Positions 1 through 64,000 of a stretch of 64,000 bases of DNA are shown one piece after another. Location of the stretch: assembly GCA_034435555.1 (NCBI GenBank), contig DAOTXC010000195.1, positions 697 through 64,696 of the forward strand, given 5' to 3'. A model generated the notes under the pieces. The model saw only the letters and a list, made by a program, of their open reading frames with translations. It did not search any database and was not told the origin of the DNA. The stretch is from Anaerolineae bacterium (lineage in GTDB: Bacteria; Chloroflexota; Anaerolineae; B4-G1; SLSP01). The position numbers and the translations under genes were made by a program. Positions within the stretch are counted from its first letter, which is position 1. Each line of letters opens with the position of its first letter.

Positions 1-1
1 A

Positions 2-292
2 CATGAGGACGCCCAGGGCCGCGCCTTTGTGGTGAACCTGGATCGGCGGGTGATTGTGGCGCTGTTGGGCGTGGGCTATGGCGGATTGGCGTTGAGCGTG
101 GCACTCCGGCAATTGCCGGTGTGGACGTTGCTGGGCGGCGCATCGCTGCCGCTGGCCCGGACGGTGCTGCGCGCCGTGTCCGACAATCGCAGCGAGATAC
201 AGGCCTATCTGTGGGCGACGGTCCGGGCGATTGGCGTGTTGATCGTCACGGGCCTGGGGCTGGCGCTGGGCTTCTTGCTGGCAAACGTGTGA
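2..292 (+). CDS. 3' end of a CDS entering from upstream of the window; hydrophobic C-terminal segment of an integral membrane protein
   Basis: Frame is open from nt 2 to TGA at 290-292; the translated segment is helical and hydrophobic (LLGVGYGGLALSVAL...VLIVTGLGLALGFLL). No function can be assigned. Confidence 0.4.
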   Translation, partial: HEDAQGRAFVVNLDRRVIVALLGVGYGGLALSVALRQLPVWTLLGGASLPLARTVLRAVSDNRSEIQAYLWATVRAIGVLIVTGLGLALGFLLANV

Positions 293-309
293 AACCTAGG
301 GAGGCAAAG

Positions 310-1218
310 ATGAGCAAGGTGAAGCAATGGCTAATCGTTTGGTTCAAGGCAGCGCGCGCCCCGTTTCTGGTGGTGAGCGCGATCCCGGCGTTGTTGGGCG
401 GTGTGATCGCCTATGCCCACGGCGCGTTCGATTGGACGGTCTTCCTGCTGGCGGCGGGCGGCGTCGTGATGGCGCACTCGGCGGCGGATTTCATTGACGA
501 CTACTTCGACTATCAGCACGGGAATCTGGGGAACAAAGTGCAACAGTTCCACGACAGCCCGCTCATCAGCGGGGAGGTGACGTTGCGCCAGGTCTTGGTG
601 GCGACGATTCTGTGTGCAGCGCTGGCCGCTGCCGCCGGGATCGCCTTGCTGGTGCGCGTGGGCGCACCGGTGCTCATCATGGCGGCCATCGGCGGTTTCA
701 TCGTGCTCTTTTACACCTCGCCGCCGGTGCGGTTGAACTATCGCGGCCTGGGGGAAACGGCGCTCTTCGTGGCCTTTGGGCCGGCGCTCGTCTTCGGCGT
801 CTATTTTGTGCTCACAGAGACCTTCAGCTGGGTGCCCCTGCTCGCCTCTTTCCCGCTAGGAATCTTCACGATGAATGTGGGGATTGTGAGCAATACCTTC
901 GATTACGACGACGACGTGCGTTCGGGAAAGTACACGCTGCCGGTGCGCCTGGGACAGCAACGGGCAGTGCAATTGTTGGCCGTACTAACCGCCGTTGCTT
1001 ACATCGAATTAGTGGCGGCTATCGCGTTCGGCTGGCTGCCGCTGTGGTGCGCGTTGGGGCTGCTGACCTTGCCGCTCGGCGTGGACACGGTGCGTCTGAC
1101 GGCGCGCTACGCGGATTCGAAGCAATACGCGCCGGCCATGGGCCGCGCCATCGCGCTATCGGCGCTGATGGGGTTGTTGCTGAGCCTGGGGTATTGGCTT
1201 TCGGTGATGCTGGGATGA
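310..1218 (+). CDS. UbiA-family aromatic prenyltransferase (MenA/UbiA-like), polytopic membrane protein
   Basis: ATG at 310 is preceded by GGGAGG (298-303); the listed ORF 121..1218 is an upstream in-frame extension. The protein is multi-TM with Asp-rich patches typical of UbiA prenyltransferases (DDYFDYQHGN, NTFDYDDDVRSGK). Confidence 0.8.
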   Translation: MSKVKQWLIVWFKAARAPFLVVSAIPALLGGVIAYAHGAFDWTVFLLAAGGVVMAHSAADFIDDYFDYQHGNLGNKVQQFHDSPLISGEVTLRQVLVATILCAALAAAAGIALLVRVGAPVLIMAAIGGFIVLFYTSPPVRLNYRGLGETALFVAFGPALVFGVYFVLTETFSWVPLLASFPLGIFTMNVGIVSNTFDYDDDVRSGKYTLPVRLGQQRAVQLLAVLTAVAYIELVAAIAFGWLPLWCALGLLTLPLGVDTVRLTARYADSKQYAPAMGRAIALSALMGLLLSLGYWLSVMLG

Positions 1219-1248
1219 CAAAGGCGCGAACCAAGTTCGCGCCTTTGT
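1219..1248. terminator. GC-rich 13-bp hairpin between the convergent UbiA gene and tRNA-Pro (no clear U-tract)
   Basis: ACAAAGGCGCGAA-ccaag-TTCGCGCCTTTGT perfect inverted repeat immediately after the ubiA stop codon. Confidence 0.4.
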
Positions 1249-1266
1249 GCTTGAAGTCTTCCTCAG

Positions 1267-1340
1267 TCGGGGCATGCGGATTTGAACCGCAGACCTCACG
1301 GACCCGAACCGTGCGCGCTACCAAGCTGCGCTATGCCCCG
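1267..1340 (-). tRNA. tRNA-Pro (anticodon CGG)
   Basis: The reverse complement folds as a canonical cloverleaf with a 7-bp acceptor stem CGGGGCA/TGCCCCG and a TTCAAAT T-loop. The anticodon loop is TTCGGGT; CCA is not encoded. Confidence 0.85.
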
Positions 1341-1389
1341 ATGACCTCCGCATGATACCACATTTGTTCGCTTTCGCAAGCGCCTCTGC

Positions 1390-1417
1390 TTGCCCTTTTG
1401 TCTGAGGCTGGTATGAT
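1390..1417 (+). promoter_or_regulatory. candidate sigma70-type promoter for uppP (-35 TTGCCC, 16-nt spacer, -10 TATGAT)
   Basis: The hexamers lie about 30 nt upstream of the GTG start at 1446. Confidence 0.3.
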
Positions 1418-1445
1418 GGCTGCATTCTGGTTAGGGAGGTAGTCT

Positions 1446-2252
1446 GTGTCCTGGTTACAAGCAATCTTTTTGGGTATTCTGCAAGGGGCAACGGAGTTCC
1501 TGCCGGTGAGCAGCTCCGGCCATCTGGTACTTGTTCCGTATCTTCTGGGCTGGACGCGCCACTCGCTCGCATTGGATGTGTTGTTGCATGTGGGCACGAT
1601 GGTCGCGGTGGTCATCTACTTCTGGAACGATCTCTGGACGCTGGCCCTGGCCGCGCTGGAGAGCGTGCGCACGCGCTCGCTGGCCGATCCACAGGCCCGG
1701 CTCGCGTGGGCTTTGGTGATTGGTAGCATCCCCGCCGCCCTCATCGGCTTCCTGTTCGAGGATTTTGTGGAGGGGCTGTTTGGAACGCCCCGCGCCGCCG
1801 CCGCCTTCCTGCTGGGGACCGCGCTGCTGCTGGTGCTTTCCGAGTACCTCTCCACACGCGAGCGCGCGTTGGAAACGCTCACCTGGCGCGATGCATTGCT
1901 CATCGGATTGGCGCAGACGTTGGCGTTGGCTCCGGGGTTGAGCCGCTCCGGCGCGACGATTGCGGCGGGCCTGCTGCTCGGCTACCGCCGCGATGAGGCG
2001 ACCCGCTTCAGCTTCCTGTTGGCCGTCCCCATCGTGTTGGGCGGGGGCGCCTATCAGCTCCTCAAGGCGGCGCTGTCGGGGATGGGGCAGGCGGACTGGC
2101 TCGTGATGGGCCTGGGCGGACTGGCGGCGGGCGTGACCGGCTACTTCGCCATCGCCGGATTGTTGGCCTACGTGCGTCGCCATCCGCTGTACCCCTTTGC
2201 GGCCTACTGCGCGCTCTTCGGCCTGCTGGTGCTGACGGGGATCTTGGGATGA
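1446..2252 (+). CDS. uppP: undecaprenyl-diphosphate phosphatase (BacA/UppP)
   Basis: GTG start with GGGAGG 7 nt upstream. N-terminal motif ATEFLPVSSSGHL and a later SRSG motif typical of BacA/UppP; multi-TM protein. Confidence 0.9.
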   Translation: MSWLQAIFLGILQGATEFLPVSSSGHLVLVPYLLGWTRHSLALDVLLHVGTMVAVVIYFWNDLWTLALAALESVRTRSLADPQARLAWALVIGSIPAALIGFLFEDFVEGLFGTPRAAAAFLLGTALLLVLSEYLSTRERALETLTWRDALLIGLAQTLALAPGLSRSGATIAAGLLLGYRRDEATRFSFLLAVPIVLGGGAYQLLKAALSGMGQADWLVMGLGGLAAGVTGYFAIAGLLAYVRRHPLYPFAAYCALFGLLVLTGILG

Positions 2253-3079
2253 ACGGTCGGCGCGCTTGGGGGCTGATGTGGGTCGCCTTGTTGGCGGGCT
2301 GCGCCGCGCCGCTGTCCCCGGTCACACCGTTAGTCGAAACGGCGAGCACCCCGGTTGAGACGGTGCGCGTCGTCTGCCCCGAATCGTTGGCCGGGACGCT
2401 CACGGCGCTGGCATCCACCTATCAGCGCGTTGAGCCGACCACGCAGCTGGTGGTGGTGCAACGCGCCGACCCGCTGGCGCTGGAGCTGCTGGCCCGTGGC
2501 GACGCCGATGTCGCGCTCCTCACCTGGCTGGGCGAGCCGCGTCCCGCCGAGCTCTGGACGACGCCCCTCGCCCACGATGGCCTCGCCGTGATCGTCCATC
2601 CCCAGAACGGCCTGCCCGGATTGACCCTGGGGCAGCTGCGCGAGCTCTTCCAGGGGCGCGCCGAGGACTGGGCCGTGTGGGGGGGATTGCCCGGCAGTCC
2701 GCAGATCATCAGCCGTGAAGAGAGCGCCGGCGATTTCGCCTTTTTGCAGGCGCGGGTGATGGGAGAAGCGCAGGTGACGCTCACGGCGCTGGTCGCGCCC
2801 ACCACGGAGGCAATGCTGGCGCAAGTGGCGGCGGAGCAGCTGGCGGTGGGCTATCTATCTGTGGCGCACCTCACCCCGCAGGTGCGCGCTCTCGCCATCG
2901 AGGGCGTCCCCCCCGCCCCGGAGATGATCGCAGCGGGGCACTATCCCCTCAGCCGCGACCTCTACGTGGCGACCCTGGGCGAACCGCAGAACGCGACGCG
3001 GGCCTTTATCCAATGGCTCTTAGGGCCAGAGGGACAGGCGCTCATCGCGGCGCAGGGATTCCAGCCGCTCTCCCCGTAG
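2249..3079 (+). CDS. lipoprotein, PstS-family (phosphate-binding-like) periplasmic substrate-binding domain protein
   Basis: The start overlaps the uppP stop (ATGA). Lipobox LLAGC is present. The GQLRELFQGRAEDWAVWGG segment resembles the PstS/PBP-like anion-binding motif. Confidence 0.65.
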   Translation: MNGRRAWGLMWVALLAGCAAPLSPVTPLVETASTPVETVRVVCPESLAGTLTALASTYQRVEPTTQLVVVQRADPLALELLARGDADVALLTWLGEPRPAELWTTPLAHDGLAVIVHPQNGLPGLTLGQLRELFQGRAEDWAVWGGLPGSPQIISREESAGDFAFLQARVMGEAQVTLTALVAPTTEAMLAQVAAEQLAVGYLSVAHLTPQVRALAIEGVPPAPEMIAAGHYPLSRDLYVATLGEPQNATRAFIQWLLGPEGQALIAAQGFQPLSP

Positions 3080-3080
3080 C

Positions 3081-4523
3081 TCAGGGATTGAAGTAGCGGT
3101 AGGTCAGCCGCCCGATGGTGGCAAAGGTCGCCTGACTCTCTTCCCAGGTGAGCCAGGCAGGCTGATAGATGAATGCCGCGATGACGAAATCGCTGTTGGG
3201 GCTGCGGACGAGCGCCACATCCGCGTAGGTCGCCCCAGACCAACCGGACTCGTGGGCCACCAACACCTCGTTGGCCGGTAGATGCGTCCCCAATAGCACC
3301 GGGGAGCGGTTCCGCCCCAACCAGTAGAGGATACTCTGGCATTTCTCCGGCGAGAGCGCCTCAGGATAGAGCGCCCGCAGGATGCCGCCATCATGCGCGC
3401 ATTGGTACAGCCCCTCGAAGAGCAGTCCCATGTCCAGCGGCGTTGTTTGTGCATAGGGGTCTGGCGCGGTGTCGAGATTGCCCTGCGCATTGGCCGGAGT
3501 GCTGATTTGCGGCGTGGGGAGGTTCTCCCGGAGCGTGTAGGGCGCGACCAGAAAGCTGTTCTGCATGTGCAGACTCTCAAGCAGCGCCGTGACCTGCAGC
3601 GAGCCTGTGTACGGATCGCCCGCCCCGATGCCCGCCAACAGCTGATCGGCGGCGAAGGGCTGGCTCAACAGCAACGTCTGGCTGACGAGCGCCGTGACTT
3701 GAGGGTCGGTGGGCAACGTCATGTTCCGGTATAGTTCGAGGACGATAGCCGGGTTAAGCAGCTGCATCCCGGAGAAGGCCACATTGCAATTGTAGCAGAG
3801 CTCCTGCCCGCTGCGCATATCCTTGATGAAGAGGCTCACCACGCCGGAGAAATCGGCCAGCTGCCCGGCGAGGGTCTCTTCCAGCACATCGAACGTGGGA
3901 TCAAGCACAGGCAGCACTTCCACCACAAGCGTCACCTCGCGTTCACTGGCCGAAAGCAACCCGACCAACACCAGCGGCAGCGAAGCTTCGATGTTGAGCC
4001 GGCGTCCCGGCTGCGGCGGACGAAAGGTGCCGGCCTCCGGCAGCGGGACCGCCTCGCGGGGTTCGTGATCGTACTGCTGCGCCACGCGCAGCAGGAAACT
4101 GTCCAGGCGCTCGCGGGAATAAGAGAAGACCGGCTGGATCTCCCTGGCCTGGGATTCGCGGCCCAGCACCGTATCCCCGATGTATTGGATGAAGCCCCGC
4201 AGCCCGGATTGGCCGAGCAGCACGGTGTTGAGATTTTCGGCGGTGGCATCCTGGTCCAATGCCAAATCCACCAGCTCGGGTGCGAGGGGGATTTGCTCGT
4301 CCTGGTAGTGCAGCAGCACGGTGGAGTTGAAGGCTTGCGAGACAGCGTTGAGCGCCTGCTGGCGCGTCATGCCGCCCACGGGCAAGCCCGCCATCGTGAC
4401 GCCATCCGGCAACACACGCTGGCTGGATTGCCAACCGGTATAGAACCACGCGATCCCTAAAATAAGGGGGGTGGCTAACATCACCAGGAGCAACCATCCG
4501 GCCCCTGAGCGTCGCTCGTACAC
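3081..4523 (-). CDS. membrane-anchored class-A beta-lactamase-like protein, possibly catalytically inactive
   Basis: N-terminal TM helix (WLLLVMLATPLILGIAWF). The central region aligns by eye to class-A beta-lactamase motifs with substitutions: SGMQ where S-x-x-K is expected, AADQ where SDN is expected, and ESG where KTG is expected. Confidence 0.55.
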   Translation of the reverse strand: MYERRSGAGWLLLVMLATPLILGIAWFYTGWQSSQRVLPDGVTMAGLPVGGMTRQQALNAVSQAFNSTVLLHYQDEQIPLAPELVDLALDQDATAENLNTVLLGQSGLRGFIQYIGDTVLGRESQAREIQPVFSYSRERLDSFLLRVAQQYDHEPREAVPLPEAGTFRPPQPGRRLNIEASLPLVLVGLLSASEREVTLVVEVLPVLDPTFDVLEETLAGQLADFSGVVSLFIKDMRSGQELCYNCNVAFSGMQLLNPAIVLELYRNMTLPTDPQVTALVSQTLLLSQPFAADQLLAGIGAGDPYTGSLQVTALLESLHMQNSFLVAPYTLRENLPTPQISTPANAQGNLDTAPDPYAQTTPLDMGLLFEGLYQCAHDGGILRALYPEALSPEKCQSILYWLGRNRSPVLLGTHLPANEVLVAHESGWSGATYADVALVRSPNSDFVIAAFIYQPAWLTWEESQATFATIGRLTYRYFNP

Positions 4524-4659
4524 TTTCCCTCTCTTTCCTGCAATCTAAGACCAGCTAAGTATAACCGGGTTGTCTTGCGCGTCAACCCCTAACCGCCTTC
4601 GAACCTTCTACAAGCCGCAGCCGGTTGCCTGTATCGAGAAAAGCGAGTAAACTAGGGCT

Positions 4660-5736
4660 ATGTATGATGAAACATTGGTCACAACGCTCGCCGATGATGT
4701 GCTCCACGCGATCTTCGAGGATGCCGCCATTGGCATCGCCCTGCTGGATGCGGAAGGACGGGTGCTGGAGAGCAACCCTGCCTTACAGACGATGCTGGCT
4801 CGCGATGCAGCAACCCTCGCGGGGACACCGCTGCGTGCCCACATGCATCCAGAGGCCAGCGAAACCGACCGCGCGCGCTTCTGTGACCTGATTGAGGGGA
4901 AGCGCAAGGACTACCAGTTGCAGGCGCGCTTCACACCCGCCACTGGCCCGGTCATCTGGGCGAACCTGACAGTCTCGCGGATTCGCCGCCAGCACCCCGA
5001 GACGCGCTACGCCATCGCGATGGTGGAGGATGTCACCGAACAGCAGCAGGCGCAGGCCGCGCTGATCCAGGCCGAGAAGCTGGCCGTCACCGGGCGGTTG
5101 GCGGCGTCGCTGGCGCACGAGATCAACAACCCGCTGCAAATTGTCATCGGCTGCCTGGGGCTGGCGGATGAGACGCTGGCCGAGGGCGGCGATGTAACCG
5201 TCTACTTGCAGATGGCCTCCGAGGAGCTCCGGCGCGCGGCGCGCATCGTCGCCCAGCTGCGCGATCTCAACCGCCGCTCGCAGCCGGAGGAGAAGGCCCC
5301 CACGGCGCTCGATGCGCTGCTGGAGCAAGTGTTGCTGCTCGCCCGCAGCAAGTGCCAGGAGCGCGGCATCGCCGTCGCCTGGGAGCGTGGCGAGCAGCCC
5401 GTGACTATTTCTGTGGTGCCGGATCGCATCCAGCAGGTCTTCCTCAACCTGGTGCTCAACGCTATCGAAGCGATGTCGGCGAGCGGGCGGTTGACCTTGC
5501 GCGTCACCGCGACGAAGCACCCCGCCGGCGCTTGCGTCACCATCGCCGATAGCGGGCCGGGGATGGCCTCGGAGGTGATATCGCAGCTCTTCGCGCCCTT
5601 TTTCACCACCAAGCCGGAGGGGATGGGATTGGGGCTGTTCATCAGCCAGAACATCGTGGCAGATCATGGTGGGCGCATCACAGTGGAGAGCCAGCCGGGG
5701 CAGGGAACGACCTTCAAGGTGTGGCTGCCCGCGTAG
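4660..5736 (+). CDS. PAS-domain sensor histidine kinase (HisKA + HATPase_c)
   Basis: N-terminal PAS-like region, an H-box (LAHEINNPLQ), and N/G boxes (LVLNAIEAM, DSGPGM, GMGLGL). Confidence 0.85.
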   Translation: MYDETLVTTLADDVLHAIFEDAAIGIALLDAEGRVLESNPALQTMLARDAATLAGTPLRAHMHPEASETDRARFCDLIEGKRKDYQLQARFTPATGPVIWANLTVSRIRRQHPETRYAIAMVEDVTEQQQAQAALIQAEKLAVTGRLAASLAHEINNPLQIVIGCLGLADETLAEGGDVTVYLQMASEELRRAARIVAQLRDLNRRSQPEEKAPTALDALLEQVLLLARSKCQERGIAVAWERGEQPVTISVVPDRIQQVFLNLVLNAIEAMSASGRLTLRVTATKHPAGACVTIADSGPGMASEVISQLFAPFFTTKPEGMGLGLFISQNIVADHGGRITVESQPGQGTTFKVWLPA

Positions 5737-5745
5737 GGAGGAAGG

Positions 5746-6468
5746 ATGACAGAACAGCAGATCCGCACGTTGATAGTGGATGACGAATCGGGCATCCGCT
5801 TCTTTCTCAGCCAGACCCTAGAGCGCGCCGGGCACGTAGTAACGACGGCGGCGAACGGCGAGCAGGCGTTGGCGGTGCTGCGCGACACGCCCTTCGAGCT
5901 GGTGCTGCTCGACCTCAAGCTCGGCGGGCGGGTGGACGGGCTGCGCGTCCTGGAAGCAGTGCGCTGGCGCTGGCCCACAGCGGCGGTGATCATCCTCACG
6001 GCGCACGGCTCACTCGAATCGGCGATGGACGCGATCCGCGAGGGGGTGGATCGCTACCTGCTCAAGCCGCTCACACCGCAGGAGCTGCGCGAGGCGGTCG
6101 CCGATGTGCTGGCGCGCCGCGAGCAGCGGTTGGCGCGGACAACGCCAGCGCCTGAGACGCAAGTGTTGGAGGAAGGCCCCTTCCGCGCTGATTTGCGCAC
6201 CCATGAGGTCTGGTACGCGGAGACGCTGTTGGAGCTCACCTCCAGTGAGTTCGCCCTGTTGACGCATCTAATGCGTAACGCCCAGCGGGTAGCGCCGGTG
6301 CAGGAATTGGTGCAGGTCGTGCGCGATTATCAGTCTGAAGACCTTCACGAGGCGCGGCAGATCATTCGCTGGTATATCCACACGCTACGGCGCAAGATCG
6401 AACCAGAGCCATCCACGCCGCGACATCTGATCAACGTGCGCGGCGTGGGCTACCGCTTCGTGCCGTAG
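5746..6468 (+). CDS. OmpR/PhoB-family response regulator (REC + winged-helix)
   Basis: REC motifs (LIVDDE, LVLLDLKL) and a C-terminal winged helix ending VRGVGYRFVP. The gene lies 10 nt after the kinase gene. Confidence 0.9.
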   Translation: MTEQQIRTLIVDDESGIRFFLSQTLERAGHVVTTAANGEQALAVLRDTPFELVLLDLKLGGRVDGLRVLEAVRWRWPTAAVIILTAHGSLESAMDAIREGVDRYLLKPLTPQELREAVADVLARREQRLARTTPAPETQVLEEGPFRADLRTHEVWYAETLLELTSSEFALLTHLMRNAQRVAPVQELVQVVRDYQSEDLHEARQIIRWYIHTLRRKIEPEPSTPRHLINVRGVGYRFVP

Positions 6469-6492
6469 ACTACACTGCACTTGGAAACCACG

Positions 6493-6519
6493 AGGACAGG
6501 TAACGCGTCTGTCCTTTTT
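6493..6519 (+). terminator. intrinsic terminator after the response-regulator gene
   Basis: GGACAG-gtaacgcgt-CTGTCC hairpin followed by TTTTT. Confidence 0.6.
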
Positions 6520-6666
6520 CGTTGCCACCAACGCAATCCTAACACTGCCAACGCAAGCCAATATCCCCCTCAATCCGTTGCGACCGTTGCACGGCCCCTG
6601 TTGTGATATGCTAAAGGTGTAAGTGCGCCTGCTACAAAAGGGCGCTTGGTGGAAGGAGTCAACACG

Positions 6667-7071
6667 TTGAACGAAGTGCGACGGCGTGTTTTGGTGGTGG
6701 ACGATGATGCGCGGGTGCGTTTTGTGTTGCGCGGGGCGTTACAAGGGCTAGGCGATGGCTACGAAATTCTCGCCGCCGGTGATAGCCAGGAAGCGCTGGC
6801 ACAGGTCAAGGCCCAGCCCATTGATCTGCTTATCACGGATCTGCGACTGCCACGGATGGACGGGATGCAACTGACCGCAGCCCTGGGCGCGGAAAACCCG
6901 GATCTGCAGATTGTATGGATCACAGCCTATGGCTGTCATCGGGTCTACGATGCGGGGCAGCGGTTGCAGATTACCTGCTGTTTGGATAAGCCACTAGAGA
7001 TTGATGCGCTCCGAGCAGTGGTACTGCGCATTCTCGAACCAGAGTGCAAGGAAGTCCCAGCCAAATCATAA
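6667..7071 (+). CDS. single-domain (CheY-like) response regulator receiver protein
   Basis: A TTG start at 6667 sits 8 nt after a perfect GGAAGGAG. The protein is REC-only (VLVVDDD, DLLITDLRLP). The listed ORF start at 6646 would place the RBS inside the gene. Confidence 0.75.
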   Translation: MNEVRRRVLVVDDDARVRFVLRGALQGLGDGYEILAAGDSQEALAQVKAQPIDLLITDLRLPRMDGMQLTAALGAENPDLQIVWITAYGCHRVYDAGQRLQITCCLDKPLEIDALRAVVLRILEPECKEVPAKS

Positions 7072-7092
7072 TGAAAAGGAAGGAAAATTAGT

Positions 7093-8241
7093 TTGATAAT
7101 GATAAGAGAAAATAATACGTTAGAGGGCCAACAGGCAAAGCCTAAGTGGTGGCAAATGCTGCTCAAGGGCGACTACTTCAACCGTATGCCCCGGCGCGGC
7201 GATGTCTGTGAAGCGCGCATCCTATCGCTCGCCGATCAGGACATCCTGGTGGAAATGGACGGCAAGCGCGATGGCGTCATCCAGCCGCGCGATTTGGAGA
7301 TGGTGGACCCGGAGTATGTGGCGCAGCTCGCCGAGGGTGATACGATACCCGTGCGGGTATTGACCGTCTCACAGCATCACGGCGGATTGATCGTCTCGCT
7401 CAGGCAAGGATTGCAACAGCAAGACTGGTTGCGCGCGAAGCGGCTATTGGAGAATGGCGAACTGGTCGAGGTGCAGGTCAACGGCGTCAATCGTGGCGGC
7501 GTGACCGTGGACTTCGGGCAGCTGCGGGGCTTCGTGCCCAATTCGCATCTGATGGCCTTGCCGCGTGGCTTGCGCAAAGATGAGCACGACCAGCGCAAAG
7601 AGGCGCTTATTGGCGAGACTTTGAAAGCTGTCGTCATTGATGTGAACCAGCGGCGTCACCGGCTGGTGCTTTCGGAGCGTCAGGCGCAACAGCAACAACG
7701 TCAGGAGCGGCTCGAAGAGCTCTACGAAGGCGCACTGGTGAAGGGCGTGGTTCGCAATCTGGTTGATTTCGGCGCTTTTGTAGACCTGGGCGGAATTGAT
7801 GGGCTGATCCACATCTCGGAGCTGGCGTGGCAGCACGTCAAGCATCCCAAGGATGTGTTGCGCGTGGGAGAGGAAATCGAAGTCTACGTCTTGGACGTGG
7901 ACCGCGAGCGCGAGCGCGTGGCCTTGAGCCGCAAGCGGGTGCTCCCCGATCCCTTCACCCTGATAACAGAACGCCTCAACGAAGGCGATGTGATTACCGG
8001 GGTCGTGACCAACGCCGTTTCCTTTGGCCTGTTCGTGGATGTTGGCGAGGGTGTTGAAGGACTCGTGCATACGTCTGAAATTCCGGCAGCGTGGGCCGAT
8101 TCCCAGGCGCTGGAGCCGGGCGCGCGCGTGCAAGTGAAGGTCCTCAGCATGGATCCTGTCGAGCAGCAGGTCGCGCTCCACCTGGAGCGAGTCCTCCCCA
8201 CAGAAGAAGAGGAAGAAGAGGAAGCCGCACCGCTCACGTAA
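7093..8241 (+). CDS. S1 RNA-binding domain protein (four S1 repeats, ribosomal protein S1-like) with a poly-Glu C-terminal tail
   Basis: Four repeats of the S1 signature (G-x-V-x-G-x-V...FGAFVDLGG.DGL.HISE.), and a C-terminus TEEEEEEEAAPLT. Whether this is the ribosomal rpsA or a paralogue cannot be decided from sequence. Confidence 0.8.
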   Translation: MIMIRENNTLEGQQAKPKWWQMLLKGDYFNRMPRRGDVCEARILSLADQDILVEMDGKRDGVIQPRDLEMVDPEYVAQLAEGDTIPVRVLTVSQHHGGLIVSLRQGLQQQDWLRAKRLLENGELVEVQVNGVNRGGVTVDFGQLRGFVPNSHLMALPRGLRKDEHDQRKEALIGETLKAVVIDVNQRRHRLVLSERQAQQQQRQERLEELYEGALVKGVVRNLVDFGAFVDLGGIDGLIHISELAWQHVKHPKDVLRVGEEIEVYVLDVDRERERVALSRKRVLPDPFTLITERLNEGDVITGVVTNAVSFGLFVDVGEGVEGLVHTSEIPAAWADSQALEPGARVQVKVLSMDPVEQQVALHLERVLPTEEEEEEEAAPLT

Positions 8242-8250
8242 GTCATCATC

Positions 8251-8287
8251 AAAAATACCCCCTCCCCTCGCAAATGAGGGAAGGGGG
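8251..8287 (-). terminator. intrinsic terminator of the GyrI-like gene (hairpin plus U-tract on the minus strand); may also stop the convergent S1 gene
   Basis: CCCCCTCCCCTC-gcaaat-GAGGGAAGGGGG stem (one mismatch), with AAAAATA on the plus side, which is a U-tract on the minus strand. Confidence 0.6.
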
Positions 8288-8305
8288 TAAGCGGGTAAGC
8301 GGGCG

Positions 8306-8779
8306 CTATTCCGCAATCGGCAGATACAGCTCCAGCACGAAATCGTGACCGGCCCGTTCCACGCGGAGGTGCTTCTCTAGCCACTGATGAGAGGCCTCGT
8401 GGTATGCGCTCTCCTCACGCCAGGTGACGAGCTGTTTCCAGGTCGCCGGGATGACCTGATACGCATCGCCCACGACCTCGCAGCGCGTCACTGCGTACAG
8501 CCCACCCGCAAATTCATGGATTTGCGCCTCATCCTCATTCGCCACCTCCGATCCGACCTCCAGCCAGTACTCGTAGCCGTAATTCGAGCTGCCGGGCGCG
8601 GGACTGGGATGATCGAAACCGAAGATGCGATGCGCCTCGGAGAAATCGAGCAGGCCGCGCGGCTCGGCCCAGGCGGCCAAACTCTGCCAGGCCAGCGTCT
8701 CTGGCTCTTTGCCGAACCCGTGAAAACGCGCCACACGCAGCGGTTCCAGCTCAACAATGCGAACTTCGATAGTGCTCAT
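8306..8779 (-). CDS. GyrI-like small-molecule-binding domain protein (AraC effector-binding / SbmC-like)
   Basis: 157 aa; the composition and motif pattern (EPLRVARFHGFG...YEYWLEV) are typical of the GyrI-like fold. Confidence 0.6.
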   Translation of the reverse strand: MSTIEVRIVELEPLRVARFHGFGKEPETLAWQSLAAWAEPRGLLDFSEAHRIFGFDHPSPAPGSSNYGYEYWLEVGSEVANEDEAQIHEFAGGLYAVTRCEVVGDAYQVIPATWKQLVTWREESAYHEASHQWLEKHLRVERAGHDFVLELYLPIAE

Positions 8780-8865
8780 AGGTGCTCTCCTTCAAGAAAT
8801 AAGATTTTGTTTGATCGCGGGTACACGCTGATGCTCTGGCGTCCCCCTCAATCTATCTCAAGTAT

Positions 8866-8891
8866 ACGCTAGCATATATAACATCTAGCGT
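8866..8891. promoter_or_regulatory. inverted repeat ACGCTAG-N12-CTAGCGT in the divergent GyrI-like/yafY intergenic region (candidate operator); a TATACT -10 hexamer lies at 8906-8911
   Basis: Two perfect 7-bp inverted arms separated by an AT-rich 12-mer lie between divergent starts at 8779 and 8933. Confidence 0.3.
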
Positions 8892-8932
8892 CAGTATTTT
8901 TATGGTATACTGGAAATTACTTGGAAGTGTGG

Positions 8933-9943
8933 ATGCGCGTTGACCGATTGCTCTCATTGCTCATGCTCCTGCAAACTCGTGGGAAGCTTTCCGCTCGCCA
9001 GTTGGCTGGCGAGCTGGAAGTCTCCGAACGCACGATTTACCGCGATATCGAAGCCCTGAGTATGGCCGGGGTACCGGTCTACGGCGAACTGGGCCGTGAG
9101 GGGGGCTACAGGCTGGTGGATAGCTACCACACGAGCCTCACGGGCCTTTCTGAGGGCGAGGTGCGCGCACTGTTCATGTTAAACATTCCTGCGCCGCTCG
9201 CTGAGCTGGGCGTGGGGCAGGAGCTTAAGGCGGCCTTGTTGAAACTTTCCGCGGCGCTGCCCGCCACCCGTCGCCAGGATGAAGAGCGCGTCCGGCAACG
9301 CTTCTATCTGGATTCGACCTGGTGGGATCGGGACGCGGGCGCTGTGCCGCACCTCAAACTGCTCCAACGGGCGGTTTGGGATGACCGGCTGGTGCAGATT
9401 CACTATCATCCGCCCTTCGCCCTCGAAATTGTGCGCACGGTCGCCCCTTACGGGCTGGTCGCCAAGTCCGGCAGCTGGTATCTCGTCTACGCCATCCCTG
9501 AGCGGGTGGCAGTCCGTCGCCTTTCAGAGCTGTTGGATGTGCGTCTCATGGCGGAGAACTTTACGCGCCCGGCTGATTTCGAGCTGGCGACGTTCTGGGA
9601 GGCGTGGTGCGCCGAGCGCCAGGGAGAACGCTTCCGCTACGAGGCCGTGGTGCGCGTCGCGCCTGCGCTTATTTCCACGATATTGGGTTACTTCGGGGAG
9701 CGGGTGCGCGAGCAGATGGAATCCGCCAGCGCCACGGATGGAGCGGGCTGGATCATCCTGACGCTGCCGTTTGATTCGCTTGAGCAGGCCCGCCGCTGGA
9801 TCCTCGGCGCGGGCGGCGCGCTCGAAGTACTCGCGCCCCTGCCATTGCGCCTCAGCGTCGCAGATTTTGCGCGACAAGCGACGGCGTTGTACGAGGAAGC
9901 GGGGGAAGATCAGGTAGAGAATTTCGGTTCAGGCAGAGGGTAA
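8933..9943 (+). CDS. YafY-family transcriptional regulator (N-terminal HTH, central WYL domain, C-terminal WCX-like domain)
   Basis: ATG at 8933 with GGAAG 6 nt upstream. The N-terminus MRVDRLLSLLMLLQTRGKLSARQLAGELEVSERTIYRDIEAL is the canonical YafY HTH, and the WYL-region pattern (SGSWYLVYAIP) follows. Confidence 0.8.
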   Translation: MRVDRLLSLLMLLQTRGKLSARQLAGELEVSERTIYRDIEALSMAGVPVYGELGREGGYRLVDSYHTSLTGLSEGEVRALFMLNIPAPLAELGVGQELKAALLKLSAALPATRRQDEERVRQRFYLDSTWWDRDAGAVPHLKLLQRAVWDDRLVQIHYHPPFALEIVRTVAPYGLVAKSGSWYLVYAIPERVAVRRLSELLDVRLMAENFTRPADFELATFWEAWCAERQGERFRYEAVVRVAPALISTILGYFGERVREQMESASATDGAGWIILTLPFDSLEQARRWILGAGGALEVLAPLPLRLSVADFARQATALYEEAGEDQVENFGSGRG

Positions 9944-9959
9944 CGCTGATTCCAAATGA

Positions 9960-10024
9960 GTTGTAACCAGCAACAATACCGGCGGATGTGATTTCTCACA
10001 TCCGCCGGTTGCTGTTACAACAAG
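9960..10024. terminator. long, nested GC-rich hairpin between the convergent yafY and prx genes (terminator-like)
   Basis: Inner perfect 13-bp stem CCGGCGGATGTGA-tttc-TCACATCCGCCGG, nested within outer arms TTGTAACCAGCAAC / GTTGCTGTTACAAC. Confidence 0.5.
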
Positions 10025-10030
10025 CCTGAC

Positions 10031-10663
10031 TTACGCCGGGCGGTGACAGAGCCACCAATCCAGGCAACCTTCCTTACCCTTGCGCGCTTCCGCGTCCTGC
10101 TGCGTCTTGGCGGGCGGCACAATGACATCGCTCCCAAAGAGCGCGTTGTTGGGCCAGTTCGCCGGGATGGCGACCTTTTCCTTATCCGCGAGCTGGAAGC
10201 CCTTGATCATACGCAAGATCTCGTCGAAGTTGCGGCCCAGCTCCGCCGGATAATAGAGGATAGCGCGGATGGTGCTCTTCGGGTCAACGAAGAACACGGC
10301 GCGCACGGTGCTGGAACCTGCACCCGGATGCACCAGGCCCAGCATCTCCGCTACCTGACCGTGATCCGCGATCAGCGGGAACTCGATCTTGGTGTCGAGG
10401 TGCTCATCTATCCACTCGATCCATTTGATATGACTGAACACCTGGTCAATGCTCATACCGACCAGCTCCGTGTTGAGCTCACGGAACTGCGGATAGAGCT
10501 GCTGGAAAGCGTGGAACTCGGTGGTGCAGACCGGCGTGAAATCCGCCGGGTGGCTGAAAAGGATGAACCACTTGCCCTTCAAATCCTTCGGCAGATTCAT
10601 CGTCCCGTGCGTTGTGGTCACGGTCATCTCAGGAAACTTATCTCCAATCAACGGCATACTCAT
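10031..10663 (-). CDS. 1-Cys/Prx6-like peroxiredoxin (thioredoxin-fold peroxidase)
   Basis: Start at ATG ([13 protein letters not shown]), 7 nt after AGGAGG. The peroxidatic motif FTPVCTTE is present. The listed ORF extends 42 codons further upstream without an RBS. Confidence 0.85.
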
Positions 10664-10899
10664 AGTAAAACCTCCTTGTGTGAAATAGTGAATTCGGGTA
10701 TCAACGGAAAGCCCAGAACCTCGAAGCCGCGTTCGCGGTAGGTCTCGTAGAGCGTCTGCAAGCCCGCAAACTGTGGCGTGAAACCACACTTGCTCGCTGT
10801 GTTGACAATCAACAGCACCTTGCCCCGGTACTTCTCAAGTGATTCGGGAAAGCCCATCATGTTGGTCACGGTGAAATCGTAAATTGTGTCAGTCATCGT
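10660..10899 (-). pseudogene. glutathione peroxidase N-terminal fragment (truncated gpx remnant)
   Basis: MTDTIYDF...[40 protein letters not shown] matches the GPx N-terminal half, including the catalytic NTASKCG motif. The match stops at LGFP; the canonical following CNQF and the whole C-terminal half are absent. The ORF ends inside the RBS and start codon of prx. Confidence 0.6.
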
Positions 10900-10913
10900 C
10901 GTTCTCCTAATTT

Positions 10914-11363
10914 CTAATTCTCTGCTGCTTCTTCCTGACACGCCGGGCAAATACCAAAAAAGTCCAGCCGGTGGCTCAGGATGTGATAGCCCGAAGCCGC
11001 CGCGACCTCTTGGGCCAGCGTCTCAAAGACAGGCACATCTGGATCAATGATCTTGCGGCAGCGGATGCAAACCAGGTGCGGATGCGGGTCGGGGTCACTA
11101 GCATCGTAGCGATTGTCATCGTCTCCGAAGCCCAATTCCAGCACCTCCCCCATCTCCTTCAAAAGATGTAACGTCTTGTAGACCGTCGCCAGACTCATCG
11201 TGGGGAATTGCGCGTGCAACTGCTCGTAGATCTGCCCCGCGCTAGGATGCGTCTCGCTATCAATCAATAGCTGCACCAAAGCGACCCGCTGCGGGGTAAG
11301 ACGATACCCCTGCTCGCGGAGCCTGGTAAGCAATTCATCCAAACGGGCTTGAGAATCCATCAC
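10914..11363 (-). CDS. Fur-family metalloregulator, probably PerR-like given the adjacent peroxidase genes
   Basis: A DNA-binding helix region is followed by [11 protein letters not shown] and ICPACQ CxxC pairs (structural Zn site) and the histidine-rich spacing of Fur/PerR. Confidence 0.8.
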
Positions 11364-11380
11364 AACATTTTTTCTCTAAA

Positions 11381-11410
11381 GATAATAATTATTTATAGAT
11401 ATTATAAATC
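11381..11410. promoter_or_regulatory. AT-rich Fur/PerR-box-like palindromic element (GATAATAATTATTTATAGATATTATAAATC) in the fur-moaD divergent promoter region
   Basis: The core ATAATAATTAT matches the 7-1-7 PerR/Fur box architecture (TTATAATnATTATAA). It lies 18-47 nt upstream of the fur start. Confidence 0.4.
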
Positions 11411-11561
11411 ATTTACGAGATTTGTCAAGTACCAAAATACGATTTCCTGTGCTCGGCGCGATTTGCCTTGTCTCTGATTTGGGTATAATATAGGTAGTGT
11501 TGGCTATTAGCCTAAGCGATTTCCTCATCTATACTGTTGAGAGGAGCCTAGCCGTTCTGAA

Positions 11562-11846
11562 ATGAATATATTGGTAGAATTTGTGGGCGTTTCCCGGGTC
11601 TTAACAGGCGAACAGAACCTGACCCTACCCCTCGCGCCCGACAGCTCTTACCGAGATGTGATACGCCAGCTGGGCGCACGCTTCCCGGCGTTAATTGGAC
11701 AGGTCATCGCGCTAGATGGCGAAACGCTGTTACCGGAAAATCAAATCGCCCTCAACGGCAAACGTATGCTCCAGATCTCCGAGATGGATGCGTCACCGGC
11801 TGAGGGTGAGCGGCTTACATTCATGTCTATTCTTGCGGGTGGATAA
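11562..11846 (+). CDS. MoaD/ThiS-family sulfur-carrier (ubiquitin-like) protein
   Basis: 94 aa ending in the diagnostic Gly-Gly (ILAGG), placed immediately upstream of a pterin-dependent AOR. Confidence 0.7.
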   Translation: MNILVEFVGVSRVLTGEQNLTLPLAPDSSYRDVIRQLGARFPALIGQVIALDGETLLPENQIALNGKRMLQISEMDASPAEGERLTFMSILAGG

Positions 11847-11879
11847 ATACTCGTCGGCGTGCGCTGACGAGTATTTTTA
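11845..11879 (+). terminator. intrinsic terminator/attenuator between moaD and aor
   Basis: ATACTCGTC-ggcgtgcgct-GACGAGTAT hairpin followed by TTTTTAA. Confidence 0.45.
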
Positions 11880-11912
11880 ACATTCATTAATTTCCAGCAG
11901 GGAGGTCCCTTA

Positions 11913-13799
11913 ATGTACGGTTACACTGGTAAAATCCTTCACATTGATCTAGGCACGCGCAAAACGTGGATCGAGGAGAAACCGGAATCGTGGTACAAGC
12001 TCTACATCGGCGGCGTCTCGATGGCGGCGCGGCTGTTGTGGGAGAACATCGAGGTCGGCTGCGATCCGCTCTCACCCGGCAATCCCATCTGCATCGCCAA
12101 CGGCATCTTCGCCGGGACGCCGGTGCCCGTGGGCGGTAAGTACGGCCTCGCCTCCAAATCGCCGCTGACGGGCTGGATCGGCGACAGCCTCTCCGGCAGC
12201 TGGTTCTCCGTGGCGCTCAAACGCACCGGCTGGGATGGCATGGTCATCCACGGCGCGAGCGACAACTGGATCACGCTGCTGATTGATGATGAGCGGGTGC
12301 AGTTCCGCGACGCCACCAAGCTGCTGGGGCTGGGCACCTACGCCACCGAGGAGGCCATCCGCGACGAGCTCGCCGATGACCAGATCCGCTCCGCCACTAT
12401 CGGGCCGGCGGGCGAGAATGGGGTGCTCTTCGCCAACGTCACCAACGACGGCCGTCAGGCAGGCCGGACAGGCCACGGCGCAGTGTGGGGATCGAAGAAG
12501 CTCAAGGCGATCTCAGTGCGCGGCACGCACGGCGTCACCGTCGCCGATCCCGAAACGCTGATGAAGATGTCCTTCGACATCTCCGAAACCTCGCAAGGGC
12601 CGTACACGTCCAAGTATCGGTTGCTCGGCACGGCGACCAACGTGCTCAACATGAACAAATTGGGCCTGCTGCCCACCCGCAACTACCAGGAGGGCACCTT
12701 CGAGGATGCCGAGCTGGTGAGCGGCGAGTATCTGGAAGAGCACTACAAGGTCAAGAAGATCGCCTGCGCCCAGTGCCCCATCGCCTGTGAGCAGATGTCG
12801 GCGGCGGCGGACGGCCCGTACAAGGGCGCGATGACGGGCATCGAGTACGAGTGCCTCTTCGCCAACGGGCCAAACCTGGGCATCAATGACCTGCGCGCCG
12901 TGATCAAGCTCATCGAGACCTGCGACCAGGGCGGCATGGATGCCATGAGCGGCGGCGTGACCGTCTCCTGGGCGATGGAGACCTTCGAGCGCGGCATCTT
13001 CACCAAGGAAGATTTCAAGTGCGCCAAGTACCCGGAGGGCTTCGAGCCGAATTTTGGCAACGCCGAGGCCGCCGTCACCTTGATGGAGATGATCCGCGAC
13101 CGCGAGGGCATCGGTGACCTGCTCTCCAAGGGGACGCGCCGGGCCAGCGCGATTGTGGATGCGGAGCGCGGCACGGAGACCTACAAGTGGGCGATGAACA
13201 GCAAGGGCCTGGAAAGCCCCGGCTACGACGCGCGCGGCCTCAAAACCTTCGCCGTGGGCATCGCTGTGGGGACGCGGGGCGGCTGTCACAACCGCACCGC
13301 CGCCTACGATCCCGACATCCAGGGCGAGGTGGATCGCTTTTCGATTGATGATACCCGTGGGCGACTGGCCGCCCGCACTGAGGAGTACGCCGCCGTCTAC
13401 GATACGCTGCCATTGTGCAAGTTCATCCGCCGCTGCTTCACCGGCAAGGCCGACCGCGCCGGCGCCTGGCCCGCCATCGCCGCGCTCATCAATGCCACCA
13501 CCGGCTGGGAATTCGAGTACGACGATGTTGATCTCATCGGCGTGCGCGCGCATACCATCAAGAAAGCCTTCAACATCCGTGAGGGCTGGACCCGCGCCGA
13601 CGACGACCTCCCCTATCGCTGGAAGCACGACCCCATGACGAAGGGCGCTTCCGCCGGACACGTCGTCACCGACGAGGAGCTGGAATATCTCAAGGATCTC
13701 TACTACGAGGCCAAGGGCTGGACCCCTGAGGGGCTGATCCCCAAGGAGAAGCTGCTCGAGTTGGGGATGGACGACGTGGCTGAAGAGATTGGCGTTTAA
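11913..13799 (+). CDS. aor: aldehyde:ferredoxin oxidoreductase (tungsten/molybdopterin AOR family)
   Basis: An AOR N-domain is followed by the [4Fe-4S] motif KIACAQCPIACEQ (CxxCxxxC) and pterin-binding segments. 628 aa is the typical AOR size. Confidence 0.9.
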   Translation: MYGYTGKILHIDLGTRKTWIEEKPESWYKLYIGGVSMAARLLWENIEVGCDPLSPGNPICIANGIFAGTPVPVGGKYGLASKSPLTGWIGDSLSGSWFSVALKRTGWDGMVIHGASDNWITLLIDDERVQFRDATKLLGLGTYATEEAIRDELADDQIRSATIGPAGENGVLFANVTNDGRQAGRTGHGAVWGSKKLKAISVRGTHGVTVADPETLMKMSFDISETSQGPYTSKYRLLGTATNVLNMNKLGLLPTRNYQEGTFEDAELVSGEYLEEHYKVKKIACAQCPIACEQMSAAADGPYKGAMTGIEYECLFANGPNLGINDLRAVIKLIETCDQGGMDAMSGGVTVSWAMETFERGIFTKEDFKCAKYPEGFEPNFGNAEAAVTLMEMIRDREGIGDLLSKGTRRASAIVDAERGTETYKWAMNSKGLESPGYDARGLKTFAVGIAVGTRGGCHNRTAAYDPDIQGEVDRFSIDDTRGRLAARTEEYAAVYDTLPLCKFIRRCFTGKADRAGAWPAIAALINATTGWEFEYDDVDLIGVRAHTIKKAFNIREGWTRADDDLPYRWKHDPMTKGASAGHVVTDEELEYLKDLYYEAKGWTPEGLIPKEKLLELGMDDVAEEIGV

Positions 13800-13818
13800 T
13801 ATCACATAGGAGCGAGTC

Positions 13819-14310
13819 ATGGTAGCATCCACTTCAAAGTACAAATATATCACCTGCGATCCCGAAAAGTGCATCGGGTGTCAGTTGTGCGAGTACATCT
13901 GCTCGTTTACCAAGATCGGCGAGTTCAACACCTACCGCAGCCGCATTCGGACGGTACGCGCGGAGGAGATTCTCATCACGGCGGTGGCCTGCCGCACCTG
14001 TGAGAACGCGCCCTGCGTTATCGCCTGCACGCGCGATGCGCTCACGCAAGACCCGAACACCGGCATCATCCACATCAACGCGGAGCGCTGCGACGGCTGC
14101 GCCTGGTGTATCGAAGCCTGTGACTTCGGCGCGATCTCCATCAACCCGGCGACCAAGCTGGCCGAAATCTGCGACCAGTGCGAGGAGCTCGAAGATGGCC
14201 CACAGTGCGTGATCTGGTGTCCCAAAGATGCCCTGGAGCTGACCACGCCCGATCAACGCGCCCAGCGCGCCCGCCGCAAACTGGCGACGGAAGACGTGCT
14301 GGGAATGTAG
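13819..14310 (+). CDS. 4Fe-4S dicluster ferredoxin-type protein (AOR-associated electron-transfer subunit)
   Basis: Four Cys clusters: CIGCQLCEYIC, CRTCENAPCVIAC, CDGCAWCIEAC, CDQC...C. Confidence 0.8.
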   Translation: MVASTSKYKYITCDPEKCIGCQLCEYICSFTKIGEFNTYRSRIRTVRAEEILITAVACRTCENAPCVIACTRDALTQDPNTGIIHINAERCDGCAWCIEACDFGAISINPATKLAEICDQCEELEDGPQCVIWCPKDALELTTPDQRAQRARRKLATEDVLGM

Positions 14311-14384
14311 CCCTGGCGAAAAGGCGGGGGTGCGCGATAACATGGTGCGCCCTGCGCCTTTTGCTGTGACAAGGAGCCCATACT

Positions 14385-17075
14385 GTGGCTAAAACAACAA
14401 CTCATGAGATAGATTACGAAAACGATCCGCCGCGCATTGGCGTTTACGTGTGCCATTGCGGCTCCAACATCGCCAGCGTGGTGACGCCCTCGGAGGTCGT
14501 GGAATACGCGAAGAACCTGCCCGGCGTCGTGGTCGCCAAAGAGCACCGTTACGCCTGCTCCGATCCGGGGCAGAACATGATCCAGCAGGACATCGCGGAG
14601 TTTGGGCTGAACCGGGTGGTGGTGGCGGCGTGCAGCGTCGCCATGCACGAGCCGACCTTCCAGGCGTGCATCGCCGATGCGGGCCTCAATCCCTTCATGT
14701 TCCAGATGGCGAACATCCGCGAGCATTCTGCGTGGGTGCATTCGCACGAGAAAGAGGCTGCCACGGAGAAAGCCAAGGAAATCGTCGCCTCGGCGGTGGC
14801 AAAAGTGACCTACGTTCGCCCGCTGGAGATGTTCGAGGTGCCGGTGACGCGCCGCGCCATGATCATCGGCGGCGGCATCGCCGGCATCAGCGCCGCGCTC
14901 GATCTGGCCGATATGAACATCGAGACCTACCTGGTGGAGAAGTCGCCCACCATCGGCGGACGGATGGCGCAGCTGGATAAGACCTTCCCCACGATGGACT
15001 GCTCCATCTGCATCGAAGCGCCGAAGATGGTGGACGTGGGCAAGAATCCCAACATCCATATCCTCAGCTACTCCGAAGTCAAAGAGGTCAACGGCTACAT
15101 CGGCAACTTCACGGTGAAGGTGGAGCGCAAGCCGCGCTACGTGCTGCTCGATAAATGCACGGGCTGCGGCCTCTGCGTCGAGGCCTGCCCCATTGACGTG
15201 CCCAACGTCTTCGAGGAGGGCCTGGGGCCGCGCAAGGCCATCTACGTGCCGATGGCGCAGGCGGTACCTTCGATCTACACGATTGATATGGATGCCTGCA
15301 TCAAGTGCTTCAAGTGTGTGGATGCCTGCGGCGAGCTCAGCGCCATTGATTTCGCCCAGGAGCCTGAGAGCATCGAGCTGGAAGTCGGCACGATCATCGT
15401 CGCCACAGGTTTCGATAGCTGGGACCCCTCCGAGATCGAGGAATACGGCTTCGGCGTCTACGAGAACGTCACCACGATGATGGAGATCGAGCGGCTGCAC
15501 TGCGCGGGCGGGCCAACGGTGGGCGAGTTCGTCCGCCCCTCCGATGGCAAGGTCCCCAACAGCCTGGCGCTCATCCAGTGCGTCGGCTCGCGCGACAAGC
15601 GTTATAACGAGTACTGCTCCGGCTTCTGCTGCATGTACACGATCAAGAACGCGCTGTTGCTCAAGTGGCTCTACCCGGAGATGGACATCACCATCTTCCG
15701 CATTGATATCCGCACGCCGGGCAAGACCTACGAGGAGTTCTACGAGCGCGCGCGCGAGGCGGGCATCCACTTCATCCAGGGACGCCCGGCGGAGATCGTC
15801 GAGGACCCCGTCACCAAGAACCTCATCGTCCACGCCGAAAACGTCGGCACGGGCAAACACGTCGCGCTGGAGGTGGAGATGGTGGGGCTGGCGAATGCCG
15901 CCATCCCCTCGGAAGGCTCCTTCGACCTGGGGCGCGTGCTCACGGTGCCCAACGACACCCACGGCTGGTTCATGGAATCGCATCCCAAGCTCAAGCCGCT
16001 CGATACGCCCACTGAGGGCATCTATTTGGCGGGTGCGGCGCAAGGCCCCAAGGACATCCCCCAGAGCGTGAGCCAGGGCAGCGGCGCAGCGGGGCGGGCC
16101 TCGCGGGTGCTCAACGCCGGGACGTGGGAGATTGATCCTATCATCGCCTACGTGGACCCCGAACGGTGCATCAACGCGCGGGGCGGCAAGTGCGACATCT
16201 GCTATCGCGTCTGTCCCTACGGCGCGGTCATCAACCCGGCGGCCTCGGAGGGCTTTGTGCAATCCAAGACGGGCCAGGCTTCGAGCATCGTCGCGGCGAA
16301 GTGCCACGGCTGCGGGACGTGCGTGGCGGAATGCCCGCAGAACGCCATCTCACAGCACCACTTCACCGACGCACAGATCATCGCACAGCTGCACGCGCTG
16401 CTGGCCGAGAGGCCGGAGGAGAAGGTCATCGCCTTCACCTGCCGCTGGTGCAGCGGCATGGGCGCGGATAACGCCGGCACCAGCCACTTCGAGTATCCTG
16501 CCAACACACGCAACATCCTGGTGATGTGCGCCGGGCGCGTGGATGCGGACTTCGTCATGGAGGCCTTCCGGCTGGGTGCGGGTGCGGTGCTCGTTTCGGG
16601 CTGCCATCCGCAGGACTGCCACTACATCTCCGGGCGTAACTTTGCCGAGGCACGCATCCAGCGGCTCTTCGGGCAACTGGAGAAGATCGGCATCACGCCC
16701 GGACGCTTCCGGCTGGAATCCGTCTCGGCGACGGAGGGCGCGAAGTGGGCGCGCATCATGCGCGAGATGAGCGCTATTGTCACGGAAATGGGCGTCGAGG
16801 GCGTCCGTGCGGAGAACGAGCAGGCGCTGCCACATCTGGAAAAACGGCTCAAGCGGATGCGCGAAGTACCTGAGGTAGCTTACCTGATGCGCCTGGTCGA
16901 AAGCGCGCATCCCCAAGAGGCGGCAACCGGCGTCAAGCAGGCGCGAGATAAGGGCCTGACCCAACAGGTCGGGATGGCGGGCTGCCAGCTGCCGGAGGTG
17001 ACGGCCTGTGACGCCTGCCAGCTGGCCAATGCCTGCGCGCCCGAAATCCAACAGGCGAAAGGAGGCCAGCAATGA
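14385..17075 (+). CDS. hdrA: HdrA-like FAD/[4Fe-4S] flavoprotein fused to a C-terminal MvhD domain
   Basis: Dinucleotide-binding motif AMIIGGGIAGISAA, multiple CxxCxxC clusters, and a C-terminal FTCRWCSGMGADNAG...VMCAGRVD...VSGCHPQDCHY signature of the MvhD [2Fe-2S] domain. Confidence 0.85.
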   Translation: MAKTTTHEIDYENDPPRIGVYVCHCGSNIASVVTPSEVVEYAKNLPGVVVAKEHRYACSDPGQNMIQQDIAEFGLNRVVVAACSVAMHEPTFQACIADAGLNPFMFQMANIREHSAWVHSHEKEAATEKAKEIVASAVAKVTYVRPLEMFEVPVTRRAMIIGGGIAGISAALDLADMNIETYLVEKSPTIGGRMAQLDKTFPTMDCSICIEAPKMVDVGKNPNIHILSYSEVKEVNGYIGNFTVKVERKPRYVLLDKCTGCGLCVEACPIDVPNVFEEGLGPRKAIYVPMAQAVPSIYTIDMDACIKCFKCVDACGELSAIDFAQEPESIELEVGTIIVATGFDSWDPSEIEEYGFGVYENVTTMMEIERLHCAGGPTVGEFVRPSDGKVPNSLALIQCVGSRDKRYNEYCSGFCCMYTIKNALLLKWLYPEMDITIFRIDIRTPGKTYEEFYERAREAGIHFIQGRPAEIVEDPVTKNLIVHAENVGTGKHVALEVEMVGLANAAIPSEGSFDLGRVLTVPNDTHGWFMESHPKLKPLDTPTEGIYLAGAAQGPKDIPQSVSQGSGAAGRASRVLNAGTWEIDPIIAYVDPERCINARGGKCDICYRVCPYGAVINPAASEGFVQSKTGQASSIVAAKCHGCGTCVAECPQNAISQHHFTDAQIIAQLHALLAERPEEKVIAFTCRWCSGMGADNAGTSHFEYPANTRNILVMCAGRVDADFVMEAFRLGAGAVLVSGCHPQDCHYISGRNFAEARIQRLFGQLEKIGITPGRFRLESVSATEGAKWARIMREMSAIVTEMGVEGVRAENEQALPHLEKRLKRMREVPEVAYLMRLVESAHPQEAATGVKQARDKGLTQQVGMAGCQLPEVTACDACQLANACAPEIQQAKGGQQ

Positions 17076-17740
17076 CCAACGTACTCAACCCCTTCGTCGT
17101 AGAGTTGTTGGAACGGCCCGGCGGCGATAAGGTGCTGCAATGCTACCAGTGCGCCACCTGCTCTGGCTCGTGCCCGGTGATTGACGAGATGCAATACGGC
17201 CCCCGCCGCATCCTGCACCTGATCCAATCCGGCGAGGAGGCCCTGGTGCTCTCCAGCCGTGATATGTGGTTCTGCGTCTCGTGCTACTCCTGCGCCAGCC
17301 GCTGCCCCCGCGAGATTCCCATCACCGAGCTGATGGCGACGCTGCGGGAGCTGGCGGTCGAGAAGGGGTACGCCGAGGACCTGGAGGCCGACTTCGGCCA
17401 ATCGTTCATGGAAACCTACAAACATCACGGGCGGCTCTTCGAGCCGGAGCTGATGATCCGCTACTACCTCCGCACCTTCGATATCAAGGGCCTGTTGGGA
17501 ATGCTCCCGCTGGCGCTGCCGATGCTCCTCAAGGACAAGTTGCCCTTCCTGCCGGAGCGCATCGAGAACCCGGAGGAGATGGAGGCGCTCCTGCCTGAGC
17601 CGCACACCCCCTCCGCCGAGGAGAGAGCGCGTCGCCGCCGGCGCTGGCTGCCGTGGCTGACGAGCGGCGTCGTGACCCTGCTATTGGGCGCGGGCGGGCT
17701 TGCCTGGCATGTCGTCGCGCGCCGCAAGGAGGACGAGTGA
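17072..17740 (+). CDS. hdrC: HdrC-like 4Fe-4S dicluster protein with a C-terminal transmembrane anchor
   Basis: CYQCATCSGSCP and CVSCYSCASRCP ferredoxin motifs, and the terminal hydrophobic helix WLPWLTSGVVTLLLGAGGLAW. The start overlaps hdrA by 4 nt. Confidence 0.75.
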   Translation: MTNVLNPFVVELLERPGGDKVLQCYQCATCSGSCPVIDEMQYGPRRILHLIQSGEEALVLSSRDMWFCVSCYSCASRCPREIPITELMATLRELAVEKGYAEDLEADFGQSFMETYKHHGRLFEPELMIRYYLRTFDIKGLLGMLPLALPMLLKDKLPFLPERIENPEEMEALLPEPHTPSAEERARRRRRWLPWLTSGVVTLLLGAGGLAWHVVARRKEDE

Positions 17741-18600
17741 TGAAATACGGCTATTATCCCGGATGCACGCTGCTTTCGAGCGCGAAGGAGTATGACCTCT
17801 CGCTGCGGCTGAGCTTCGCCCAGCTGGGCATCGAGTTGGTGGAGCTGGACGACTGGAGCTGTTGCGGCGCGGTTCACGGCGAGGGCAAGGGCGTGATCGC
17901 GCTCCCCGCCCGCAACCTGGCGCTCGCGGAGGCCCAGGGATTGGATACCATCATCGCGCCGTGCAGCGGCTGCTACCGCAACCTGCGGCGCGCCAGCCAG
18001 TCGGTGCAAAAAGACAAAGCCGCGCGCCAGATGGTCAACGAGAGCCTGGTCGAGGGGCTGGAGCTCAAAGGAAACGTGCGCGTCCTGCATCCCCTCTACG
18101 TGCTCACGCACGAGGTCGGCCTGGAGCGGATCAAGGCGCAGGTGGTGCGTCCCCTCACCGAGATGAAGGTGGCGGCCTACTACGGCTGCATGTTGACCCG
18201 TCCCAAGGACGAGTTCGACAGCACGGAGCGCCCCACGGGCCTGGATGAGCTGCTGGTCGCGCTGGGGGCGACGCCGGTGGACTATCCCTTCAAGGCGAAG
18301 TGCTGCGGCGGCGCGCTGGCGATCTCGCACAGCGAGGTGACAGCGAAGCTCACGGGCAAGGTGCTCGATTCGGCCAAAGGCGCGGGCGCGGATACAGTAA
18401 CGCTGGCGTGTCCCATGTGCCACACGGCCCTCGATCTCTACCAGGGCAAGGCCGCGCGCGCTGTAGGCCACGATCTGGAACTGCCGGTGTTGTACTTCAC
18501 CCAGCTGTTGGGGCTGGCGCTGGGCATCGAAGCGTCCAGGCTCGGCTTCCAACGGCACATCATCTCCCCAGAGCCACAGCTGGCGCGGCTGGGATTCTGA
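17740..18600 (+). CDS. hdrB: HdrB-like CCG-domain protein
   Basis: ATG overlaps the hdrC stop (TGATG). Two Cys-rich CCG-type motifs (WSCCGA..., KCCGGA...). Confidence 0.8.
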   Translation: MKYGYYPGCTLLSSAKEYDLSLRLSFAQLGIELVELDDWSCCGAVHGEGKGVIALPARNLALAEAQGLDTIIAPCSGCYRNLRRASQSVQKDKAARQMVNESLVEGLELKGNVRVLHPLYVLTHEVGLERIKAQVVRPLTEMKVAAYYGCMLTRPKDEFDSTERPTGLDELLVALGATPVDYPFKAKCCGGALAISHSEVTAKLTGKVLDSAKGAGADTVTLACPMCHTALDLYQGKAARAVGHDLELPVLYFTQLLGLALGIEASRLGFQRHIISPEPQLARLGF

Positions 18601-18621
18601 CACGCGGCGAAGGAGTTTATC

Positions 18622-19584
18622 ATGCAACGTGGTGCAACCAAAAAAACCAAGACGGAGCAACAAATCGTCCTCGACCGCAAAATGGTCACCCTGCACAACA
18701 CCCTCACCTGGGACCTGGAACGCTGCGTGGGCTGCCAGATCGGGCCGCTGGTCTGCCCAAAGGACGCCATCAGCCATGTGCCGGCGGTGTTGGAGGAAGG
18801 CCGGCTGACACAAAAGGCGTCGGTGGACATTGACCCGGAGACGTGCGTCTTCTGCGGCATGTGCGTGGTCATGTGCCCGATGAACGCCATCACCATGGAG
18901 GTCAACGGCAAAGAGGAGATCCCGGTGCAAAAGGCCGAGGCCTTCCCGATGTTGATCGAGTCCAACAAGTTTGACCGTGACGCCTTCGATATGGAGCGCA
19001 AGGACTTCGTCATCGAGAACTGCCCGACGAACGTGATCAGCTACGTCGAAGAGAGCGACACGCTCAAGGTGGATCAGAAGCATTGCATCCGCTGCCGCCA
19101 ATGCGAAGTCGCCAGCGATGGCGCGTTCACGGTGGTGCAGCCGTGGCAGGGCAGCGTCGAATTACGGCGGGAGCTGTGCGTGGAGGGCTGCCTGGCCTGT
19201 GCGGACATTTGCCCGACGCGCGCGCTGCACATTGACGAGGATGGCAACCTGGCGTTGGCGGATTACTACTGCATCAAGTGCGGCGCGTGTATGCAGGTCT
19301 GCCCCATCAAAGCCGAAGTAGAGACGTATGAAGTCCCCTTCGAGTACGCAGGAACGACCTACACCCGCGAGCACGAGCGCATCACCAACCTGGCGGCGCT
19401 GCCCATCGTGGTGGAGCGCTGGCGCGTGGGCCACACCGAGGTGCAGAGCGGCGCATGGATCGCGGCGGTCATCCGCCTGGCCGATGACCGGGCCGGCGCG
19501 ATGGAGCTTGATCGCAAGCGGGCGCTCAAGCGGCGCGACCTACTCACGGCCCTCAAGGGCGGGCGGGCGCTGCTGGAAAAATAA
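18622..19584 (+). CDS. polyferredoxin-like protein (five or more 4Fe-4S binding motifs)
   Basis: CVGCQIGPLVCP, CVFCGMCVVMCP, CIRCRQCEVAS, CVEGCLACADICP, CIKCGACMQVCP. Confidence 0.75.
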   Translation: MQRGATKKTKTEQQIVLDRKMVTLHNTLTWDLERCVGCQIGPLVCPKDAISHVPAVLEEGRLTQKASVDIDPETCVFCGMCVVMCPMNAITMEVNGKEEIPVQKAEAFPMLIESNKFDRDAFDMERKDFVIENCPTNVISYVEESDTLKVDQKHCIRCRQCEVASDGAFTVVQPWQGSVELRRELCVEGCLACADICPTRALHIDEDGNLALADYYCIKCGACMQVCPIKAEVETYEVPFEYAGTTYTREHERITNLAALPIVVERWRVGHTEVQSGAWIAAVIRLADDRAGAMELDRKRALKRRDLLTALKGGRALLEK

Positions 19585-19602
19585 CTTCACAGCCAGACAA
19601 GA

Positions 19603-19643
19603 TCAGGGACAGGCAAATGCCTGTCCCTGATGTGTTTCTATTG
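19603..19643 (+). terminator. strong intrinsic terminator closing the aor-hdr operon
   Basis: Perfect 12-bp stem TCAGGGACAGGC-aaat-GCCTGTCCCTGA followed by TGTGTTTCTATTG. Confidence 0.7.
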
Positions 19644-19755
19644 TAGCGCGGCCTGTCTAGTACAACGCGGCAGAAGTCCTTACCCAGTTAGTCAGGCTCA
19701 GAGGGGAGCGCCAGATCCCCGATTCTACGGCAAATCGGGGAGCTGGCGCTCCCCT

Positions 19756-22434
19756 TCAAGCAACTTTAACTTTCGCGTCACGCGGCAAGGTGAACCAGAA
19801 GGTGCTCCCCTCCCCCACCGCGCTCTCGACGCCCACCTCACCGCCGAGCTTTTCCACAATCCGCCGCACGATGGACAATCCCAGGCCGTAGCCCTTCGCC
19901 CGCACCTGTCCTAGCCGCGTGAACTCGGTGAACAACTTCGCCTGCGCCTCCGGCGTCAACCCCGCGCCGTCATCGCGCACCCAGAAACGAACGCTGGCTT
20001 GTCCCTCCCGCTGATCCCAACCGAGTTCGATTCGGGGCGGATCGCCGCCATACTTGAGCGCGTTGCTGATGTAGTTGACCCACACCTCCTCCACCCACGG
20101 CGCATGTCCAAATGCCTTCGGCCAGGTAGCAGGCTCCGGCGTAACGAGCTGCGCCTGCGCCTTCTCCAGCGCCAATCGTAACCGGTCGCAAGCCTCCTGC
20201 ACCACCGCGCCCATCGCCAGCGGCTCCGCGATCACCTCATCCTTGCGCACGCTGGCCAACAAGAGCAACTCATCAACGATGACCTGAAGCTTCTCGCTGG
20301 AATGCAGCACAGTTTCGAGCGCCTCTGTGCGCTCTTCCAGCGTCATCGTATCATGGGTTTGCCAAAGGAATCCCAGGTAACCGATCACTGTCCCCAGAGG
20401 ATTCTTGAGATCGTGGGCCACCGTGTGCGCGAAGGCGTCCAGCTCGGCGTTTTGCAGCTCCAACTGCTCGGCATAGTGGCGCAATGCCTCCTCGGCCTCC
20501 TTGCGGGCCGTAATATCCTCTTTGATGGCAATGTAGTGGGTGACGCGGCCCTCCGCATCCAACACGGGCGCAATAGCGGCGGATTCCCAATACAGCGATC
20601 CATCTTTGCGCCGATTGAGCAGCTCGCCATACCAGATCTCTCCGCGCGTAATGGTCTGCCACAGATTGCGATAAAACTCCGGCGGATGATGGCCCGATTT
20701 GAGCACGCGCGGGTTCTGACCCTGCGCCTCCTCAACGGTATAGCCAGTGATGCGCGTGAAGGCCGGATTGACGTATTCAATTGTCCCCTCGGGATCGGTG
20801 ATGAGAATTGTGCTGGCGCTCTGCTCGATGGCGCGGGAGAGTTTGCGCAGTTTCAGGTTCTGCGTCTCCAACCGCTGCTGATAGAGCTGCAGCTGCTCCT
20901 CGCTGCGCTTGCGCTCCACGATACTCCAAATGACATCGGCCACGTAAGCGACGAGCGCCACATCCCGCTCGTTATAGTCCTCCGGCTTATTGCCCACCCC
21001 CAGTATGGAGACGATATGCCCGTTGCGCAAGGTCGGGACAACCAGCTCGCGCTTGATCTCGGCGTGACCTGGCGGCAAGCCCTTACGGTGCGGCAGTGCG
21101 GCGTAGTCGTTGTGGATGATGGGGCGACGCTCACGCACACAATCCACCCACACACCGGCCTGATCAATAGGATAGTGCCGCCCTTCGCCCTCAGCCTGGA
21201 AAAATTCCTCTATTGTGCGCGTGGACCACGCCTGAAGCGAGAGCGTTTGTTGATCCTCCTCCACGAAGTGGTAAAAGCCAATAGGACTCTGGGTCAGTGC
21301 GCCAATCTCATCGAGCGCACGCTGCATCAACGCTTCCAATGAATGCTCAGCGGCGAATTCCACCAATTGCAGACGCAAGCGCAACACCATCTCAGCCCGC
21401 TTACGCTCGGTGATGTCGCGCGCGATGGTCTGCAGGGCCGGGCGACCCTGATATTCCAGGCGTCCGGTGATGACCTCCACATCCAAAATGCGGCCATCCA
21501 GGCGTATAAACCGTTCTTCGAGCAGCGGGGCTGGCTCGCCATCGCTGAGTACCTGGGCCACCCGTTGCTGCGCTACTGCCCGAAAGTCGGGATGGACAAA
21601 CTCGATAGCAGAACGTCCCAACAGCACTTCTGGCGAGGCAGCCCCCAACAATTTCGCAGCAGCAGAGTTCGCAAAGACTATCGCCTGATCCCGATAGACA
21701 ACAATCGCATCGGGGGAGAGTTCCACCAACTGCCGATAACGCGCTTCGCTCTCCTGCAAAGACTGCTGCTGCATCTCGACATTGAGGAACAGCCGGCGAT
21801 TGATCAACATAAAGATGATGAGGATAGTAGCGAAGACCAACACTTGATAGGCAACCATCAGCAGCCCCTCGTACAGCGCTTCGTTTTGTAGAAAGTCACT
21901 CACCGGAGAGATAAACAAATTGGCCAGGATGCAGGCGGCGCTGATCAGGAAGTAGCCGACAAAGACCGTACTGGCCCACTTAGTTATAGGATAAAATTCT
22001 TTCCCCAGCTGTTGCATCAACAAGAGACATTGGAGCAAGATAATCAGAATGGCGAGCGATGCATTGATATTACGCGCGCCCAGATTGGGTTGGATAAAGG
22101 TAAAATAGGCATGGACAGCGATAAATATCCCCAAAAGGAAGCCCTGACGCCACCAATGTTTCGGCTGCTCGAAAAAGTACACCAGCCCCATGTAGAAGAA
22201 GATCAACCCAGCTGCCAGAAATGCGTTGCCCACCATGATGGAAAGCCACACCGGGATCACGCCACGCAGCACGAAGAGCACCATCGCCAGGGTGTGGATG
22301 GCGAAATCGGCCAACCACAAACCCAGGCCCGCGAAGCGGTGGCGATATTGCTGCCACAACAACGCAATGATGATCGTGCCGAGCACGGAAGCGATAACCT
22401 GGTTGAGAATGATCGTTCGCATGTCAATAGACAT
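19756..22434 (-). CDS. 7TM-receptor-type multi-sensor histidine kinase (N-terminal 7TM, PAS, GAF, PAS, HisKA, HATPase_c)
   Basis: About seven N-terminal TM helices, two PAS-like regions flanking a GAF-like region, an H-box (VAHDLKNPL) and ATPase G-boxes. Confidence 0.85.
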   Translation of the reverse strand: MSIDMRTIILNQVIASVLGTIIIALLWQQYRHRFAGLGLWLADFAIHTLAMVLFVLRGVIPVWLSIMVGNAFLAAGLIFFYMGLVYFFEQPKHWWRQGFLLGIFIAVHAYFTFIQPNLGARNINASLAILIILLQCLLLMQQLGKEFYPITKWASTVFVGYFLISAACILANLFISPVSDFLQNEALYEGLLMVAYQVLVFATILIIFMLINRRLFLNVEMQQQSLQESEARYRQLVELSPDAIVVYRDQAIVFANSAAAKLLGAASPEVLLGRSAIEFVHPDFRAVAQQRVAQVLSDGEPAPLLEERFIRLDGRILDVEVITGRLEYQGRPALQTIARDITERKRAEMVLRLRLQLVEFAAEHSLEALMQRALDEIGALTQSPIGFYHFVEEDQQTLSLQAWSTRTIEEFFQAEGEGRHYPIDQAGVWVDCVRERRPIIHNDYAALPHRKGLPPGHAEIKRELVVPTLRNGHIVSILGVGNKPEDYNERDVALVAYVADVIWSIVERKRSEEQLQLYQQRLETQNLKLRKLSRAIEQSASTILITDPEGTIEYVNPAFTRITGYTVEEAQGQNPRVLKSGHHPPEFYRNLWQTITRGEIWYGELLNRRKDGSLYWESAAIAPVLDAEGRVTHYIAIKEDITARKEAEEALRHYAEQLELQNAELDAFAHTVAHDLKNPLGTVIGYLGFLWQTHDTMTLEERTEALETVLHSSEKLQVIVDELLLLASVRKDEVIAEPLAMGAVVQEACDRLRLALEKAQAQLVTPEPATWPKAFGHAPWVEEVWVNYISNALKYGGDPPRIELGWDQREGQASVRFWVRDDGAGLTPEAQAKLFTEFTRLGQVRAKGYGLGLSIVRRIVEKLGGEVGVESAVGEGSTFWFTLPRDAKVKVA

Positions 22435-22559
22435 CTTCTACTCCGGCTCCTTTCAGGGGGACCATCACCTCAAGTATAATTCACATTCACGAACCCACAA
22501 CCGCCAACACGCCTCCGCGCTTTCCCTAACGCCAAAATTTGTTAAAATATCCCTCACAT

Positions 22560-25055
22560 ATGAAAACAACAACACAAATCAAAAAGTACGCCCTTTGGGT
22601 CTGGCTGGCGCTCAGCCTGCTGGTAAGCCTGCCCTACCTGTATGCAGCATTCACCACCCTGCCGGGACGCGCCATCGCGCCACTGGATGACGCCTACATC
22701 ACCTACCAGTACGCCCGCCAGATCGCGCTGGGCCATCCCTACCAGTTCAACACCGGCGACGCTCCCAGCACCGGCATGACCAGTCCACTCTTCGGCTACC
22801 TGCTTGGCGGGGCCTATCGCCTCGGCGCGACCGATGAACGGCTCATCGCCCTCGCGCTGGGGCTGAGCGTGTTGTGGCTGGCGCTGGCCGCGCACCTCAC
22901 CGCCGCGCTCACCCGCCGCCTCCTCGCCGCGCACGAGCGCGCTCCCGGCCCCTGGCCCACCGTCGCAGGACTGCTGACCCTGCTCTCCGGTGGCCTCCAA
23001 TGGGCCAGCTGCAACGGTATGGAGACCGGCCTCGTCACCGTACTGCTCCTCGCCGCCCTGGTCGCCCACCTCGATGAACGCCCCGGCTGGATGACCCTGT
23101 GGCTCGCGCTGGCCGGCCTCGCCCGCCCGGAAGGGCTGCTACTCACGCTGCTCATCGGCGCGCTCACCCTCCTGCAGGCGCTGCTAGAACGCCGCCGCCT
23201 GCCCTGGCGCATCCTGGGCCTGCTCACACTCGCCCTCATCGCGGGGCTACTGCCCTCTTTCGTCAATTGGCTGCTCACCGGCGAGAGCAGCGCTGCCGGG
23301 TTGCAGGGCAAAGCCTGGTGGTATAATGTCCCGCGCCATTGGGATAATGTCATCCTGTCAATCCTGGATGGCTATCAACGGGTCATCTTCGGCGAACTGC
23401 TAGGACTTATGCCCCGCCTGCGCGGTTTCTTGCCCCCCTTCGTGCTGCCGCTGGCCCTGCTGGGATGGGGGTACCTGGCCCGCCGCCGCGATTGGCACAA
23501 ACTGGCCCTCACCAGCCTGTGGTTCTTCGGCGGGACGCTCTCCACCGCCGGCCTCATCACCGTGACGTGGCACTTTGGACGCTATCAGGCGCCCTTCATC
23601 CCTTTACTCAGCGCGGTCGCCGCGGTGGGCCTCGCGCCCCTCACCATCCGCTGGCGACGACCAGCGCGCCAGGCGCTTGTTCTGGCGCTCCTGCTCGCCA
23701 CCACGGCCTGGAGCACACCCGCTTTGCAGCTCTACCGGCGATCCGTTCACACCGTGGCACACCAACAGCTCGCCCTAGCCGATTGGCTACGCGAAAACAT
23801 CCCGCCCGACGCGCGCGTCGGCGTCCACGACACGGGCGCCCTCCGCTATCTGGGCGGCCATCCCACCTACGATCTCGTCGGCCTCACCACCGCCAGGGGC
23901 GCCTTCCCCTGGCGTGAGGGCGCGGGCAGCACCTTCGAGTACATGGAGCATCACCCCGCCCGCCCCGACTACTTCGCCATCTACCCCGATGCCTTCTCCA
24001 TCCCTTACATCGCAGCCACCGACCTCTTCGCCACGGCGCTCTACAGTGTCACCGTGGCCGACTACGGCGTCACCAGCGCCGGACCTACCCAGGGAATCTG
24101 GCGGGCGGATTGGAGCCTGGCGGGCAGCGGCGATCAACCGGCACAGCACGACATCCGCGCCCGGCTCGCGGGGCTGCCCCAGGTGGATGCCGTTGATCTG
24201 GCCGATATGGCCGACGAGGAGGTGCACGGCTGCACCTGGTGGCAGGGAACGCTGCGCCCCGGCTTCCCCACCGAACTCTGGCAGCTAGACTACCGCGCTC
24301 CGGCGACCGGCCCCGTCCTTGATGGCGGGCGGCTGCTCAACGGCGGCCTCAGCTGCCAGCTCGCCACCGAGCCGGGCGAACCGCTCTGGCTCGTCGTGCG
24401 CCTGCACCCACAGACCCCCGCCACCATCCAGGTGATAGTGGACGGGAACCCGATAGGCCCCTGGCGCACGCCAGCGCAGCCCGGCTACTGGCTTGAGAGC
24501 CTCTATCCCATCCCCGCCATAGCCATCACCAGCGAGCGGACCACCATCACGCTGGAAGTGCGCGACGTGGCAGGCGGCCATTACGCGCCCTACTACCTCT
24601 GGGCCTACCAGGGCACACCGCCCGCCACCTCTCCCCTGCCCACCACGCCCCTCCTCACCGCCTTCGCCGCCGCCGATGCCACCCTCTTCCTGCACGGGTA
24701 CGATCTTCCGGCCACCGAGTGGCGTCCCGGCGATACGCTGCCGCTCACGCTCTACTGGGAGGCGGCCAACGCCACCGCCAACGACGCCAAAGTCTTCGTC
24801 CACCTCTACGATGAGAGCGGCGCGCTCGGCCCTCAAGCCGACGGCTGGCCCCTCTACGAGACTCGCCCGCCCTACACCTGGCTGCCCGGCGAGATGATCG
24901 CCGATCCACGGCAGCTCCAACTTCCAACGGAGCTGCCCGCAGGTCGCTACACCCTGGCCGTCGGCCTCTACCCGCCCGAAGGCGGGCCGCGCCTCCCTAT
25001 CGCCGGCACCACGGCGGATTACGTGATCCTCACCACGCTTACCGTGGCCCCCTGA
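22560..25055 (+). CDS. large polytopic membrane protein, GT-C-fold glycosyltransferase-like (ArnT/PMT-like), with a C-terminal extracytoplasmic domain
   Basis: ATG at 22560 (MKTTTQ). An early loop has the acidic motif DDAYITYQYA typical of GT-C enzymes, followed by at least 10 TM helices and a roughly 350-aa soluble C-terminus. The family assignment is tentative. Confidence 0.5.
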   Translation: MKTTTQIKKYALWVWLALSLLVSLPYLYAAFTTLPGRAIAPLDDAYITYQYARQIALGHPYQFNTGDAPSTGMTSPLFGYLLGGAYRLGATDERLIALALGLSVLWLALAAHLTAALTRRLLAAHERAPGPWPTVAGLLTLLSGGLQWASCNGMETGLVTVLLLAALVAHLDERPGWMTLWLALAGLARPEGLLLTLLIGALTLLQALLERRRLPWRILGLLTLALIAGLLPSFVNWLLTGESSAAGLQGKAWWYNVPRHWDNVILSILDGYQRVIFGELLGLMPRLRGFLPPFVLPLALLGWGYLARRRDWHKLALTSLWFFGGTLSTAGLITVTWHFGRYQAPFIPLLSAVAAVGLAPLTIRWRRPARQALVLALLLATTAWSTPALQLYRRSVHTVAHQQLALADWLRENIPPDARVGVHDTGALRYLGGHPTYDLVGLTTARGAFPWREGAGSTFEYMEHHPARPDYFAIYPDAFSIPYIAATDLFATALYSVTVADYGVTSAGPTQGIWRADWSLAGSGDQPAQHDIRARLAGLPQVDAVDLADMADEEVHGCTWWQGTLRPGFPTELWQLDYRAPATGPVLDGGRLLNGGLSCQLATEPGEPLWLVVRLHPQTPATIQVIVDGNPIGPWRTPAQPGYWLESLYPIPAIAITSERTTITLEVRDVAGGHYAPYYLWAYQGTPPATSPLPTTPLLTAFAAADATLFLHGYDLPATEWRPGDTLPLTLYWEAANATANDAKVFVHLYDESGALGPQADGWPLYETRPPYTWLPGEMIADPRQLQLPTELPAGRYTLAVGLYPPEGGPRLPIAGTTADYVILTTLTVAP

Positions 25056-25090
25056 CAAAAAAAAGCCCGACACGCTGTGTCGGGCTAATT
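25056..25090 (-). terminator. intrinsic terminator of murA (also behind the convergent + strand gene)
   Basis: AGCCCGACAC-gct-GTGTCGGGCT stem preceded by an A8 run on the plus strand, which is U8 on the minus strand. Confidence 0.7.
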
Positions 25091-25104
25091 CGCTCAAGCG
25101 GAAC

Positions 25105-26403
25105 TCAGTAGGCAGTTATACAATGGCGCTCGATGCGCGCGCCCAGGGGCTGGAGCTTCGCTTCGATGCGCTCGTAGCCTCGATCAATCTGGCGGATGTT
25201 GCGGATGAGGCTCTGCCCCTCGGCAGCCAGCGCCGCCACCAGGATCGCCATCCCCGCGCGGATGTCGGGGCTTTCGGCCTCGTCGCCGTGCAGCCGCGAA
25301 GGGCCATAGACCAGCGCCCGGTGCGGATCGCAGAGCACGATGCGCGCCCCCATCGGGATCAGCTTGTCCACGAAGAAGAGCCGGCTCTCGAACATCTTAT
25401 CGTGGAAGAGGATCGCCCCTTCGCACTGCGTCGCCAGCACTAGCGTGATGCTCATCAGATCCGCCGGGAAGCCCGGCCAGGGCGCATCGTAAATCGAGGG
25501 GATGGCCCCGCCCATATCCGGCAGCACCTGCAACGATTGCTCCGCCGGCACGAAGATGTCCTCGCCGCGCACCTCAAAGGTGACGCCAAGACGCTCGTAG
25601 ACTATCCGCACCATGCGCAGATGCTGGGGCACAGCGTTGCGAATCAGTAACTCGCCGTGCGTCGCCACCGCGAGCGCGATGTAGCTCCCCACCTCGATGT
25701 GATCGGAGCCGATAGTGAAATCGGTGCCATGCAGCCGCTCCACGCCGTGGATGGTCAGCACGTTGGTCCCCACGCCCTCGATCTGCGCGCCCATGCTGTT
25801 GAGCATCCGGCACAAATCCTGGACGTGCGGCTCGGAGGCGGCGTTGCGCAGGATCGTGGTTCCCTGGGCCAGCGTCGCCGCCATCACCGCATTCTCCGTC
25901 CCGGTGACGCTGGCCTCATCCAACAGGATGTCCGCGCCGCGCAAGGCCCGCGCGCGCAAGCCGTAGGTTACGCCATCCTCCACCTGCGCGCCCAACGCCT
26001 CGAACGCGAGGAAGTGCGTATCCACGCGCCGCCGTCCGATCACGTCGCCGCCGGGCGCGGGCAGCGCCAGCTGCTGGTGGCGGGCAAGCAGCGGCCCCGC
26101 CACCAGAATCGAGCCACGGATGGCGCGGAAGGCCTCCCGCATCTGGACAGGATCGGGCGGCGCGACGGCGTGCGCCCGCAACGACCAGGTGTGCGGATCC
26201 AACCGCTGCACCTGCACGCCCAACGATTCGAGCAGTTCCGCCATCGTTACCACGTCGCGGATGTCGGGCAGGTTGCGTAGAATCACCTCCTCATCGGTTA
26301 GCAACGCCGCTGCCAATGTTGGTAACGCCGCGTTTTTATTGCCGCTGGGCAGAATCTCCCCTCGCAGGGACACCCCACCCTCGATCACAAAATATTCACT
26401 CAT
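25105..26403 (-). CDS. murA: UDP-N-acetylglucosamine 1-carboxyvinyltransferase
   Basis: Canonical MurA sequence throughout (KNAALP, LRGADI..., catalytic Cys region). Confidence 0.95.
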
Positions 26404-26454
26404 TCGGAAACCTCCTGGAAAGTCTAGCGAGTCAGCAAGTCAGCGAATCGGCGC

Positions 26455-27375
26455 TTAGTCGCCCATCATCGAAATATCGCGGGCGCGCTCAAAAGGCCGA
26501 TTGTAGAAGCGCCAGGTCGGGTAGGCAAATTCGACCGTCGGCTCCTGCGCGAAGGCCAGCAAGATCGCCTGCGCCAGATCGTGTTCTGTCGAGCGCCGCC
26601 GCCGGGGTTCGCAGAGATAGCGTAATGTGAGCAAGACGCCGTTTTGTTCGATACGCACGTACACGTAGGGCATCAGTTTCTTGTAAAGGATGAGGTAATG
26701 GGATTGCGCCTTCCGCAACGCGGCCTCCGCTGCGGTCGCCACCGCGCCCACCTCATGCAGCGCAATCTCCTGCACCAAGGCCCGCGCGTGTTCCCAATCG
26801 CTCTCGAAGGTCAGATGCAACGCGAGCTCATTCCAGAGGTAAGGAAATCCCTCATGATAGTTAGCCAGCGTGTATTCGAAGACCCAGGAATTAGGTACAT
26901 GCAACACGCGTCCGGTGCTCTGGTCCGCATCCACCCAATTGGTGATCTCCAGCAACACGGTCTGGAAGACGCGGATGTCAATCACATCGCCGATATAATC
27001 GCCAATCTGAATGCGATCCCCCTCCTTGAAAGGATGGCGCAACACGATGAAGAGCCAGCCGGTGAAGTTGTTCAGTGGCTCGCGGAGCGCAATCGCCAAT
27101 CCCGCCGAGAGCAGGCCCAAAAAGGTCGCCATTGACTGCAGGTCCTCGATCCACAGCCAGGCAATCGCTATCAGCCCCAGGCCCGCGAGCAGATAGCTGA
27201 GCTGTTTGCGGCGGTGATGTTGCAGTTGCAGGTCTTCGATGCGGCGGATGAAGAGCGCCAGAAGCACGCTGCGCAACAGCCACAGCAGCAGCACGATGAG
27301 GACAACGCCCAGCAGGCGTAGCTCCAGCTGGGAAAGCAGCTCCATCCACAGTTGGCTGAGTGTATCGAAATCCAC
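26455..27375 (-). CDS. small-conductance mechanosensitive channel (MscS family)
   Basis: TM helices followed by an MscS beta-domain signature (IQIGDYIGDVIDIRVFQTVLLEI...GRVLHVPNS). Confidence 0.8.
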   Translation of the reverse strand: MDFDTLSQLWMELLSQLELRLLGVVLIVLLLWLLRSVLLALFIRRIEDLQLQHHRRKQLSYLLAGLGLIAIAWLWIEDLQSMATFLGLLSAGLAIALREPLNNFTGWLFIVLRHPFKEGDRIQIGDYIGDVIDIRVFQTVLLEITNWVDADQSTGRVLHVPNSWVFEYTLANYHEGFPYLWNELALHLTFESDWEHARALVQEIALHEVGAVATAAEAALRKAQSHYLILYKKLMPYVYVRIEQNGVLLTLRYLCEPRRRRSTEHDLAQAILLAFAQEPTVEFAYPTWRFYNRPFERARDISMMGD

Positions 27376-27389
27376 TTGCGCTTCGCCCC

Positions 27390-28220
27390 CTACAACGCAA
27401 TCTCGACCTTATCGCCCAACCGCAGGCCCAGCGTTTGCGCGCCGTGCTGCTGCGCAACAGCCAGCTCCAAAAGGCCCTCGCTGCCCACCAGCGCCAACGG
27501 TTCGCCGGGCGCGACCTCGCCATAGGTGCGGCGAATCGGGCCGATATCGCGCTCGCCCACGGAAACGCGCACCTGCTCCGAGCGCAACAGCGCCGATTGT
27601 GTCTGTCCAAAAATCGGATCGAGGTGCAGCAATGTCCCGCCCCAGGTCAGCCGCCCGATACTGGTGACGGCATTGCCGAAGCGATCAATGTAGATGACCT
27701 CGCCCTGCACATGCTTACCGCGCACTGTCAGGCTCGGCGGGGACAAGCGCACCAGATCGTGCGGTTCCACCTGCGGCCCCAGCTCCACCAACGAAACGCC
27801 CGTTGCCAGATGGGCCGCCGCCGGCGCGAAAATGTCCCGCCCGTGAAAGGTCGTGCTGATGACAGGGCGATGATACTTGGGATGGGTCAACCGCACCGTG
27901 CGTAACGGGGGCTTGACGGCCCAGACGTAGGAGAAGATGCCATTATCCGGCCCCACCAGGACGCCCCACTCGGTCAGCGAAGCGAGGGCTTGGCGCTCTG
28001 TACCCACGCCGGGATCAACGACAACCAGATGCACACTCGCCCGCGAGAAGTAGCCCAAGGCCGTCCACAACACGTAGGCCGCGCTGCGCACATCGTGCGG
28101 GGGAATCTCGTGGGTGATGTCAATCAGTGGCACATTCGGCGCGATCCCCGACAGCACACCCTTGAGCACCCCCACGTAGCCATCCTGCAGGCCAAAGTCT
28201 GTCGTCAAGGTGATCAGCAT
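27390..28220 (-). CDS. SAM hydroxide adenosyltransferase family protein (DUF62, fluorinase/chlorinase-like fold)
   Basis: The N-terminal LTTDFGLQDGYVG and the following pattern are typical of DUF62 proteins. Confidence 0.7.
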   Translation of the reverse strand: MLITLTTDFGLQDGYVGVLKGVLSGIAPNVPLIDITHEIPPHDVRSAAYVLWTALGYFSRASVHLVVVDPGVGTERQALASLTEWGVLVGPDNGIFSYVWAVKPPLRTVRLTHPKYHRPVISTTFHGRDIFAPAAAHLATGVSLVELGPQVEPHDLVRLSPPSLTVRGKHVQGEVIYIDRFGNAVTSIGRLTWGGTLLHLDPIFGQTQSALLRSEQVRVSVGERDIGPIRRTYGEVAPGEPLALVGSEGLLELAVAQQHGAQTLGLRLGDKVEIAL

Positions 28221-28323
28221 CTCACGCCTCCTCTCAAAAATGGCTCACGGATTGACACGGATTTCACAGATGAGAAATAAACATCTGCCCTGACTCTGGC
28301 GTGTACACGTTCACACATTATTT

Positions 28324-29871
28324 TCACCCGCGCCGCAACACCAACCGCAGCGCCAGCCGCAATTCGTCAATGCGCAACGCCAGCGCCAACGCACCGTAGG
28401 CCACCACGCCCAACGCTATCCCCCCAAGGCTCTGCACCCACGGAGATGCAGGCGCGAGCTGCAACCAGCCCCACACCACCACCCCCATCCCCAGCGAGGC
28501 GAGCAGCACGCGCGCCCCTTGCGTCAGCAGCGGCGCGAAGGCCAACCCGCGCACCTTCGGCCCCAGCAGCCATAAGAGCGCGACCATCTCCGCCAGCGCC
28601 GCGATCCCGTTCGCCAGCGCCAACCCCGCGTAGGAAGGCCAGCCGATCCGTACGAAAACGCCCGGCAGTGTGAGGCCCAGCGCCACGTTGACCGCCACCG
28701 CGCCCACGGCCATCAGCGCGGGCGTCCAGGTATCGTGCAGCGCGTAGAAGGCCCGCGCCAGAATCTCGATAGCGCCATGGCCTACCAGGCCCACCGCAAA
28801 GCAGGCCAGCGCCCAGGCCACACCCTCCGTCGAGCCGGCGGAGAAGGCCCCGCGCTCGAAGGCCAGGGCGACCAGCGGGCGTCCCAGCACGGCGAGGCCC
28901 ACCGAGGCCGGGAGCATCACCGCCGTGACCACGCGCAACATCTGCGCGACGGTTTTCCGCAACGCGGCGAAATCCTGCTGCGCAGATTGTTCCGAAAAGG
29001 TGGGGAAGGCCGTCGTCCCCACCGCTTGCGCCAGCACGTTGGGCAGCAAGACGATCATCCAGGCGTACAGCAGGATCGAGACCGCGCCGACTTCCAATCC
29101 CGAGGCCAGGTTGTTGGTGATCACGAAGTTGAACTGCACCGCGGCCACGCCGAAGATGCGCGGTAGCATCATCCGCCAGACCTGATGCACCGAGGGGTCG
29201 CGCAATCCCCATGTCGGAAAGTAACGCGCGCGATAGCGGGGCAGCGCGGGGAGCTTCACCGCCAGGTGCAGCAGCGCACCAACCACCGTCCCCACCGCCG
29301 CGCCGAGCAAGCCCTGTCCCGTCTCGCCACCCCAGATCGCGCCCACAATCAGCGCCAGGTTGTAGAGCACCGGGGCGAAGGCCGGCAGCGCGAAGTGTTG
29401 ACAGCCGTTGAGCACCCCCATCACGATCCCGCTGACGCCGAAGATCGCCGGGGAGAGCAACATCACCCGCAACAACAACACCGCCCGCGCCTGGATCTCC
29501 ACCGTGGCCTCCGGCGCGACCAGCGTCCGCACCAACCAGGGAGCGCCAAAGAAGGTGACAGCGCCCAACAGGAGCAATCCCCACCAGACCAGGTTGACCA
29601 GCGCCGATGCCAGCCGCCACGCGCCCTCCTCATCGCCGGTTGAGCGCCGCGCGATAAAGATGGGAATGAAAGCGGAGCCTAATGCGCCCCCGGCAACGAT
29701 GTTGAAGAGCAAATCGGGAATGCGCGAGGCATAGGTGTACGCATCCATCTCCGGCCCGGCACCGAAGTAATACCCAAAGACCATCGTGCGCGCCAGCCCC
29801 AGTATCCGGCTCAACATGAACAGCCCCATCACCAGAACCGCCGCCCGCGCAATTCGTCCCTGACTTTTTTC
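28324..29871 (-). CDS. murJ: lipid II flippase MurJ
   Basis: Start at MEKSQGRIARAA. Polytopic MOP-superfamily pattern (FGAGPEMDAYTYASRIPDLLFNIVAGGALGSAFIPIF). Confidence 0.9.
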   Translation of the reverse strand, partial: EKSQGRIARAAVLVMGLFMLSRILGLARTMVFGYYFGAGPEMDAYTYASRIPDLLFNIVAGGALGSAFIPIFIARRSTGDEEGAWRLASALVNLVWWGLLLLGAVTFFGAPWLVRTLVAPEATVEIQARAVLLLRVMLLSPAIFGVSGIVMGVLNGCQHFALPAFAPVLYNLALIVGAIWGGETGQGLLGAAVGTVVGALLHLAVKLPALPRYRARYFPTWGLRDPSVHQVWRMMLPRIFGVAAVQFNFVITNNLASGLEVGAVSILLYAWMIVLLPNVLAQAVGTTAFPTFSEQSAQQDFAALRKTVAQMLRVVTAVMLPASVGLAVLGRPLVALAFERGAFSAGSTEGVAWALACFAVGLVGHGAIEILARAFYALHDTWTPALMAVGAVAVNVALGLTLPGVFVRIGWPSYAGLALANGIAALAEMVALLWLLGPKVRGLAFAPLLTQGARVLLASLGMGVVVWGWLQLAPASPWVQSLGGIALGVVAYGALALALRIDELRLALRLVLRRG

Positions 29872-29994
29872 CATTATGGCGATTATAGCACGCGCGGCCC
29901 CGGCGTCCAGTGAAGCGCGAGCACACAAGACAGACCGCCCCCCACGCTAGCCCTGCAGGAGGCGGTCTGATAAAGCCGGCTATCCAACCCGCCC

Positions 29995-31257
29995 CTAGAT
30001 CACCGTGTTATCGGGGATGGTGGTATTCTTGGGCACCACCACGATGCCCTCGCGCACGACGTAGCTCTCCGTCTCCTCTTCGGGCATGCCCTCGTGGTTG
30101 CGGATGACGACGTTGCGCCCGATACGCACGTTTTTGTCCAGAATCGCACCCTCGATGACGCTGCCTTCGCCAATCCCGATGTTGGGCAAGCCCATGCGCG
30201 CGTTTTCTGCCTTCTGCGCGTCCGTCTCGTAATAATCCGCGCCCATCATCACCACGCGCTTGAGGTGCGCTTTGTGACTGATGGAGCTGCGTAAACCGAT
30301 CACACATTCCTCCACATCCGCGCCGTAGATGAGGCAGCCGGGCGCGACGAGCGCCTGTTCCATATCACACTCCGCCACCCAGGTGCCGGGCAGGAAGCGC
30401 GAGCGGGTGTAGATGGGCCATTCCACGTCGAAGAGATCGAAGGCCGGATGCGGATGGGCAAAGTCGAGGTTGACCTCGTAGAAGGAGCGAATTGTCCCGA
30501 TGTCCTCCCAGAAGCCCTCGAAGGGATAAGCGTAAACCCGCAGCCCTTTTTCAATGGCCGCCGGGATGATATGCTTGCCAAAGTCAGAGCCGGTCTCCGA
30601 ACGCAACATATCCACCAACGTGGGCGTGCCGAAGACGTAGATGCCCATCGAGGCCATGTAGGGCTTGTCCCCAGGCAGGCTCTCCAGCCCATCCAGTTCC
30701 TCTGTCGGCGGCTTCTCGCGGAAGGATTGAATGCGCCCATCCTCATCCGCCTTCAAAATGCCGAAGCGCGTTGCATCTTCCCCGTCCACCGGCTTGACAG
30801 CGATGGTCACATCGGCCTCTTTCTCGCGGTGATATTGCACAAACTTGCCGTAGTCCATGCGATAGAGATGATCGCCGGAAAGGATGAGCACTTCCGAGGG
30901 ACGCGACACCTGGATCTGAAAGAGCTGTTTGCGCAGTGCATCTGCCGTCCCCTGATACCAGGACGTACTCACCGGGGTCTGTTCGGCAGCCAGAATATGA
31001 ACCCACCCATTCGAGAAGCGGTCGAACTTGTAGGTCTGGGTGATGTGCCGATGGAGCGAGGCAGAGTTGAATTGCGTCAATACGAAGATGTGTTTAACAT
31101 TGGAGTGGATACAGTTGCTCACCGGAATATCAATCAAGCGATAATGCCCGGCCAAGGGTACCGCTGGCTTGGCGCGCAGCTTGGTCAACGGGTAAAGCCG
31201 CGTGCCCGCCCCACCACCAAGAATAACCGCCAGGACGTCCTGCATTGGAATGCTCAT
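29995..31257 (-). CDS. glgC: glucose-1-phosphate adenylyltransferase
   Basis: N-terminal [26 protein letters not shown] and the left-handed beta-helix C-terminus. Confidence 0.9.
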
Positions 31258-31495
31258 AAAAAAGCCTCCTTAATCATATGTGTACTACGGAATTTACCCA
31301 GCTACGTCATCATCAATCCTATACCTAATTATAGTAAGAGATGGCATATAAGGCAAACCGGGGCGCGCCGGGTCAATCATTACAAATGTCACCCCCCGAT
31401 AGTTAGCTTCCCTAATTGCCATCTCCCTCACTTGTGCTATCATAGAAACGGTGGCTACGGCCACAATCACATACACTCAATTGAGGAGGTGCAAC

Positions 31496-32962
31496 TTGAA
31501 AACATTGACCGCGTTAGCCCTCAACCAGGCCCAATTGCTGGGCGCCTCCTACGCGGACATCCGCATCCTCGAAACCCGTGAGCAAGGCGTCAGCGTGCGC
31601 AACGGGACCGTGCAGGATGCCAACGAAGTCCAGAGCGTGGGATTTGGGGTACGGGTCATCGTGGATGGAGCCTGGGGCTTCGCCTCCAGCGCCATCCTGA
31701 CCGCCACGGAGGTCGAGCAGGTCACGGCACAAGCGGTCGCCATCGCCCGCGCCAGCGCGCTCTTCCTCCGCCAGCCGGTTGATCTCGGCCCGGCAGAGGT
31801 GCATCAGGACATCTACCGCACGCCCTACGAGATTGATCCCTTCGGCGTGCCGATGGAGGACAAACTTGCACTGCTGTTGGAAGCCGACCGTCTGATGCGC
31901 AGCGACGCCGCGATCAAAGTGACCTACGGCAACCTCGTTTCCGTGCGCAGACATCAGTTCTTTGCCAGCACCGAAGGCTCGGACGTCGAGCAGGAGCTCG
32001 TTGAGACGGGGGGCTGCATCATGGCGCTGGCTGTCAAAGATGGCGAAATTCAACGCCGGAGCTATCCCAACATCTTCCGCGATCAACACACCGAGGGCTG
32101 GGAGTTCATCCAACGGCTGGATTTCCTGGGGCACGCCGAGCGGGTCGGTTCGGAGGCGGTGGCGCTGCTGAGCGCGCCACAGTGTCCCAGCGGCGTCACC
32201 ACCCTCATCCTCGACCGCACCCAGCTGGGGCTGCAAATCCACGAGTCGTGCGGCCATCCCACCGAGCTCGACCGCGTCTTCGGCACCGAGGCGGCCTACG
32301 CCGGCACCAGTTTCCTCACCCCCGACAAGCTCGGCAATTTCCGTTATGGCTCGGAGCTCGTCAACCTCACCGCCGACGCGACCACGCCCGGCGCGCTCGG
32401 CACCTTCGGCTACGACGACGAGGGCGTCCCCGCGCAGCGCGTCCCCCTGGTGCAGGCGGGACAGTTCGTGGGCTATTTGACCTCGCGCGAGACCGCCACG
32501 CAGCTGGCCCGTCTGCGCGGCGAGGACCCGGCCCAGGCCCGCTCCGGCGCGGCGATGCGCGCCTCCGGCTGGAACCGCATCCCCCTCATCCGCATGACGA
32601 ACATCAACCTGGAGCCGGGCGAGTGGGAATTCGACGATCTCATCGCCGACACCGACGAAGGTATCTACATGGAGACCAATTACTCGTGGTCCATTGACAA
32701 CCTGCGGCTCAACTTCCAGTTCGGCACCGAGATGGCCTACGAGATCAAAAACGGGCAGCTCGGCCAGATGTACAAGAACGCCACCTACACCGGCATCACC
32801 CCGGAGTTCTGGAGCGGTTGCGACGCCATCTGCAACGAGAAGCACTGGGGCGTCTGGGGCGTGCCCAACTGCGGCAAGGGGCAACCTTCGCAGGTGGCGC
32901 ACACCGGCCACGGCGCAGCGCCGGCCCGCTTCCGCAACGTCCGCGTGGGCGTGATGAAATAG
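31496..32962 (+). CDS. tldD: TldD-family metalloprotease
   Basis: TTG start 6 nt after GGAGG. The HESCGH zinc motif is present. Confidence 0.8.
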   Translation: MKTLTALALNQAQLLGASYADIRILETREQGVSVRNGTVQDANEVQSVGFGVRVIVDGAWGFASSAILTATEVEQVTAQAVAIARASALFLRQPVDLGPAEVHQDIYRTPYEIDPFGVPMEDKLALLLEADRLMRSDAAIKVTYGNLVSVRRHQFFASTEGSDVEQELVETGGCIMALAVKDGEIQRRSYPNIFRDQHTEGWEFIQRLDFLGHAERVGSEAVALLSAPQCPSGVTTLILDRTQLGLQIHESCGHPTELDRVFGTEAAYAGTSFLTPDKLGNFRYGSELVNLTADATTPGALGTFGYDDEGVPAQRVPLVQAGQFVGYLTSRETATQLARLRGEDPAQARSGAAMRASGWNRIPLIRMTNINLEPGEWEFDDLIADTDEGIYMETNYSWSIDNLRLNFQFGTEMAYEIKNGQLGQMYKNATYTGITPEFWSGCDAICNEKHWGVWGVPNCGKGQPSQVAHTGHGAAPARFRNVRVGVMK

Positions 32963-32976
32963 CAAGGGAGAGAAAC

Positions 32977-34341
32977 ATGTTAGGTCAAACCGAAGTCCAA
33001 CACCTCTTGGAGCGCGTCTTGCACCGCTCCCCGGCGGATCAGACCGAAGTGCTCTTCCTGGGGCTGGAAGAGGCGCTCACCCGCTTCGCCAACAACGAGA
33101 TCCACCAGAACGTGGCGGAGCACAACTACGGCCTCATCATCCGCGCCGCCATCGGGCAGCGCGTGGTCGCCATCTCAACCACCGCCACCGACGATGCCAG
33201 CATCGAGCAGGCACTCGAACGCGCCGTCGCCCTGGCAAAGTTGCAGCCAGAGAACCCGGAATTCCCCGGCTTTGCGGAACCCGTCCCGCTGCCGGAGACC
33301 ACTGTCGCCTACGACGAGGCGACCGCGACCGCTACGCCGGAGAGTCGCGCGCGCGCCGTGGGCGAGGTCATCACCTACGCACTGAGCAACAACGTCAACG
33401 CCTCCGGCGCCTTCCGCACCTCCCGCTACGAGTGGGGCCTTGCCAACAGCCACGGGCTGCGCGCCTACGCGCCCACCACCCTGGCCGATCTGACCATCGT
33501 GGGGATGACGGAGACCTCCTCTGGCTACGCCGCCGACGCCGCGTGGCGCTTCGCCGACATTGACGTCGCCGCGCGCGGACGTGAGGCGGTTGACAAGGCG
33601 GTGCAATCGCAAAACCCACGCCCGCTCGAACCCGGTGACTACCCCGTGGTGTTGGAGCCTTACGCGGCCCAAGACCTGGTCAACTTCGTGGGGCGTGGGG
33701 CCAGCGGCATGAGCGTCCACGAGGGGCAATCGTGGATGAGCGGGCGACAGGGCGAGGCGCTCTTCGATAAGCGCATCACCCTCGTGGACGATCCGCAGGA
33801 TCAGGCGCTATGGCCGCTCCCCTTCGATTTCGAGGGGCAGCCCCGGCAGCGAGTTAAGATCATCAAGGCCGGCGTCGTCGGCGATGCGGTCTACAATCGG
33901 CTCTGGGGCGAAAAGACAGGCCACGCCACCACCGGCCATGCCCTCCCCGCTTTCAGCCCCTTCAATCCCAGCCAGGCCATCGGCGGCAGCGGCCCCTTCC
34001 CCATCCACCTCGCGCTCGAGCCGGGGACGGCCTCGCTGCAGGAGATGATCAAGGGCATTGACCGGGGGCTTTACATCACCCGCTTCAACTACACCCGCGT
34101 CGTTCACCCCCGCGAGGTCGTCATCACCGGGCTGACCCGTGATGGCACATTCTGGATCGAGAACGGCGCACTGGCCTACCCGGTGCAGAACTTGCGCTTC
34201 ACGCAGAGCTATATCGAGGCGCTGGCGGAGGTCATCGCCATCGGTGCGGAGGCCCAGTGCGAGCGCGGCTACTTCGGCCTGAGCAAAGCGCCGGCGCTCT
34301 GCCTGCCCCGCTTCCGCTTCACCGGCACGACCGGTTTCTAG
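32977..34341 (+). CDS. pmbA: PmbA/TldE-family protein (TldD partner)
   Basis: ATG at 32977 after AGGGAGAG. PmbA/TldD-fold pattern without HExxxH. Adjacent to tldD. Confidence 0.8.
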   Translation: MLGQTEVQHLLERVLHRSPADQTEVLFLGLEEALTRFANNEIHQNVAEHNYGLIIRAAIGQRVVAISTTATDDASIEQALERAVALAKLQPENPEFPGFAEPVPLPETTVAYDEATATATPESRARAVGEVITYALSNNVNASGAFRTSRYEWGLANSHGLRAYAPTTLADLTIVGMTETSSGYAADAAWRFADIDVAARGREAVDKAVQSQNPRPLEPGDYPVVLEPYAAQDLVNFVGRGASGMSVHEGQSWMSGRQGEALFDKRITLVDDPQDQALWPLPFDFEGQPRQRVKIIKAGVVGDAVYNRLWGEKTGHATTGHALPAFSPFNPSQAIGGSGPFPIHLALEPGTASLQEMIKGIDRGLYITRFNYTRVVHPREVVITGLTRDGTFWIENGALAYPVQNLRFTQSYIEALAEVIAIGAEAQCERGYFGLSKAPALCLPRFRFTGTTGF

Positions 34342-34407
34342 GCACACGGATAAAAAAAGGCCGGCGCTGTGATGCAGCGCCGGTCTGTATTATCAAAGTG
34401 CGTGGAC

Positions 34408-35478
34408 TTATTTGGCGATCTTGGTGCTGATCGTTGCCACGACCGGCGCGAAGTCGGGATTTTCGTAGCCCTCGATCCGGCCCGCATCGCAGAGACGCGC
34501 CATCTCCGGGTCCAGCCCCAGCTGCCCCAAGAAGTCCGCGCCAAAGGCCGCGGCCATCTCAGCAGACCGCCCCTTGCCGAAGAGCTCGAAGGTCTCGCCG
34601 CAGTGCGGGCAACGCGCGTAGCTCATGTTCTCCACCACGCCCCAGATTGGAATCTCCAGGTGCTCGGCCATGTTGGCAGCCTTGCGCACCACCAGCTCCG
34701 CCAAGTCCTGCGGCGACGTGACCAAGACGATACCCGCCACCGGCAGATTTTGCATCACCGTCAGCGCCGCATCTGAGGTTCCCGGCGGCATGTCCACAAC
34801 AAGCGCATCCAGATCACCCCAGAAGACATCGTTCCAGAATTGCTGGATCGTCCCGGCGATGAGCGGGCCGCGCCAGATCACGGCGGCATCCTTGTGCTCC
34901 AGCATCAGGTTGATGGACATCAGCTTGATGCCGCCCTCAGTCTGTGGGGGCACGATACCGAGCGGCCCCATCATGGGTACATCGTCCACGCCGAAGACCT
35001 TGGGGATGCTGGGGCCGGTGATGTCGGCATCGAGGACGCCGACGCGCAGCCCTTGTCGCCGCAGGCCCACGGCGAGCATTGCCGCGACGGTGGACTTCCC
35101 CACTCCGCCCTTGCCGCTCATCACCGCGATGACGGCCTTGACGTTGTTCATCTGCCCCGCCAGCGATTGCTGTGGCTGGGGCCTGGCCCCACCCCGCAGA
35201 TTCTCGGTGAGCCGCTGGCGCTCCGCATCGGTCATCCCGGTGAGTTCGATCTCCACGGTCAGATCATCGGCCAACGCGGCAACCGCCTGGCGCGCATCAT
35301 TTGCAATGGTGTCCTGCAACGGGCAGGTCGGCACGGTCAGTGCGATCACCACTTTGACGTGCTGTTCCTCAACAACGACCTCGCGCACCATCCCCAAATC
35401 CACAATATCGCGGTGCAATTCCGGATCCATCACCGACTGCAATGCTTCTATCACTTGAGCTTCTGTTACCACTATCAT
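34408..35478 (-). CDS. apbC: Mrp/ApbC/NBP35-family Fe-S cluster carrier ATPase with an N-terminal DUF59 (MIP18-like) domain
   Basis: Walker A/deviant motif SGKGGVGKST and the C-terminal CPHCGE motif. The start is MIVVTEAQVIEAL, or GTG two codons later. The long upstream extension of the listed ORF is untranslated. Confidence 0.9.
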   Translation of the reverse strand: MIVVTEAQVIEALQSVMDPELHRDIVDLGMVREVVVEEQHVKVVIALTVPTCPLQDTIANDARQAVAALADDLTVEIELTGMTDAERQRLTENLRGGARPQPQQSLAGQMNNVKAVIAVMSGKGGVGKSTVAAMLAVGLRRQGLRVGVLDADITGPSIPKVFGVDDVPMMGPLGIVPPQTEGGIKLMSINLMLEHKDAAVIWRGPLIAGTIQQFWNDVFWGDLDALVVDMPPGTSDAALTVMQNLPVAGIVLVTSPQDLAELVVRKAANMAEHLEIPIWGVVENMSYARCPHCGETFELFGKGRSAEMAAAFGADFLGQLGLDPEMARLCDAGRIEGYENPDFAPVVATISTKIAK

Positions 35479-35563
35479 CCTCCTGTAAAGGTAGTTTTGT
35501 CCATTTACCCCAACAAAGAGAGCCTGGGGAGGCTCTCTTTGCGGCTTATCAACCACTCGGCAA

Positions 35564-36115
35564 TCAAACCGCAACAGGATCAGCGCCCTGCGCGACGGCG
35601 AGTTCCGCCTCTTCCTCCTCGCCCTCCTGCACCGGCCAGATGCGCTCCGGGGCGGTGAGGCGGTCAATGTAGAGCACGCCATCGCAATGATCAATCTCGT
35701 GCTGGAAGACGCGCGCCAGGTATCCGTAGACGCGCAACTTCTGCGGTTTGCCATGGATGTCCAGCCCGCGCACGACCACCCAGCTCGCCCGCTCCACCTC
35801 GCCGATGTAGCCGGGAACCGAGAGACACCCCTCGATGCCATCCTCAACCTCGCGCGAGGTCTTGACGATTTCGGGGTTGATGAAAACGTAGGTCTCGCCG
35901 CTCCCCGAAATCTCCTCATCCTCCGGCAGCTCGATCACGACGATGCGCTGCAAAACGCCCACCTGGACCGCCGCCAACCCCACGCCGTTGTTCGCCCGCA
36001 TCGTCTCCAACATATCGGCGACGAAATCGCGCACTTCAGCGGCAACGTGCGACACGGGCCGCGAACGCTGTCGCAGCCGTGGATCGCCCACCGTGATGAT
36101 GTCCCACAATGCCAT
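35564..36115 (-). CDS. def: peptide deformylase
   Basis: The three PDF motifs GVGLAAVQVG, EGCLSVPG and HEIDH. Confidence 0.9.
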   Translation of the reverse strand: MALWDIITVGDPRLRQRSRPVSHVAAEVRDFVADMLETMRANNGVGLAAVQVGVLQRIVVIELPEDEEISGSGETYVFINPEIVKTSREVEDGIEGCLSVPGYIGEVERASWVVVRGLDIHGKPQKLRVYGYLARVFQHEIDHCDGVLYIDRLTAPERIWPVQEGEEEEAELAVAQGADPVAV

Positions 36116-36121
36116 AAACGC

Positions 36122-37855
36122 TTAACCTCCCACAGTATCTTCGGTATCCTCTTCGTCTGCCGGAGAGGACGCGGCGGCATGACCCTGCCCCTTCAAAAGC
36201 CCCTTCTCCCGCAAGTCGTCATACGTGGCGAACCAACTCAAGAGCTCTTCCTGACGCCGCTGCGCCTCACGGGTGCGCTGTTGCATAGTGTACTCCCGCT
36301 GGCGCCTGGAGATCTCCGCCTGCGCCTTATCGGGATAGCGGATCCACTTGAGCTCAAAGCGGCCCGTGGTTCCTGCCGTTTCGACCAATACGTTCCCATA
36401 CCGGAACAACCGCGCCCAGAAGCTGGGCTTATCAAAGCTGATGTTCTGGATGCGATCCAACGTCGTCTCGCGCCGACTTTCGCTCAGCAAGAAGGGCTTG
36501 CGATCTACAACGATGATGCGCGAGGGTGTAATCTCGAAATAATCGTTGCGCCAATCCTCAATCTCCCACAGAATCGCGCCGAAGATGAGCGCCTCGGCCA
36601 ACAACCAGATTGCAATCATCCACATTTCCGGCGGATCCAAGTGCGGGAAAAAGAGCAGCGCCGCAACGGTGATGACCACCCAGATCAGGTAGAGCAGAAT
36701 ATAGCGCATGAATCCCGGCAGCCAATAACGCCGCCAGATAATCGCGGAACCATCCTCACTCTGCGTCCATGACTGGGGAAAAAAGAAGTCTCGCACCGTC
36801 CCCACAACAAGGGACAATATTGTGAGACGTCGCGGCGACGCGGCCTCCGGCGGCTCGTACGGGGGCGGCGGCTCCGCAAGTCCCAGACGACGCTCCATCA
36901 CATCCCGAATCGCGCCCCGCACCTGCAATAGCTGTCGCGCCCGGTTGCGCTCGACCTCACGGAAGATCATCTCCCGCACCTCAGAGGGTCGGGGGATGCC
37001 ATGCATATCAATATGCACCGTTTCCCCGGCAGTTTGCAACACCAGATCGCCAAAATCGAGCAAATTGGCGCTAAAGGTGGGGCGCATCTCGTGGATGTCC
37101 TGGATATTATCGAGGGAGGTCTCCTCGAAAGTCTCACGTAAAGGCCCCTCGCGCTCCAAGTGAACAACGCGCTGCGTGGTGACGACGTACCGGTCATCGC
37201 GCCAATCCACCCACTCCCAGATCACAAAGCCGAACACCGGCGTCCCGACAAGCAAGAACGCTGCCAAAAAGACCAACGGGACCTCGTGGAAAAAGAAATA
37301 GAGCGCGGCGGTCAACAACGCAAAGAGGCACAAGGGGAGAAAGATACTGCGGAAGAGGTGTGCCCAATGGCGGCGTCCCACGAAGATGGGCCACTCATCA
37401 TCTCGCATCCACTCAGCGCGCGGAACGTGGCGGCGCTTTACAATCTGCGGATCGAGCTTGATGCGCCGACGCAACCGCGCGCGGCTTTGAAAGACCTGCA
37501 TGAACTCATTGCGCTCCAGATAGAGCACCCGCGTATCAGTCAATACCTCGGCAGTCGCATCGTGAAAGTCACCCACAAAAAGTCCGGTGACGCCGAAGGT
37601 GTCGCCCGGCCCGGCATCCCGCAGATGGACGGTTCCCCCCTCGCGATCCACCCGCGTCAGCCGGACTCGGCCCTCCAGGATGACGTAGAAGTAGTCCGAA
37701 GGCTCACCCTGCACAAAAAGCCGATCTCCTACCTCATAGGTGGCCTCATGCACGATGGGCACGAGATAGTAGAGCTCCCTCTCGCCAGATTCATCATCAA
37801 AATCGGCGAAGAGCGGAACGGTCTGTAAGATCTCAACAATTTCTTGCGGTTTCAT
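36122..37855 (-). CDS. cyclic-nucleotide-binding-domain protein with two membrane-embedded bPH_2 (YdbS/YdbT-like) modules
   Basis: N-terminal CAP/cNMP-binding beta-roll (GDRLFVQGEPSDYFYVILEGRVRL...GPGDTFG). Two repeats follow, each with a TM hairpin and a DWR(D/N)D...T..R(V/I)...bPH motif. Confidence 0.7.
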   Translation of the reverse strand: MKPQEIVEILQTVPLFADFDDESGERELYYLVPIVHEATYEVGDRLFVQGEPSDYFYVILEGRVRLTRVDREGGTVHLRDAGPGDTFGVTGLFVGDFHDATAEVLTDTRVLYLERNEFMQVFQSRARLRRRIKLDPQIVKRRHVPRAEWMRDDEWPIFVGRRHWAHLFRSIFLPLCLFALLTAALYFFFHEVPLVFLAAFLLVGTPVFGFVIWEWVDWRDDRYVVTTQRVVHLEREGPLRETFEETSLDNIQDIHEMRPTFSANLLDFGDLVLQTAGETVHIDMHGIPRPSEVREMIFREVERNRARQLLQVRGAIRDVMERRLGLAEPPPPYEPPEAASPRRLTILSLVVGTVRDFFFPQSWTQSEDGSAIIWRRYWLPGFMRYILLYLIWVVITVAALLFFPHLDPPEMWMIAIWLLAEALIFGAILWEIEDWRNDYFEITPSRIIVVDRKPFLLSESRRETTLDRIQNISFDKPSFWARLFRYGNVLVETAGTTGRFELKWIRYPDKAQAEISRRQREYTMQQRTREAQRRQEELLSWFATYDDLREKGLLKGQGHAAASSPADEEDTEDTVGG

Positions 37856-37915
37856 TTAAATTGATTATACCACAATCTTCAATATGCTGCACAATTCTGG
37901 CGAAATTGCGCAGGG

Positions 37916-39052
37916 TCACGCCAGCGCCTGCTCGTAAGCGCGCCAGGTGGCGGCGGCGGTCTGCGCCCAGGTGAAGCGCGCCGCTTGCTCGTGAGCGCGC
38001 TGCCGCAACAAAGCGTGGAACTTCTCGTCGGTGAGCAGACGCACCAGCGCCTCGGCCATGCCCGTGGCGTCATCTGGGGAAGTGAGCACCCCGGCTTCTC
38101 CCACCACCTCCGGGAGGCTGGCGGCCTCGCTGCCCACGACCGGCACGCCGCAGGCCAACGCTTCAAGAGGCGGCAAGCCGAACCCCTCGTACCGCGAGGG
38201 GAAGAGAAAGGCGCGCGCGCCGCGATAGAGCGCGGGTTTCTGCGCCTCCGGCACAAAGCCGGTGAAGTAGACCGTCGGCTCGGTCAGGCCCACTCGCGCC
38301 AGCCAGCGCCGGGGGTTCTGGATAAGCTCCGATTCCACCTCCGGCAGCTTCCCCGCCACCACAAGCCGCGCCGTGGGGACGCGCTCTCGCGCCTGGGCGA
38401 AGGCCGCCAGGGCCGTCTCCAGATTCTTGCGGCGATCAAATCCGCCGAGGTAGAGAATATACCCCGGCGTGATCCCCAGCGCACGCCAGACGGTTGCATC
38501 CTCCGGTTGTGAGGCTGCCGTGTAATGCGCCGCCGCCGCGAGAGGAATTGCCGCAATGCGATCGGCGGGAAGGCTCAGGTGGGCGATGATATCGCGCCGG
38601 GAGGCTTCGGAATCCGTCAACACATAGCGCGCGCGGCGCGCCGTCGCGCTGACGAGAGCCGTGTAGAACCGCACCGCCGCACTACCCCGATAGGCCGGGA
38701 GCAGCAGCGGAATCAGATCGTGAATCGTCACGATCACCGGGACAGAAGCGCGCAGCGGCGCGGCCCAGTAAGGCACATGCAACAAGGTCGCCCCGGCACG
38801 CCGCGCCGCGCGCGGCACACGCACCTGCTCCCACCACACCTTGCTCAGCGCGGAAGAGTGCGCCGGCAGGTGTACCACCTGCACATTTGAGAGGGTCGCC
38901 AGCGCCTGGGGCGCAGGCGGCGCGGTGGGAAGCAACAGAGTGAACCGCGCCTCGGCGTGCGCACCGGCAAGCGTCCCGAGCAACTGGCGCAGATATTGTC
39001 CGCTGCCAGTGTCGGGACGCGACCAAAACCAGCCACTTAGCGCAACGTGCAT
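37916..39052 (-). CDS. GT4-family glycosyltransferase
   Basis: GT-B C-terminal domain with the E-x7-E region (PSRYEGFGLPPLEALACGVPVV). Confidence 0.85.
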   Translation of the reverse strand: MHVALSGWFWSRPDTGSGQYLRQLLGTLAGAHAEARFTLLLPTAPPAPQALATLSNVQVVHLPAHSSALSKVWWEQVRVPRAARRAGATLLHVPYWAAPLRASVPVIVTIHDLIPLLLPAYRGSAAVRFYTALVSATARRARYVLTDSEASRRDIIAHLSLPADRIAAIPLAAAAHYTAASQPEDATVWRALGITPGYILYLGGFDRRKNLETALAAFAQARERVPTARLVVAGKLPEVESELIQNPRRWLARVGLTEPTVYFTGFVPEAQKPALYRGARAFLFPSRYEGFGLPPLEALACGVPVVGSEAASLPEVVGEAGVLTSPDDATGMAEALVRLLTDEKFHALLRQRAHEQAARFTWAQTAAATWRAYEQALA

Positions 39053-39068
39053 ACGCCGCTAAGCGCCA

Positions 39069-39428
39069 TCAAACCCGCGACATCACATTGATCGCCTGCG
39101 GCCCGCGATCCGTCATCTCCAACTCGTACCAGACTTCCGCGTGTTCTTGTGTCACCGCATCCACATCGCCTGTGATCCCTGTGCGATGGAAAAAGACCTC
39201 CGCGCCGCTCTGCTCGATGATGAAGCCAAAGCCCTTGCTCTGATCGTAGAATTTAACGATGCCCGGACGCAACCCCGGTTCGGGTTCGCTCTGCTGCCGA
39301 CATTTGGGGCAGCGACTTGGCGTGTTCACCTCAAACCCCAATTCTGCCTGGGTGCGTTGCTCCTCCACACGAAAGACAAACTTCTTGCCACATTGTTCAC
39401 AGACGTGATACTCATCTCGGTAGTTCAT
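39069..39428 (-). CDS. cold-shock-domain protein with an N-terminal C4 zinc ribbon
   Basis: CEQCGKKF...CPKCRQ zinc ribbon followed by a cold-shock domain (KFYDQSKGFGFI...VFFH). Confidence 0.8.
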   Translation of the reverse strand: MNYRDEYHVCEQCGKKFVFRVEEQRTQAELGFEVNTPSRCPKCRQQSEPEPGLRPGIVKFYDQSKGFGFIIEQSGAEVFFHRTGITGDVDAVTQEHAEVWYELEMTDRGPQAINVMSRV

Positions 39429-39535
39429 GTTTTAGTTTCTCCTTAAACCCACAAAAAAAGTTTACTTTAGCGCCTATCCAGAAATTGCCCTAGCCACACC
39501 CCAAGACGGGACTTGGAACGCTTTCGGATAGTTTG

Positions 39536-41965
39536 TTACTCTTCTGGACGTAACTGGGGGACCAACAGCCGCGCCACCAGGTCGCTGCCCTGCAAGGCGA
39601 TCAGACTGTCACCGTGGGTAGCCCGCCCCTGACTGGGCGCGACGCGCCCAGAGATCGTCTTGGCGTTCCCGCGCACGGTCGTCATCACGAAGGGATCGGT
39701 CGTGCGCAGACAGCCGATGCCGGCCAGCTGTTCCCCCCGCTCCAGTTTCGCAATTTGTACGCCTTTACCGCCCCGGCGCTGAGACGGAATCTCATCAAAG
39801 CCGGAACGCTTGCCAGCCCCCCGATCGGTCATAGTCAACAGCATCATCCGCAAATTGACCACCGTGGCCCCCACCACCTCATCCTTCTGTTCCAGGCGCA
39901 TCCCCGCCATTCCGCCGGCGCTTGCCCCGGTGGGCCGCACCTCGGCGACGGCAAACCGAATGCCCTGTCCGTGGGCCGACCCCAGCACGACCTCGTCCTC
40001 CTCCGTGACCCACAGGACTTCGCGCAGGGCGTCGCCAGCATCGAGGCGCACCGCCACAGCAGGCTCACGCCCCACCCCCGGCAGCTCCTCCGCCGCCATC
40101 CGTTTGACCTGGCCCTGCGCGGTGACGAAGAAGAGCGCGCCCGGCGGCGGCTCCGCTGGCAGCGCCAACGCCGTGATGACATTGCCGTTGTCCAATCGCG
40201 TCACCTGCGACCAGGGGCAGCCCTCCCCCTCCCACGCCTCACCTTCGGCGATCTGATGAACGGGCAACGCAACAGCCAGCCCTTCCTGCGTGAAGAGGTA
40301 GAGCGTGTCGCGGGTGGAGGCCGCCAACACCGCCAGAGGCGTCTGCTGAGGTCGCGAGGGGATGCGCGGCGGCTTCCCCTCATCCGGCTGCCGCCCCAGC
40401 CGTCCCTCGCGGGTGACGACCACCCAGGCCGGCTCGTCGGGGGTGAGCGCGCCCACCTCTACCGACTCGCCCTTCACCTCCAGCACGCGCGTGCGACGCG
40501 CATCCGCATAAGCGGCACGCACCGCCAGCAAATCCTCCCGAATCGCCGCCCGCTGTTTCTTGGGCGATTTGAGCAACGCCTCCAACGTCTTGATCGTTTG
40601 CTGGAGCTCCTTGTACTCATCCTGCAACTTGCGCCGTTCCAGCGCTGCCAGCCGCTTGAGCGGCATATCGAGAATCGCCTGGGCCTGCACCTCGCTCAGT
40701 TTCAGCTGCTTGCGCAAGTTGTTGCGCGCTGTCTCGACGGTGCGCGAGCGCCGGATGATGTCAATGACCGTGTCGAGATCGTCCAGGGCGATCAATAGCC
40801 CCTCGACGATATGCGCGCGCTGCCGCGCCCGTTCCAGCTCGTAGCGCGAGCGCCGCTGCAAGACCTCCAGGCGGTGTTCCAGGTAAACCGTGAGCGCCTT
40901 CTTGAGCGAGAGCGTGCGCGGTTCCCCATCCACAAGGGCCAGGAGGATCATGCTGAAGCGGCTCTCCAATGGCGTGTGCTGGTACAAGTCCTCTAGCACC
41001 TGATGGGTGTTGGCATTGCGGGTGAGATCAATCACCAGACGCATCCCCTGCCGATCCGACTCGTCGCGCAAATCGGCGATACCCTCGATCTTGCCGGAAC
41101 GCACCAGTTTGGCGATATTCTCAATCAGCGTGGTCTTATTGACCTGATAGGGGATTTCGGTGATGACGATGCGCTCGCGTCCGCCGCGGATCTCCTCGAT
41201 GTGGGCGCGGGCGCGCATCGTCACGCGGCCCCGCCCGGTAGCATAGGCTTTGCGGAGCACATCGTCGTCATCGGCGTCGTCGCGGCGATAGATCAGCCCC
41301 CCAGTGGGGAAGTCCGGCCCTTGCACGAACTGCATCAGATCTTCAATGCCGATCTCCTCCTGTTTGCTCCAATGATCCAGCAGGAAGACGCAAGCATCCA
41401 CCACCTCGCCCAAATTGTGGGGCGGGATGCTGGTTGACATCCCCACCGCAATACCCGAAGCGCCATTGACCAGCAGGTTGGGCACGCGCGCCGGTAGCAC
41501 CTCCGGTTCGCGCAGTGTGCCGTCGAAGTTGTCCGTCCAGTCAACCGTCTCCTTATCAATGTCGGTGAGCATCTCCAACGAGAACATGTGTATCCGCGCC
41601 TCGGTGTAGCGCATCGCCGCGGGAGAGTCCCCATCAATCGAGCCGAAGTTCCCCTGCCCATCCACCAACAGATAGCGCACCGAGAAGTCCTGCGCCATGC
41701 GCGCCATCGCTTCGTAGACAGCAGAATCGCCGTGAGGGTGATACTTGCCCAGTACCTCACCGACGATGCGGGCGGATTTTTTGTAAGCGGTGTTAGGGCG
41801 GATGCCCATATCGTACATCGCGTAGAGGATGCGCCGCTGTACCGGCTTGAGGCCATCGCGCGCATCCGGCAACGCCCGCGCAACAATGACGCTCATCGCG
41901 TAATCGAGGTAAGCACGCTTAACCTCAGTATTGATATCTATTTGGTGGACGACTCCAATTTCCAT
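39536..41965 (-). CDS. gyrA: DNA gyrase subunit A
   Basis: ATG at 41965 lies 5 nt after AGGAG. The N-terminus [30 protein letters not shown] is near-identical to the GyrA consensus, and the QRDR and catalytic Tyr region are present. Confidence 0.95.
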
Positions 41966-42095
41966 TCGCACTCCTTCACGAAAACGTTACACTAACTATA
42001 AGGCAGGAACATCATTTTCGCAAGCGAGCGGTTAAAGTCCCCCACAGCACCGGGCTTCTGGTTGCCTTTTTGCGATTCGACATTACACTCAAGCC

Positions 42096-43376
42096 ATGAG
42101 TGCGATATCCAAACGGCTCAAACGGTGGCTCGGATGGGGCGGCCTGCTGGTGCTCCTGCTCTCTCTGATCGCCAGCGATCAGGCCCCCGCCCACACGCCC
42201 CGCACCGATCTACAGCTGCGCAGCACGCCCTACGCCTTCAACTTCGTCACCTGGGAGCTGGAGGCGACCCTCAACAAGCTGCTCTACGGGCTGCTCGCTC
42301 CACAGCGCTTCATGGATGATGAGATGCGCGCGCACTTCGTCCTGGCCTACCTGGACAGTGTTGCCGCAAGCCAGGCGCTCGACAGGGCTATCACCGCCGC
42401 CTACGTCAATCCAGAGATCGCCGATCCCGACGCCGAGACGCGGGCGCTCCAGGCGGAACTTGCCGCACTGCGGGCGCGCCTCGCGCGCGAGTCGCCCATC
42501 GCCGAGGCGATCCTCGAAGAGCAGCTCACGCAGATTTTGCGCGAAGGCGGCTTCGGCGTGTTGGGGCAGCTCTTCCCACCGTTGAGCGGGACCTTCACCC
42601 CGTTGCCGCAACTGCTCATCATCTCGCCACGCGATCATATCGAGCGCAGCTACCAACGCGCGCTGCTCCCAGGGCTGACCGCCGCGCAACAAGAGGCGCT
42701 CGAGGCCGCGCTCGAAGCACAAGACCCCACCATCTCTGCCTACGTCACCAACATCGGCGGACTTTCGGCCTATCCCGCCATGCTCCGGGAGAGCAGTGCC
42801 CTCGACTGGGTGGCAGAGGTGATGGCGCACGAGTGGGCGCATCACTATCTGATGGGCTATCCGCTGGGCTGGTACTACGACCGCGCCCCTGAGACGCGCA
42901 CCATCAACGAAACCAGCGCCTCGCTGCTGGGCGAATGGGCCGGGCAAGAGGCTGTGCTGACCTTCTACCGCCCCCTGCTGGCGCGCACCAAGGCCCTGCC
43001 CAACCCCCTGATCCGCCCCGAGGAGGATACCACCACCGCGCGTTTCGACTTCCGGGCGGAAATGCACCACACGCGCATCATCGTGGATGCGCTGCTGGAT
43101 GCCGGGCAGATCGAAAAAGCTGAGGCGTATATGGAGCTACAGCGACGTTACTTCGTCTCACAGGGCTACCGGATCCGCCGGCTCAACCAGGCCTACTTTG
43201 CCTTCCACGGTGCGTATGCCAGCCAGCCCGGCGGCGCTTCCGGCAGAGATGAGGTCGGGCCTGCCGTGCGGCGACTGTGGGGCTTGCTGGAAACGCCGCA
43301 GGAGTTCCTGCGCACCATCGCGGCCTTCACCACCCTTGATGCGGTACGGGCCGCCGAGGAAACGCTCGCGCCTTGA
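42096..43376 (+). CDS. membrane-anchored hypothetical protein with an HExxH zinc-metallopeptidase-like motif
   Basis: N-terminal TM/signal (GGLLVLLLSLIA) and a single HEWAHH motif followed by an aromatic-rich segment. No recognisable family. Confidence 0.45.
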   Translation: MSAISKRLKRWLGWGGLLVLLLSLIASDQAPAHTPRTDLQLRSTPYAFNFVTWELEATLNKLLYGLLAPQRFMDDEMRAHFVLAYLDSVAASQALDRAITAAYVNPEIADPDAETRALQAELAALRARLARESPIAEAILEEQLTQILREGGFGVLGQLFPPLSGTFTPLPQLLIISPRDHIERSYQRALLPGLTAAQQEALEAALEAQDPTISAYVTNIGGLSAYPAMLRESSALDWVAEVMAHEWAHHYLMGYPLGWYYDRAPETRTINETSASLLGEWAGQEAVLTFYRPLLARTKALPNPLIRPEEDTTTARFDFRAEMHHTRIIVDALLDAGQIEKAEAYMELQRRYFVSQGYRIRRLNQAYFAFHGAYASQPGGASGRDEVGPAVRRLWGLLETPQEFLRTIAAFTTLDAVRAAEETLAP

Positions 43377-43466
43377 GTGTCAAAATATCAAAACAATGGT
43401 AAACTATGAGAGGTGGGTTGAAAGTTCTATCCGAAATCCTACGGAACTAAGGTAAGAGCCGGAAAA

Positions 43467-46400
43467 ATGCGCTGCTCTGAATGTCAAAGTGAGAATCCTG
43501 AACAGGCTCTGCAATGTCAACATTGCGGAGCGCCCCTGCCTGATCCATACCAAGCCTTGACGCAGGCCCAGGAGTCTCTGGCGCGGCTCAGGCGCTTTGT
43601 GCCCGCTGTCATCGCGGAGGGGCTGCTGAAGGATCAGGAGCGTCTGCGCGGAGAGCGGCGCGAGGTCGCTGTGCTCTTCGCCGATGCCGTGGAGTTCACC
43701 CACCTCTCGGCCTCGCTCGACGCCGAATCGGCCTTCGAGCTCATCAACGATCTACTCAACCGCCTAGTCGCCTGCGTCCATCGCTACGATGGGCTGGTGG
43801 ACAAATTCACTGGCGATGGGCTGATGGCCGTCTTCGGCGCGCCCAACGCCCACGAAAACGATGCGGAGCTAGCAGTGCGAGCCGCGCTCGATATGCAGCA
43901 GGCGATGGCGGAATTCGCGCCCATCGCCCGCGCCAAACTGGGCGCACCGTTGCAGATACGCATCGGCATCCACAGCGGGCTAGCGATCGCCGGCATCCTC
44001 GGCGGGAAGGAACAGGCCGCCTACACGGTCATCGGCGAGACGGTCAATCTGGCTGCCCGACTCGAATCGCAAGCGCGACCGGGCAACGTTCTGGTCAGCG
44101 CCAGGGTGCATCAACAGACGCGGGCCTTCTTCAACTATCAATCCGTGGGGCAAGCATCCATCAAGGGCCTCGCGCAGCCGATGCAAATTTACGAGGCGCT
44201 CAGCAGCCGCTCCGATCCGCTTTCCGCGCGCGGGGTCGCCGGCGTTACCTCCATCCTGCTAGGGCGCAACACCGAGCTGCAACAACTGCAAAGCGTGCTC
44301 AACACCTTCTTGAACCGTCAAGAGGGGTGGTTCATCACCATCCGTGGCGAAGCGGGGATCGGCAAATCGCGGTTGGTGAGCGAGTGGCTGGCGCAGACGA
44401 CCCCGGACCAAATCACCGTCTGGCAGGGGCGCGGACTTCCCTACGCTCAGGGCGTTGGCTATGGCATCTTCCGCTCGCTGCTCCAGGATGCGATCAATGC
44501 TGCCCCGCCGGAGCAGCCCTGGGATGCACAGGTTTCCCCCGCCCTACGCCCGTTCCTACGGCTGATCCTGGAGCTGCCCCTCAGCGAGGAGGAAGAACGC
44601 AGTCTAGGCTATCTGGAACCGGAGCGGATCAAACAGCTCAGCGTGCTGGCGATACGAGAATGGATCCTGGCGGCGGCCCGCAAGCGTCCGCTGGTGCTCA
44701 TCTTTGACGACTTCCATTGGGCCGACGATCTCTCCGTTGCTGCGATGGAAATCCTCCACCAGCTGCCCCAAGAGGCCCAGGTTATCTTCTGCATCATCAC
44801 ACGCCCCCAGCCCCAAGCGTCGCCGGCCTTCTTGCCCCAGCCGCACATTCCCACCCCACAACGCACGCTGGCGATCGCACTCCAGCCCCTATCCCCCCCG
44901 CATAGTCGGGCATTATTGGCGCACATGGTCAACCTGGAAGGGCTGAGCGAGGCTGTGATCGAAACCATTCTCACTCACGCCGAAGGCAACCCCTTCTACA
45001 TTGAAGAATTTGTGCGCATGTTGATCGAAAAGGAGATGCTCCACCTGGAGGACACACAGTGGCAGGTCATCTCGCCGGTGGCGCTGCAAGCGATGGAGAT
45101 CCCCACCTCCCTGCGCAGCCTGATGATGGCCCGTGTGGATCGGCTGGCAGAGGATCAACGCGATGTATTGAGCTCCGCTGCCGTGATTGGGTTGCAGTTC
45201 GACGCAGGCTTGCTCGAAGAGGTAGAACGTCGCCTGCACGGCAGCACCAACACGCTGGCGATTCTCGAACGCCTGCACGAGTTGGGGCTGCTCGTGAAAC
45301 GTCCCGGCGCGGGCGAGGGAATCTACGCCTTCCGCCACATCATCACCCAAGAGACGATTTACAACAGTATGTTGCGCAGCCAACGCCCCGATCTACATCG
45401 CACCGTGGCGGAAGCCATCGAAACGCGCTACGCCGCCGAGCTCCACAATCAGGCCGAGATATTGGCGTTCCATTATGACCGCGCCTATGTGCGCGATCAG
45501 GCGCTGACCTACGCCATCCTCGCTGGAGATCGCGCACGCGCACGCTTCGCCAACCGCGAGGCCATCGAATATTACAGCCGCGCCCTGCAGCTCTCGCAGC
45601 ACCTCAGCCAGCGCCAGATCGAACGCTGGCAGGCCGTCGTCGGCCTGGGCGAGGTCTATCAGCACATCGGCGAATACGAGGAAGCAACCGCCTGTTATCA
45701 GGCCGGCATGGAGGAATGGAAAGCGCCCCCACCGGAAAAACAGGCGCAAGTCCTGCTGCGGCTGGGTCAGGTGTGGGACAAACGCGGCGACTTGGAGAAG
45801 GCAGAAAAGCGGCTGCGCGAAGGTGTGGATTTGATTGACACAGCGACGGAACCACAGCCTCAGATGCGCGCCCAATTCCTCTCGGAGCTGGGATGGATCA
45901 CCTTGCGGCGGGGCCAATTGACCGCAGCGCAGCAGCTCCTGGAAGAGGGGCTGGCTCTAGTGACAGAGACCCGCCATTACGATGTCCTCTCTTCGATCCT
46001 CAACCGGCTCGGCGCGATCTATTATCACCGCAGCGAATGGACAAAGGCCGCCGATTACGTCAAGCAGGCGCTCGAAATTCGGGAACAGTGGGGCGACATC
46101 GTGGGGATGGCCCGCTCCTACAACAACCTGGCGATTGTCAACAAATATGCCGGCGATTGGGATCAAGCCCTGCACAACTATCAACGCAGCCTGGAGCTGA
46201 TGAAGCAGATCGGCGAAATGGAGGGGTTGGCGCTCGCCTACACCAATCTAGGCGTGCTCTATACCGAGCGGGCAGAGTGGGAGAAGGCCGGGGAGACGCT
46301 TCAGCAAAGTCTAGCCATCACGCAACGCATCGCGCATCCCTACGAGCTGGCCCAGGCATACATGAATCTAGGGCGACTATACCTGCGCCGAGGCGATCAC

Positions 46401-46874
46401 GCCGAAGCCAAGCGCCATCTGGAAGCAGCGCGTCCTCTCTACGAGGAGGCCGGCGCCGGCGCCAATCTGAGCCTCAACGATGTGTACGAGCTTGAGGGCT
46501 ATCTGAGCATCGAGAAAGGCGATCCGGAAAGCGCGCAGCAGTGGTCACAACGCAGCTACGAGCTGCTGCACGACATCACCGACACCTCAGAGGATGCCAT
46601 CGAATGGGGGCGCTACCACCTGCTCAAGGGGCGGATCAGCTACACGGCAGGGGATTTGACCACGGCGCGAGAACACTACGAGCGCAGCCTGGCGCACTTC
46701 GAGAATAAGGGAATCACCATTGAGCTGGGACGCGCAGCCTACGCACTCGCCCAGCTGCATCTGGACGAAGACAACCCGGTCGCCGCAGACCCCTTCCTCC
46801 AGACTGCCCTGAAGGTCTTCGAGCAATTGGGCGCGCGCCACGATCTCGAACTGGCGCGGCAGCTCCAGCCATAG
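43467..46874 (+). CDS. multidomain signalling protein: N-terminal zinc ribbon, class III adenylyl/guanylyl cyclase domain, AAA/NB-ARC-like ATPase, C-terminal TPR array
   Basis: CSECQ...CQHCG zinc ribbon. Cyclase motifs VAVLFADAVEFT and FTGDGLMAVFGAP. A P-loop GEAGIGKSRL. Long TPR-like repeats with AYNNLA/AYTNLG patterns. Confidence 0.8.
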   Translation: MRCSECQSENPEQALQCQHCGAPLPDPYQALTQAQESLARLRRFVPAVIAEGLLKDQERLRGERREVAVLFADAVEFTHLSASLDAESAFELINDLLNRLVACVHRYDGLVDKFTGDGLMAVFGAPNAHENDAELAVRAALDMQQAMAEFAPIARAKLGAPLQIRIGIHSGLAIAGILGGKEQAAYTVIGETVNLAARLESQARPGNVLVSARVHQQTRAFFNYQSVGQASIKGLAQPMQIYEALSSRSDPLSARGVAGVTSILLGRNTELQQLQSVLNTFLNRQEGWFITIRGEAGIGKSRLVSEWLAQTTPDQITVWQGRGLPYAQGVGYGIFRSLLQDAINAAPPEQPWDAQVSPALRPFLRLILELPLSEEEERSLGYLEPERIKQLSVLAIREWILAAARKRPLVLIFDDFHWADDLSVAAMEILHQLPQEAQVIFCIITRPQPQASPAFLPQPHIPTPQRTLAIALQPLSPPHSRALLAHMVNLEGLSEAVIETILTHAEGNPFYIEEFVRMLIEKEMLHLEDTQWQVISPVALQAMEIPTSLRSLMMARVDRLAEDQRDVLSSAAVIGLQFDAGLLEEVERRLHGSTNTLAILERLHELGLLVKRPGAGEGIYAFRHIITQETIYNSMLRSQRPDLHRTVAEAIETRYAAELHNQAEILAFHYDRAYVRDQALTYAILAGDRARARFANREAIEYYSRALQLSQHLSQRQIERWQAVVGLGEVYQHIGEYEEATACYQAGMEEWKAPPPEKQAQVLLRLGQVWDKRGDLEKAEKRLREGVDLIDTATEPQPQMRAQFLSELGWITLRRGQLTAAQQLLEEGLALVTETRHYDVLSSILNRLGAIYYHRSEWTKAADYVKQALEIREQWGDIVGMARSYNNLAIVNKYAGDWDQALHNYQRSLELMKQIGEMEGLALAYTNLGVLYTERAEWEKAGETLQQSLAITQRIAHPYELAQAYMNLGRLYLRRGDHAEAKRHLEAARPLYEEAGAGANLSLNDVYELEGYLSIEKGDPESAQQWSQRSYELLHDITDTSEDAIEWGRYHLLKGRISYTAGDLTTAREHYERSLAHFENKGITIELGRAAYALAQLHLDEDNPVAADPFLQTALKVFEQLGARHDLELARQLQP

Positions 46875-46943
46875 CCACCGGTTCCACCACGAAAAAACAG
46901 GGGGAGTCGCGTGACTCCCCCTGTTGATTTACCAGTCAGGGAC

Positions 46944-49169
46944 TTAATCCCCGCCGACCCACATATTCTGGAAGATGTAGCCGGCCCAACTCTCCGGGCC
47001 GCCCGCCCAGCTTTCAGGGCCACCGGCCCAACTCTCCGGGCCGCCCGCCCAACTCTCCGGGCCGCTTACCCAGCTGCCGTACCACTGAATCCAGGTCTGG
47101 AACCAGGCGTACCACCCGGCCCAACTTTCCGGGCCACCCGCCCAACTTTCGGGGCCGCCTGCCCAACTTTCGGGGCCACCGGCCCAGCTTTCGGGGCCAC
47201 CGGCCCAACTTTCGGGGCCGCCTGCCCAACTTTCGGGGCCGCCCGCCCAACTCTCCGGGCCACCGGCCCAACTTTCGGGGCCACCCGCCCAGGTCATGTA
47301 CCAGGCGTACCAGCTCTGGAACCAGGCATACCAGCCGGCCCAACTTTCGGGGCCACCGGCCCAGCTTTCAGGGCCGCCCGCCCAACTCTCCGGGCCACCG
47401 GCCCAGCTTTCAGGGCCACCCGCCCAGCTCTCCGGGCCATTGACCCAGAGCATGTACCAGCCAGCCCAACTTTCGGGGCCGCCCGCCCAACTCTCCGGGC
47501 CATTTGCCCATGTGGTGTAGCTACCGGCCCAGCTTTCGGGGCCACCGGCCCAACTCTCCGGGCCACCGGCCCAGCTTTCGGGGCCGCCCGCCCAACTCTC
47601 CGGGCCATCCGCCCAACTGAGGAAGTCGCCGCCCCAGTTACCGGCCCAACTTTCAGGGCCGCCCGCCCAACTCTCCGGGCCACCGGCCCAGCTGCTATAG
47701 CCACCGGCCCAACTCTCAGGCCCCAACCCACGGAGCAGAAACTCGCCCGTCTCAGAATCGTAGGTCGTCCAGCCCCAGTAATGCTCGACGCCCGACATAT
47801 CCAGGACAATATCGAGGCCGACGTTAGCGACGCCTTCGATGTCCGCGTAGACGGCATCGGGCGCCCAGACACGGCCCGCGCCCTGCTGCCAGATGCTGTA
47901 GGCGGCCAGGCCGGTCTCTTCATCGAACTGCGGCCGCGCCGTTACCATCAAGCGATACTTGATCTCATCCGGGGTGAGCGTGGGGTCTTCGCTGAGCATC
48001 AGCGCCACAATGCCCGACACAACTGCCGAGGACGATGAGGTTCCGGCCATTCGGAAGTAATACGCCGGCAGCCGGTAGTCCGGGTGCTCCTGGCTCAAGA
48101 CGGTGCTCTCGCGCATCAGTGAGACCATGTGCGCCCCCGGCGCGATCACGTCCGGCTTGACGAAAGCCTCGTAGGTGGGGCCAGTAGCGGAGAACGGCGC
48201 CAGATAGTCATCGCCAAAATCGTTGGGGGTGTAGTTGTCGGTGAAGGCCCCCACAGTGATGATGTAGGGATTGTTGCCCGGCACGCCCACGGTCATTGGA
48301 TCGGGGCCGGCATTGCCGGCGCTCGCCACCACCGTGATGCCCGAATACCAGGCCGCCATCATCGAAAGGTTGAGCGGATCCGCCCAGTAGGGTGAGAACG
48401 GGGGCGAGTAGATGGAGGCATTCAACACGCGGATGTTGTACTCCTCTTGATTTAGCACGGCCCACTCGATGCCTCGCAGCACGTCAGCGTAAGTGCCCAC
48501 CCCGTCTTCATTCAGCACCCGAATCGCCACCAGATTGACGCCAGGCGCTACACCCTTGTAATCCCCATTAGGTCTCTGATAATCGCTATTGGCGATAATG
48601 CCAGCGACGTGGGTGCCATGCCCGGAGGGATCGCGCGGCGACTGATTCAGCCTGTTGCCGGTGTAAAGCTCATCCTCAATGGCGTCGTAATAGGCGAGGA
48701 AGCGAATGTTGTTAGCCGGATCGCGACGCAGATAGTTCAAGGTGGGGTCAATACCGGTGTCCAGCACCGCGACCGTGACTCCCTGGCCGATGTTACCGGC
48801 GTCCCAGACCTCCTGTGCACCGATGACACGGACAAAGTCCACCTCAGTCTCTACACCGCTGCGCTCAACCGCCCGGTCAAGTGTGATGTTCAACACGCCT
48901 GCCTGATGGGAGAGTTGCGCCAGTTGCGCCTCTGAGACCGTGGCAACGACAGCGTTGATGATGCTAATATCGTAGGCCACCGCGCCCTGTACCGCCTGAA
49001 CCGCGTCAGCCGCTGCCTCGATACTTGTGCCCTGCACAATCACCTGCACAGAGGTAACCCTGGACTGTGCGGGGAAAGCGCCTGCTAATGCCGTGAGGAG
49101 TAGGGAGAAGACGATCAACAAACTGATTGACTTGGCTTTCATGATCCACCTCGCTTTAATTACGCTCAT
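46944..49169 (-). CDS. secreted subtilisin-like serine protease (S8) with a C-terminal tail of tandem GGPESWA heptad repeats
   Basis: Signal peptide, then the catalytic triad motifs VAVLDTGI, HGTHVAG and GTSSSSAVVSG. These are followed by a roughly 260-aa low-complexity repeat region. Confidence 0.9.
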   Translation of the reverse strand: MSVIKARWIMKAKSISLLIVFSLLLTALAGAFPAQSRVTSVQVIVQGTSIEAAADAVQAVQGAVAYDISIINAVVATVSEAQLAQLSHQAGVLNITLDRAVERSGVETEVDFVRVIGAQEVWDAGNIGQGVTVAVLDTGIDPTLNYLRRDPANNIRFLAYYDAIEDELYTGNRLNQSPRDPSGHGTHVAGIIANSDYQRPNGDYKGVAPGVNLVAIRVLNEDGVGTYADVLRGIEWAVLNQEEYNIRVLNASIYSPPFSPYWADPLNLSMMAAWYSGITVVASAGNAGPDPMTVGVPGNNPYIITVGAFTDNYTPNDFGDDYLAPFSATGPTYEAFVKPDVIAPGAHMVSLMRESTVLSQEHPDYRLPAYYFRMAGTSSSSAVVSGIVALMLSEDPTLTPDEIKYRLMVTARPQFDEETGLAAYSIWQQGAGRVWAPDAVYADIEGVANVGLDIVLDMSGVEHYWGWTTYDSETGEFLLRGLGPESWAGGYSSWAGGPESWAGGPESWAGNWGGDFLSWADGPESWAGGPESWAGGPESWAGGPESWAGSYTTWANGPESWAGGPESWAGWYMLWVNGPESWAGGPESWAGGPESWAGGPESWAGGPESWAGWYAWFQSWYAWYMTWAGGPESWAGGPESWAGGPESWAGGPESWAGGPESWAGGPESWAGGPESWAGGPESWAGWYAWFQTWIQWYGSWVSGPESWAGGPESWAGGPESWAGGPESWAGYIFQNMWVGGD
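46980..47745 (-). repeat. tandem 21-nt coding repeats (about 37 units, consensus GGCCCGGAGAGTTGGGCNGGNGGC) encoding (GGPESWA)n, interrupted by WYAWFQ(S/T)W linkers
   Basis: Near-identical 21-mers are visible directly in the DNA. They yield mirror-image spurious ORFs on both strands (46911..48038 +, 47294..47923 -). Confidence 0.9.
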
Positions 49170-49245
49170 CGAAAGATAGAAACACTAATGGGAGGGAAGT
49201 TAGATTCCCTCTTACCTAATTCTAACATTATTCAAACTCTATGGC

Positions 49246-49265
49246 AATAGTACTTAAGTACTATT
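49246..49265. promoter_or_regulatory. perfect 20-bp palindrome AATAGTACTTAAGTACTATT in the AT-rich region upstream of the S8 protease gene (candidate operator)
   Basis: The sequence is its own reverse complement. It lies about 80-95 nt upstream of the protease start at 49169, in the only AT-rich stretch of the neighbourhood. Confidence 0.35.
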
Positions 49266-49313
49266 TTTCATTGGAGTGCTTGGATTTTTCCTGATGAGAA
49301 TTGTCCTGCTTGT

Positions 49314-49357
49314 ACCAACAAAATCCCGCCCACGGGCTTGTAAACCCGTGGGCGGGA
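49314..49357 (-). terminator. intrinsic terminator after the HhH membrane-protein gene
   Basis: 13-bp perfect stem TCCCGCCCACGGG-cttgtaaa-CCCGTGGGCGGGA, followed on the minus strand by ATTTTGTT. Confidence 0.6.
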
Positions 49358-49401
49358 ACCTGTGGTCAATGTTTCCAAGACCACACCTTACACAACTAAA
49401 A

Positions 49402-49914
49402 CTACGTTACCCGTCTGCCGCCTTTGAGCGAATCTTGTAACGCCATCAGCGCATCCCAATCCCCAGCCGCGGCCAATGCGGCCTGCTCCGGCCAGGTGGT
49501 AGGATCTGCAATCCGCCCAATCCCAGCATCATCGAGAATCACGCGCAGCATTGCCACATCCGAAGCTGCCAGCTGCGCAAAGGTACGGATCCCCGCATCC
49601 TGGAAGAGCCGGGAAATCTTTGGCCCGATCCCCTCAATGCGTCGCAGATCATCGGGAGCGCGCTCCTCTTTCTCCGAAATCTCGACCGCATTCGGCCCGC
49701 GGTCATCCTGCAAGACGACCCCCTGCCGCGCCTGGGGCGTTCTCCCACCCTCAGCTCTGCGTGATTCCTGGAGCCACCACCACAGCAACGTCAAGGTCAG
49801 AGAAATGATGAGACCCAATAACCACCATCCCCAGTCACAATCCTGAGCGTCCCGCTGCGCCGCTGCCCAGGGATTGATCTCAGCCCACCGACGTCGCTTC
49901 AATCTCGTTTCCAT
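49402..49914 (-). CDS. membrane protein with a C-terminal helix-hairpin-helix domain
   Basis: Start at METRLKRRRW. One TM helix (WWLLGLIISLTLTLLWWWL) and an IEGIGPKISRLFQDAGIRTFAQLA HhH motif. The first 29 codons of the listed ORF are unsupported. Confidence 0.4.
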   Translation of the reverse strand: METRLKRRRWAEINPWAAAQRDAQDCDWGWWLLGLIISLTLTLLWWWLQESRRAEGGRTPQARQGVVLQDDRGPNAVEISEKEERAPDDLRRIEGIGPKISRLFQDAGIRTFAQLAASDVAMLRVILDDAGIGRIADPTTWPEQAALAAAGDWDALMALQDSLKGGRRVT

Positions 49915-50059
49915 ATTGCACTCCTTGTCACTTTGGTTCAGGTCACCTCTGTTGACCTGAGTATACAACAGAACAGAAGGCATACCAAACAGGGGAGCCA
50001 AGTAGCGGGGGATAAAGAAAACAGCCGGGCGCGAAACCCGGCTATGATTTGATCACCCA

Positions 50060-50131
50060 TGGCGAAGGGCAGATTCGAACTGCCAACCAAGGGCTTATGA
50101 GTCCCCTGCTCTGCCATTGAGCTACCTCGCC
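50060..50131 (-). tRNA. tRNA-Met (anticodon CAT), elongator-like; tRNA-Ile2 cannot be excluded
   Basis: Cloverleaf with acceptor stem GGCGAGG/CTTCGCC, anticodon loop CTCATAA and T-loop TTCGAAT. There is an A31-G39 mismatch in the anticodon stem. Confidence 0.75.
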
Positions 50132-50140
50132 ATAAAAAAA

Positions 50141-50212
50141 TAGCGGGGGATGGATTCGAACCACCGACCTTCGGGTTATGAGCCCGACGAGCTGCCACTG
50201 CTCCACCCCGCA
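50141..50212 (-). tRNA. initiator-type tRNA-fMet (anticodon CAT)
   Basis: Anticodon arm TCGGG-CTCATAA-CCCGA with the three consecutive G:C pairs diagnostic of initiators. The 5' end GCGGGGTGGAGCAG matches initiator consensus. Position 1:72 is unpaired (U·U as encoded). Confidence 0.8.
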
Positions 50213-50287
50213 TCGTGCTCTCATTATACACGGTCTTGAAAATACGTCAAGTCACCACGAGATGCCGCCCACAAGCAACATCAGCGA

Positions 50288-50941
50288 CTAAGCCAGCTGA
50301 CTGCTTTGCCCGCCCGGCAAGGTAGTGATGGGGCGGCATTGCAGCAGGTAGAGCTGCCCCTGCTGGAAGGCGCACTCCAGATCCACCGGCCAGCCCTGGC
50401 TCTGCTCCAAGGCGATGGCGAGCCGCGTAAGGGACACGATTTGCTCGGTGCTGAGGACGGCCTCGCGCCGCAAGCTGCGCGGCACCGCCACCTCGCACGT
50501 ACCCTGCGGACGGGCCACTGTCATCCACTGCTTGTCGGCAATCTCGCGGAGGCGCACGGTATAGTCAGATTTTTGCACCACGTAGAGATCGGGGGTGACG
50601 GCGCCGCCAACCAGGCTCTCACCCAGGCCCCAGGTGGCGTTGATGACAACCCTGTCGCGCGCGCCGCTGCGCGGATCCGCGCTAAAGACCACCGCCGATA
50701 TATCTGCCATGACCAGCTGTTGCACCAACACCGCGATGCCGCTCGCCGGGGTCAGTCCGTGCGCCTGCCGATAGTGTTGGGCGCGCTCCGTATGCACCGA
50801 TTCGAGACACCGCAACACGGCCTCAGTCACCGCCTCCGCACCGATGATGTTGAGGTAGCTTTCATGCTGCCCGGCGAAAGAAGCTGTAGCGCCATCCTCG
50901 TCCACAGCGGAAGAGCGGACCGCCACCGAAGGGGCCGGCAT
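50288..50941 (-). pseudogene. PEP/pyruvate-binding (PPDK_N, ATP-grasp) domain fragment lacking its N-terminal part
   Basis: SVAVRSSAVDEDGATASFAGQHESYLNIIGAEAV...WPVDLECAF..GQLYLLQCRPIT matches the C-terminal roughly 215 aa of the nucleotide-binding domain of PEP synthase/rifampin-phosphotransferase-type enzymes. The upstream part of the listed ORF is a translated terminator hairpin. Confidence 0.5.
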
Positions 50942-51000
50942 ACCGCACTTTTCGCCGAGCCGGGTATAAGTCAACGCCACATCAAATGAAAGATTTATCG

Positions 51001-51047
51001 CAAAAAACAAGAAATCGGGGCAACATACAGCTGTTGCCCCGATTGCA
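51001..51047 (-). terminator. strong intrinsic terminator directly after the 51066..52760 gene
   Basis: Perfect 13-bp stem AATCGGGGCAACA-gctgta-TGTTGCCCCGATT followed on the minus strand by TCTTGTTTTTTG. Confidence 0.75.
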
Positions 51048-51065
51048 ACTGATCTCAAACACAAA

Positions 51066-52760
51066 TTACAACAAGGTCACGATCCCCTGATCCCCATCCA
51101 CCTCAATCAGCTGCCCATCTTGGATCTGCTCCGTAGCGAATCGCGTCCCTACAACGGCGGGCAGGCGATACTCGCGGGAGAGCACCGCGCCGTGAGAGAG
51201 TAAGCCCCCGGCATCAGTCACCACGCCCGCTGCCGTCAAAAAGAGCGGCGTCCAGGGCGGGGCGGTGGTGATGGTGACAAGAATATCCCCTTTCTCCAGG
51301 CGATGCGCCTCCGCCAGAGTGCGGATAATGCGCGCGCGTCCGCGCACTTTGCCGGAGGAAGCAGCCTGTCCGCGCAGTACCCGCTCGTTGCCGGCGGCAG
51401 GTCTGGACTCGGCGATATGCCCGCCCAGATAGCGCAATGTCCGCCGCGCCTCCGGCGAGTAGAGGTAGATCGGTTCAGCGGGGCGCACACCCAGCTCGCG
51501 CGGTTCCTCATATTGCTCCCAATAGGCCAGTTCCGCCCGCCGCTGTTGCACGAGAGCGCGCCTGTCCTGCTGCGGATCGGCAATCATCCCGCGCAGTTCG
51601 TCCAGCGTCAGATAGAAGACATCGTCCGAGCGATTCAACCATCCGGCGCGGGCAAAGCGCCCCCCCCACTCGTGGAAGATGCGATGAATCCACCCAAACC
51701 CGTTGAAGTCAATGTAGTAGGCGTGATTCTCGGTCAACACCAGCGCGATCTGCGCCGCTTTGAGCAGCTGTTCGAAGCGCGCCACCACTGGCGCGGGATA
51801 GCCAATCAGCGCCGCGCGCGCATCAGCGATGGCCGCCTCGCGCAAGGCCACAGTCTCCGCTTGTTCCGCGACTAAATCGCGATCCGGCTGCACGACACAG
51901 GTCTTGAGACTGTTGATCACTGGCGTGGGATCATCATACCAGGTGGGGCGACACCAATCCCACAAATTGGCGCGATGCCCATACGTTTCCAGGAAGGCCC
52001 ACACCTCCTGCCAGAAAGCGCGCCCTTCGGCAAACGTGTGCAACGCAGCAGCAACCTCTTGCGCCGGACGCTCCAGAAGAATCTGATAGACCGCCTCCTC
52101 AGCGCGCGCCAACCGGCTAAGCCGCCAGAGCGCCCGCCCAATTTCCAGCGTCTTATTATCGAAGCCCTGCAACAGACGGTGGGCGTCTAGTTCACTCTTT
52201 TCGGGAAAAAGATCGCAGTAGCACGTCACAAATTCATCCAGCGCAAACCACATCGGCGCGCCCATGCGGAAGTGGATCTCGTAAAGGTGACTACCGCGCT
52301 GGATGCTCTCCTCGGTATGCGCCGCCAACGCCGCGTCATCCGCACCCTCCAGATCGAATTCCCGCCAGAAGTCCCAGTGCGCTTCCAGGGCCGGTTTCCA
52401 TTCTTTCTCCCACACCTCATTGAGACGCAAGGTGATCGCCAGCAGTCGCTCGCGGTTGCGCTTCATGCGCGCCTCGACCTCGTCAGACATCCCCTGAAAC
52501 GGGATCACTGCCATATAGAGATAATGATTGATCCGCCAGTCGTACCGGCGCGCAATCGCCTCTTCGTAAAGCGGTGCGACCCGATCGCGGCTGGCAATCG
52601 CCATCACGCCGGACGCGCTGAACATCAACGGCATGATAGGATCGGGCAGATGCTCATAATCGCGGATCCAGTGGAAGGTATCCCATTCCGCCTGCGGCCA
52701 GACGACCGGGAAATCATCGGGAGCGGGTAACTTGATTCCAGATAAAACTTGGTTAGCCAT
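51066..52760 (-). CDS. PEP-utilising-enzyme mobile (phosphohistidine) domain protein with a large N-terminal helical domain (rifampin-phosphotransferase-like central and C-terminal parts, no ATP-grasp)
   Basis: C-terminal GQAASSGKVRGRARII...GDILVTITTAPPWTPLFLTAAGVVTDAGGLLSHGAVLSREYRLPAVVG is the PEP-utilisers phosphohistidine swivel domain. Confidence 0.65.
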   Translation of the reverse strand: MANQVLSGIKLPAPDDFPVVWPQAEWDTFHWIRDYEHLPDPIMPLMFSASGVMAIASRDRVAPLYEEAIARRYDWRINHYLYMAVIPFQGMSDEVEARMKRNRERLLAITLRLNEVWEKEWKPALEAHWDFWREFDLEGADDAALAAHTEESIQRGSHLYEIHFRMGAPMWFALDEFVTCYCDLFPEKSELDAHRLLQGFDNKTLEIGRALWRLSRLARAEEAVYQILLERPAQEVAAALHTFAEGRAFWQEVWAFLETYGHRANLWDWCRPTWYDDPTPVINSLKTCVVQPDRDLVAEQAETVALREAAIADARAALIGYPAPVVARFEQLLKAAQIALVLTENHAYYIDFNGFGWIHRIFHEWGGRFARAGWLNRSDDVFYLTLDELRGMIADPQQDRRALVQQRRAELAYWEQYEEPRELGVRPAEPIYLYSPEARRTLRYLGGHIAESRPAAGNERVLRGQAASSGKVRGRARIIRTLAEAHRLEKGDILVTITTAPPWTPLFLTAAGVVTDAGGLLSHGAVLSREYRLPAVVGTRFATEQIQDGQLIEVDGDQGIVTLL

Positions 52761-52970
52761 TGCAACCTCCTCAACACTGACGATTGTTTATGCTTTTAGC
52801 ATACAGGCAAACCCGACCACGGCTATGACCTACGTCACAGCGCCCCGCAGCCCCGTAAAGGACAATTGACGCCCTACTCAACTCATATTATACTGGAAGC
52901 GTAACGAAGAAACCCTTTCATTCCAGATCCAAAAATCATAGAGTCTCTCTGACTACTTGCGGAGGAAAAC

Positions 52971-54632
52971 ATGCAACCATTCGGCACAGTGGCGCTCGGC
53001 CCTTATCAAGAAGCCGTTGCCACAACCCTACAAGAATTGGCTGAACAACGCGCCATCGCGCGCATATGGGAACGCGATTTCACCCTCTGGCAGCCCGAAC
53101 CCACCGAAATCGCCAATCGCCTGGGCTGGCTCGATATTCCTGAGGAGCTCTACGGGCAACTGGATATGCTCAACAATGTCTTAAGCGAAGCCGCCTGCGC
53201 CAGCCGCTACACACACGCCCTCGTGCTGGGGATGGGCGGCTCCAGCCTCGCCCCGGAGCTCTTCGGCAAGGTCTTCGGCGATGACGCGCCAGGCGGATGC
53301 TACCCCACCCCGCGACTCCACCTCGCCATTCTCGATAGCACCGCCCCCGCCAACGTGCGCGCCGCCGCCGACGCCCTCGACCCGGCTCGCGCCCTCTTCG
53401 TCGTCTCCACCAAGTCTGGCGGCACCGTGGAGACGCTCTCCTTTATGAAGCACTTCTACAACTGGACCGCCGCCGCGCTCGGCAAGGAGCGGGCGGGCGA
53501 GCATTTCATCGCCATCACTGACCCCCGCAGCAAGCTCGTCACGCTGGCGGAACAGCTAGGCTTTCGCGGCAAGTTCCTCAACAATCCCAATATCGGGGGA
53601 CGTTACTCCGCCCTCTCATATTTCGGATTGATCCCCGCTGCGCTCGCTGGCGTGAACGTGGCCCAACTGCTCAAACGCGCGCTGACAATGCGCAGAGCTT
53701 GCCAGCACGAAGCCCCCGCCGCCAATCCGGGTGCCTGGCTCGGCGCGGTCATGGCCACACTGACGCAGGCCGGACGCGATAAGCTCACGCTCATCGTCTC
53801 CGAACCCCTCGCCAGCTTCGGCGATTGGGTCGAGCAGCTCGTCGCCGAGAGCACCGGCAAGGCCGCTGTCGGCATCCTCCCCGTCGTCGGCGAACCCCTC
53901 GGCTCACCGGAGGTCTACGGCGAAGATCGCCTCTTCGTCCACCTGCGCCTGGCGGATGATGACACGCACGATGCGGGCGTCGCCGCCCTGAGCGCGGCAG
54001 GCCATCCCGTCATCCGCATCGACCTGGACGACATCTACGATCTGGGGCCGCAATTCTTCCTCTGGGAATTCGCCACCGCCATCGCCAGCGCCCGTCTGGG
54101 CATCAATCCCTACGACCAACCCAACGTCGAGGCCGCCAAGGTGCTGGCACGGCAGCTGGTCGAATCCTACACCGAAGAGGGTACGCTACCTGAAAGCACC
54201 CCCGCGCCTCTCACCCCCGCTGCGCTGGAAGCCTTTCTCGTGCAGGCGCAACCCGGCGACTACATCGCCATCCAGGCTTACGTGCCCACCACGCCAGAGA
54301 CCGACGCGGCGCTCCAGGCCCTGCGCACCCGGCTGCGCGAGCGCACCCGGCTGGCGACCACCGTCGGGTATGGGCCACGCTACCTGCACTCCACCGGCCA
54401 GCTCCACAAAGGTGACGCCGGCAACGGCCTCTTCATCCACTTCACCGCCGATATCCAACAAGACCTCCCCATCCCTGACGCGGCAGGCAGCGAGGCAAGC
54501 GCCCTCACCTTCGGCGTGCTCCAAACCGCCCAGGCGTTCGGAGATCGCCAGGCCCTGCTCGATGCCGGGCGGCGTGTCATTCACTTCCACCTAAGTGCGG
54601 ACGTCGTCGCGGACATCGAGACATTGTTGTAG
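52971..54632 (+). CDS. pgi: glucose-6-phosphate isomerase (SIS-domain PGI)
   Basis: HALVLGMGGSSLAPE SIS motif, 553 aa, at the head of an oxidative pentose-phosphate cluster. Confidence 0.8.
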   Translation: MQPFGTVALGPYQEAVATTLQELAEQRAIARIWERDFTLWQPEPTEIANRLGWLDIPEELYGQLDMLNNVLSEAACASRYTHALVLGMGGSSLAPELFGKVFGDDAPGGCYPTPRLHLAILDSTAPANVRAAADALDPARALFVVSTKSGGTVETLSFMKHFYNWTAAALGKERAGEHFIAITDPRSKLVTLAEQLGFRGKFLNNPNIGGRYSALSYFGLIPAALAGVNVAQLLKRALTMRRACQHEAPAANPGAWLGAVMATLTQAGRDKLTLIVSEPLASFGDWVEQLVAESTGKAAVGILPVVGEPLGSPEVYGEDRLFVHLRLADDDTHDAGVAALSAAGHPVIRIDLDDIYDLGPQFFLWEFATAIASARLGINPYDQPNVEAAKVLARQLVESYTEEGTLPESTPAPLTPAALEAFLVQAQPGDYIAIQAYVPTTPETDAALQALRTRLRERTRLATTVGYGPRYLHSTGQLHKGDAGNGLFIHFTADIQQDLPIPDAAGSEASALTFGVLQTAQAFGDRQALLDAGRRVIHFHLSADVVADIETLL

Positions 54633-54707
54633 AATACGTTGCGCGAACTGAGTTCACGTCAGGTACACGCCACCTCTATTTTTAGGAGATAAAAGATACA
54701 GCTCGCT

Positions 54708-55572
54708 ATGATTGGATTGGGAAAAATGGGCGCAAATATGACTCAGCGCCTGCTCAACAACGGCCACGAGGTCGTCATCTACGATCTCGACGCAGCGGCC
54801 ATCCAGCGCGCCGAAGAGACCGGCGCGGTGGGCGCGCGGTCGCTGAGCGAACTCGCCGCCCAGCTACGCCCGCCCCGCATCGTCTGGATGATGGTCCCGG
54901 CTGGCGAAGCGATTGAAAAGACGATCAACGGACCTCGCCCCGCTGCTCGAACCGGGCGACATCCTGATTGACGGGGGGAATAGCAACTACCGCGACACCC
55001 TGCGCCGCGCGGCGCTGCTCAAGGCAATGGAAGTCCACTTCGTTGATGTGGGCGTCAGCGGCGGCGTTTGGGGCCTTACCGAAGGGTACAGCCTGATGAT
55101 CGGCGGCGACCCCCAGGCGGTGGCCCGGCTGCGTCCTATCTTCGAGACGCTGGCCCCGGCCCCGGACAAAGGTTGGGGACACGTCGGCATCACCGGCGCG
55201 GGCCACTTCACCAAGATGATCCACAACGGGATCGAATACGGGCTGATGCAGGCTTACGCCGAGGGCTTTGAGCTCCTCAAAGCGCGCGAGGAGTTCGCGC
55301 TCGATCTCCACCAGGTGGCCGAAATCTGGCGCTACGGCAGCGTGGTGCGCTCCTGGCTGCTGGATCTGACCGCCAACGCGCTCGCCGAGGATCAGGCGCT
55401 CAGCGACATCCAGGGCTGGGTGGCCGATTCTGGCGAGGGCCGCTGGACCGTCTACGAAGCCATCGAGCTCGACGTGCCCGCCCCCATCATCACGCTGGCG
55501 CTGCAACAGCGCTTTGTCAGTCGGCAGACTGAGAGCTTCGCCGCCAAGTTGCTCGCCGCGCTGCGCAACCAG
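54708..55572 (+). CDS. gnd: 6-phosphogluconate dehydrogenase (decarboxylating)-like, short Gnd/YqeC type; reading frame interrupted by a +1 frameshift near 54929-54930
   Basis: [11 protein letters not shown] Rossmann start in frame 0 up to ...AIEKTIN. The continuation [18 protein letters not shown]...[14 protein letters not shown]...[10 protein letters not shown] is in frame +1 after one extra G (aacGgacctc). Frame 0 then hits a stop at 54971. Confidence 0.65.
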
Positions 55573-56790
55573 TGCTGGGACGAGTTCGCCAACCGCCACC
55601 ATTACCTCATCGGCAGCCACGAAGACCCCCAGACCTACCAAGACCTGGCCGAGCGGCTGGCCCAACTCGACGCTGAGAAGGGCACCGAGGGCAACCGGCT
55701 CTTCTACCTGGCGATTCCCCCCAGCCTCTATCCCATCGTGGTGGAGCAGCTGGGACGCGCGGGCCTCAATCACAGCGCCGGCTGGACGCGCATCATCGTC
55801 GAGAAGCCCTTCGGCCACGATCTTGCCAGCGCCCAGGCGCTCAACGCCTGCCTCCACAACGTCTTCAGCGAAGAGCAGGTCTATCGCATTGATCATTATC
55901 TGGGCAAGGAGACCGTCCAGAACATTCTCACCTTCCGCCTGGCTAATGCCATCTTCGAGCCGCTGTGGAACCGCAATTACGTTGACCATGTGCAGATCAC
56001 CGTAGCCGAAGAGGTCCTTGTGGGGCGACGCGCAGGCTACTACGACCAATCCGGCGTACTGCGCGATATGTTCCAGAATCACCTGCTGCAATTGCTCACC
56101 CTCACCGCCATGGAACCGCCCCCGGCCTGGAACGCCCGCTTCCTGCGCGATGAGAAGGTCAAGGTGCTGCACGCCCTGCGTCCCATCCACCCAGAGGATC
56201 TGGTGCTGGGGCGCTATGCGGGCTATCTGGATGAGGAGGGCGTCGCGCCCGATTCGCGCACGCCCACCTACGCCGCGCTGCGCCTCTACGTGGACAACTG
56301 GCGCTGGCAAGGCGTCCCCTTTTACCTGCGCTCCGGCAAGGGGCTACCCACCAAACTCTCCGAAATCACGCTGCAATTCAAGCGCGTGCCGCACCTGCTC
56401 TTTGCGTCCAGCGAAACGCTCGCGCCGAACCGCCTTTCGATCTGCCTGCAACCCGATGAGAGCATCCACCTGCACTTCGAGACCAAGGTCCCTGGCGCGG
56501 GGATGCGCACCACGCCGGTGGATATGGCCTTCCACTACGGGGAGGATTTCGGCGAGAGCGCGCTGCCGGAGGCCTACGAGCGCCTGCTGCTCGATGCGTT
56601 GCAGGGCGACGCGGCCCTCTTCGCCCGCGCCGATGAGATCGAGCGCGCCTGGGAGCTCGTTGACCCGCTCACGACGGATCCGCGCACGCCCTCGGAGTAC
56701 GCGCCCGGCAGCTGGGGGCCAACTGAGGCCGACGCCCTGATCCAGCAACAACACTGCGGCTGGTATCTGGGTTGTCAACACGATGGCTGA
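55573..56790 (+). CDS. zwf: glucose-6-phosphate dehydrogenase, contiguous in frame with the gnd-like region and lacking the canonical N-terminal GxxGDLA NADP-binding segment
   Basis: [36 protein letters not shown] and the signature RIDHYLGKE, with a complete C-terminal domain. No stop separates it from the gnd-like part, and no GxxGDLA is found in any frame upstream. Confidence 0.75.
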
Positions 56791-57589
56791 GGGCGAGCTG
56801 CACATCTTTGCCGATCAGGCGGCATTGGCGCGTGGCGTCGCCGAGCACATCGCCGACCGCGCCGTAGCTGCCATCGCCGCGCGGGGGCGCTTCACGCTGG
56901 CGCTGGCGGGAGGTAGCACCCCGCGCCCGGCCTACCCCCGGCTGGCGCAGCCTGCTTTTGCTCAACGCATCGCCTGGGCGCACGTGCATCTCTTCTGGGG
57001 CGATGAGCGTTGCGTTCCGCCACACCATCCCGACAGCAACTACCGCATGGCCCACGAGGCGCTGCTCGCCCACGTTCCCATCCCGCCCGCCAACATCCAT
57101 CGGATGCGTGGCGAACTGCCACCTGAAATCGCAGCAACGGCTTACGCCGCTTCACTACGCGAAGTTTTTGAGGAAACATCCCTCCCCCGCTTTGATCTCA
57201 TTCTGCTGGGATTGGGGGAGGACGGCCACACGGCCTCGCTCTTCCCCGGCGGCGACGCCCTCCACGAGCAAACGCGCTGGGTCGTCGCCCACTACGTCGA
57301 AAAACTTGCCGCCTGGCAACTGACGCTCACGCCGCCCGTGATCAACGCCGCAGCGGGAATCTGCTTCGTCGTCGCCGGTGCGGACAAAGCCGCGCGGCTC
57401 CACGAGGTGCGGCACGGCCCTTACGCCCAAACCCACCTCCCCGCACAGCAGGACGGCTCTATTGGCTGGTTGATAGCGCCGCAGCCGGAAAATGATCTTC
57501 CCCAAAAGCGACGTGGGCCAGATTGGCAATCCGGCCCACGTTTTGATGTCAAAATCAGGGCTACGCAACGTAGCCGCGATGCACTTTAG
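56783..57589 (+). CDS. pgl: 6-phosphogluconolactonase
   Basis: [20 protein letters not shown] and [15 protein letters not shown] motifs. The start overlaps the zwf stop. Confidence 0.85.
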
Positions 57590-58449
57590 GGCAGTTCCGG
57601 GAACTCCGCCATCGGGGCATAGACCAATCCGACCAATCCAGGGCCGGTATGCGCGCCCAGAACCGGCGCAATAGGGCCGATGGGCAACCAGGTGCATTCG
57701 AAGCGCTCTGCCAGATGCGCGTGCAACTTCTCAGCCCCCTCAGGATTGTTACCGTGGAGTATCTGGAAACGCATCGCCGTGCCGGGCGGGTACTTCTCCA
57801 TCACCAGCTTGGCGATATGCTTGATGGCGCGGTCGAGGGTGCGCGCCTGCCCCCACTGGTCGTAGATGCCCTGCTCCTTCTCTACGCCGATGACCGGCTT
57901 GATCTGCAACACGGAGGCGACCAAGCCCTTGAGATGGCTGATCCGCCCGCCGTGGACGAGATATTTGAGCGTCGCCAGCGTATACATCGTATCCGTGGCG
58001 GCCTGCACCTGCTCCAACAGCGCGAGCGTCTGCTCCATTGACCACCCGGCCCGCGCCGCGCGCGCCGCTGCTTCAACGTGCCAGCCCTGCGCACCGGAGA
58101 GCGTCTTGGTGTCGAAGAAGGCGATGCGCGCCTCCGGCACAAGCTTGGCCCCCTCGCGGGCGGTGTTGAAGGTACCGCTCAGCCCAGAGGAGATATGGAT
58201 CGAGAGAATCTCTGGATCAATCTTGGCGAGCTCCCGATAGAGCTCCGCGAATTCGCCCGCAGAGGGCAACGAGGTCGTGGGCATCCCCTTGCTGCTCTCC
58301 AATAGATCATAAAAAGCATCGGGTTGAATATCCACACCGCTGCGATAGGTCTGCCCATCCAGGGTAAAGATCAAGGGAATTGTGTGAAATTCCAACCCCT
58401 CGCATTGCTCCGGTGAAAGATCAACGCCGCTATCTGTTAAAACTAACAT
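57586..58449 (-). CDS. DegV-family fatty-acid-binding protein
   Basis: MLVLTDSGVDL start and the DegV fold pattern (SIHISSGLSGTFNTA). Confidence 0.85.
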   Translation of the reverse strand: MLVLTDSGVDLSPEQCEGLEFHTIPLIFTLDGQTYRSGVDIQPDAFYDLLESSKGMPTTSLPSAGEFAELYRELAKIDPEILSIHISSGLSGTFNTAREGAKLVPEARIAFFDTKTLSGAQGWHVEAAARAARAGWSMEQTLALLEQVQAATDTMYTLATLKYLVHGGRISHLKGLVASVLQIKPVIGVEKEQGIYDQWGQARTLDRAIKHIAKLVMEKYPPGTAMRFQILHGNNPEGAEKLHAHLAERFECTWLPIGPIAPVLGAHTGPGLVGLVYAPMAEFPELP

Positions 58450-58536
58450 CGCTCTTACCTCCCCTTCTAGCCGTTAGAAATTACGAATTAGCCTACCACG
58501 TTTTGAGATTTTGCGCAACTCTCGCCGAAGAGTGCG

Positions 58537-59289
58537 TCAATTACGTTGCCGCGTCGCCACCCGGGCCAACAAGACTCCGATCTCGTACAGCACTACAAAA
58601 GGGGCTGTGACCAACAACATCGTGATGGGATCGGTGGTGGGCGTCACCACCGCAGCAGCGAGCGCCGCCAGGAACCAGACCGGTCGCCGCGCCTTCGACA
58701 GCTGGGCCGGCGTCACCCAGCCGATCCGCGCCACGGCATAGACCACGAGCGGGGTCTGGAAAATCAGCCCCATCCACACCAACAGCGTGCTGACAAAGTG
58801 CAGGTAGTTTTCGAGCGAATAGATGGGCCGGACCACATCGCCCAAGAAGCTCAGTAACACGGGCATACTCAGCCCCACGAGCACCTCCACCGTAAAGAGC
58901 GCGCCGGCCAGGAAGAGGAGCAGCGCCAGCGGGATGCCCCACACGAAGATTTTACGTTCCTCTGGGCGTAGGCCGGGGCGGATGAAGGCGTAGATTTGAT
59001 AGAGGATGTACGGCAGCGCGACCGCCAATCCCGCAACCAGCGCCACCTGGAAGTACATGACAGGCGCTTCGGTCGGGGATAACGCCACCAGCTCGATATC
59101 TTGCAGCGGACGCACCAGCCAGAGGATGATCCATTCGCTCGCCACGACGGCGATCAGTGTCGCCAGCAGCCAAAAGAGCGCCGCTCGTAGCAGGCGCTGC
59201 CGCAATTCGCGGATATGCGCCAGGAGCGGCATGGCGACGTCATCAGAGACGGAATGTGGCGGCGCTTCAGGCGGGGGGAGGGCCGTCAT
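58537..59289 (-). CDS. tatC: twin-arginine translocase subunit TatC
   Basis: AGGAG 7 nt upstream of ATG. HIRELRQRLL is followed by six TM helices typical of TatC. Confidence 0.9.
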   Translation of the reverse strand: MTALPPPEAPPHSVSDDVAMPLLAHIRELRQRLLRAALFWLLATLIAVVASEWIILWLVRPLQDIELVALSPTEAPVMYFQVALVAGLAVALPYILYQIYAFIRPGLRPEERKIFVWGIPLALLLFLAGALFTVEVLVGLSMPVLLSFLGDVVRPIYSLENYLHFVSTLLVWMGLIFQTPLVVYAVARIGWVTPAQLSKARRPVWFLAALAAAVVTPTTDPITMLLVTAPFVVLYEIGVLLARVATRQRN

Positions 59290-59557
59290 GGGGGGACTCC
59301 TGATCCCAGGGGGTGCGGCGTAGCTCCTGCGTTACCGATTGTACCTCGCGCCAGGCAGCGTCGAGATCATCATCGTCTTCTTCAAGCAAAGCTTGCAAAT
59401 CCAGCGATTCAACCGCTTGCGCCCAGAGCCGCTGCAAGACACGGATATATTTCCCGGCGCGCCTGACGAACTTGATGATGTCTTCAGGGCCAAAGAGCAC
59501 CAACGCCAACAGGAGCAGTACCAGCAGCTCCCAGCCGCCGGTATTGAAGAGTTCCAT
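59267..59557 (-). CDS. tatB: TatA/TatB-family Sec-independent translocase protein (TatB-like, acidic C-terminus)
   Basis: N-terminal TM plus amphipathic helix (WELLVLLLLALVLFGPEDI) and an EEDDDD-rich tail. The gene overlaps the tatC start. Confidence 0.7.
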   Translation of the reverse strand: MELFNTGGWELLVLLLLALVLFGPEDIIKFVRRAGKYIRVLQRLWAQAVESLDLQALLEEDDDDLDAAWREVQSVTQELRRTPWDQESPHDGPPPA

Positions 59558-59563
59558 CTGCGC

Positions 59564-59746
59564 TTACGCTTCATCCTCGCGCTCGGTCGTTGTCCTCGCG
59601 GTGCTCTCGCCGCTCAAACCCTCACGAAATCCACGGATGGCCTTGCCCAATTCCGGCCCCAAGCGCCCCACCCGATCCGGCCCCATGAGCAGGAGCAAAA
59701 TCGCCAACAACAGTAACAGTTCCATCGGTCCCAAATTGCGTAACAT
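59564..59746 (-). CDS. tatA: TatA-family translocase protein
   Basis: 60 aa with the MELLLLLAILLLLMGPDRVGRLGPELGKAIRGFREG motif (F-G hinge). Confidence 0.8.
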   Translation of the reverse strand: MLRNLGPMELLLLLAILLLLMGPDRVGRLGPELGKAIRGFREGLSGESTARTTTEREDEA

Positions 59747-59819
59747 GGTCGTCCTCCCTAATACGCTATGGACAGCCTTTTTTCCAACAGATGCAACAAG
59801 TATACTACAAAGGCATCAA

Positions 59820-59848
59820 AAGGCCCGCCAGTTCTCCAGCGGGCCTTG
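59820..59848 (-). terminator. hairpin plus U-rich tract downstream of tRNA-Arg on the minus strand
   Basis: AAGGCCCGC-N10-GCGGGCCTT followed on the minus strand by TTTGATGCCTTTGT. Confidence 0.45.
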
Positions 59849-59896
59849 CTATCACTTGAGGGCATACCATCACACGCTTGTTCTAACACATCCTCT

Positions 59897-59973
59897 TGGC
59901 ACCCCCGGTGAGACTCGAACTCACAACCTACGGATTAGAAGTCCGCCGCGCTATCCAATTGCGCCACGGGGGC
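59897..59973 (-). tRNA. tRNA-Arg (anticodon TCT), CCA encoded
   Basis: Cloverleaf with acceptor stem GCCCCCG/CGGGGGT, anticodon loop CTTCTAA, T-loop TTCGAGT and a 3' GCCA. Confidence 0.85.
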
Positions 59974-59981
59974 ATCATCAC

Positions 59982-60434
59982 CTACAAATCGGGGAGAACC
60001 GGGCGGATCCCCTTGCGCCCTCTGCGCGAAGCCAACACGCGCAGAATCTGCTCCGGCAGTTGCCCTACCAGCGAAGCCAGTTGGTTGCAAGACAAGGGCT
60101 GATTGCCGTTGCTCAAGAAGACCCGGAAGATCGCCTCGGTCAGAGTAGGCGCTTGGGAGATGTAACCAGGTTCCTGGCTACAATGTGTCGTGATGATGTA
60201 TTGCAGACCATCAACCTGTCGCACGGCCCCCGTCTGCCAGTCAACCCAATCAATCTTCCCCTGCACCTTTTGCCCGGCATACGCTTCACGATGCTCCAAA
60301 CACAGGTGCGCCAACAGCTCTACATTGAAATCCAAGCCCTTGCGTACCCACCACTCAAAATCTATGTGAAACGGCGTATCTACAGTAGGCTTGATAAACT
60401 GCGCTAACGCCGGGTTGGGTGGAAGTGTCGCCAT
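59982..60434 (-). CDS. hypothetical protein (150 aa), translationally coupled to the upstream 521-aa gene
   Basis: Long ORF with coding-like composition. Its start ATG overlaps the upstream stop (TAATG). It ends 9 nt from tRNA-Arg. No recognisable motif. Confidence 0.5.
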   Translation of the reverse strand: MATLPPNPALAQFIKPTVDTPFHIDFEWWVRKGLDFNVELLAHLCLEHREAYAGQKVQGKIDWVDWQTGAVRQVDGLQYIITTHCSQEPGYISQAPTLTEAIFRVFLSNGNQPLSCNQLASLVGQLPEQILRVLASRRGRKGIRPVLPDL

Positions 60435-61999
60435 TAATCACCACCTCGATAGGCCCAATAATTGTCCCCCAGCGCCTCGTAGCGCGGGTTCCCCAACAAA
60501 GTCGCCACCAGGGGAGCCGGAGGAACACGGCGCAGCAGGTTGACGGCGCTGTAGAGCGTCGCCCCATGCACTGCGCGCTGCAGGCTCAAAGCGGCCAGCC
60601 CGCTGAATACCTGCTCGATCAACTTTTCTAGCGGCTCATGCCGCAACTCGGACGCCAATTCATCAATCTCTGCTGGATCGGGAACGACGACCACCGACAG
60701 CTCATCGTACTTGCAGGCCATCGGCATCGGTTTCACCTCGAAGTAGATGCGCCCATCCTGCACGGTAGCCGTGCGCACCCACTCGCTGCGACGCGACCGG
60801 ACCCGGCGCACATCCACCGTGACCTGATCGGGGTGCTCCCCCGCCTTGAGGTCAACGAAGGTGCCCACTGTCACGCCCAGCTCGTCGTACCAGGCCTCCA
60901 GGCCGTAGACGTAACGATGATTGCGGACGACCCAGCCGGGGAAGGTCTTGCCCGTGCGCCCATCCACAAAGGAAAAGCGCACCCGATTGGTCAATCGCGC
61001 CGTGGGGAAGAGCTGCGCGAAGCGCGCCGCCAACGGCAAGGTGCCACTGCGCCAATGGGGATAGATGAGCTTGAGTGTGACCATGTCCTCATCCAGCTGC
61101 GCACCAAATGTTGTTTCTGCCCACTCATCGTCCACCTGCGCCTCAAGCGCCAACATCCCCTCATCCAACAAGCTCCGATTGTAAGGGATCGGCATATAGC
61201 GCAAATGCTCTGGGATTTGCAATACCGCCTGCGGCTCCATACGCATCAAATACCACTGCGCCTCGCCCGCAGGCCCCACCTCATCGAAGCGCGCATCCTG
61301 TTGCAGGGCGCACTCCAGCGAGAAGAGCTGCAAACGGCCCGCGATCTCACCGGGCAACTCGAGCTCATCCAAGAGCGCCTGCGTCGGCAAGGGGCCGCCG
61401 CCCGCCATATCCAGCAACGCCTCCGCGATGTTGAGCTGCCCTGCGGAGATTTCCACCACCAGTTCCTTGAGGAACCACTGAGGCCCCATCGAAATAAACT
61501 GCGGACTCTCTCGCAAGGCCGCCGCCAGCGCAGTCGAAACCCGCTCACCGTGAAGCGCGTAGAGCTCTTCCGGCGTCGCCTCCCCGGAGGGCAGATAGGT
61601 CGCACGGTCCAGAGGATGCTCGACGGGCAACGAAGCTGCGAATTGCTGTGACTTGCCACCCTCGAAGGCTATGGTGAGCACGGTGAAAGGTTCGTACTCT
61701 GGATTGTGACCCGGACGCACCTCGACGACCTCACCCAAACGATTGCCCGAATTGGGGAAGAGCACCTGCTCGCCCACTTGATAGGTCTCGCCAGGCCGAT
61801 AGATGCGTCCCTGCGCCAACGTCTCCTCAGCCAAAGTCAACAGTTGTTGGTAGCGATAGCGGACCAGCTCCTGGGTCAACTGCTCGATGGTCTTGGGACT
61901 TTCTGTTTCAACGAGGAAGTTTGCCAAACGCTCCAGGTCAGCCGGCGCTACTTTGAATTGTAACCAATATTGGTCTTTCACAACCTCATTCACATTCAT
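60434..61999 (-). CDS. hypothetical protein (521 aa), soluble, no recognisable catalytic motif
   Basis: Uninterrupted 1.56-kb ORF with GC3-rich codon usage like its neighbours. A possible small beta-barrel/KOW-like segment (GRIYRPGETYQVGEQVLFPN...LGEVVEV) lies near the N-terminus. Confidence 0.55.
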   Translation of the reverse strand: MNVNEVVKDQYWLQFKVAPADLERLANFLVETESPKTIEQLTQELVRYRYQQLLTLAEETLAQGRIYRPGETYQVGEQVLFPNSGNRLGEVVEVRPGHNPEYEPFTVLTIAFEGGKSQQFAASLPVEHPLDRATYLPSGEATPEELYALHGERVSTALAAALRESPQFISMGPQWFLKELVVEISAGQLNIAEALLDMAGGGPLPTQALLDELELPGEIAGRLQLFSLECALQQDARFDEVGPAGEAQWYLMRMEPQAVLQIPEHLRYMPIPYNRSLLDEGMLALEAQVDDEWAETTFGAQLDEDMVTLKLIYPHWRSGTLPLAARFAQLFPTARLTNRVRFSFVDGRTGKTFPGWVVRNHRYVYGLEAWYDELGVTVGTFVDLKAGEHPDQVTVDVRRVRSRRSEWVRTATVQDGRIYFEVKPMPMACKYDELSVVVVPDPAEIDELASELRHEPLEKLIEQVFSGLAALSLQRAVHGATLYSAVNLLRRVPPAPLVATLLGNPRYEALGDNYWAYRGGD

Positions 62000-62192
62000 A
62001 ATCCTTCAATCTAAGGGTGCATCAAACGGCACCTTCTCAATCTCATCTCTGAGATATTAGTGCAAGTCCTACTTTTTAAGAGCCTTCATCATTCTCGAAT
62101 CCGCCCGAATTATACCAGCAATGAAAGAGATTGACAAATACGAAGAAATAGCGCAAACTATATATAGAGAACTTTGTTTAAGGAGGTGTGTG

Positions 62193-62471
62193 ATGGTCCG
62201 CAAAGAGGAAAATATCGGATTGGTGACCGTACATGTGACAGAGGGGATGTTGCGGGCGATGGTCGTTCGCGGGGCGCTTGAGAGCGCCGGCATTCCCGTG
62301 ATGCTCAGCTATGAATCCGTCACGCCGATGCAGGTAAAAGTGGAAAGTAGCGGGCAGGTGCGGGTGATGGTGCCCACGGAATGGGCTGACGAAGCCGAAA
62401 TGCTCCTCGCGAGCACGCCGCGTACGGGTGAGATCTTCTCGGTACCGGCTGATGTCCACAAAAAGGGTTAA
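62193..62471 (+). CDS. small DUF2007-like (putative signal-transducing) protein
   Basis: ATG at 62193 lies 6 nt after AGGAGG; 92 aa. The segment EGMLRAMVVRGALESAGIPVML resembles the DUF2007 beta-alpha-beta core. Confidence 0.5.
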   Translation: MVRKEENIGLVTVHVTEGMLRAMVVRGALESAGIPVMLSYESVTPMQVKVESSGQVRVMVPTEWADEAEMLLASTPRTGEIFSVPADVHKKG

Positions 62472-62637
62472 GGCAACGCGCAACACGCCCGACCCACACA
62501 GCGCATAACCAAACCAGGCGCTACAAGCATCGCTTGAGCCTGGCTCTGTCGTCTTGACAGAGCCAGGCTTACTTTTTGCTCACCCAAATGTGGTACAATG
62601 GCGCAACACAGCACACGACTGGAGAAGGAGCGTGACT

Positions 62638-63987
62638 ATGCCTGAATTGACGATTATCGGAGGAGGATTGGCCGGCAGCGAGGCCGCCTGGCAGGCGGCG
62701 CAGCGCGGCGTCGCCGTGCGACTCTACGAGATGCGCCCCCAGCAGACCACGCCCGCGCACCTCAGCGATGCACTCGCCGAGCTCGTCTGCTCCAATTCGC
62801 TCGGCTCTGATTTGCCGGGCCGCGCCTCAGGGCTGCTCAAGGAGGAGCTTCGCCGGCTGGATTCCCTGCTCATCGCCACCGCCGACGCTCACCGCGTTCC
62901 AGCGGGCAGCGCGCTGGCCGTTGACCGCGAGGGCTTCGCCGCCGCCATCACCGAGCGCATCCGCAGCCATCCCCGCATCACGCTCATCCGCGCCGAAGTG
63001 ATGGCAATCCCCACCGGCCCCACCATCATCGCTAGCGGGCCACTCACCTCCCCGGCGCTGGCCCAGGCGCTCCAGGCCCTCACCGGACAGGAGGCGCTCT
63101 ACTTCTACGATGCTATCGCTCCCATCGTCGAGGGCGATTCCATCAACTTCGAGGTGGCCTTCCGCGCTTCGCGTTATGGGCGGGGTGAGGAGGCTGAGGG
63201 CGACTATATCAACTGCCCGCTCGACCAGGAGGCGTATACCCGCTTCCGCGAGGCCCTGCTCACCGCCGAGCGCATCCCGCTGCGCGACTTCGAGCGCGAG
63301 GACGCGCACTTCTTCGAGGCCTGTCTGCCCGTCGAGGTGCTGGCCGCGCGCAGCGAGGAGGCGCTGGCCTTCGGGCCGTTGCGCCCGGTGGGGCTACGCG
63401 ATCCGCGCACGGGACGGCGGCCCTACGCCGTCGTACAATTACGGCAGGATGACGCCGCTGGCGCGCTCTACAATCTCGTCGGCTTCCAGACGAATCTCCG
63501 CTACGGCGAGCAGGATCGCGTGCTGCGCCTGATCCCCGGCCTGGAAAATGCTGTCTTCACGCGCTACGGCTCGATGCACCGCAACACCTACCTCAACGCG
63601 CCGCTGCTGCTCCACCCCACCCTCCAATTCAAAACACGCCCGACGCTCTTCTTCGCCGGGCAGATCGCCGGGTTGGAGGGCTACGCCGGCAACATCGCGG
63701 GTGGCTGGGTCGCCGGCGTCAATGCGGCGCGGCTGATCCAGGGCCAACCGCTGCTCCAACTCCCGCCCGACACAATGATCGGCGCGCTGCTCCACTACAT
63801 CACCCATGCCGCTGCCGATAACTTCCAACCGATGAAGGCCAACTTTGGCCTTCTGCCCTCGCTGGAGACGCCCGTGCGCGGCAAACGCGCGCGCGGCGAG
63901 GCCCGCGCCGCCCGCGCCCTGGATAGTCTGGCGCACTGGCAGGCTGAAATGGATCTGTCTATGCCCACCAGCCATCGCATCAGTTAA
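62638..63987 (+). CDS. trmFO: methylenetetrahydrofolate--tRNA-(uracil54-C5)-methyltransferase TrmFO (Gid)
   Basis: [21 protein letters not shown]-binding start after AGGAG. The CSNSLGS catalytic-Cys motif is present, and the length and pattern match TrmFO. Confidence 0.9.
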
Positions 63988-64000
63988 ATAGACTGACCTG

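Follow-up and report, generated by a model that had tools for sequence, protein, structure and literature searches.

The locus described here encodes a tungsten-type aldehyde:ferredoxin oxidoreductase (AOR) together with a polyferredoxin and a complete electron-splitting module of methanogen type, HdrABC; AOR with HdrABC is a pairing within one operon for which no description was found in the literature searched. It lies in a stretch of 64,000 nucleotides, analysed as a whole and here called the window. An earlier, sequence-only reading had named seven co-directional genes, and the ORFs (11562-19584, plus strand) with their Pfam and NCBIfam domains bear out the layout and, as judged from these profiles, each of the seven names:

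11562..11846, plus strand: worX, ThiS/MoaD-like, 94 aa, C-terminal Gly-Gly
11913..13799, plus strand: worL (aor), AFOR_N and AFOR_C domains, 628 aa
13819..14310, plus strand: worS, small electron-transfer subunit, 163 aa, 16 Cys, four [4Fe-4S] motifs
14385..17075, plus strand: hdrA-mvhD fusion, FAD-binding flavoprotein, 896 aa
17072..17740, plus strand: hdrC, 222 aa, two Cx2Cx2Cx3CP [4Fe-4S] motifs
17740..18600, plus strand: hdrB, two Pfam CCG domains, TIGR03288 3e-59
18622..19584, plus strand: FmdF/MvhB-like polyferredoxin, 320 aa, about 5-6 cluster motifs, NCBIfam FwdF-like 4e-31

The same reading had called the region aerobic-looking, but the window otherwise holds housekeeping genes and no oxidases, and the host is an Anaerolineae (Chloroflexota) metagenome-assembled genome.

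By its sequence, WorL is the large subunit of a tungstopterin aldehyde:ferredoxin oxidoreductase (Pfam AFOR_N 1e-69, AFOR_C 4e-110). Its best solved relatives are the AOR of P. furiosus (1aor, 1e-109), the WorL of A. mobile (9mqx_D) and the AorB of A. aromaticum (8c0z_A); the equivalents of Cys288/291/295/494, Glu313 and His448 are kept with both pterin-binding Asp motifs and, judged by its active-site residues, the enzyme is of the ordinary aldehyde-oxidising AOR type. WorS, with a Pfam Fer4_11 domain and Cys motifs read from the sequence, has as its best solved relative the WorS of A. mobile WorABCSL (9mqx_E, 2e-23), followed by AorA (8c0z_C). WorX (Pfam ThiS, E 3e-4; NCBIfam SAMP1-like) corresponds to the ThiS-like gene known to adjoin WORs (PMC13328260) and is probably a maturation factor for the pterin cofactor, not an enzyme subunit; tblastn detected worX in roughly two thirds of the related genome loci, upstream of AOR, and the misses may stem from the stringent threshold for so short a query.

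The sequence-only reading depended on HdrA carrying its FAD and Cys motifs, and these are present. HdrA scores 1021 bits against NCBIfam HdrA2 and 810 bits against 5odc_A (residues 15-673), is 55% identical to the HdrA of M. thermolithotrophicus and, aligned to the solved methanogen enzyme, keeps the GGGIAG FAD motif and all Cys motifs, with the Cys in FPTMDCSICI; the inserted ferredoxin domain, which forms the low-potential branch, is also retained and completes the cofactor set of the bifurcating enzyme. An MvhD [2Fe-2S] domain follows at about residues 678-808 (MvhD chains at 1e-28 to 1e-32), and then a tail of roughly 90 aa terminating in C-x7-C-x2-C-x5-C. HdrC (TIGR03290 4e-26; 5odc_C 5e-20) aligns at both cluster motifs, and HdrB aligns over its full length, Cys included, with 9sfi_C and 5odc_B (about 1e-50) and lacks none of the ten Cys for its two non-cubane clusters, so that HdrA, HdrB and HdrC retain every cluster ligand of the solved enzyme. 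The polyferredoxin is most similar to FmdF/FwdF, which in methanogens supply a tungstopterin enzyme with low-potential electrons; it occupies the place of MvhB in mvhDGAB, and closes nearly all related clusters (57-90% identity; 38-42% in two divergent Flx-type copies). This position had been overlooked earlier, as had the worS-hdrA hairpin and the standing of HdrCB as one of several cassettes, both discussed below.

That AOR and Hdr form a functional unit, as had been proposed, is strongly backed by synteny. A genome scan yielded 54 Anaerolineae species loci, and among 40 informative loci (the window included) HdrA/MvhD lies right after WorS in 38; the AOR-WorS-HdrA order recurs in 46 of 55 loci of a metagenome scan, giving 84 of 95 informative loci in which AOR and WorS are followed directly by HdrA/MvhD. 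In about 11 of the 95, HdrA is absent within 3.6-7 kb downstream of WorLS. The linkage holds over 71% to 100% AOR identity and at least four cassette contents. HdrB homologues at 68%, 61% and 60% identity sit in the same seven-gene cluster (three of three examined), and every examined context of this HdrB and this polyferredoxin is a cluster of this kind. A second AOR paralogue adjoining the cluster in sister locus L016 (32% identical) has no Hdr link, which makes the linkage a specific property of this AOR lineage. Genes intruding between cluster parts comprise a restriction-modification methylase (L080) and toxin-antitoxin genes (L116, L141).

Our current working hypothesis, drawn from gene neighbourhood and motifs and favoured only tentatively, is that the operon encodes one multi-subunit enzyme in which a WorL-WorS tungsten AOR is plugged into a bifurcating HdrA hub. 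The tungstopterin site, its cofactor matured by WorX, would oxidise an aldehyde, and the two electrons would pass singly through WorS, which would dock WorL on this arm, to the [2Fe-2S] cluster of the HdrA-fused MvhD and thence to the bifurcating FAD. One electron would then leave along HdrC to the pair of non-cubane clusters in HdrB, which would reduce a putative disulfide, and the other would leave through the ferredoxin domain inserted into HdrA to the polyferredoxin and on to ferredoxin or a low-potential consumer. Translational coupling counts in favour of such a complex: hdrA and hdrC overlap by 4 nt (ATGA) and hdrC and hdrB by 1 nt (TGATG), each junction preceded by an AGGAGG-type ribosome-binding site. 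On this reading the operon parallels the Bfu-type WorABCSL of A. mobile, in which aldehyde oxidation requires the joint reduction of NAD and ferredoxin (PMC12318220, PMC9304861), but its bifurcating module differs, having an HdrA hub. No conserved thiol-related gene or candidate disulfide substrate was found in the cluster neighbourhoods, and the acid-reducing direction would be thermodynamically awkward in the proposed wiring. Counting against the hypothesis, ferredoxin already lies above the aldehyde/acid couple (about -580 mV), which means that thermodynamics does not call for bifurcation, and a disulfide acceptor would waste much energy.

The genes between HdrA/MvhD and the polyferredoxin vary, being HdrCB in the window and, in sister lineages, a NiFe hydrogenase of Mvh type, an NAD(H) module of Flx type or a formate dehydrogenase, where on our hypothesis the HdrC arm would end in these modules instead. 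Every complete cassette opens with an HdrC-type dicluster domain, which fits placement of the cassette on the HdrC (high-potential) arm of HdrA; in one L016 protein, residues 10-123 are HdrC-like, 97-183 resemble the C-terminal ferredoxin domain of HdrA and 192-306 are MvhD-like. The linkage has outlasted repeated cassette replacement: on the AOR tree the Mvh and Flx types are interleaved, and the HdrCB type falls into a single derived clade. Flx-type sister clusters would share the chemistry of WorABCSL, but with an HdrA hub.

These same modules lend weight to a methanogen-like wiring with WorL at the low-potential end, which we consider unlikely. A mid-potential donor (H2, formate or NADH through the sister Mvh, Fdh or Flx modules; in this genome, one encoded elsewhere) would feed MvhD and the FAD, the high-potential electron passing to HdrBC and a disulfide and the low-potential one reaching WorL by way of the FmdF-like polyferredoxin and then WorS, and WorL would reduce a carboxylic acid to aldehyde; such an enzyme would correspond, in bacteria, to the Hdr-Fwd/Fmd supercomplex, AOR standing in for formylmethanofuran dehydrogenase. 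Classically, Hdr complexes take in electrons through Mvh, Fdh and Flx, which are known as donor modules rather than acceptors, a point against our own hypothesis, and the sister-cluster order MvhD-MvhG-MvhA-polyferredoxin reproduces mvhDGAB. In methanogens FmdF and VhuB bind the ferredoxin domain inserted into HdrA and wire electrons to the tungstopterin site, a direction that favours the opposite wiring to ours, and the Vhu and Fdh input modules are interchangeable on HdrA (PMC13518236); an HdrA-like module of class II benzoyl-CoA reductase has a tungsten subunit of the AOR family as its low-potential acceptor (PMC13328260, PMC9304861). However, no variant would be self-sufficient when wired in this way, the HdrCB type lacking a donor and the Mvh, Flx and Fdh types lacking HdrB, and neither the HdrC-type cassette starts nor the extra MvhD fused to HdrA would be explained. 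The polyferredoxin has been lost from one HdrCB-type lineage (L029/L063) that still has WorLS-HdrACB, an argument that WorLS needs no polyferredoxin to reach HdrA. WorL is by its active site an ordinary aldehyde-oxidising AOR, and the kinetics of AORs strongly favour aldehyde oxidation (PMC6895022, quoting M. thermoacetica Km data).

Intergenic distances are 66 (worX-worL), 19 (worL-worS), 74 (worS-hdrA) and 21 nt (hdrB-polyferredoxin), and the following elements bear on transcription:

10914-11363, minus strand: perR, divergent Fur-family gene, NCBIfam best score PerR
11393-11407: PerR-box-like site TTATAGATATTATAA, 2 mismatches
11484..11489, plus strand: candidate operon -10 (TATAAT), read from the sequence, putative promoter
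11845..11879, plus strand: worX-worL terminator-like hairpin, 14-bp stem, 4-nt loop, T-run
about 14315..14366, plus strand: GC-rich worS-hdrA hairpin between an A-tract and a T-tract, then a conserved ribosome-binding site (AAGGAG)
19602..19631, plus strand: operon-terminal hairpin, perfect 13-bp stem, 4-nt loop

The divergent PerR-type gene and PerR-box-like site (chance expectation 0.1 per window with up to 3 mismatches allowed) are as had been described, but control of the operon by PerR is not supported, since the site overlaps the -10 of perR's own consensus promoter, the only good -10 element on the plus strand being ~77 bp farther downstream, and since the PerR-GPx-Prx neighbourhood belongs to this strain only among the related loci compared. 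That -10 element has a weak -35 (TTTGCC/TTGCCT) 15-16 nt upstream, under the -35 threshold of the promoter scan. The closing terminator, previously given as 12 bp, does have a perfect stem (dG -30.3 kcal/mol, z -5.5), but the T-run downstream is weak (GTGTTTCTATTG). The worX-worL hairpin is likewise real (about 11845-11876, then the T-run; dG -21.8 kcal/mol, z -5.7), but its suggested role as a general device for expressing WorX in excess is unsupported: it has no counterpart in related loci, where the gap is mostly 2-40 nt, and is specific to this strain.

The worS-hdrA hairpin (dG -33.4, z -3.2), a candidate partial terminator or attenuator, is kept in the closest HdrCB-type relatives with compensatory changes in 5 of 17 pairs, and by splitting worS from hdrA in that clade it makes two transcription units possible. 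It speaks for two adjacent, independent enzymes, an ordinary Class II ferredoxin-dependent WorLS and a separate bifurcating HdrA(MvhD)CB-polyferredoxin with its donor encoded elsewhere, whose adjacency would reflect shared regulation or a common ferredoxin pool. Two-subunit WorLS enzymes of Class II occur commonly (PMC13328260), and the loci where WorLS lacks a neighbouring HdrA or where mobile or defence genes stand between the parts agree with such independence. We nevertheless regard it as improbable: in Mvh- and Flx-type clusters the hairpin is absent and the worS-hdrA gap is 0-50 nt, and persistence of the linkage across AOR divergence and cassette contents, confinement of HdrB and polyferredoxin to these clusters, and the unlinked L016 paralogue all speak against it.

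From aldehyde, every proposed acceptor reaction is exergonic and would need no bifurcation, and reportedly not every HdrA(BC) complex bifurcates. It is nonetheless very doubtful that the proteins form one complex lacking energy coupling, with HdrA being a flavin/Fe-S adaptor to the attached module (disulfide, H+, NAD+ or CO2) and the polyferredoxin a side door into the ferredoxin pool, given the complete bifurcating cofactor set of HdrA, the dedicated polyferredoxin conserved beside it, and the obligate coupling of Wor-Bfu despite exergonic half-reactions (PMC9304861).

If a bifurcating HdrA hub does serve the tungsten AOR as we hypothesize, each cassette variant would be a self-contained three-arm enzyme, and the family looks like one of 'aldehyde to ferredoxin plus X', in which X is exchangeable.

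Seven co-directional ORFs occupy window positions 11562–19643 on the forward strand, and their domains, called with Pfam and NCBIfam, bear out the assignments made in the sequence-only reading. In order they encode:

a ThiS/MoaD-like protein (worX), 94 aa, with a C-terminal Gly-Gly
an aldehyde:ferredoxin oxidoreductase (AOR; worL), 628 aa, matched over its full length in Pfam by AFOR_N (1e-69) and AFOR_C (4e-110)
a ferredoxin (worS), 163 aa, encoded beside WorL, with four [4Fe-4S] motifs and 16 Cys
HdrA with a C-terminal MvhD (FlpD) domain, 896 aa
HdrC, its gene downstream of hdrA with an ATGA overlap
HdrB, with two CCG domains, its gene overlapping hdrC by TGATG
a polyferredoxin, 320 aa, the last gene

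Both overlaps had been described previously, and an AGGAGG-type ribosome-binding site lies before each. Over its whole length the AOR aligns with P. furiosus AOR (1aor; 1e-109), Acetomicrobium mobile WorL and A. aromaticum AorB. In the alignment to 1aor the ligands of the PfAOR [4Fe-4S] cluster (Cys288/291/295/494), both pterin-binding Asp motifs and the equivalents of catalytic Glu313 and His448 are kept, the motifs CAQCPIAC, IEYE, CDQGGMDAMS, RGGCHNR and DTLPLCKF aligning with the PfAOR residues. The nearest solved relatives of WorS are WorS from the A. mobile WorABCSL complex (9mqx_E; the best) and AorA (8c0z_C). HdrA is 55% identical (810 bits) to the solved M. thermolithotrophicus enzyme 5odc_A, and residue-by-residue alignment shows that it keeps the FAD-binding GGGIAG (GxGxxG) and every cluster motif, retaining the N-terminal cluster, the inserted and C-terminal ferredoxin domains and the Cys/Sec position in FPTxDCSxC, with a 5-residue insertion in the first motif of the C-terminal ferredoxin domain (Cx7Cx2Cx3CP). 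An HdrA lacking its FAD and Cys motifs had been named as grounds for giving up the bifurcation proposal; since GGGIAG and all cluster motifs are kept, those grounds fall away. All ten Cys of the two non-cubane clusters are present in HdrB, and both cluster motifs in HdrC. Judged by sequence, the window proteins have the domains and ligands of the WOR family and the cofactor sites and domains of HdrABC. At its C-terminal end the HdrA-MvhD protein has a Cys-rich tail with the spacing C-x7-C-x2-C-x5-C (GCQLPEVTACDACQLANAC; window 16980–17072, HdrA residues about 866–896), which may be an extra metal site and is absent from the single Mvh-type HdrA used for comparison, that of sister locus L016.

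Scanning a single genome for each species gave 54 related loci (AOR 71–93% identity), and a metagenome scan gave 80 more (77–91%), which probably overlap in part with the genome set. All of the genome-scan loci are titled Anaerolineae or unclassified Chloroflexota MAGs (some 'Chloroflexia'), as are the named members, Anaerolineae or Chloroflexota MAGs, among more than 120 AOR homologue clusters at identities of at least 80%. No relatives outside Anaerolineae were found in the genome and metagenome scans and protein searches, which gave only AOR of at least 71% identity, the named hits being Chloroflexota. Of the loci with enough sequence to tell, 38 of 40 from genomes and 46 of 55 from metagenomes have HdrA/MvhD after WorS, and nearly all complete clusters from both scans end in a polyferredoxin 57–90% identical to that of the window. 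The polyferredoxin is 38–42% identical in two divergent Flx-type loci and is missing from one HdrCB-type lineage (L029/L063), in which WorLS-HdrACB is kept. Homologues of HdrB (68%, 61% and 60% identity) all lie inside the same seven-gene cluster. Between hdrA and the polyferredoxin gene the clusters carry one of the following cassettes (genome + metagenome loci):

HdrC-HdrB, as in the window: 11 + 14 loci
Mvh, a 318-aa HdrC-like/ferredoxin/MvhD protein with MvhG and MvhA of a Vhu-type NiFe hydrogenase: 15 + 10 loci, MvhA and MvhG both being present at the 15 genome loci
Flx-like, an HdrC-like/ferredoxin protein, MvhD and three sulfhydrogenase beta/gamma-like proteins, including an NAD-binding flavoprotein: 9 + 5 loci
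Fdh, an MvhD-containing protein, an Fe-S protein and a selenocysteine formate dehydrogenase: loci L046 and L132

A few loci have no cassette, an adaptor only, or inserted toxin-antitoxin and GNAT genes, and the interval from worS/hdrA to the polyferredoxin gene behaves as a hot spot of insertion and replacement. An HdrC-type domain opens every complete cassette; in the adaptor, residues 10–123 resemble HdrC, 97–183 the C-terminal ferredoxin domain of HdrA and 192–306 MvhD. The Mvh and Flx types are interleaved in the AOR tree; HdrCB-type loci, the window among them, group in a single derived clade. HdrA of this clade is 56–58% identical to that of the other types, compared with 77% between Mvh-type and Flx-type HdrA, and usually, as in the window, has Cys in FPTMDCSI[C/U]I, where the other types have an in-frame TGA, read as selenocysteine; the TGA is retained in two HdrCB-type clusters, L095 and L142. 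This codon (FPTMDCSI-U-ILAPK) occurs in all Mvh-, Flx- and Fdh-type sister clusters, at 13058–13060 in L016 and correspondingly placed in 28 further genome loci. FdhA of the Fdh-type cassette has a typical Sec break too; in L046, positions of about 6942–6953 were recorded.

Several features of individual relatives were also recorded. Beside the L016 cluster lies a second AOR paralogue (7256–9340, minus strand; 694 aa, with an N-terminal extension; 32% identity), which is divergent just upstream of the cluster, is not Hdr-linked and is present in some sister genomes. In L029, the HdrCB-type relative that lost its polyferredoxin gene, the moaD-aor and worS-hdrA spacers are filled with short tandem repeats (GCCATTC and GATTT(T)G units). 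A search for conserved thiol or disulfide partner genes beside HdrCB-type loci turned up only ABC exporters, the nuo operon and a Mur ligase. Genes for a tyrosine recombinase/integrase, toxin-antitoxin, GNAT and HTH proteins and a type I restriction-modification methylase lie beside or inside clusters of relatives:

L016, 19394–20380, minus strand
L052, 16536–17321
L116, 16151–17565
L141, 4823–5272 and 7875–8138
L080, 4615–6753

That the WorLS-HdrA/MvhD...polyferredoxin frame persists while its middle is exchanged points to a single enzyme family with HdrA as its hub. Our current working hypothesis, held tentatively and at somewhat less than even probability, is that WorLS would be the electron donor, entering through the MvhD domain fused to HdrA, that the HdrC-type arm would lead to a high-potential acceptor (a disulfide at HdrB in the window; H+, NAD+ or CO2 in the sister clusters), and that the polyferredoxin would be the low-potential exit. 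We favour this wiring because an HdrC-type domain begins each complete cassette, because every variant would then be self-contained, and because the Flx-type variant would reproduce the reaction of the Bfu-type WorABCSL, which requires NAD and ferredoxin together despite exergonic half-reactions (PMC9304861, PMC12318220). The main rival, wiring as in the methanogen supercomplex, with WorL at the low-potential end reducing acids, is rather unlikely. In its favour, the best solved relative of the polyferredoxin is FmdF, and in methanogens FmdF and VhuB link HdrA to a tungstopterin enzyme as carriers of low-potential electrons, with Vhu and Fdh as interchangeable inputs (PMC13518236). Under such wiring, however, HdrCB-type clusters would be without a donor and the other types without HdrB, and the loss of the polyferredoxin from L029/L063 with retention of WorLS-HdrACB mildly favours WorLS as the donor. 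Also unlikely is a reading of the cluster as the bacterial counterpart of the methanogen Hdr-Fwd supercomplex, in which HdrA bifurcation would yield very low-potential electrons and pass them through the FmdF-like polyferredoxin and WorS straight to a tungsten AOR, converting carboxylic acids to aldehydes independently of the free ferredoxin pool, with an input/partner cassette swappable across Anaerolineae (H2, NADH, formate, thiol/disulfide); were this so, a new bacterial heterodisulfide-type redox couple would be implied. The carboxylic acid/aldehyde couple lies at about −580 mV. Independent neighbouring enzymes are improbable, and a non-bifurcating wire somewhat more so.

Of the characterized systems, WorABCSL (Class IV; A. 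mobile and Eubacterium limosum) likewise has an AOR-type WorL and a four-cluster WorS, which are the second-best and best solved relatives, respectively, of the window proteins, a ThiS-like worX in the operon and a multi-subunit bifurcating module; Flx-type sister clusters would share its overall reaction, aldehyde to NAD+ and ferredoxin. In contrast, the window module is HdrA(FAD)/MvhD-HdrC-HdrB and not BfuABC (FMN, NuoEFG-like), the predicted second acceptor is a disulfide and not NAD+, and there is an extra polyferredoxin subunit. Domains of the Bfu-type WorA, WorB and WorC were not found in the operon or its flanks with Pfam and NCBIfam, and by the published criteria (PMC13328260) the cluster is therefore not a Class IV WOR. 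With the methanogen Mvh/Vhu (or Fdh)-HdrABC-Fwd/Fmd systems the window shares HdrA, with all cofactor ligands, canonical HdrB and HdrC, an MvhD adaptor, an FmdF/MvhB-like polyferredoxin, a tungstopterin partner enzyme and interchangeable modules, and sister clusters have MvhDGA in the methanogen gene order. The host, however, is bacterial (Anaerolineae) and without methanogenesis, the tungsten partner is AOR rather than formylmethanofuran dehydrogenase, MvhD is fused to HdrA, and there is no hydrogenase in the window. MvhA and MvhG, the group 3c NiFe hydrogenase subunits, are absent from the cluster and from approximately 10 kb on either side, which sets it apart from the Mvh-Hdr(-Fwd) type. 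CoM-S-S-CoB is not expected as a substrate, nor CoM/CoB biosynthesis in Anaerolineae.

The class II benzoyl-CoA reductase BamBCDEFGHI of Geobacter metallireducens is the only characterized case found that joins an AOR-family tungsten subunit (BamB), a WorS-like subunit (BamC) and HdrA-, HdrBC- and MvhD-like subunits (PMC13328260). The window WorL, however, scores 371 bits against AOR and 172 bits against BamB (4z3w_A, residues 2–424 only), WorS has four clusters rather than three, the Hdr subunits are of canonical form and lack the divergence of BamDEF, and the predicted substrate is an aldehyde or acid rather than an aryl-CoA; identity as a benzoyl-CoA reductase was rejected on the BamB score, the four-cluster WorS and the missing BamGHI (Bfu) module. 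FlxABCD-HdrABC of Desulfovibrio vulgaris, proposed to bifurcate electrons to ferredoxin and a protein disulfide (DsrC) in ethanol/aldehyde metabolism, is similar as a bacterial HdrABC with an MvhD-type adaptor, and Flx-like genes occupy the cassette slot of sister clusters. The window, by comparison, has no Flx genes and no DsrC context, and its AOR lies inside the operon, whereas that of Desulfovibrio is separate, acting via the ferredoxin pool.

Three hairpins are associated with the operon:

19602–19631, operon-terminal, a perfect 13-bp stem
between worX and worL (moaD-aor), dG −21.8 kcal/mol, z −5.7
about 14315–14366, between worS and hdrA, with flanking A- and T-tracts, dG −33, z −3.2

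The moaD-aor hairpin, previously read as an internal terminator giving carrier protein in excess, is real but is present only in the window strain, the gap in relatives being mostly 2–40 nt; it is therefore no general device for over-expressing the carrier protein, and we rejected it as a design feature. The worS-hdrA hairpin, missed in that reading, is kept, T-run included, in the nearest relatives of HdrCB type, where 5 of 17 pairs show compensatory changes; Mvh- and Flx-type clusters have a worS-hdrA gap of 0–50 nt and no such hairpin. It may be a partial terminator yielding WorLS in excess over Hdr, which would fit the (WorSL)3:(WorABC)1 nanowire stoichiometry of A. mobile (PMC12318220).

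The divergent Fur-family gene has PerR as its best NCBIfam score, and its promoter (11401–11428, minus strand) matches the sigma-70 consensus at 12/12 positions (TTGACA-16-TATAAT). The PerR-box-like palindrome (11393–11407) spans the −10 element of this promoter, which suggests tight autoregulation of perR; the plus strand has a single good −10 element, ~77 bp downstream of the palindrome. The PerR, truncated glutathione peroxidase (GPx) and peroxiredoxin genes adjoin the cluster in the window strain only, being missing at all 54 other species loci. With the box on perR's own promoter and strain-specific neighbours, the proposal of a Fur/PerR-type promoter for the operon is not supported, and PerR regulation was rejected as a conserved feature. 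No Moco/Wco riboswitch or other Rfam element was found in the operon 5′ region. The 78-aa GPx ORF (10660–10896, minus strand) lies upstream of the 1-Cys peroxiredoxin gene (10031–10663, minus strand) and overlaps its start by 4 nt; residues 1–65, with the catalytic NTASKCGFT, correspond to the N-terminal part of a 183-aa GPx, and beyond them the sequence diverges and stops. It looks like a truncated gene and is kept in contigs from different samples. At the other end, an 892-aa multi-PAS/GAF sensor protein (19756–22434, minus strand) converges on the operon end and is not conserved beside the cluster in relatives.

The rest of the 64-kb window, identical or near-identical contigs of which occur in several metagenomes, is housekeeping (gyrA, murJ, EPSP synthase, glgC, G6PD, tRNAs), and no oxidase or respiratory genes were found in it; its earlier description as aerobic-looking is therefore unfounded. 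A lone substrate-binding protein (2249–3079), considered as a possible TupA, has only a weak PstS-family match, below the cut-off, and was dropped as a candidate for tungstate transport. A 625-aa ORF (54913–56790, plus strand) joins a full glucose-6-phosphate dehydrogenase to 6-phosphogluconate-dehydrogenase domains (partial NAD_binding_2 and the 6PGD C-terminal domain); either two genes are fused or the ORF call is an artefact. Four long ORFs have no Pfam match at E <= 1e-6, and at least some may be shadow ORFs:

22539–25055, plus strand, 838 aa
31514–32965, minus strand, 483 aa
42096–43376, plus strand, 426 aa
60434–61999, minus strand, 521 aa

The 2026 WOR classification has five classes, in which the only Hdr-related member is the class II benzoyl-CoA reductase, and makes no mention of Chloroflexota or hydrogenase-linked WORs (PMC13328260). 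Chloroflexota genome papers give AOR and Hdr/Mvh separately, never as one cluster, and full-text searches turned up no account of an AOR-HdrABC or AOR-HdrA-Mvh arrangement, a prior mention being possible. Known modules are combined here in a conserved, modular arrangement that we found undescribed, in a lineage of high ecological abundance. Anaerolineae rank with the commonest fermenters of anaerobic digesters and sediments, yet most of what is said of their energy metabolism is inference. With its conserved AOR-HdrA-polyferredoxin core and exchangeable cassettes (HdrCB, Mvh, Flx, Fdh), the cluster family would represent a second route to bifurcating aldehyde oxidation, assembled independently of the Bfu-type WorABCSL, and would extend the five-class WOR scheme. 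The swapping of cassettes is a natural experiment on how HdrA hubs take up different modules, and the window-type cluster offers a bacterial system in which to ask which disulfide a non-methanogen HdrB reduces, with a possible tie to acid/aldehyde/alcohol conversions of biotechnological interest.

Follow-up and report, generated by a model that had tools for sequence, protein, structure and literature searches.

Subtilase gene and its surroundings

The window (the whole stretch of 64 000 nt of Anaerolineae DNA analysed here) carries on its minus strand a gene, 46944–49142, for a secreted S8 protease of 732 aa whose C-terminal part is an array of Trp-containing heptads. The gene, its parts and the adjacent features are as follows.

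49246..49265, no strand assigned, 20-bp perfect palindrome AATAGTACTTAAGTACTATT, putative operator, directly abutting and overlapping the -35 hexamer
49219..49247, minus strand, promoter-like site TTGCCA-17-TAGAAT with TG before the second hexamer (from the sequence)
46944..49142, minus strand, subtilase coding sequence (from the ORF list; Shine-Dalgarno sequence GAGGTG 5 nt before the ATG at 49142)
49062..49142, minus strand, Sec-type signal peptide MKAKSISLLIVFSLLLTALAGAFPAQS (read from the sequence; N-terminal helix 2-20 in the AlphaFold model)
48840..49064, minus strand, N-terminal propeptide-like domain, weak I9-like match (Pfam and AlphaFold)
47928..48788, minus strand, Peptidase_S8 catalytic domain (Pfam PF00082 and triad motifs)
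47730..47927, minus strand, post-catalytic linker ending in a conserved hairpin HYWGWTTYDSETGEFLLR that directly precedes the repeats
46947..47729, minus strand, Trp heptad tail of 261 aa with 29 heptads, beginning at aa 481
46896..46925, minus strand, terminator-like hairpin, lying between the genes of the protease and of the convergent cyclase
43467..46874, plus strand, gene for a zinc ribbon, adenylate/guanylate cyclase, AAA_16 (STAND-type ATPase) and TPR protein of 1135 aa (Pfam)

The ATG at 49142 is the likely start; it agrees with the length of the database copy, an identical protein of 732 aa (P0003) present in public collections. An in-frame ATG further upstream, at 49169, would give 741 aa (ORF 46944..49169, minus strand), and the residue numbers used here for the subtilase follow this longer reading. 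A plus-strand ORF at 46911..48038 (375 aa) was rejected as a gene, being the antisense reading of the repeats.

The assignment to secreted S8 proteases with a Trp-rich repeat tail, made in an earlier note from the letters of the sequence, was borne out by the Pfam model Peptidase_S8 (PF00082), which matched aa 128-414 with an E-value of 3.9e-49 and 167.9 bits against a cut-off of 21.8. The triad motifs follow each other in the order Asp-His-Ser, VLDTG (aa 135-139), HGTH (184-187) and GTSSS (376-380), with the oxyanion motif SAGN at 283-286; the residues of these motifs were invariant or nearly so in an alignment of 122 sequences, composed of the best 120 matches of a search with the protease domain and two matches of a search with the tail. 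In the AlphaFold model the pLDDT of the catalytic domain is mostly >90. The subtilase is predicted to be catalytically intact and belongs to a large Chloroflexota clade. The match of Inhibitor_I9 to aa 66-102 (E = 0.096, 13.8 bits) was under the curated cut-off of 21.2; AlphaFold gave the propeptide-like region a confident small beta-alpha-beta fold with pLDDT >90. The hairpin motif HYxGWTxYDxxTGEF in front of the repeats, modelled with medium confidence as two short strands, is kept throughout the clade.

The closest solved relative by sequence is 3afg, the subtilisin-like serine protease Tk-SP of Thermococcus kodakarensis, with E = 1e-48 over the end of the propeptide and the catalytic domain. 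Tk-SP, alongside S8 enzymes of the AprX type in general, is the closest known system: like the window protein it combines a signal peptide, an N-terminal propeptide (in the window protein a putative one) and an S8 domain with an extension at the C-terminus. In Tk-SP the extension is a C-terminal beta-jelly-roll domain followed by a C-terminal propeptide reported as autoprocessed, whereas the window protein is without the jelly-roll and its extension is the Trp heptad array.

Layout of the tail

The tail, estimated earlier at roughly 260 aa, measures 261 aa; it has 43 Trp and 29 acidic residues and no basic ones. We counted 29 heptads, not about 37 as had been claimed: 26 units are xGPESWA (21 of them exactly GGPESWA), and the other three are GGYSSWA, GSYTTWA and GWYMLWV. 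The xGPESWA units are grouped in blocks of 1, 2, 4, 2, 5, 8 and 4. There are four Trp/Tyr-rich inserts and a 12-aa end; one insert of 11 aa and two of 17 aa lie between some of the blocks and move the heptad register. The parts needed below are these.

47610..47642, minus strand, irregular 11-aa unit GNWGGDFLSWA, which shifts the heptad register by 4
47286..47336, minus strand, Trp/Tyr-rich insert GWYAWFQSWYAWYMTWA, kept in the orthologue P0004
47118..47285, minus strand, block 6 with eight GGPESWA units, the most homogeneous block
47067..47117, minus strand, second Trp/Tyr-rich insert GWYAWFQTWIQWYGSWV (from the sequence)

The Trp residues of the insert GWYAWFQSWYAWYMTWA are spaced 3, 4, 3 and 4, as on one face of a helix, and AlphaFold modelled this insert as a helix at low confidence. 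At the DNA level, Tandem Repeats Finder, a check proposed earlier for 46.9-47.8 kb, returned periodic arrays of 21, 42 and 63 nt over 46980-47735 with 66-88% matches.

Divergence and copy number of the repeat DNA

Seventeen different 21-mers code for the 21 GGPESWA units, which are identical in protein. All of their differences are synonymous, the mean pairwise identity is 87.6%, and neighbouring units share 16-20 of 21 bases with no identical adjacent pair, so that the earlier description of near-identical or perfect DNA units did not hold. Units two apart are more similar than neighbours, which gives the array of the window a 42-nt DNA superperiod; its longest exact internal repeat is 44 nt. 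Signs of a recent duplication, of 63 nt, were seen only in block 6 (47118-47285), where a 38-nt exact repeat occurs at a 63-nt offset. The locus is a natural case of a long array with units that are the same in protein and scrambled at synonymous sites.

Comparison with the orthologue P0004, which keeps the block plan apart from one block, gave 90% amino acid identity in the tail against 71% in the protease part, with similar fractions of synonymous codon differences (53% and 60%, respectively). The Ser codons are AGY only in the window, and AGY and TCN alternate in the orthologue. Since the units differ only at synonymous sites and tail identity is above protease identity, these alignments show the array to be maintained by selection on the peptide rather than by recent DNA copying. 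Heptads at matching positions of the two orthologues were no closer in DNA than those at non-matching positions (14.2 versus 14.3 of 18 bases, permutation p = 0.69); dating of the array is impossible, because synonymous sites are saturated or the arrays have been re-homogenised.

Relatives with at least 90% identity differ in repeat number, always by whole heptads, and the unit count of block 6, examined for length variants, is 4, 7 or 8 depending on the lineage (4 or 7 in the sister lineage). The comparison of these relatives shows unequal recombination to alter the heptad number, in whole-heptad steps. Within the lineage of the window itself we saw no variation in unit number: the gene has the same length in four assemblies (the window, ENA k141_40054, JGI Ga0212126 and JGI Ga0209614), with just 2-3 synonymous SNPs separating ENA k141_40054 and JGI Ga0212126 from the window. 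The length variability expected in the earlier note is real among relatives; the cause proposed for it, perfect identity following recent expansion, does not apply to the greater part of the array, as the units have diverged at synonymous sites. Of the features of a slipped-strand contingency locus, polymorphism of unit number between close relatives is present and long identical DNA runs are absent. As a 21-nt unit preserves the reading frame, such changes would produce variation in size, not on/off switching.

The same data bear on the reading of the array, or of its length, as an artefact of short-read assembly. Assembly has difficulty with repeats of 21-63 nt, and part of the length variation seen in metagenome-assembled relatives could be due to collapses. 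Still, the equal gene length in four assemblies, the alike block plan of the orthologue, and the synonymous differences between units, which together with a longest exact repeat of only 44 nt help to assemble the array uniquely, make an artefact, the condition that the earlier note had set for its own refutation, highly improbable.

Distribution of the heptad

We found that the tail is not a one-off addition to an otherwise ordinary protease, as it had first appeared, but a variant of a repeat present throughout the clade: in 117 of the 122 aligned sequences a distance of exactly 7 residues from one Trp to the next occurs five times or more. The core of the heptad is W-[A/S]-G-G followed by three lineage-specific residues that are near-uniform within one protein; the unit profile of the clade is [A/S]-G-G-[Y/F]-x-[S/T]-W. 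The residues found at the three variable positions differ widely across lineages, from Tyr and Phe to Lys, Arg, Glu, Pro and Gly. Trp, Gly-Gly and the neighbors of Trp hardly vary in two phyla. Among relatives with at least 90% identity the variable triplet switches in concert between AYG, YHG and YTG. Some relatives alternate two types of unit, e.g. GGYHSWA/GGYQSWA, and some have a 14-residue superperiod. In most relatives an irregular unit has a fixed place behind heptad 4 or 5, and the C-terminus carries a conserved cap.

The window protein shares with the clade a W-[A/S]-G-G-x-x-x array that immediately follows the catalytic domain with its HYxGWTxYDxxTGEF hairpin; its unit GNWGGDFLSWA corresponds to the clade-wide irregularity TTNWSGDFNxWI. 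The clade cap GDPxWAxAFANLxNVP...VGINxWVxxD is missing, with a remnant ...NMWVGGD. In 26 of the 29 units heptad position 3 is Pro, not the Tyr/Phe of the clade, Tyr being kept only in GGYSSWA, GSYTTWA and GWYMLWV; the Pro-Glu-Ser variant is common to the orthologue P0004/P0274. The tail of the window protein is a rare PES variant (GGPESWA) of the clade repeat, with the array expanded and Trp/Tyr-rich inserts added.

A search with the tail alone against an index of 5.8 billion proteins gave 2 matches only, and a 49-column heptad profile gave 6 short fragments; the handling of composition bias by HMMER probably suppressed long arrays. The family was detected only by the search with the protease domain and by a DNA-pattern scan of 185,579 species genomes. 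By these routes the repeat, which the earlier note had proposed to look for in other proteins, was found beyond the window protein in a large Chloroflexota subtilase clade and in S8 proteins of Deinococcota; no further heptad protein was found in the 64-kb window. Among the matches listed from the scan, the clear in-frame arrays were in S8 genes or in fragments at contig ends, with one exception, a stand-alone secreted heptad-only protein of 90 aa (L027). Many single-match loci of the scan were discarded as wrong-frame readings of other GC-rich repeats (Sorangium, Streptomyces, Actinomycetota). The S8 linkage was seen again in the 80 matches inspected from a profile search that covered 1.84 billion cluster representatives. 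The heptad was thus shown, in sequence-only searches, to occur almost only next to S8 catalytic domains.

In Chloroflexota the heptads follow the catalytic domain. In Deinococcota they sit between the propeptide and the domain: the carriers are S8 lipoproteins with 3-7 heptads ~30 aa before the Pfam S8 domain, and with separate lectin- or CBM-like C-terminal domains. One relative has a PT-repeat linker and then another domain behind its array, which can thus be an internal segment. The array is carried by hundreds of S8 sequence clusters, in two phyla and in two positions relative to the catalytic domain.

Upstream palindrome and convergent neighbor

The palindrome reported earlier in the upstream region was confirmed at 49246-49265 as a perfect inverted repeat of 20 bp, while none of that length is expected by chance; no further copies were found within the window. 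Its 16-bp core TAGTACTTAAGTACTA is exact upstream of the S8 gene in L003, L039, L043, L097, L100, L110, L118, L123 and L124, and occurs with 1-2 mismatches in L099 and L106. The core is exact in orthologues of merely 55-70% protein identity, and it abuts a conserved promoter-like site, of which the orthologue in L003, by its sequence, keeps TTGTTA-17-TAGAAT. The palindrome looks like a dedicated operator, in line with the dedicated regulation proposed earlier. A LexA-type box has the consensus RGTACNNNDGTWCB or AGTACWNWTGTACT, cyanobacterial or Gram-positive-like (PMC3091678). By eye, AGTACTTAAGTACT fits RGTACNNNDGTWCB in full and AGTACWNWTGTACT at 13 of 14 positions, these consensus sequences being cyanobacterial or Gram-positive-like.

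In 29 of the 48 loci of the C-terminal type with at least 600 nt of downstream sequence, the next gene downstream is a homologue of the cyclase gene in convergent orientation; the homologues are 29-61% identical to the protein of the window. The cyclase-STAND-TPR gene thus accompanies the protease gene as a conserved partner. Conserved operator and cyclase-STAND-TPR neighbor together hint at a regulated module in Chloroflexota.

Comparison with known families and folds

No Pfam or NCBIfam model matched the tail, canonical tails included, even at E ≤ 10, in agreement with the earlier failure to recognize in it any named wall-binding, SLH, PPC or sorting domain. The models of aromatic wall-binding repeats (CW_binding_1, SLH, GW, WxL, W_rich_C) gave no match to the tail. 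Such repeats resemble it in being Trp/Tyr-rich C-terminal repeats of secreted enzymes, yet they have periods of 20-80 aa and are found with many enzyme classes, whereas the heptad array has a period of 7 and is found with S8 only. The general role in cell-wall or S-layer binding that had been suggested is argued against by this almost exclusive tie to S8 peptidases. In the literature, searched by topic and by literal motif strings, the Trp heptad repeat was not found, and it is not mentioned in the Thermoflexus protease paper or in the conflict-systems paper. Few enzymes have been studied as well as subtilases, whose folding, maturation and retention are for the most part governed by accessory domains (I9 propeptide, P-domain, PPC, jelly-roll); here a well-studied class has an accessory element for which neither a family model nor a paper was found.

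The GGPESWA variant of the window had no match in PDB. A canonical Chloroflexota tail aligned in register with BpaC (7o23) over ~14 units, with E = 1.8e-4 and high composition bias. YadA-like heads (Hep_Hag; BpaC 7o23, UspA1 3ntn, CbpF 9u93) resemble the tail in their seven-residue repeats with S-x-A-x-G, and in them two heptads form one turn of a left-handed beta-roll. On the other hand, Pfam YadA_head gave no match at E ≤ 10, the mid-position residue is Trp in the heptad tail, not Val/Thr/Ile, and the neck, stalk and membrane-anchor domains of trimeric autotransporters are absent; the hosts differ as well, being Chloroflexota for the heptad tail and Proteobacteria or Fusobacteria for the heads. 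The best PDB match of the tail profile (E = 7e-4) was to the ice-recrystallisation inhibition protein of Lolium perenne, LpIRI (3ult), which has a seven-residue period with Gly and small residues; it has no Trp, and its biology is unrelated. This match is weak and probably driven by periodicity and composition. The AlphaFold check suggested earlier was run with monomer models for the full window protein (122 sequences) and for a canonical relative tail (30 sequences), with pLDDT ~30-35 for the tail in both cases; this result speaks neither for nor against a fold of the tail.

Possible roles of the array

The reading that we favor, as a tentative one, is that the tail may be an accessory module dedicated to the protease, probably substrate-like and autoprocessed, and not a general wall anchor. 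The array would then serve the protease itself, as a tethered substrate-like extension. Selection on the peptide, presence of the repeat throughout the clade, its tie to S8 and copy-number changes by whole heptads count in favor of this reading. In subtilisins the S1 and S4 pockets are hydrophobic, S2 is small and S3 is exposed to solvent. Placed in such a site, the heptad would have Trp at P1, a small residue at P2, a variable one at P3 and either an aromatic residue or Pro at P4, with Ala/Ser-Gly-Gly next after the Trp. This fit of the conservation pattern was counted for substrate likeness, as was the reported autoprocessing of Tk-SP. The subtilase would bind and trim the extension, in cis or in trans, and trimming would set the latency of the enzyme, its release from the cell or its lifetime. 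A tethered pseudo-substrate or autoprocessed extension of this kind would be a new way to time or localize a secreted protease. Pro at P4, as in the variant of the window, is not a classical preference of subtilisins, however, and a comparison of the heptad triplet with the substrate-cleft segments of the proteases gave no visible covariation beyond phylogeny. Moreover, the hairpin, the fixed irregular unit, the cap and the 14-residue superperiod look more like parts of a folded solenoid-type domain than of a linear substrate, and the weak in-register matches to BpaC 7o23 and 3ult also point, by sequence comparison, to a folded domain.

The latter features fit an elongated repeat domain in which five-residue beta-strands are stacked and linked by Gly-Gly turns, be it as a beta-roll or as a ribbon of hairpins with a Trp ladder, and which would act as a rigid stalk or binding surface; we regard such a domain as possible, though on balance doubtful, and a role in holding the protease on the cell envelope, a sheath or an insoluble substrate as doubtful to the same degree. 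The strict 7-residue period with its invariant Trp, Gly-Gly and small residues flanking Trp, the capping motifs and position-specific irregular unit conserved in the clade, the 42-nt superperiod of the window together with the GGYHSWA/GGYQSWA alternation of some relatives, and the in-register matches to the BpaC and UspA1 heads, CbpF and LpIRI are all consistent with a fold. If the array does fold, it would be a new Trp-ladder repeat fold. Yet neither alignment led AlphaFold to a confident fold, the PDB matches are weak and composition-biased, with none to Pfam YadA_head, and variable positions ranging from Tyr/Phe to Lys, Arg, Glu, Pro and Gly poorly suit a packed core. An anchor would be expected on other exoenzymes too, while true arrays were found only with S8, and the Deinococcota proteins already possess lectin- or CBM-like domains and have their heptads before the catalytic domain. 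The low AlphaFold confidence, copy-number variation in near-identical relatives, the concerted change of the variable triplet and the internal array of one relative would also suit a low-complexity, largely disordered spacer that arose by replication slippage or unequal crossing-over, would have hardly any sequence-specific function and is at most a flexible, protease-resistant or 'sticky' aromatic linker. Such a spacer is unlikely, given that Trp, Gly-Gly and the Trp flanks are almost invariant in two phyla, that the tail is more conserved than the catalytic domain with synonymous sites near saturation between orthologues, and that the block layout is kept except in one block; a content of 16% Trp is atypical of disordered linkers. 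One could also speculate that the protease carries in its array a peptide precursor of many copies, which it would process itself by cutting after Trp, with the heptapeptides (AGGPESW), after uptake, being sensed by the TPR part of the neighboring protein. In yeast the S8 protease Kex2 cuts the alpha-factor precursor, itself a tandem array, and RNPP-type TPR receptors bind imported oligopeptides. Like the arrays of alpha-factor and of fungal Kex2-processed repeat proteins, the heptads are identical short peptides kept so by selection, each with a putative subtilisin-family site at its end; in the Kex2 systems, however, protease and precursor are separate proteins, whereas in the window they would be fused, and the likeness is no more than an analogy. 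The precursor would agree with units that are identical within a protein and a lineage-specific triplet that switches in concert (AYG/YHG/YTG), with synonymous divergence free of amino acid change, with the exclusive S8 linkage in our searches, with the heptad-only secreted protein L027 and with the convergent cyclase neighbor in 29 of 48 loci at 29-61% identity; it would constitute a new kind of peptide signaling in filamentous Chloroflexota. All of this is circumstantial, though: the cyclase is missing in 19 of the 48 loci, the convergent neighbors are not co-transcribed, a conserved oligopeptide transporter or modifying enzyme was not seen beside the gene, caps and irregular units are needless in a precursor, and we are not aware of any protease with its own pheromone array attached. 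We consider the precursor quite unlikely, and its elaborated form, in which a self-cut after each Trp would release ~26 AGGPESW peptides for an intracellular zinc ribbon-cyclase-STAND-TPR receptor that converts their concentration into a cyclic-nucleotide signal, more improbable still.

For laboratory tests, the reading of the tail as a protease-dedicated, substrate-like extension among them, cultured carriers of the Deinococcota form are at hand: Meiothermus granaticius, M. hypogaeus, Deinococcus pimensis and D. yunweiensis.

Protease gene and repeat tail

The subtilase with the heptad tail is encoded on the minus strand; residue numbers refer to the 741-aa reading of its ORF.

46944–49169, minus strand: subtilase ORF (from the ORF list)
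46947–47729, minus strand: repeat tail, the last 261 aa (read from the sequence)
47118–47285, minus strand: block 6, the most homogeneous run of units, with a 38-nt exact repeat at 63-nt offset

The likely start codon is an ATG at 49142 with GAGGTG 5 nt upstream; it gives a product of 732 aa, present in public collections (P0003). Pfam places a Peptidase_S8 domain at residues 128–414 (E = 3.9e-49) and a weak match to the I9 propeptide at residues 66–102. The S8 motifs VLDTG, HGTH, SAGN and GTSSS are all found, propeptide and catalytic domain are predicted by AlphaFold with confidence, and the matches of the protein to NCBIfam, all sub-threshold, are to other S8 subfamilies.

The tail contains 43 Trp, 61 Gly, 29 acidic and no basic residues. 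It has 26 xGPESWA units (21 of them exactly GGPESWA), arranged in seven blocks of 1, 2, 4, 2, 5, 8 and 4 units; with GGYSSWA, GSYTTWA and GWYMLWV the count comes to 29 heptads, not to the ∼37 of the earlier note. The array is broken, and its register shifted, by an 11-aa unit (GNWGGDFLSWA) and by two inserts of 17 aa, rich in Trp and Tyr, in which Trp residues are spaced by 3, 4, 3 and 4.

Tandem Repeats Finder, run on the tail DNA, recovered the expected periodicity (21, 42 and 63 nt) with matches of 66–88%, far from the near-identical 21-nt units with perfect DNA identity described earlier. The 21 GGPESWA units are encoded by 17 distinct 21-mers, with synonymous differences throughout, a mean pairwise identity of 87.6% and agreement between neighbours at 16–20 of 21 bases. 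Recent expansion, which had been proposed for the array as a whole, could therefore apply at most to block 6 with its 38-nt exact repeat, the remaining array being synonymously diverged.

Units two apart resemble each other more than neighbours do, which gives the 42-nt superperiod. Adjacent heptads avoid identical DNA both in the window (46947–47729) and in the orthologue (locus L003, 6001–8115). Window heptads alternate two codon sets, CCG GAG AGT ..GCG and CCY GAA AGC ..GCC, and Ser codons of the orthologue tail alternate between AGY and TCN; the alternation resembles a natural scrambling of codons within a repeat. Two ORFs, 46911–48038 (plus strand) and 47294–47923 (minus strand), were rejected as by-products of GC-rich periodic sequence.

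Conservation of the array

Besides the window, the gene was found in one contig at ENA and two at JGI, four assemblies in all and at one length throughout; the contig from ENA and one of those from JGI, compared base by base with the window, differ from it by 2–3 SNPs only, all synonymous. With the same gene length in every assembly that carries the gene, it is extremely improbable that the array or its length is an assembly artefact.

An uncultured Anaerolineales genome encodes an orthologue (P0004) whose protease part is 71% identical to that of the window protein and whose block plan is the same except for block 6, which has 4 units versus 8 in the window. The tails are 90% identical at the protein level, while 53% of the codons for identical residues differ synonymously in the tail (60% in the protease part). 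At the peptide level, then, the array is held by purifying selection.

A clade-wide repeat in Chloroflexota

With the protease domain as query, 2475 proteins were found at E ≤ 1e-30, many of them labeled ‘AprX’ by JGI; in sources that name the organism, the matches come from Chloroflexota, Anaerolineae or Thermoflexales MAGs. The best 120 of the 2475 were aligned with two matches from the tail search, and 117 of these 122 sequences have, after the catalytic domain, at least five Trp–Trp spacings of exactly 7 residues. In the unit profile Trp is followed by Ala (55%) or Ser (37%), Gly (83%), Gly (86%), Tyr (70%) or Phe (15%), a variable residue, Ser (66%) or Thr (10%), and again Trp (100%). A typical member has a conserved hairpin HYxGWTxYDxxTGEF, 4–5 units, an irregular unit at a fixed place (TTNWSGDFNxWI), ∼10 further units and a cap, GDPxWAxAFANLxNVP...VGINxWV.

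The window tail is a rare variant of this clade-wide heptad repeat. The window protein and P0004 stand apart from the typical members, with Pro instead of the aromatic residue, arrays ∼1.5 times longer than typical and containing Trp-rich inserts, and a cap shrunk to ...NMWVGGD; in the JGI metagenome collection the GGPESWA coding pattern occurs in these two lineages only.

The heptad at a locus from Ardenticatenaceae (L060), GGKWTWA, has two Trp and one Lys per unit, and illustrates the extent of drift open to the three ‘free’ positions. Relatives of ∼1000–1550 aa (L049, L094, L022, L075; P0148, P0162, P0186, P0248) carry an insert of ∼440 aa at the junction of propeptide and catalytic domain. 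L049 was the sole large relative run against Pfam; its insert is a PQQ-like beta-propeller, and its heptad array is followed by a PT-repeat linker and a disaggregatase-related domain; the array, therefore, is not always C-terminal.

Linkage to S8 peptidases

We scanned one genome per species (185 579 species) for DNA encoding three consecutive W[AS]GGxxx units, and sorted the resulting loci (at least 119) by translation and a local S8 profile. At least 53 loci contain an S8 gene with a C-terminal array, in records assigned to Chloroflexota or unclassified; the triplets are very diverse (YES, YAS, FES, AYG, MAT, MAL, KWT, PAV, RQS, NRS, IGS). At least about 20 S8 genes of Deinococcota have instead 3–7 xxAWAGG units placed after an I9-like propeptide and ahead of the catalytic domain; the heptad core is the one seen in Chloroflexota, carried here by a distant S8 subfamily and on the other side of the domain. 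The carriers include Meiothermus granaticius (L011), M. hypogaeus (L051), Deinococcus pimensis (L086), D. yunweiensis (L119), Trueperaceae and Thermaceae; further Deinococcota S8 loci with these heptads are L005, L008, L072, L088, L101, L108, L114, L116 and L121. In three Deinococcota examples analyzed with Pfam the units lie ∼30 aa before the S8 domain; the three are lipoproteins as judged by sequence, and two have ricin-lectin or GH115_C-like C-terminal domains. A PE[LVI]xAxG motif stands ahead of the heptads in Deinococcota S8 proteins, which are lipoproteins in the cases with a read N-terminus. The other scan loci were either genes cut off by the end of a contig or different GC-rich repeats read in the wrong frame.

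A profile was also run exhaustively against 1.84 billion cluster representatives, with 290 matches. In the 80 inspected, true W[AS]GG arrays came with S8, and the rest were unrelated Trp-periodic sequences. Sought in other proteins, as the earlier note had proposed, the repeat turned out to be widespread, with carriers in Chloroflexota and Deinococcota, and among the matches listed nearly all true arrays lie on S8 proteins or on contig-end fragments. The single exception among the matches listed and inspected is a stand-alone gene in an Anaerolineae genome (L027, 1123–1413, plus strand), whose product of 90–96 aa consists of a signal peptide and eight GGYGxW[AS] heptads and nothing more. This gene lies directly downstream of one that, judged by its sequence alone, resembles an S41-type C-terminal processing peptidase with PDZ; a heptad subtilase (L040) is present in the same genome.

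Copy-number dynamics

Full-length members were compared within clusters of at least 90% identity. Length differences are of whole heptads and are confined to homogeneous runs. In the sister lineage proteins of 704 and 725 aa differ in block 6, with 4 and 7 units, a step of 63 nt; a second cluster has 8, 7 or 5 GGYSGWA units, and a third 8, 7 or 3 GGYTGWA units. Within one 90% identity cluster (P0012, P0315, P0316, P0324) the triplet switches across all units at once (GGAYGWA, GGYHGWA, GGYTGWA), which indicates that the triplet evolves rapidly in concert or is under diversifying selection. Given the whole-heptad differences and the concerted switch, the arrays change through unequal recombination or gene conversion, with the W[AS]GG core constrained. 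The proposal that the locus is prone to length variation is thus borne out across the family, though not for the reason offered, perfect DNA identity.

Convergent cyclase gene

43467–46874, plus strand: convergent neighbour, 1135 aa, with zinc ribbon, adenylate/guanylate cyclase, AAA_16 (STAND-type) ATPase and TPR

Among the matches listed, 29 of the 48 C-terminal-type loci with enough downstream sequence have a homologue of this cyclase in the same convergent position, with 29–61% identity to the window's protein and 65–340 nt between the genes (L018, L021, L028, L029, L033, L034, L039, L043, L056, L063, L066, L070, L074, L095, L100, L105, L106, L118 and others). Such a deeply conserved tail-to-tail pairing of cyclase and subtilase genes is unusual.

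Possible function of the array

The comparisons show a real, selected, S8-linked repeat module of variable unit number, accompanied by a conserved putative operator and a conserved neighbour gene. No published description or family model of the module was found. The protein is a subtilase whose accessory repeat matches no known family. The earlier finding is genuine and more general than had been thought, though several of its details did not hold.

Given its link to S8 domains in two phyla, at two positions, the heptad most likely acts in the service of the protease; an anchor for walls or polysaccharides in general is disfavored, since it would not keep to S8 as the arrays listed and inspected do. 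The conservation pattern of the heptad can be read as a subtilisin site (aromatic residue or Pro at P4, variable P3, small P2, Trp at P1, then Ala/Ser-Gly-Gly), and Deinococcota heptads occupy the junction of propeptide and mature enzyme. Together with the S8 linkage, these features lead us to favor, tentatively, an autoprocessed and substrate-like extension that stays tethered to the enzyme until it is cut. The tethered heptads would offer subtilisin-like sites with Trp at P1, the protease would process its own extension, and this processing would set its latency, release or lifetime. Covariation between heptad triplet and substrate cleft gave no informative signal.

A folded Trp-ladder stalk or binding domain seems somewhat less likely. 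Folding of the array is favored by its caps, by the irregular unit at a fixed place and by a superperiod of two units, but not by the extreme variability at three of the seven positions or by the failure of AlphaFold on the tail (pLDDT ∼30 for the window tail; ∼35 for a canonical one, modeled from a clean alignment of 30 sequences). In line with the earlier note, which recognised no named wall-binding, S-layer-homology, PPC or sorting domain in the tail, no Pfam or NCBIfam model matches it. The canonical tail aligns weakly, in register (S-x-A-x-G), to BpaC (7o23, E = 1.8e-4) and also weakly matches UspA1 and CbpF, all heptad beta-roll heads of trimeric autotransporters, and the tail profile matches 3ult, an ice-recrystallisation inhibitor from a grass that is likewise a heptad beta-roll (E = 7e-4), in each case with high composition bias. 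That the tail is mostly a functionless low-complexity spacer is improbable, and it is quite improbable that the array is a self-processed multi-copy precursor of signaling peptides read by the neighbouring TPR-cyclase.

Promoter region and upstream genes

The subtilase gene forms a transcription unit of its own.

46896–46925: second hairpin, between the protease gene and its convergent neighbour
49246–49265: 20-bp palindrome, overlapping the −35 hexamer in TTGCCA-17-TAGAAT, a promoter-like site
49324–49357: terminator-like hairpin ending the upstream HHH_5 gene
49402–50001, minus strand: HHH_5 gene, 199 aa, with a hydrophobic N-terminal segment by sequence
50059–50132 and 50141–50212, minus strand: two tRNA-Met (CAT) genes side by side, immediately upstream of the HHH_5 gene

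The 16-bp core of the palindrome, TAGTACTTAAGTACTA, is kept exactly in nine further loci, 50–100 nt ahead of the S8 ORF (L003 at 5878, L039 at 199, L043 at 485, L097 at 4309, L100 at 365, L110 at 5165, L118 at 2256, L123 at 4188 and L124 at 8945), including orthologues merely ∼55–60% identical, and with 1–2 mismatches in two more; it occurs nowhere else in ∼1 Mb of fetched loci. The suggestion that the palindrome reflects dedicated regulation is therefore strengthened, and we regard it as a putative operator. It fits the LexA-box consensus RGTACNNNDGTWCB of cyanobacteria (PMC3091678), a lead that makes it a candidate LexA-like operator; a LexA-like repressor acting on a secreted protease would be unexpected.

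The HHH_5 gene, which has its own terminator, stands beside the protease gene in the closest relatives only (L110, L123, L124). The ORF 49938–50231 was rejected as a spurious translation of the two tRNA-Met genes.
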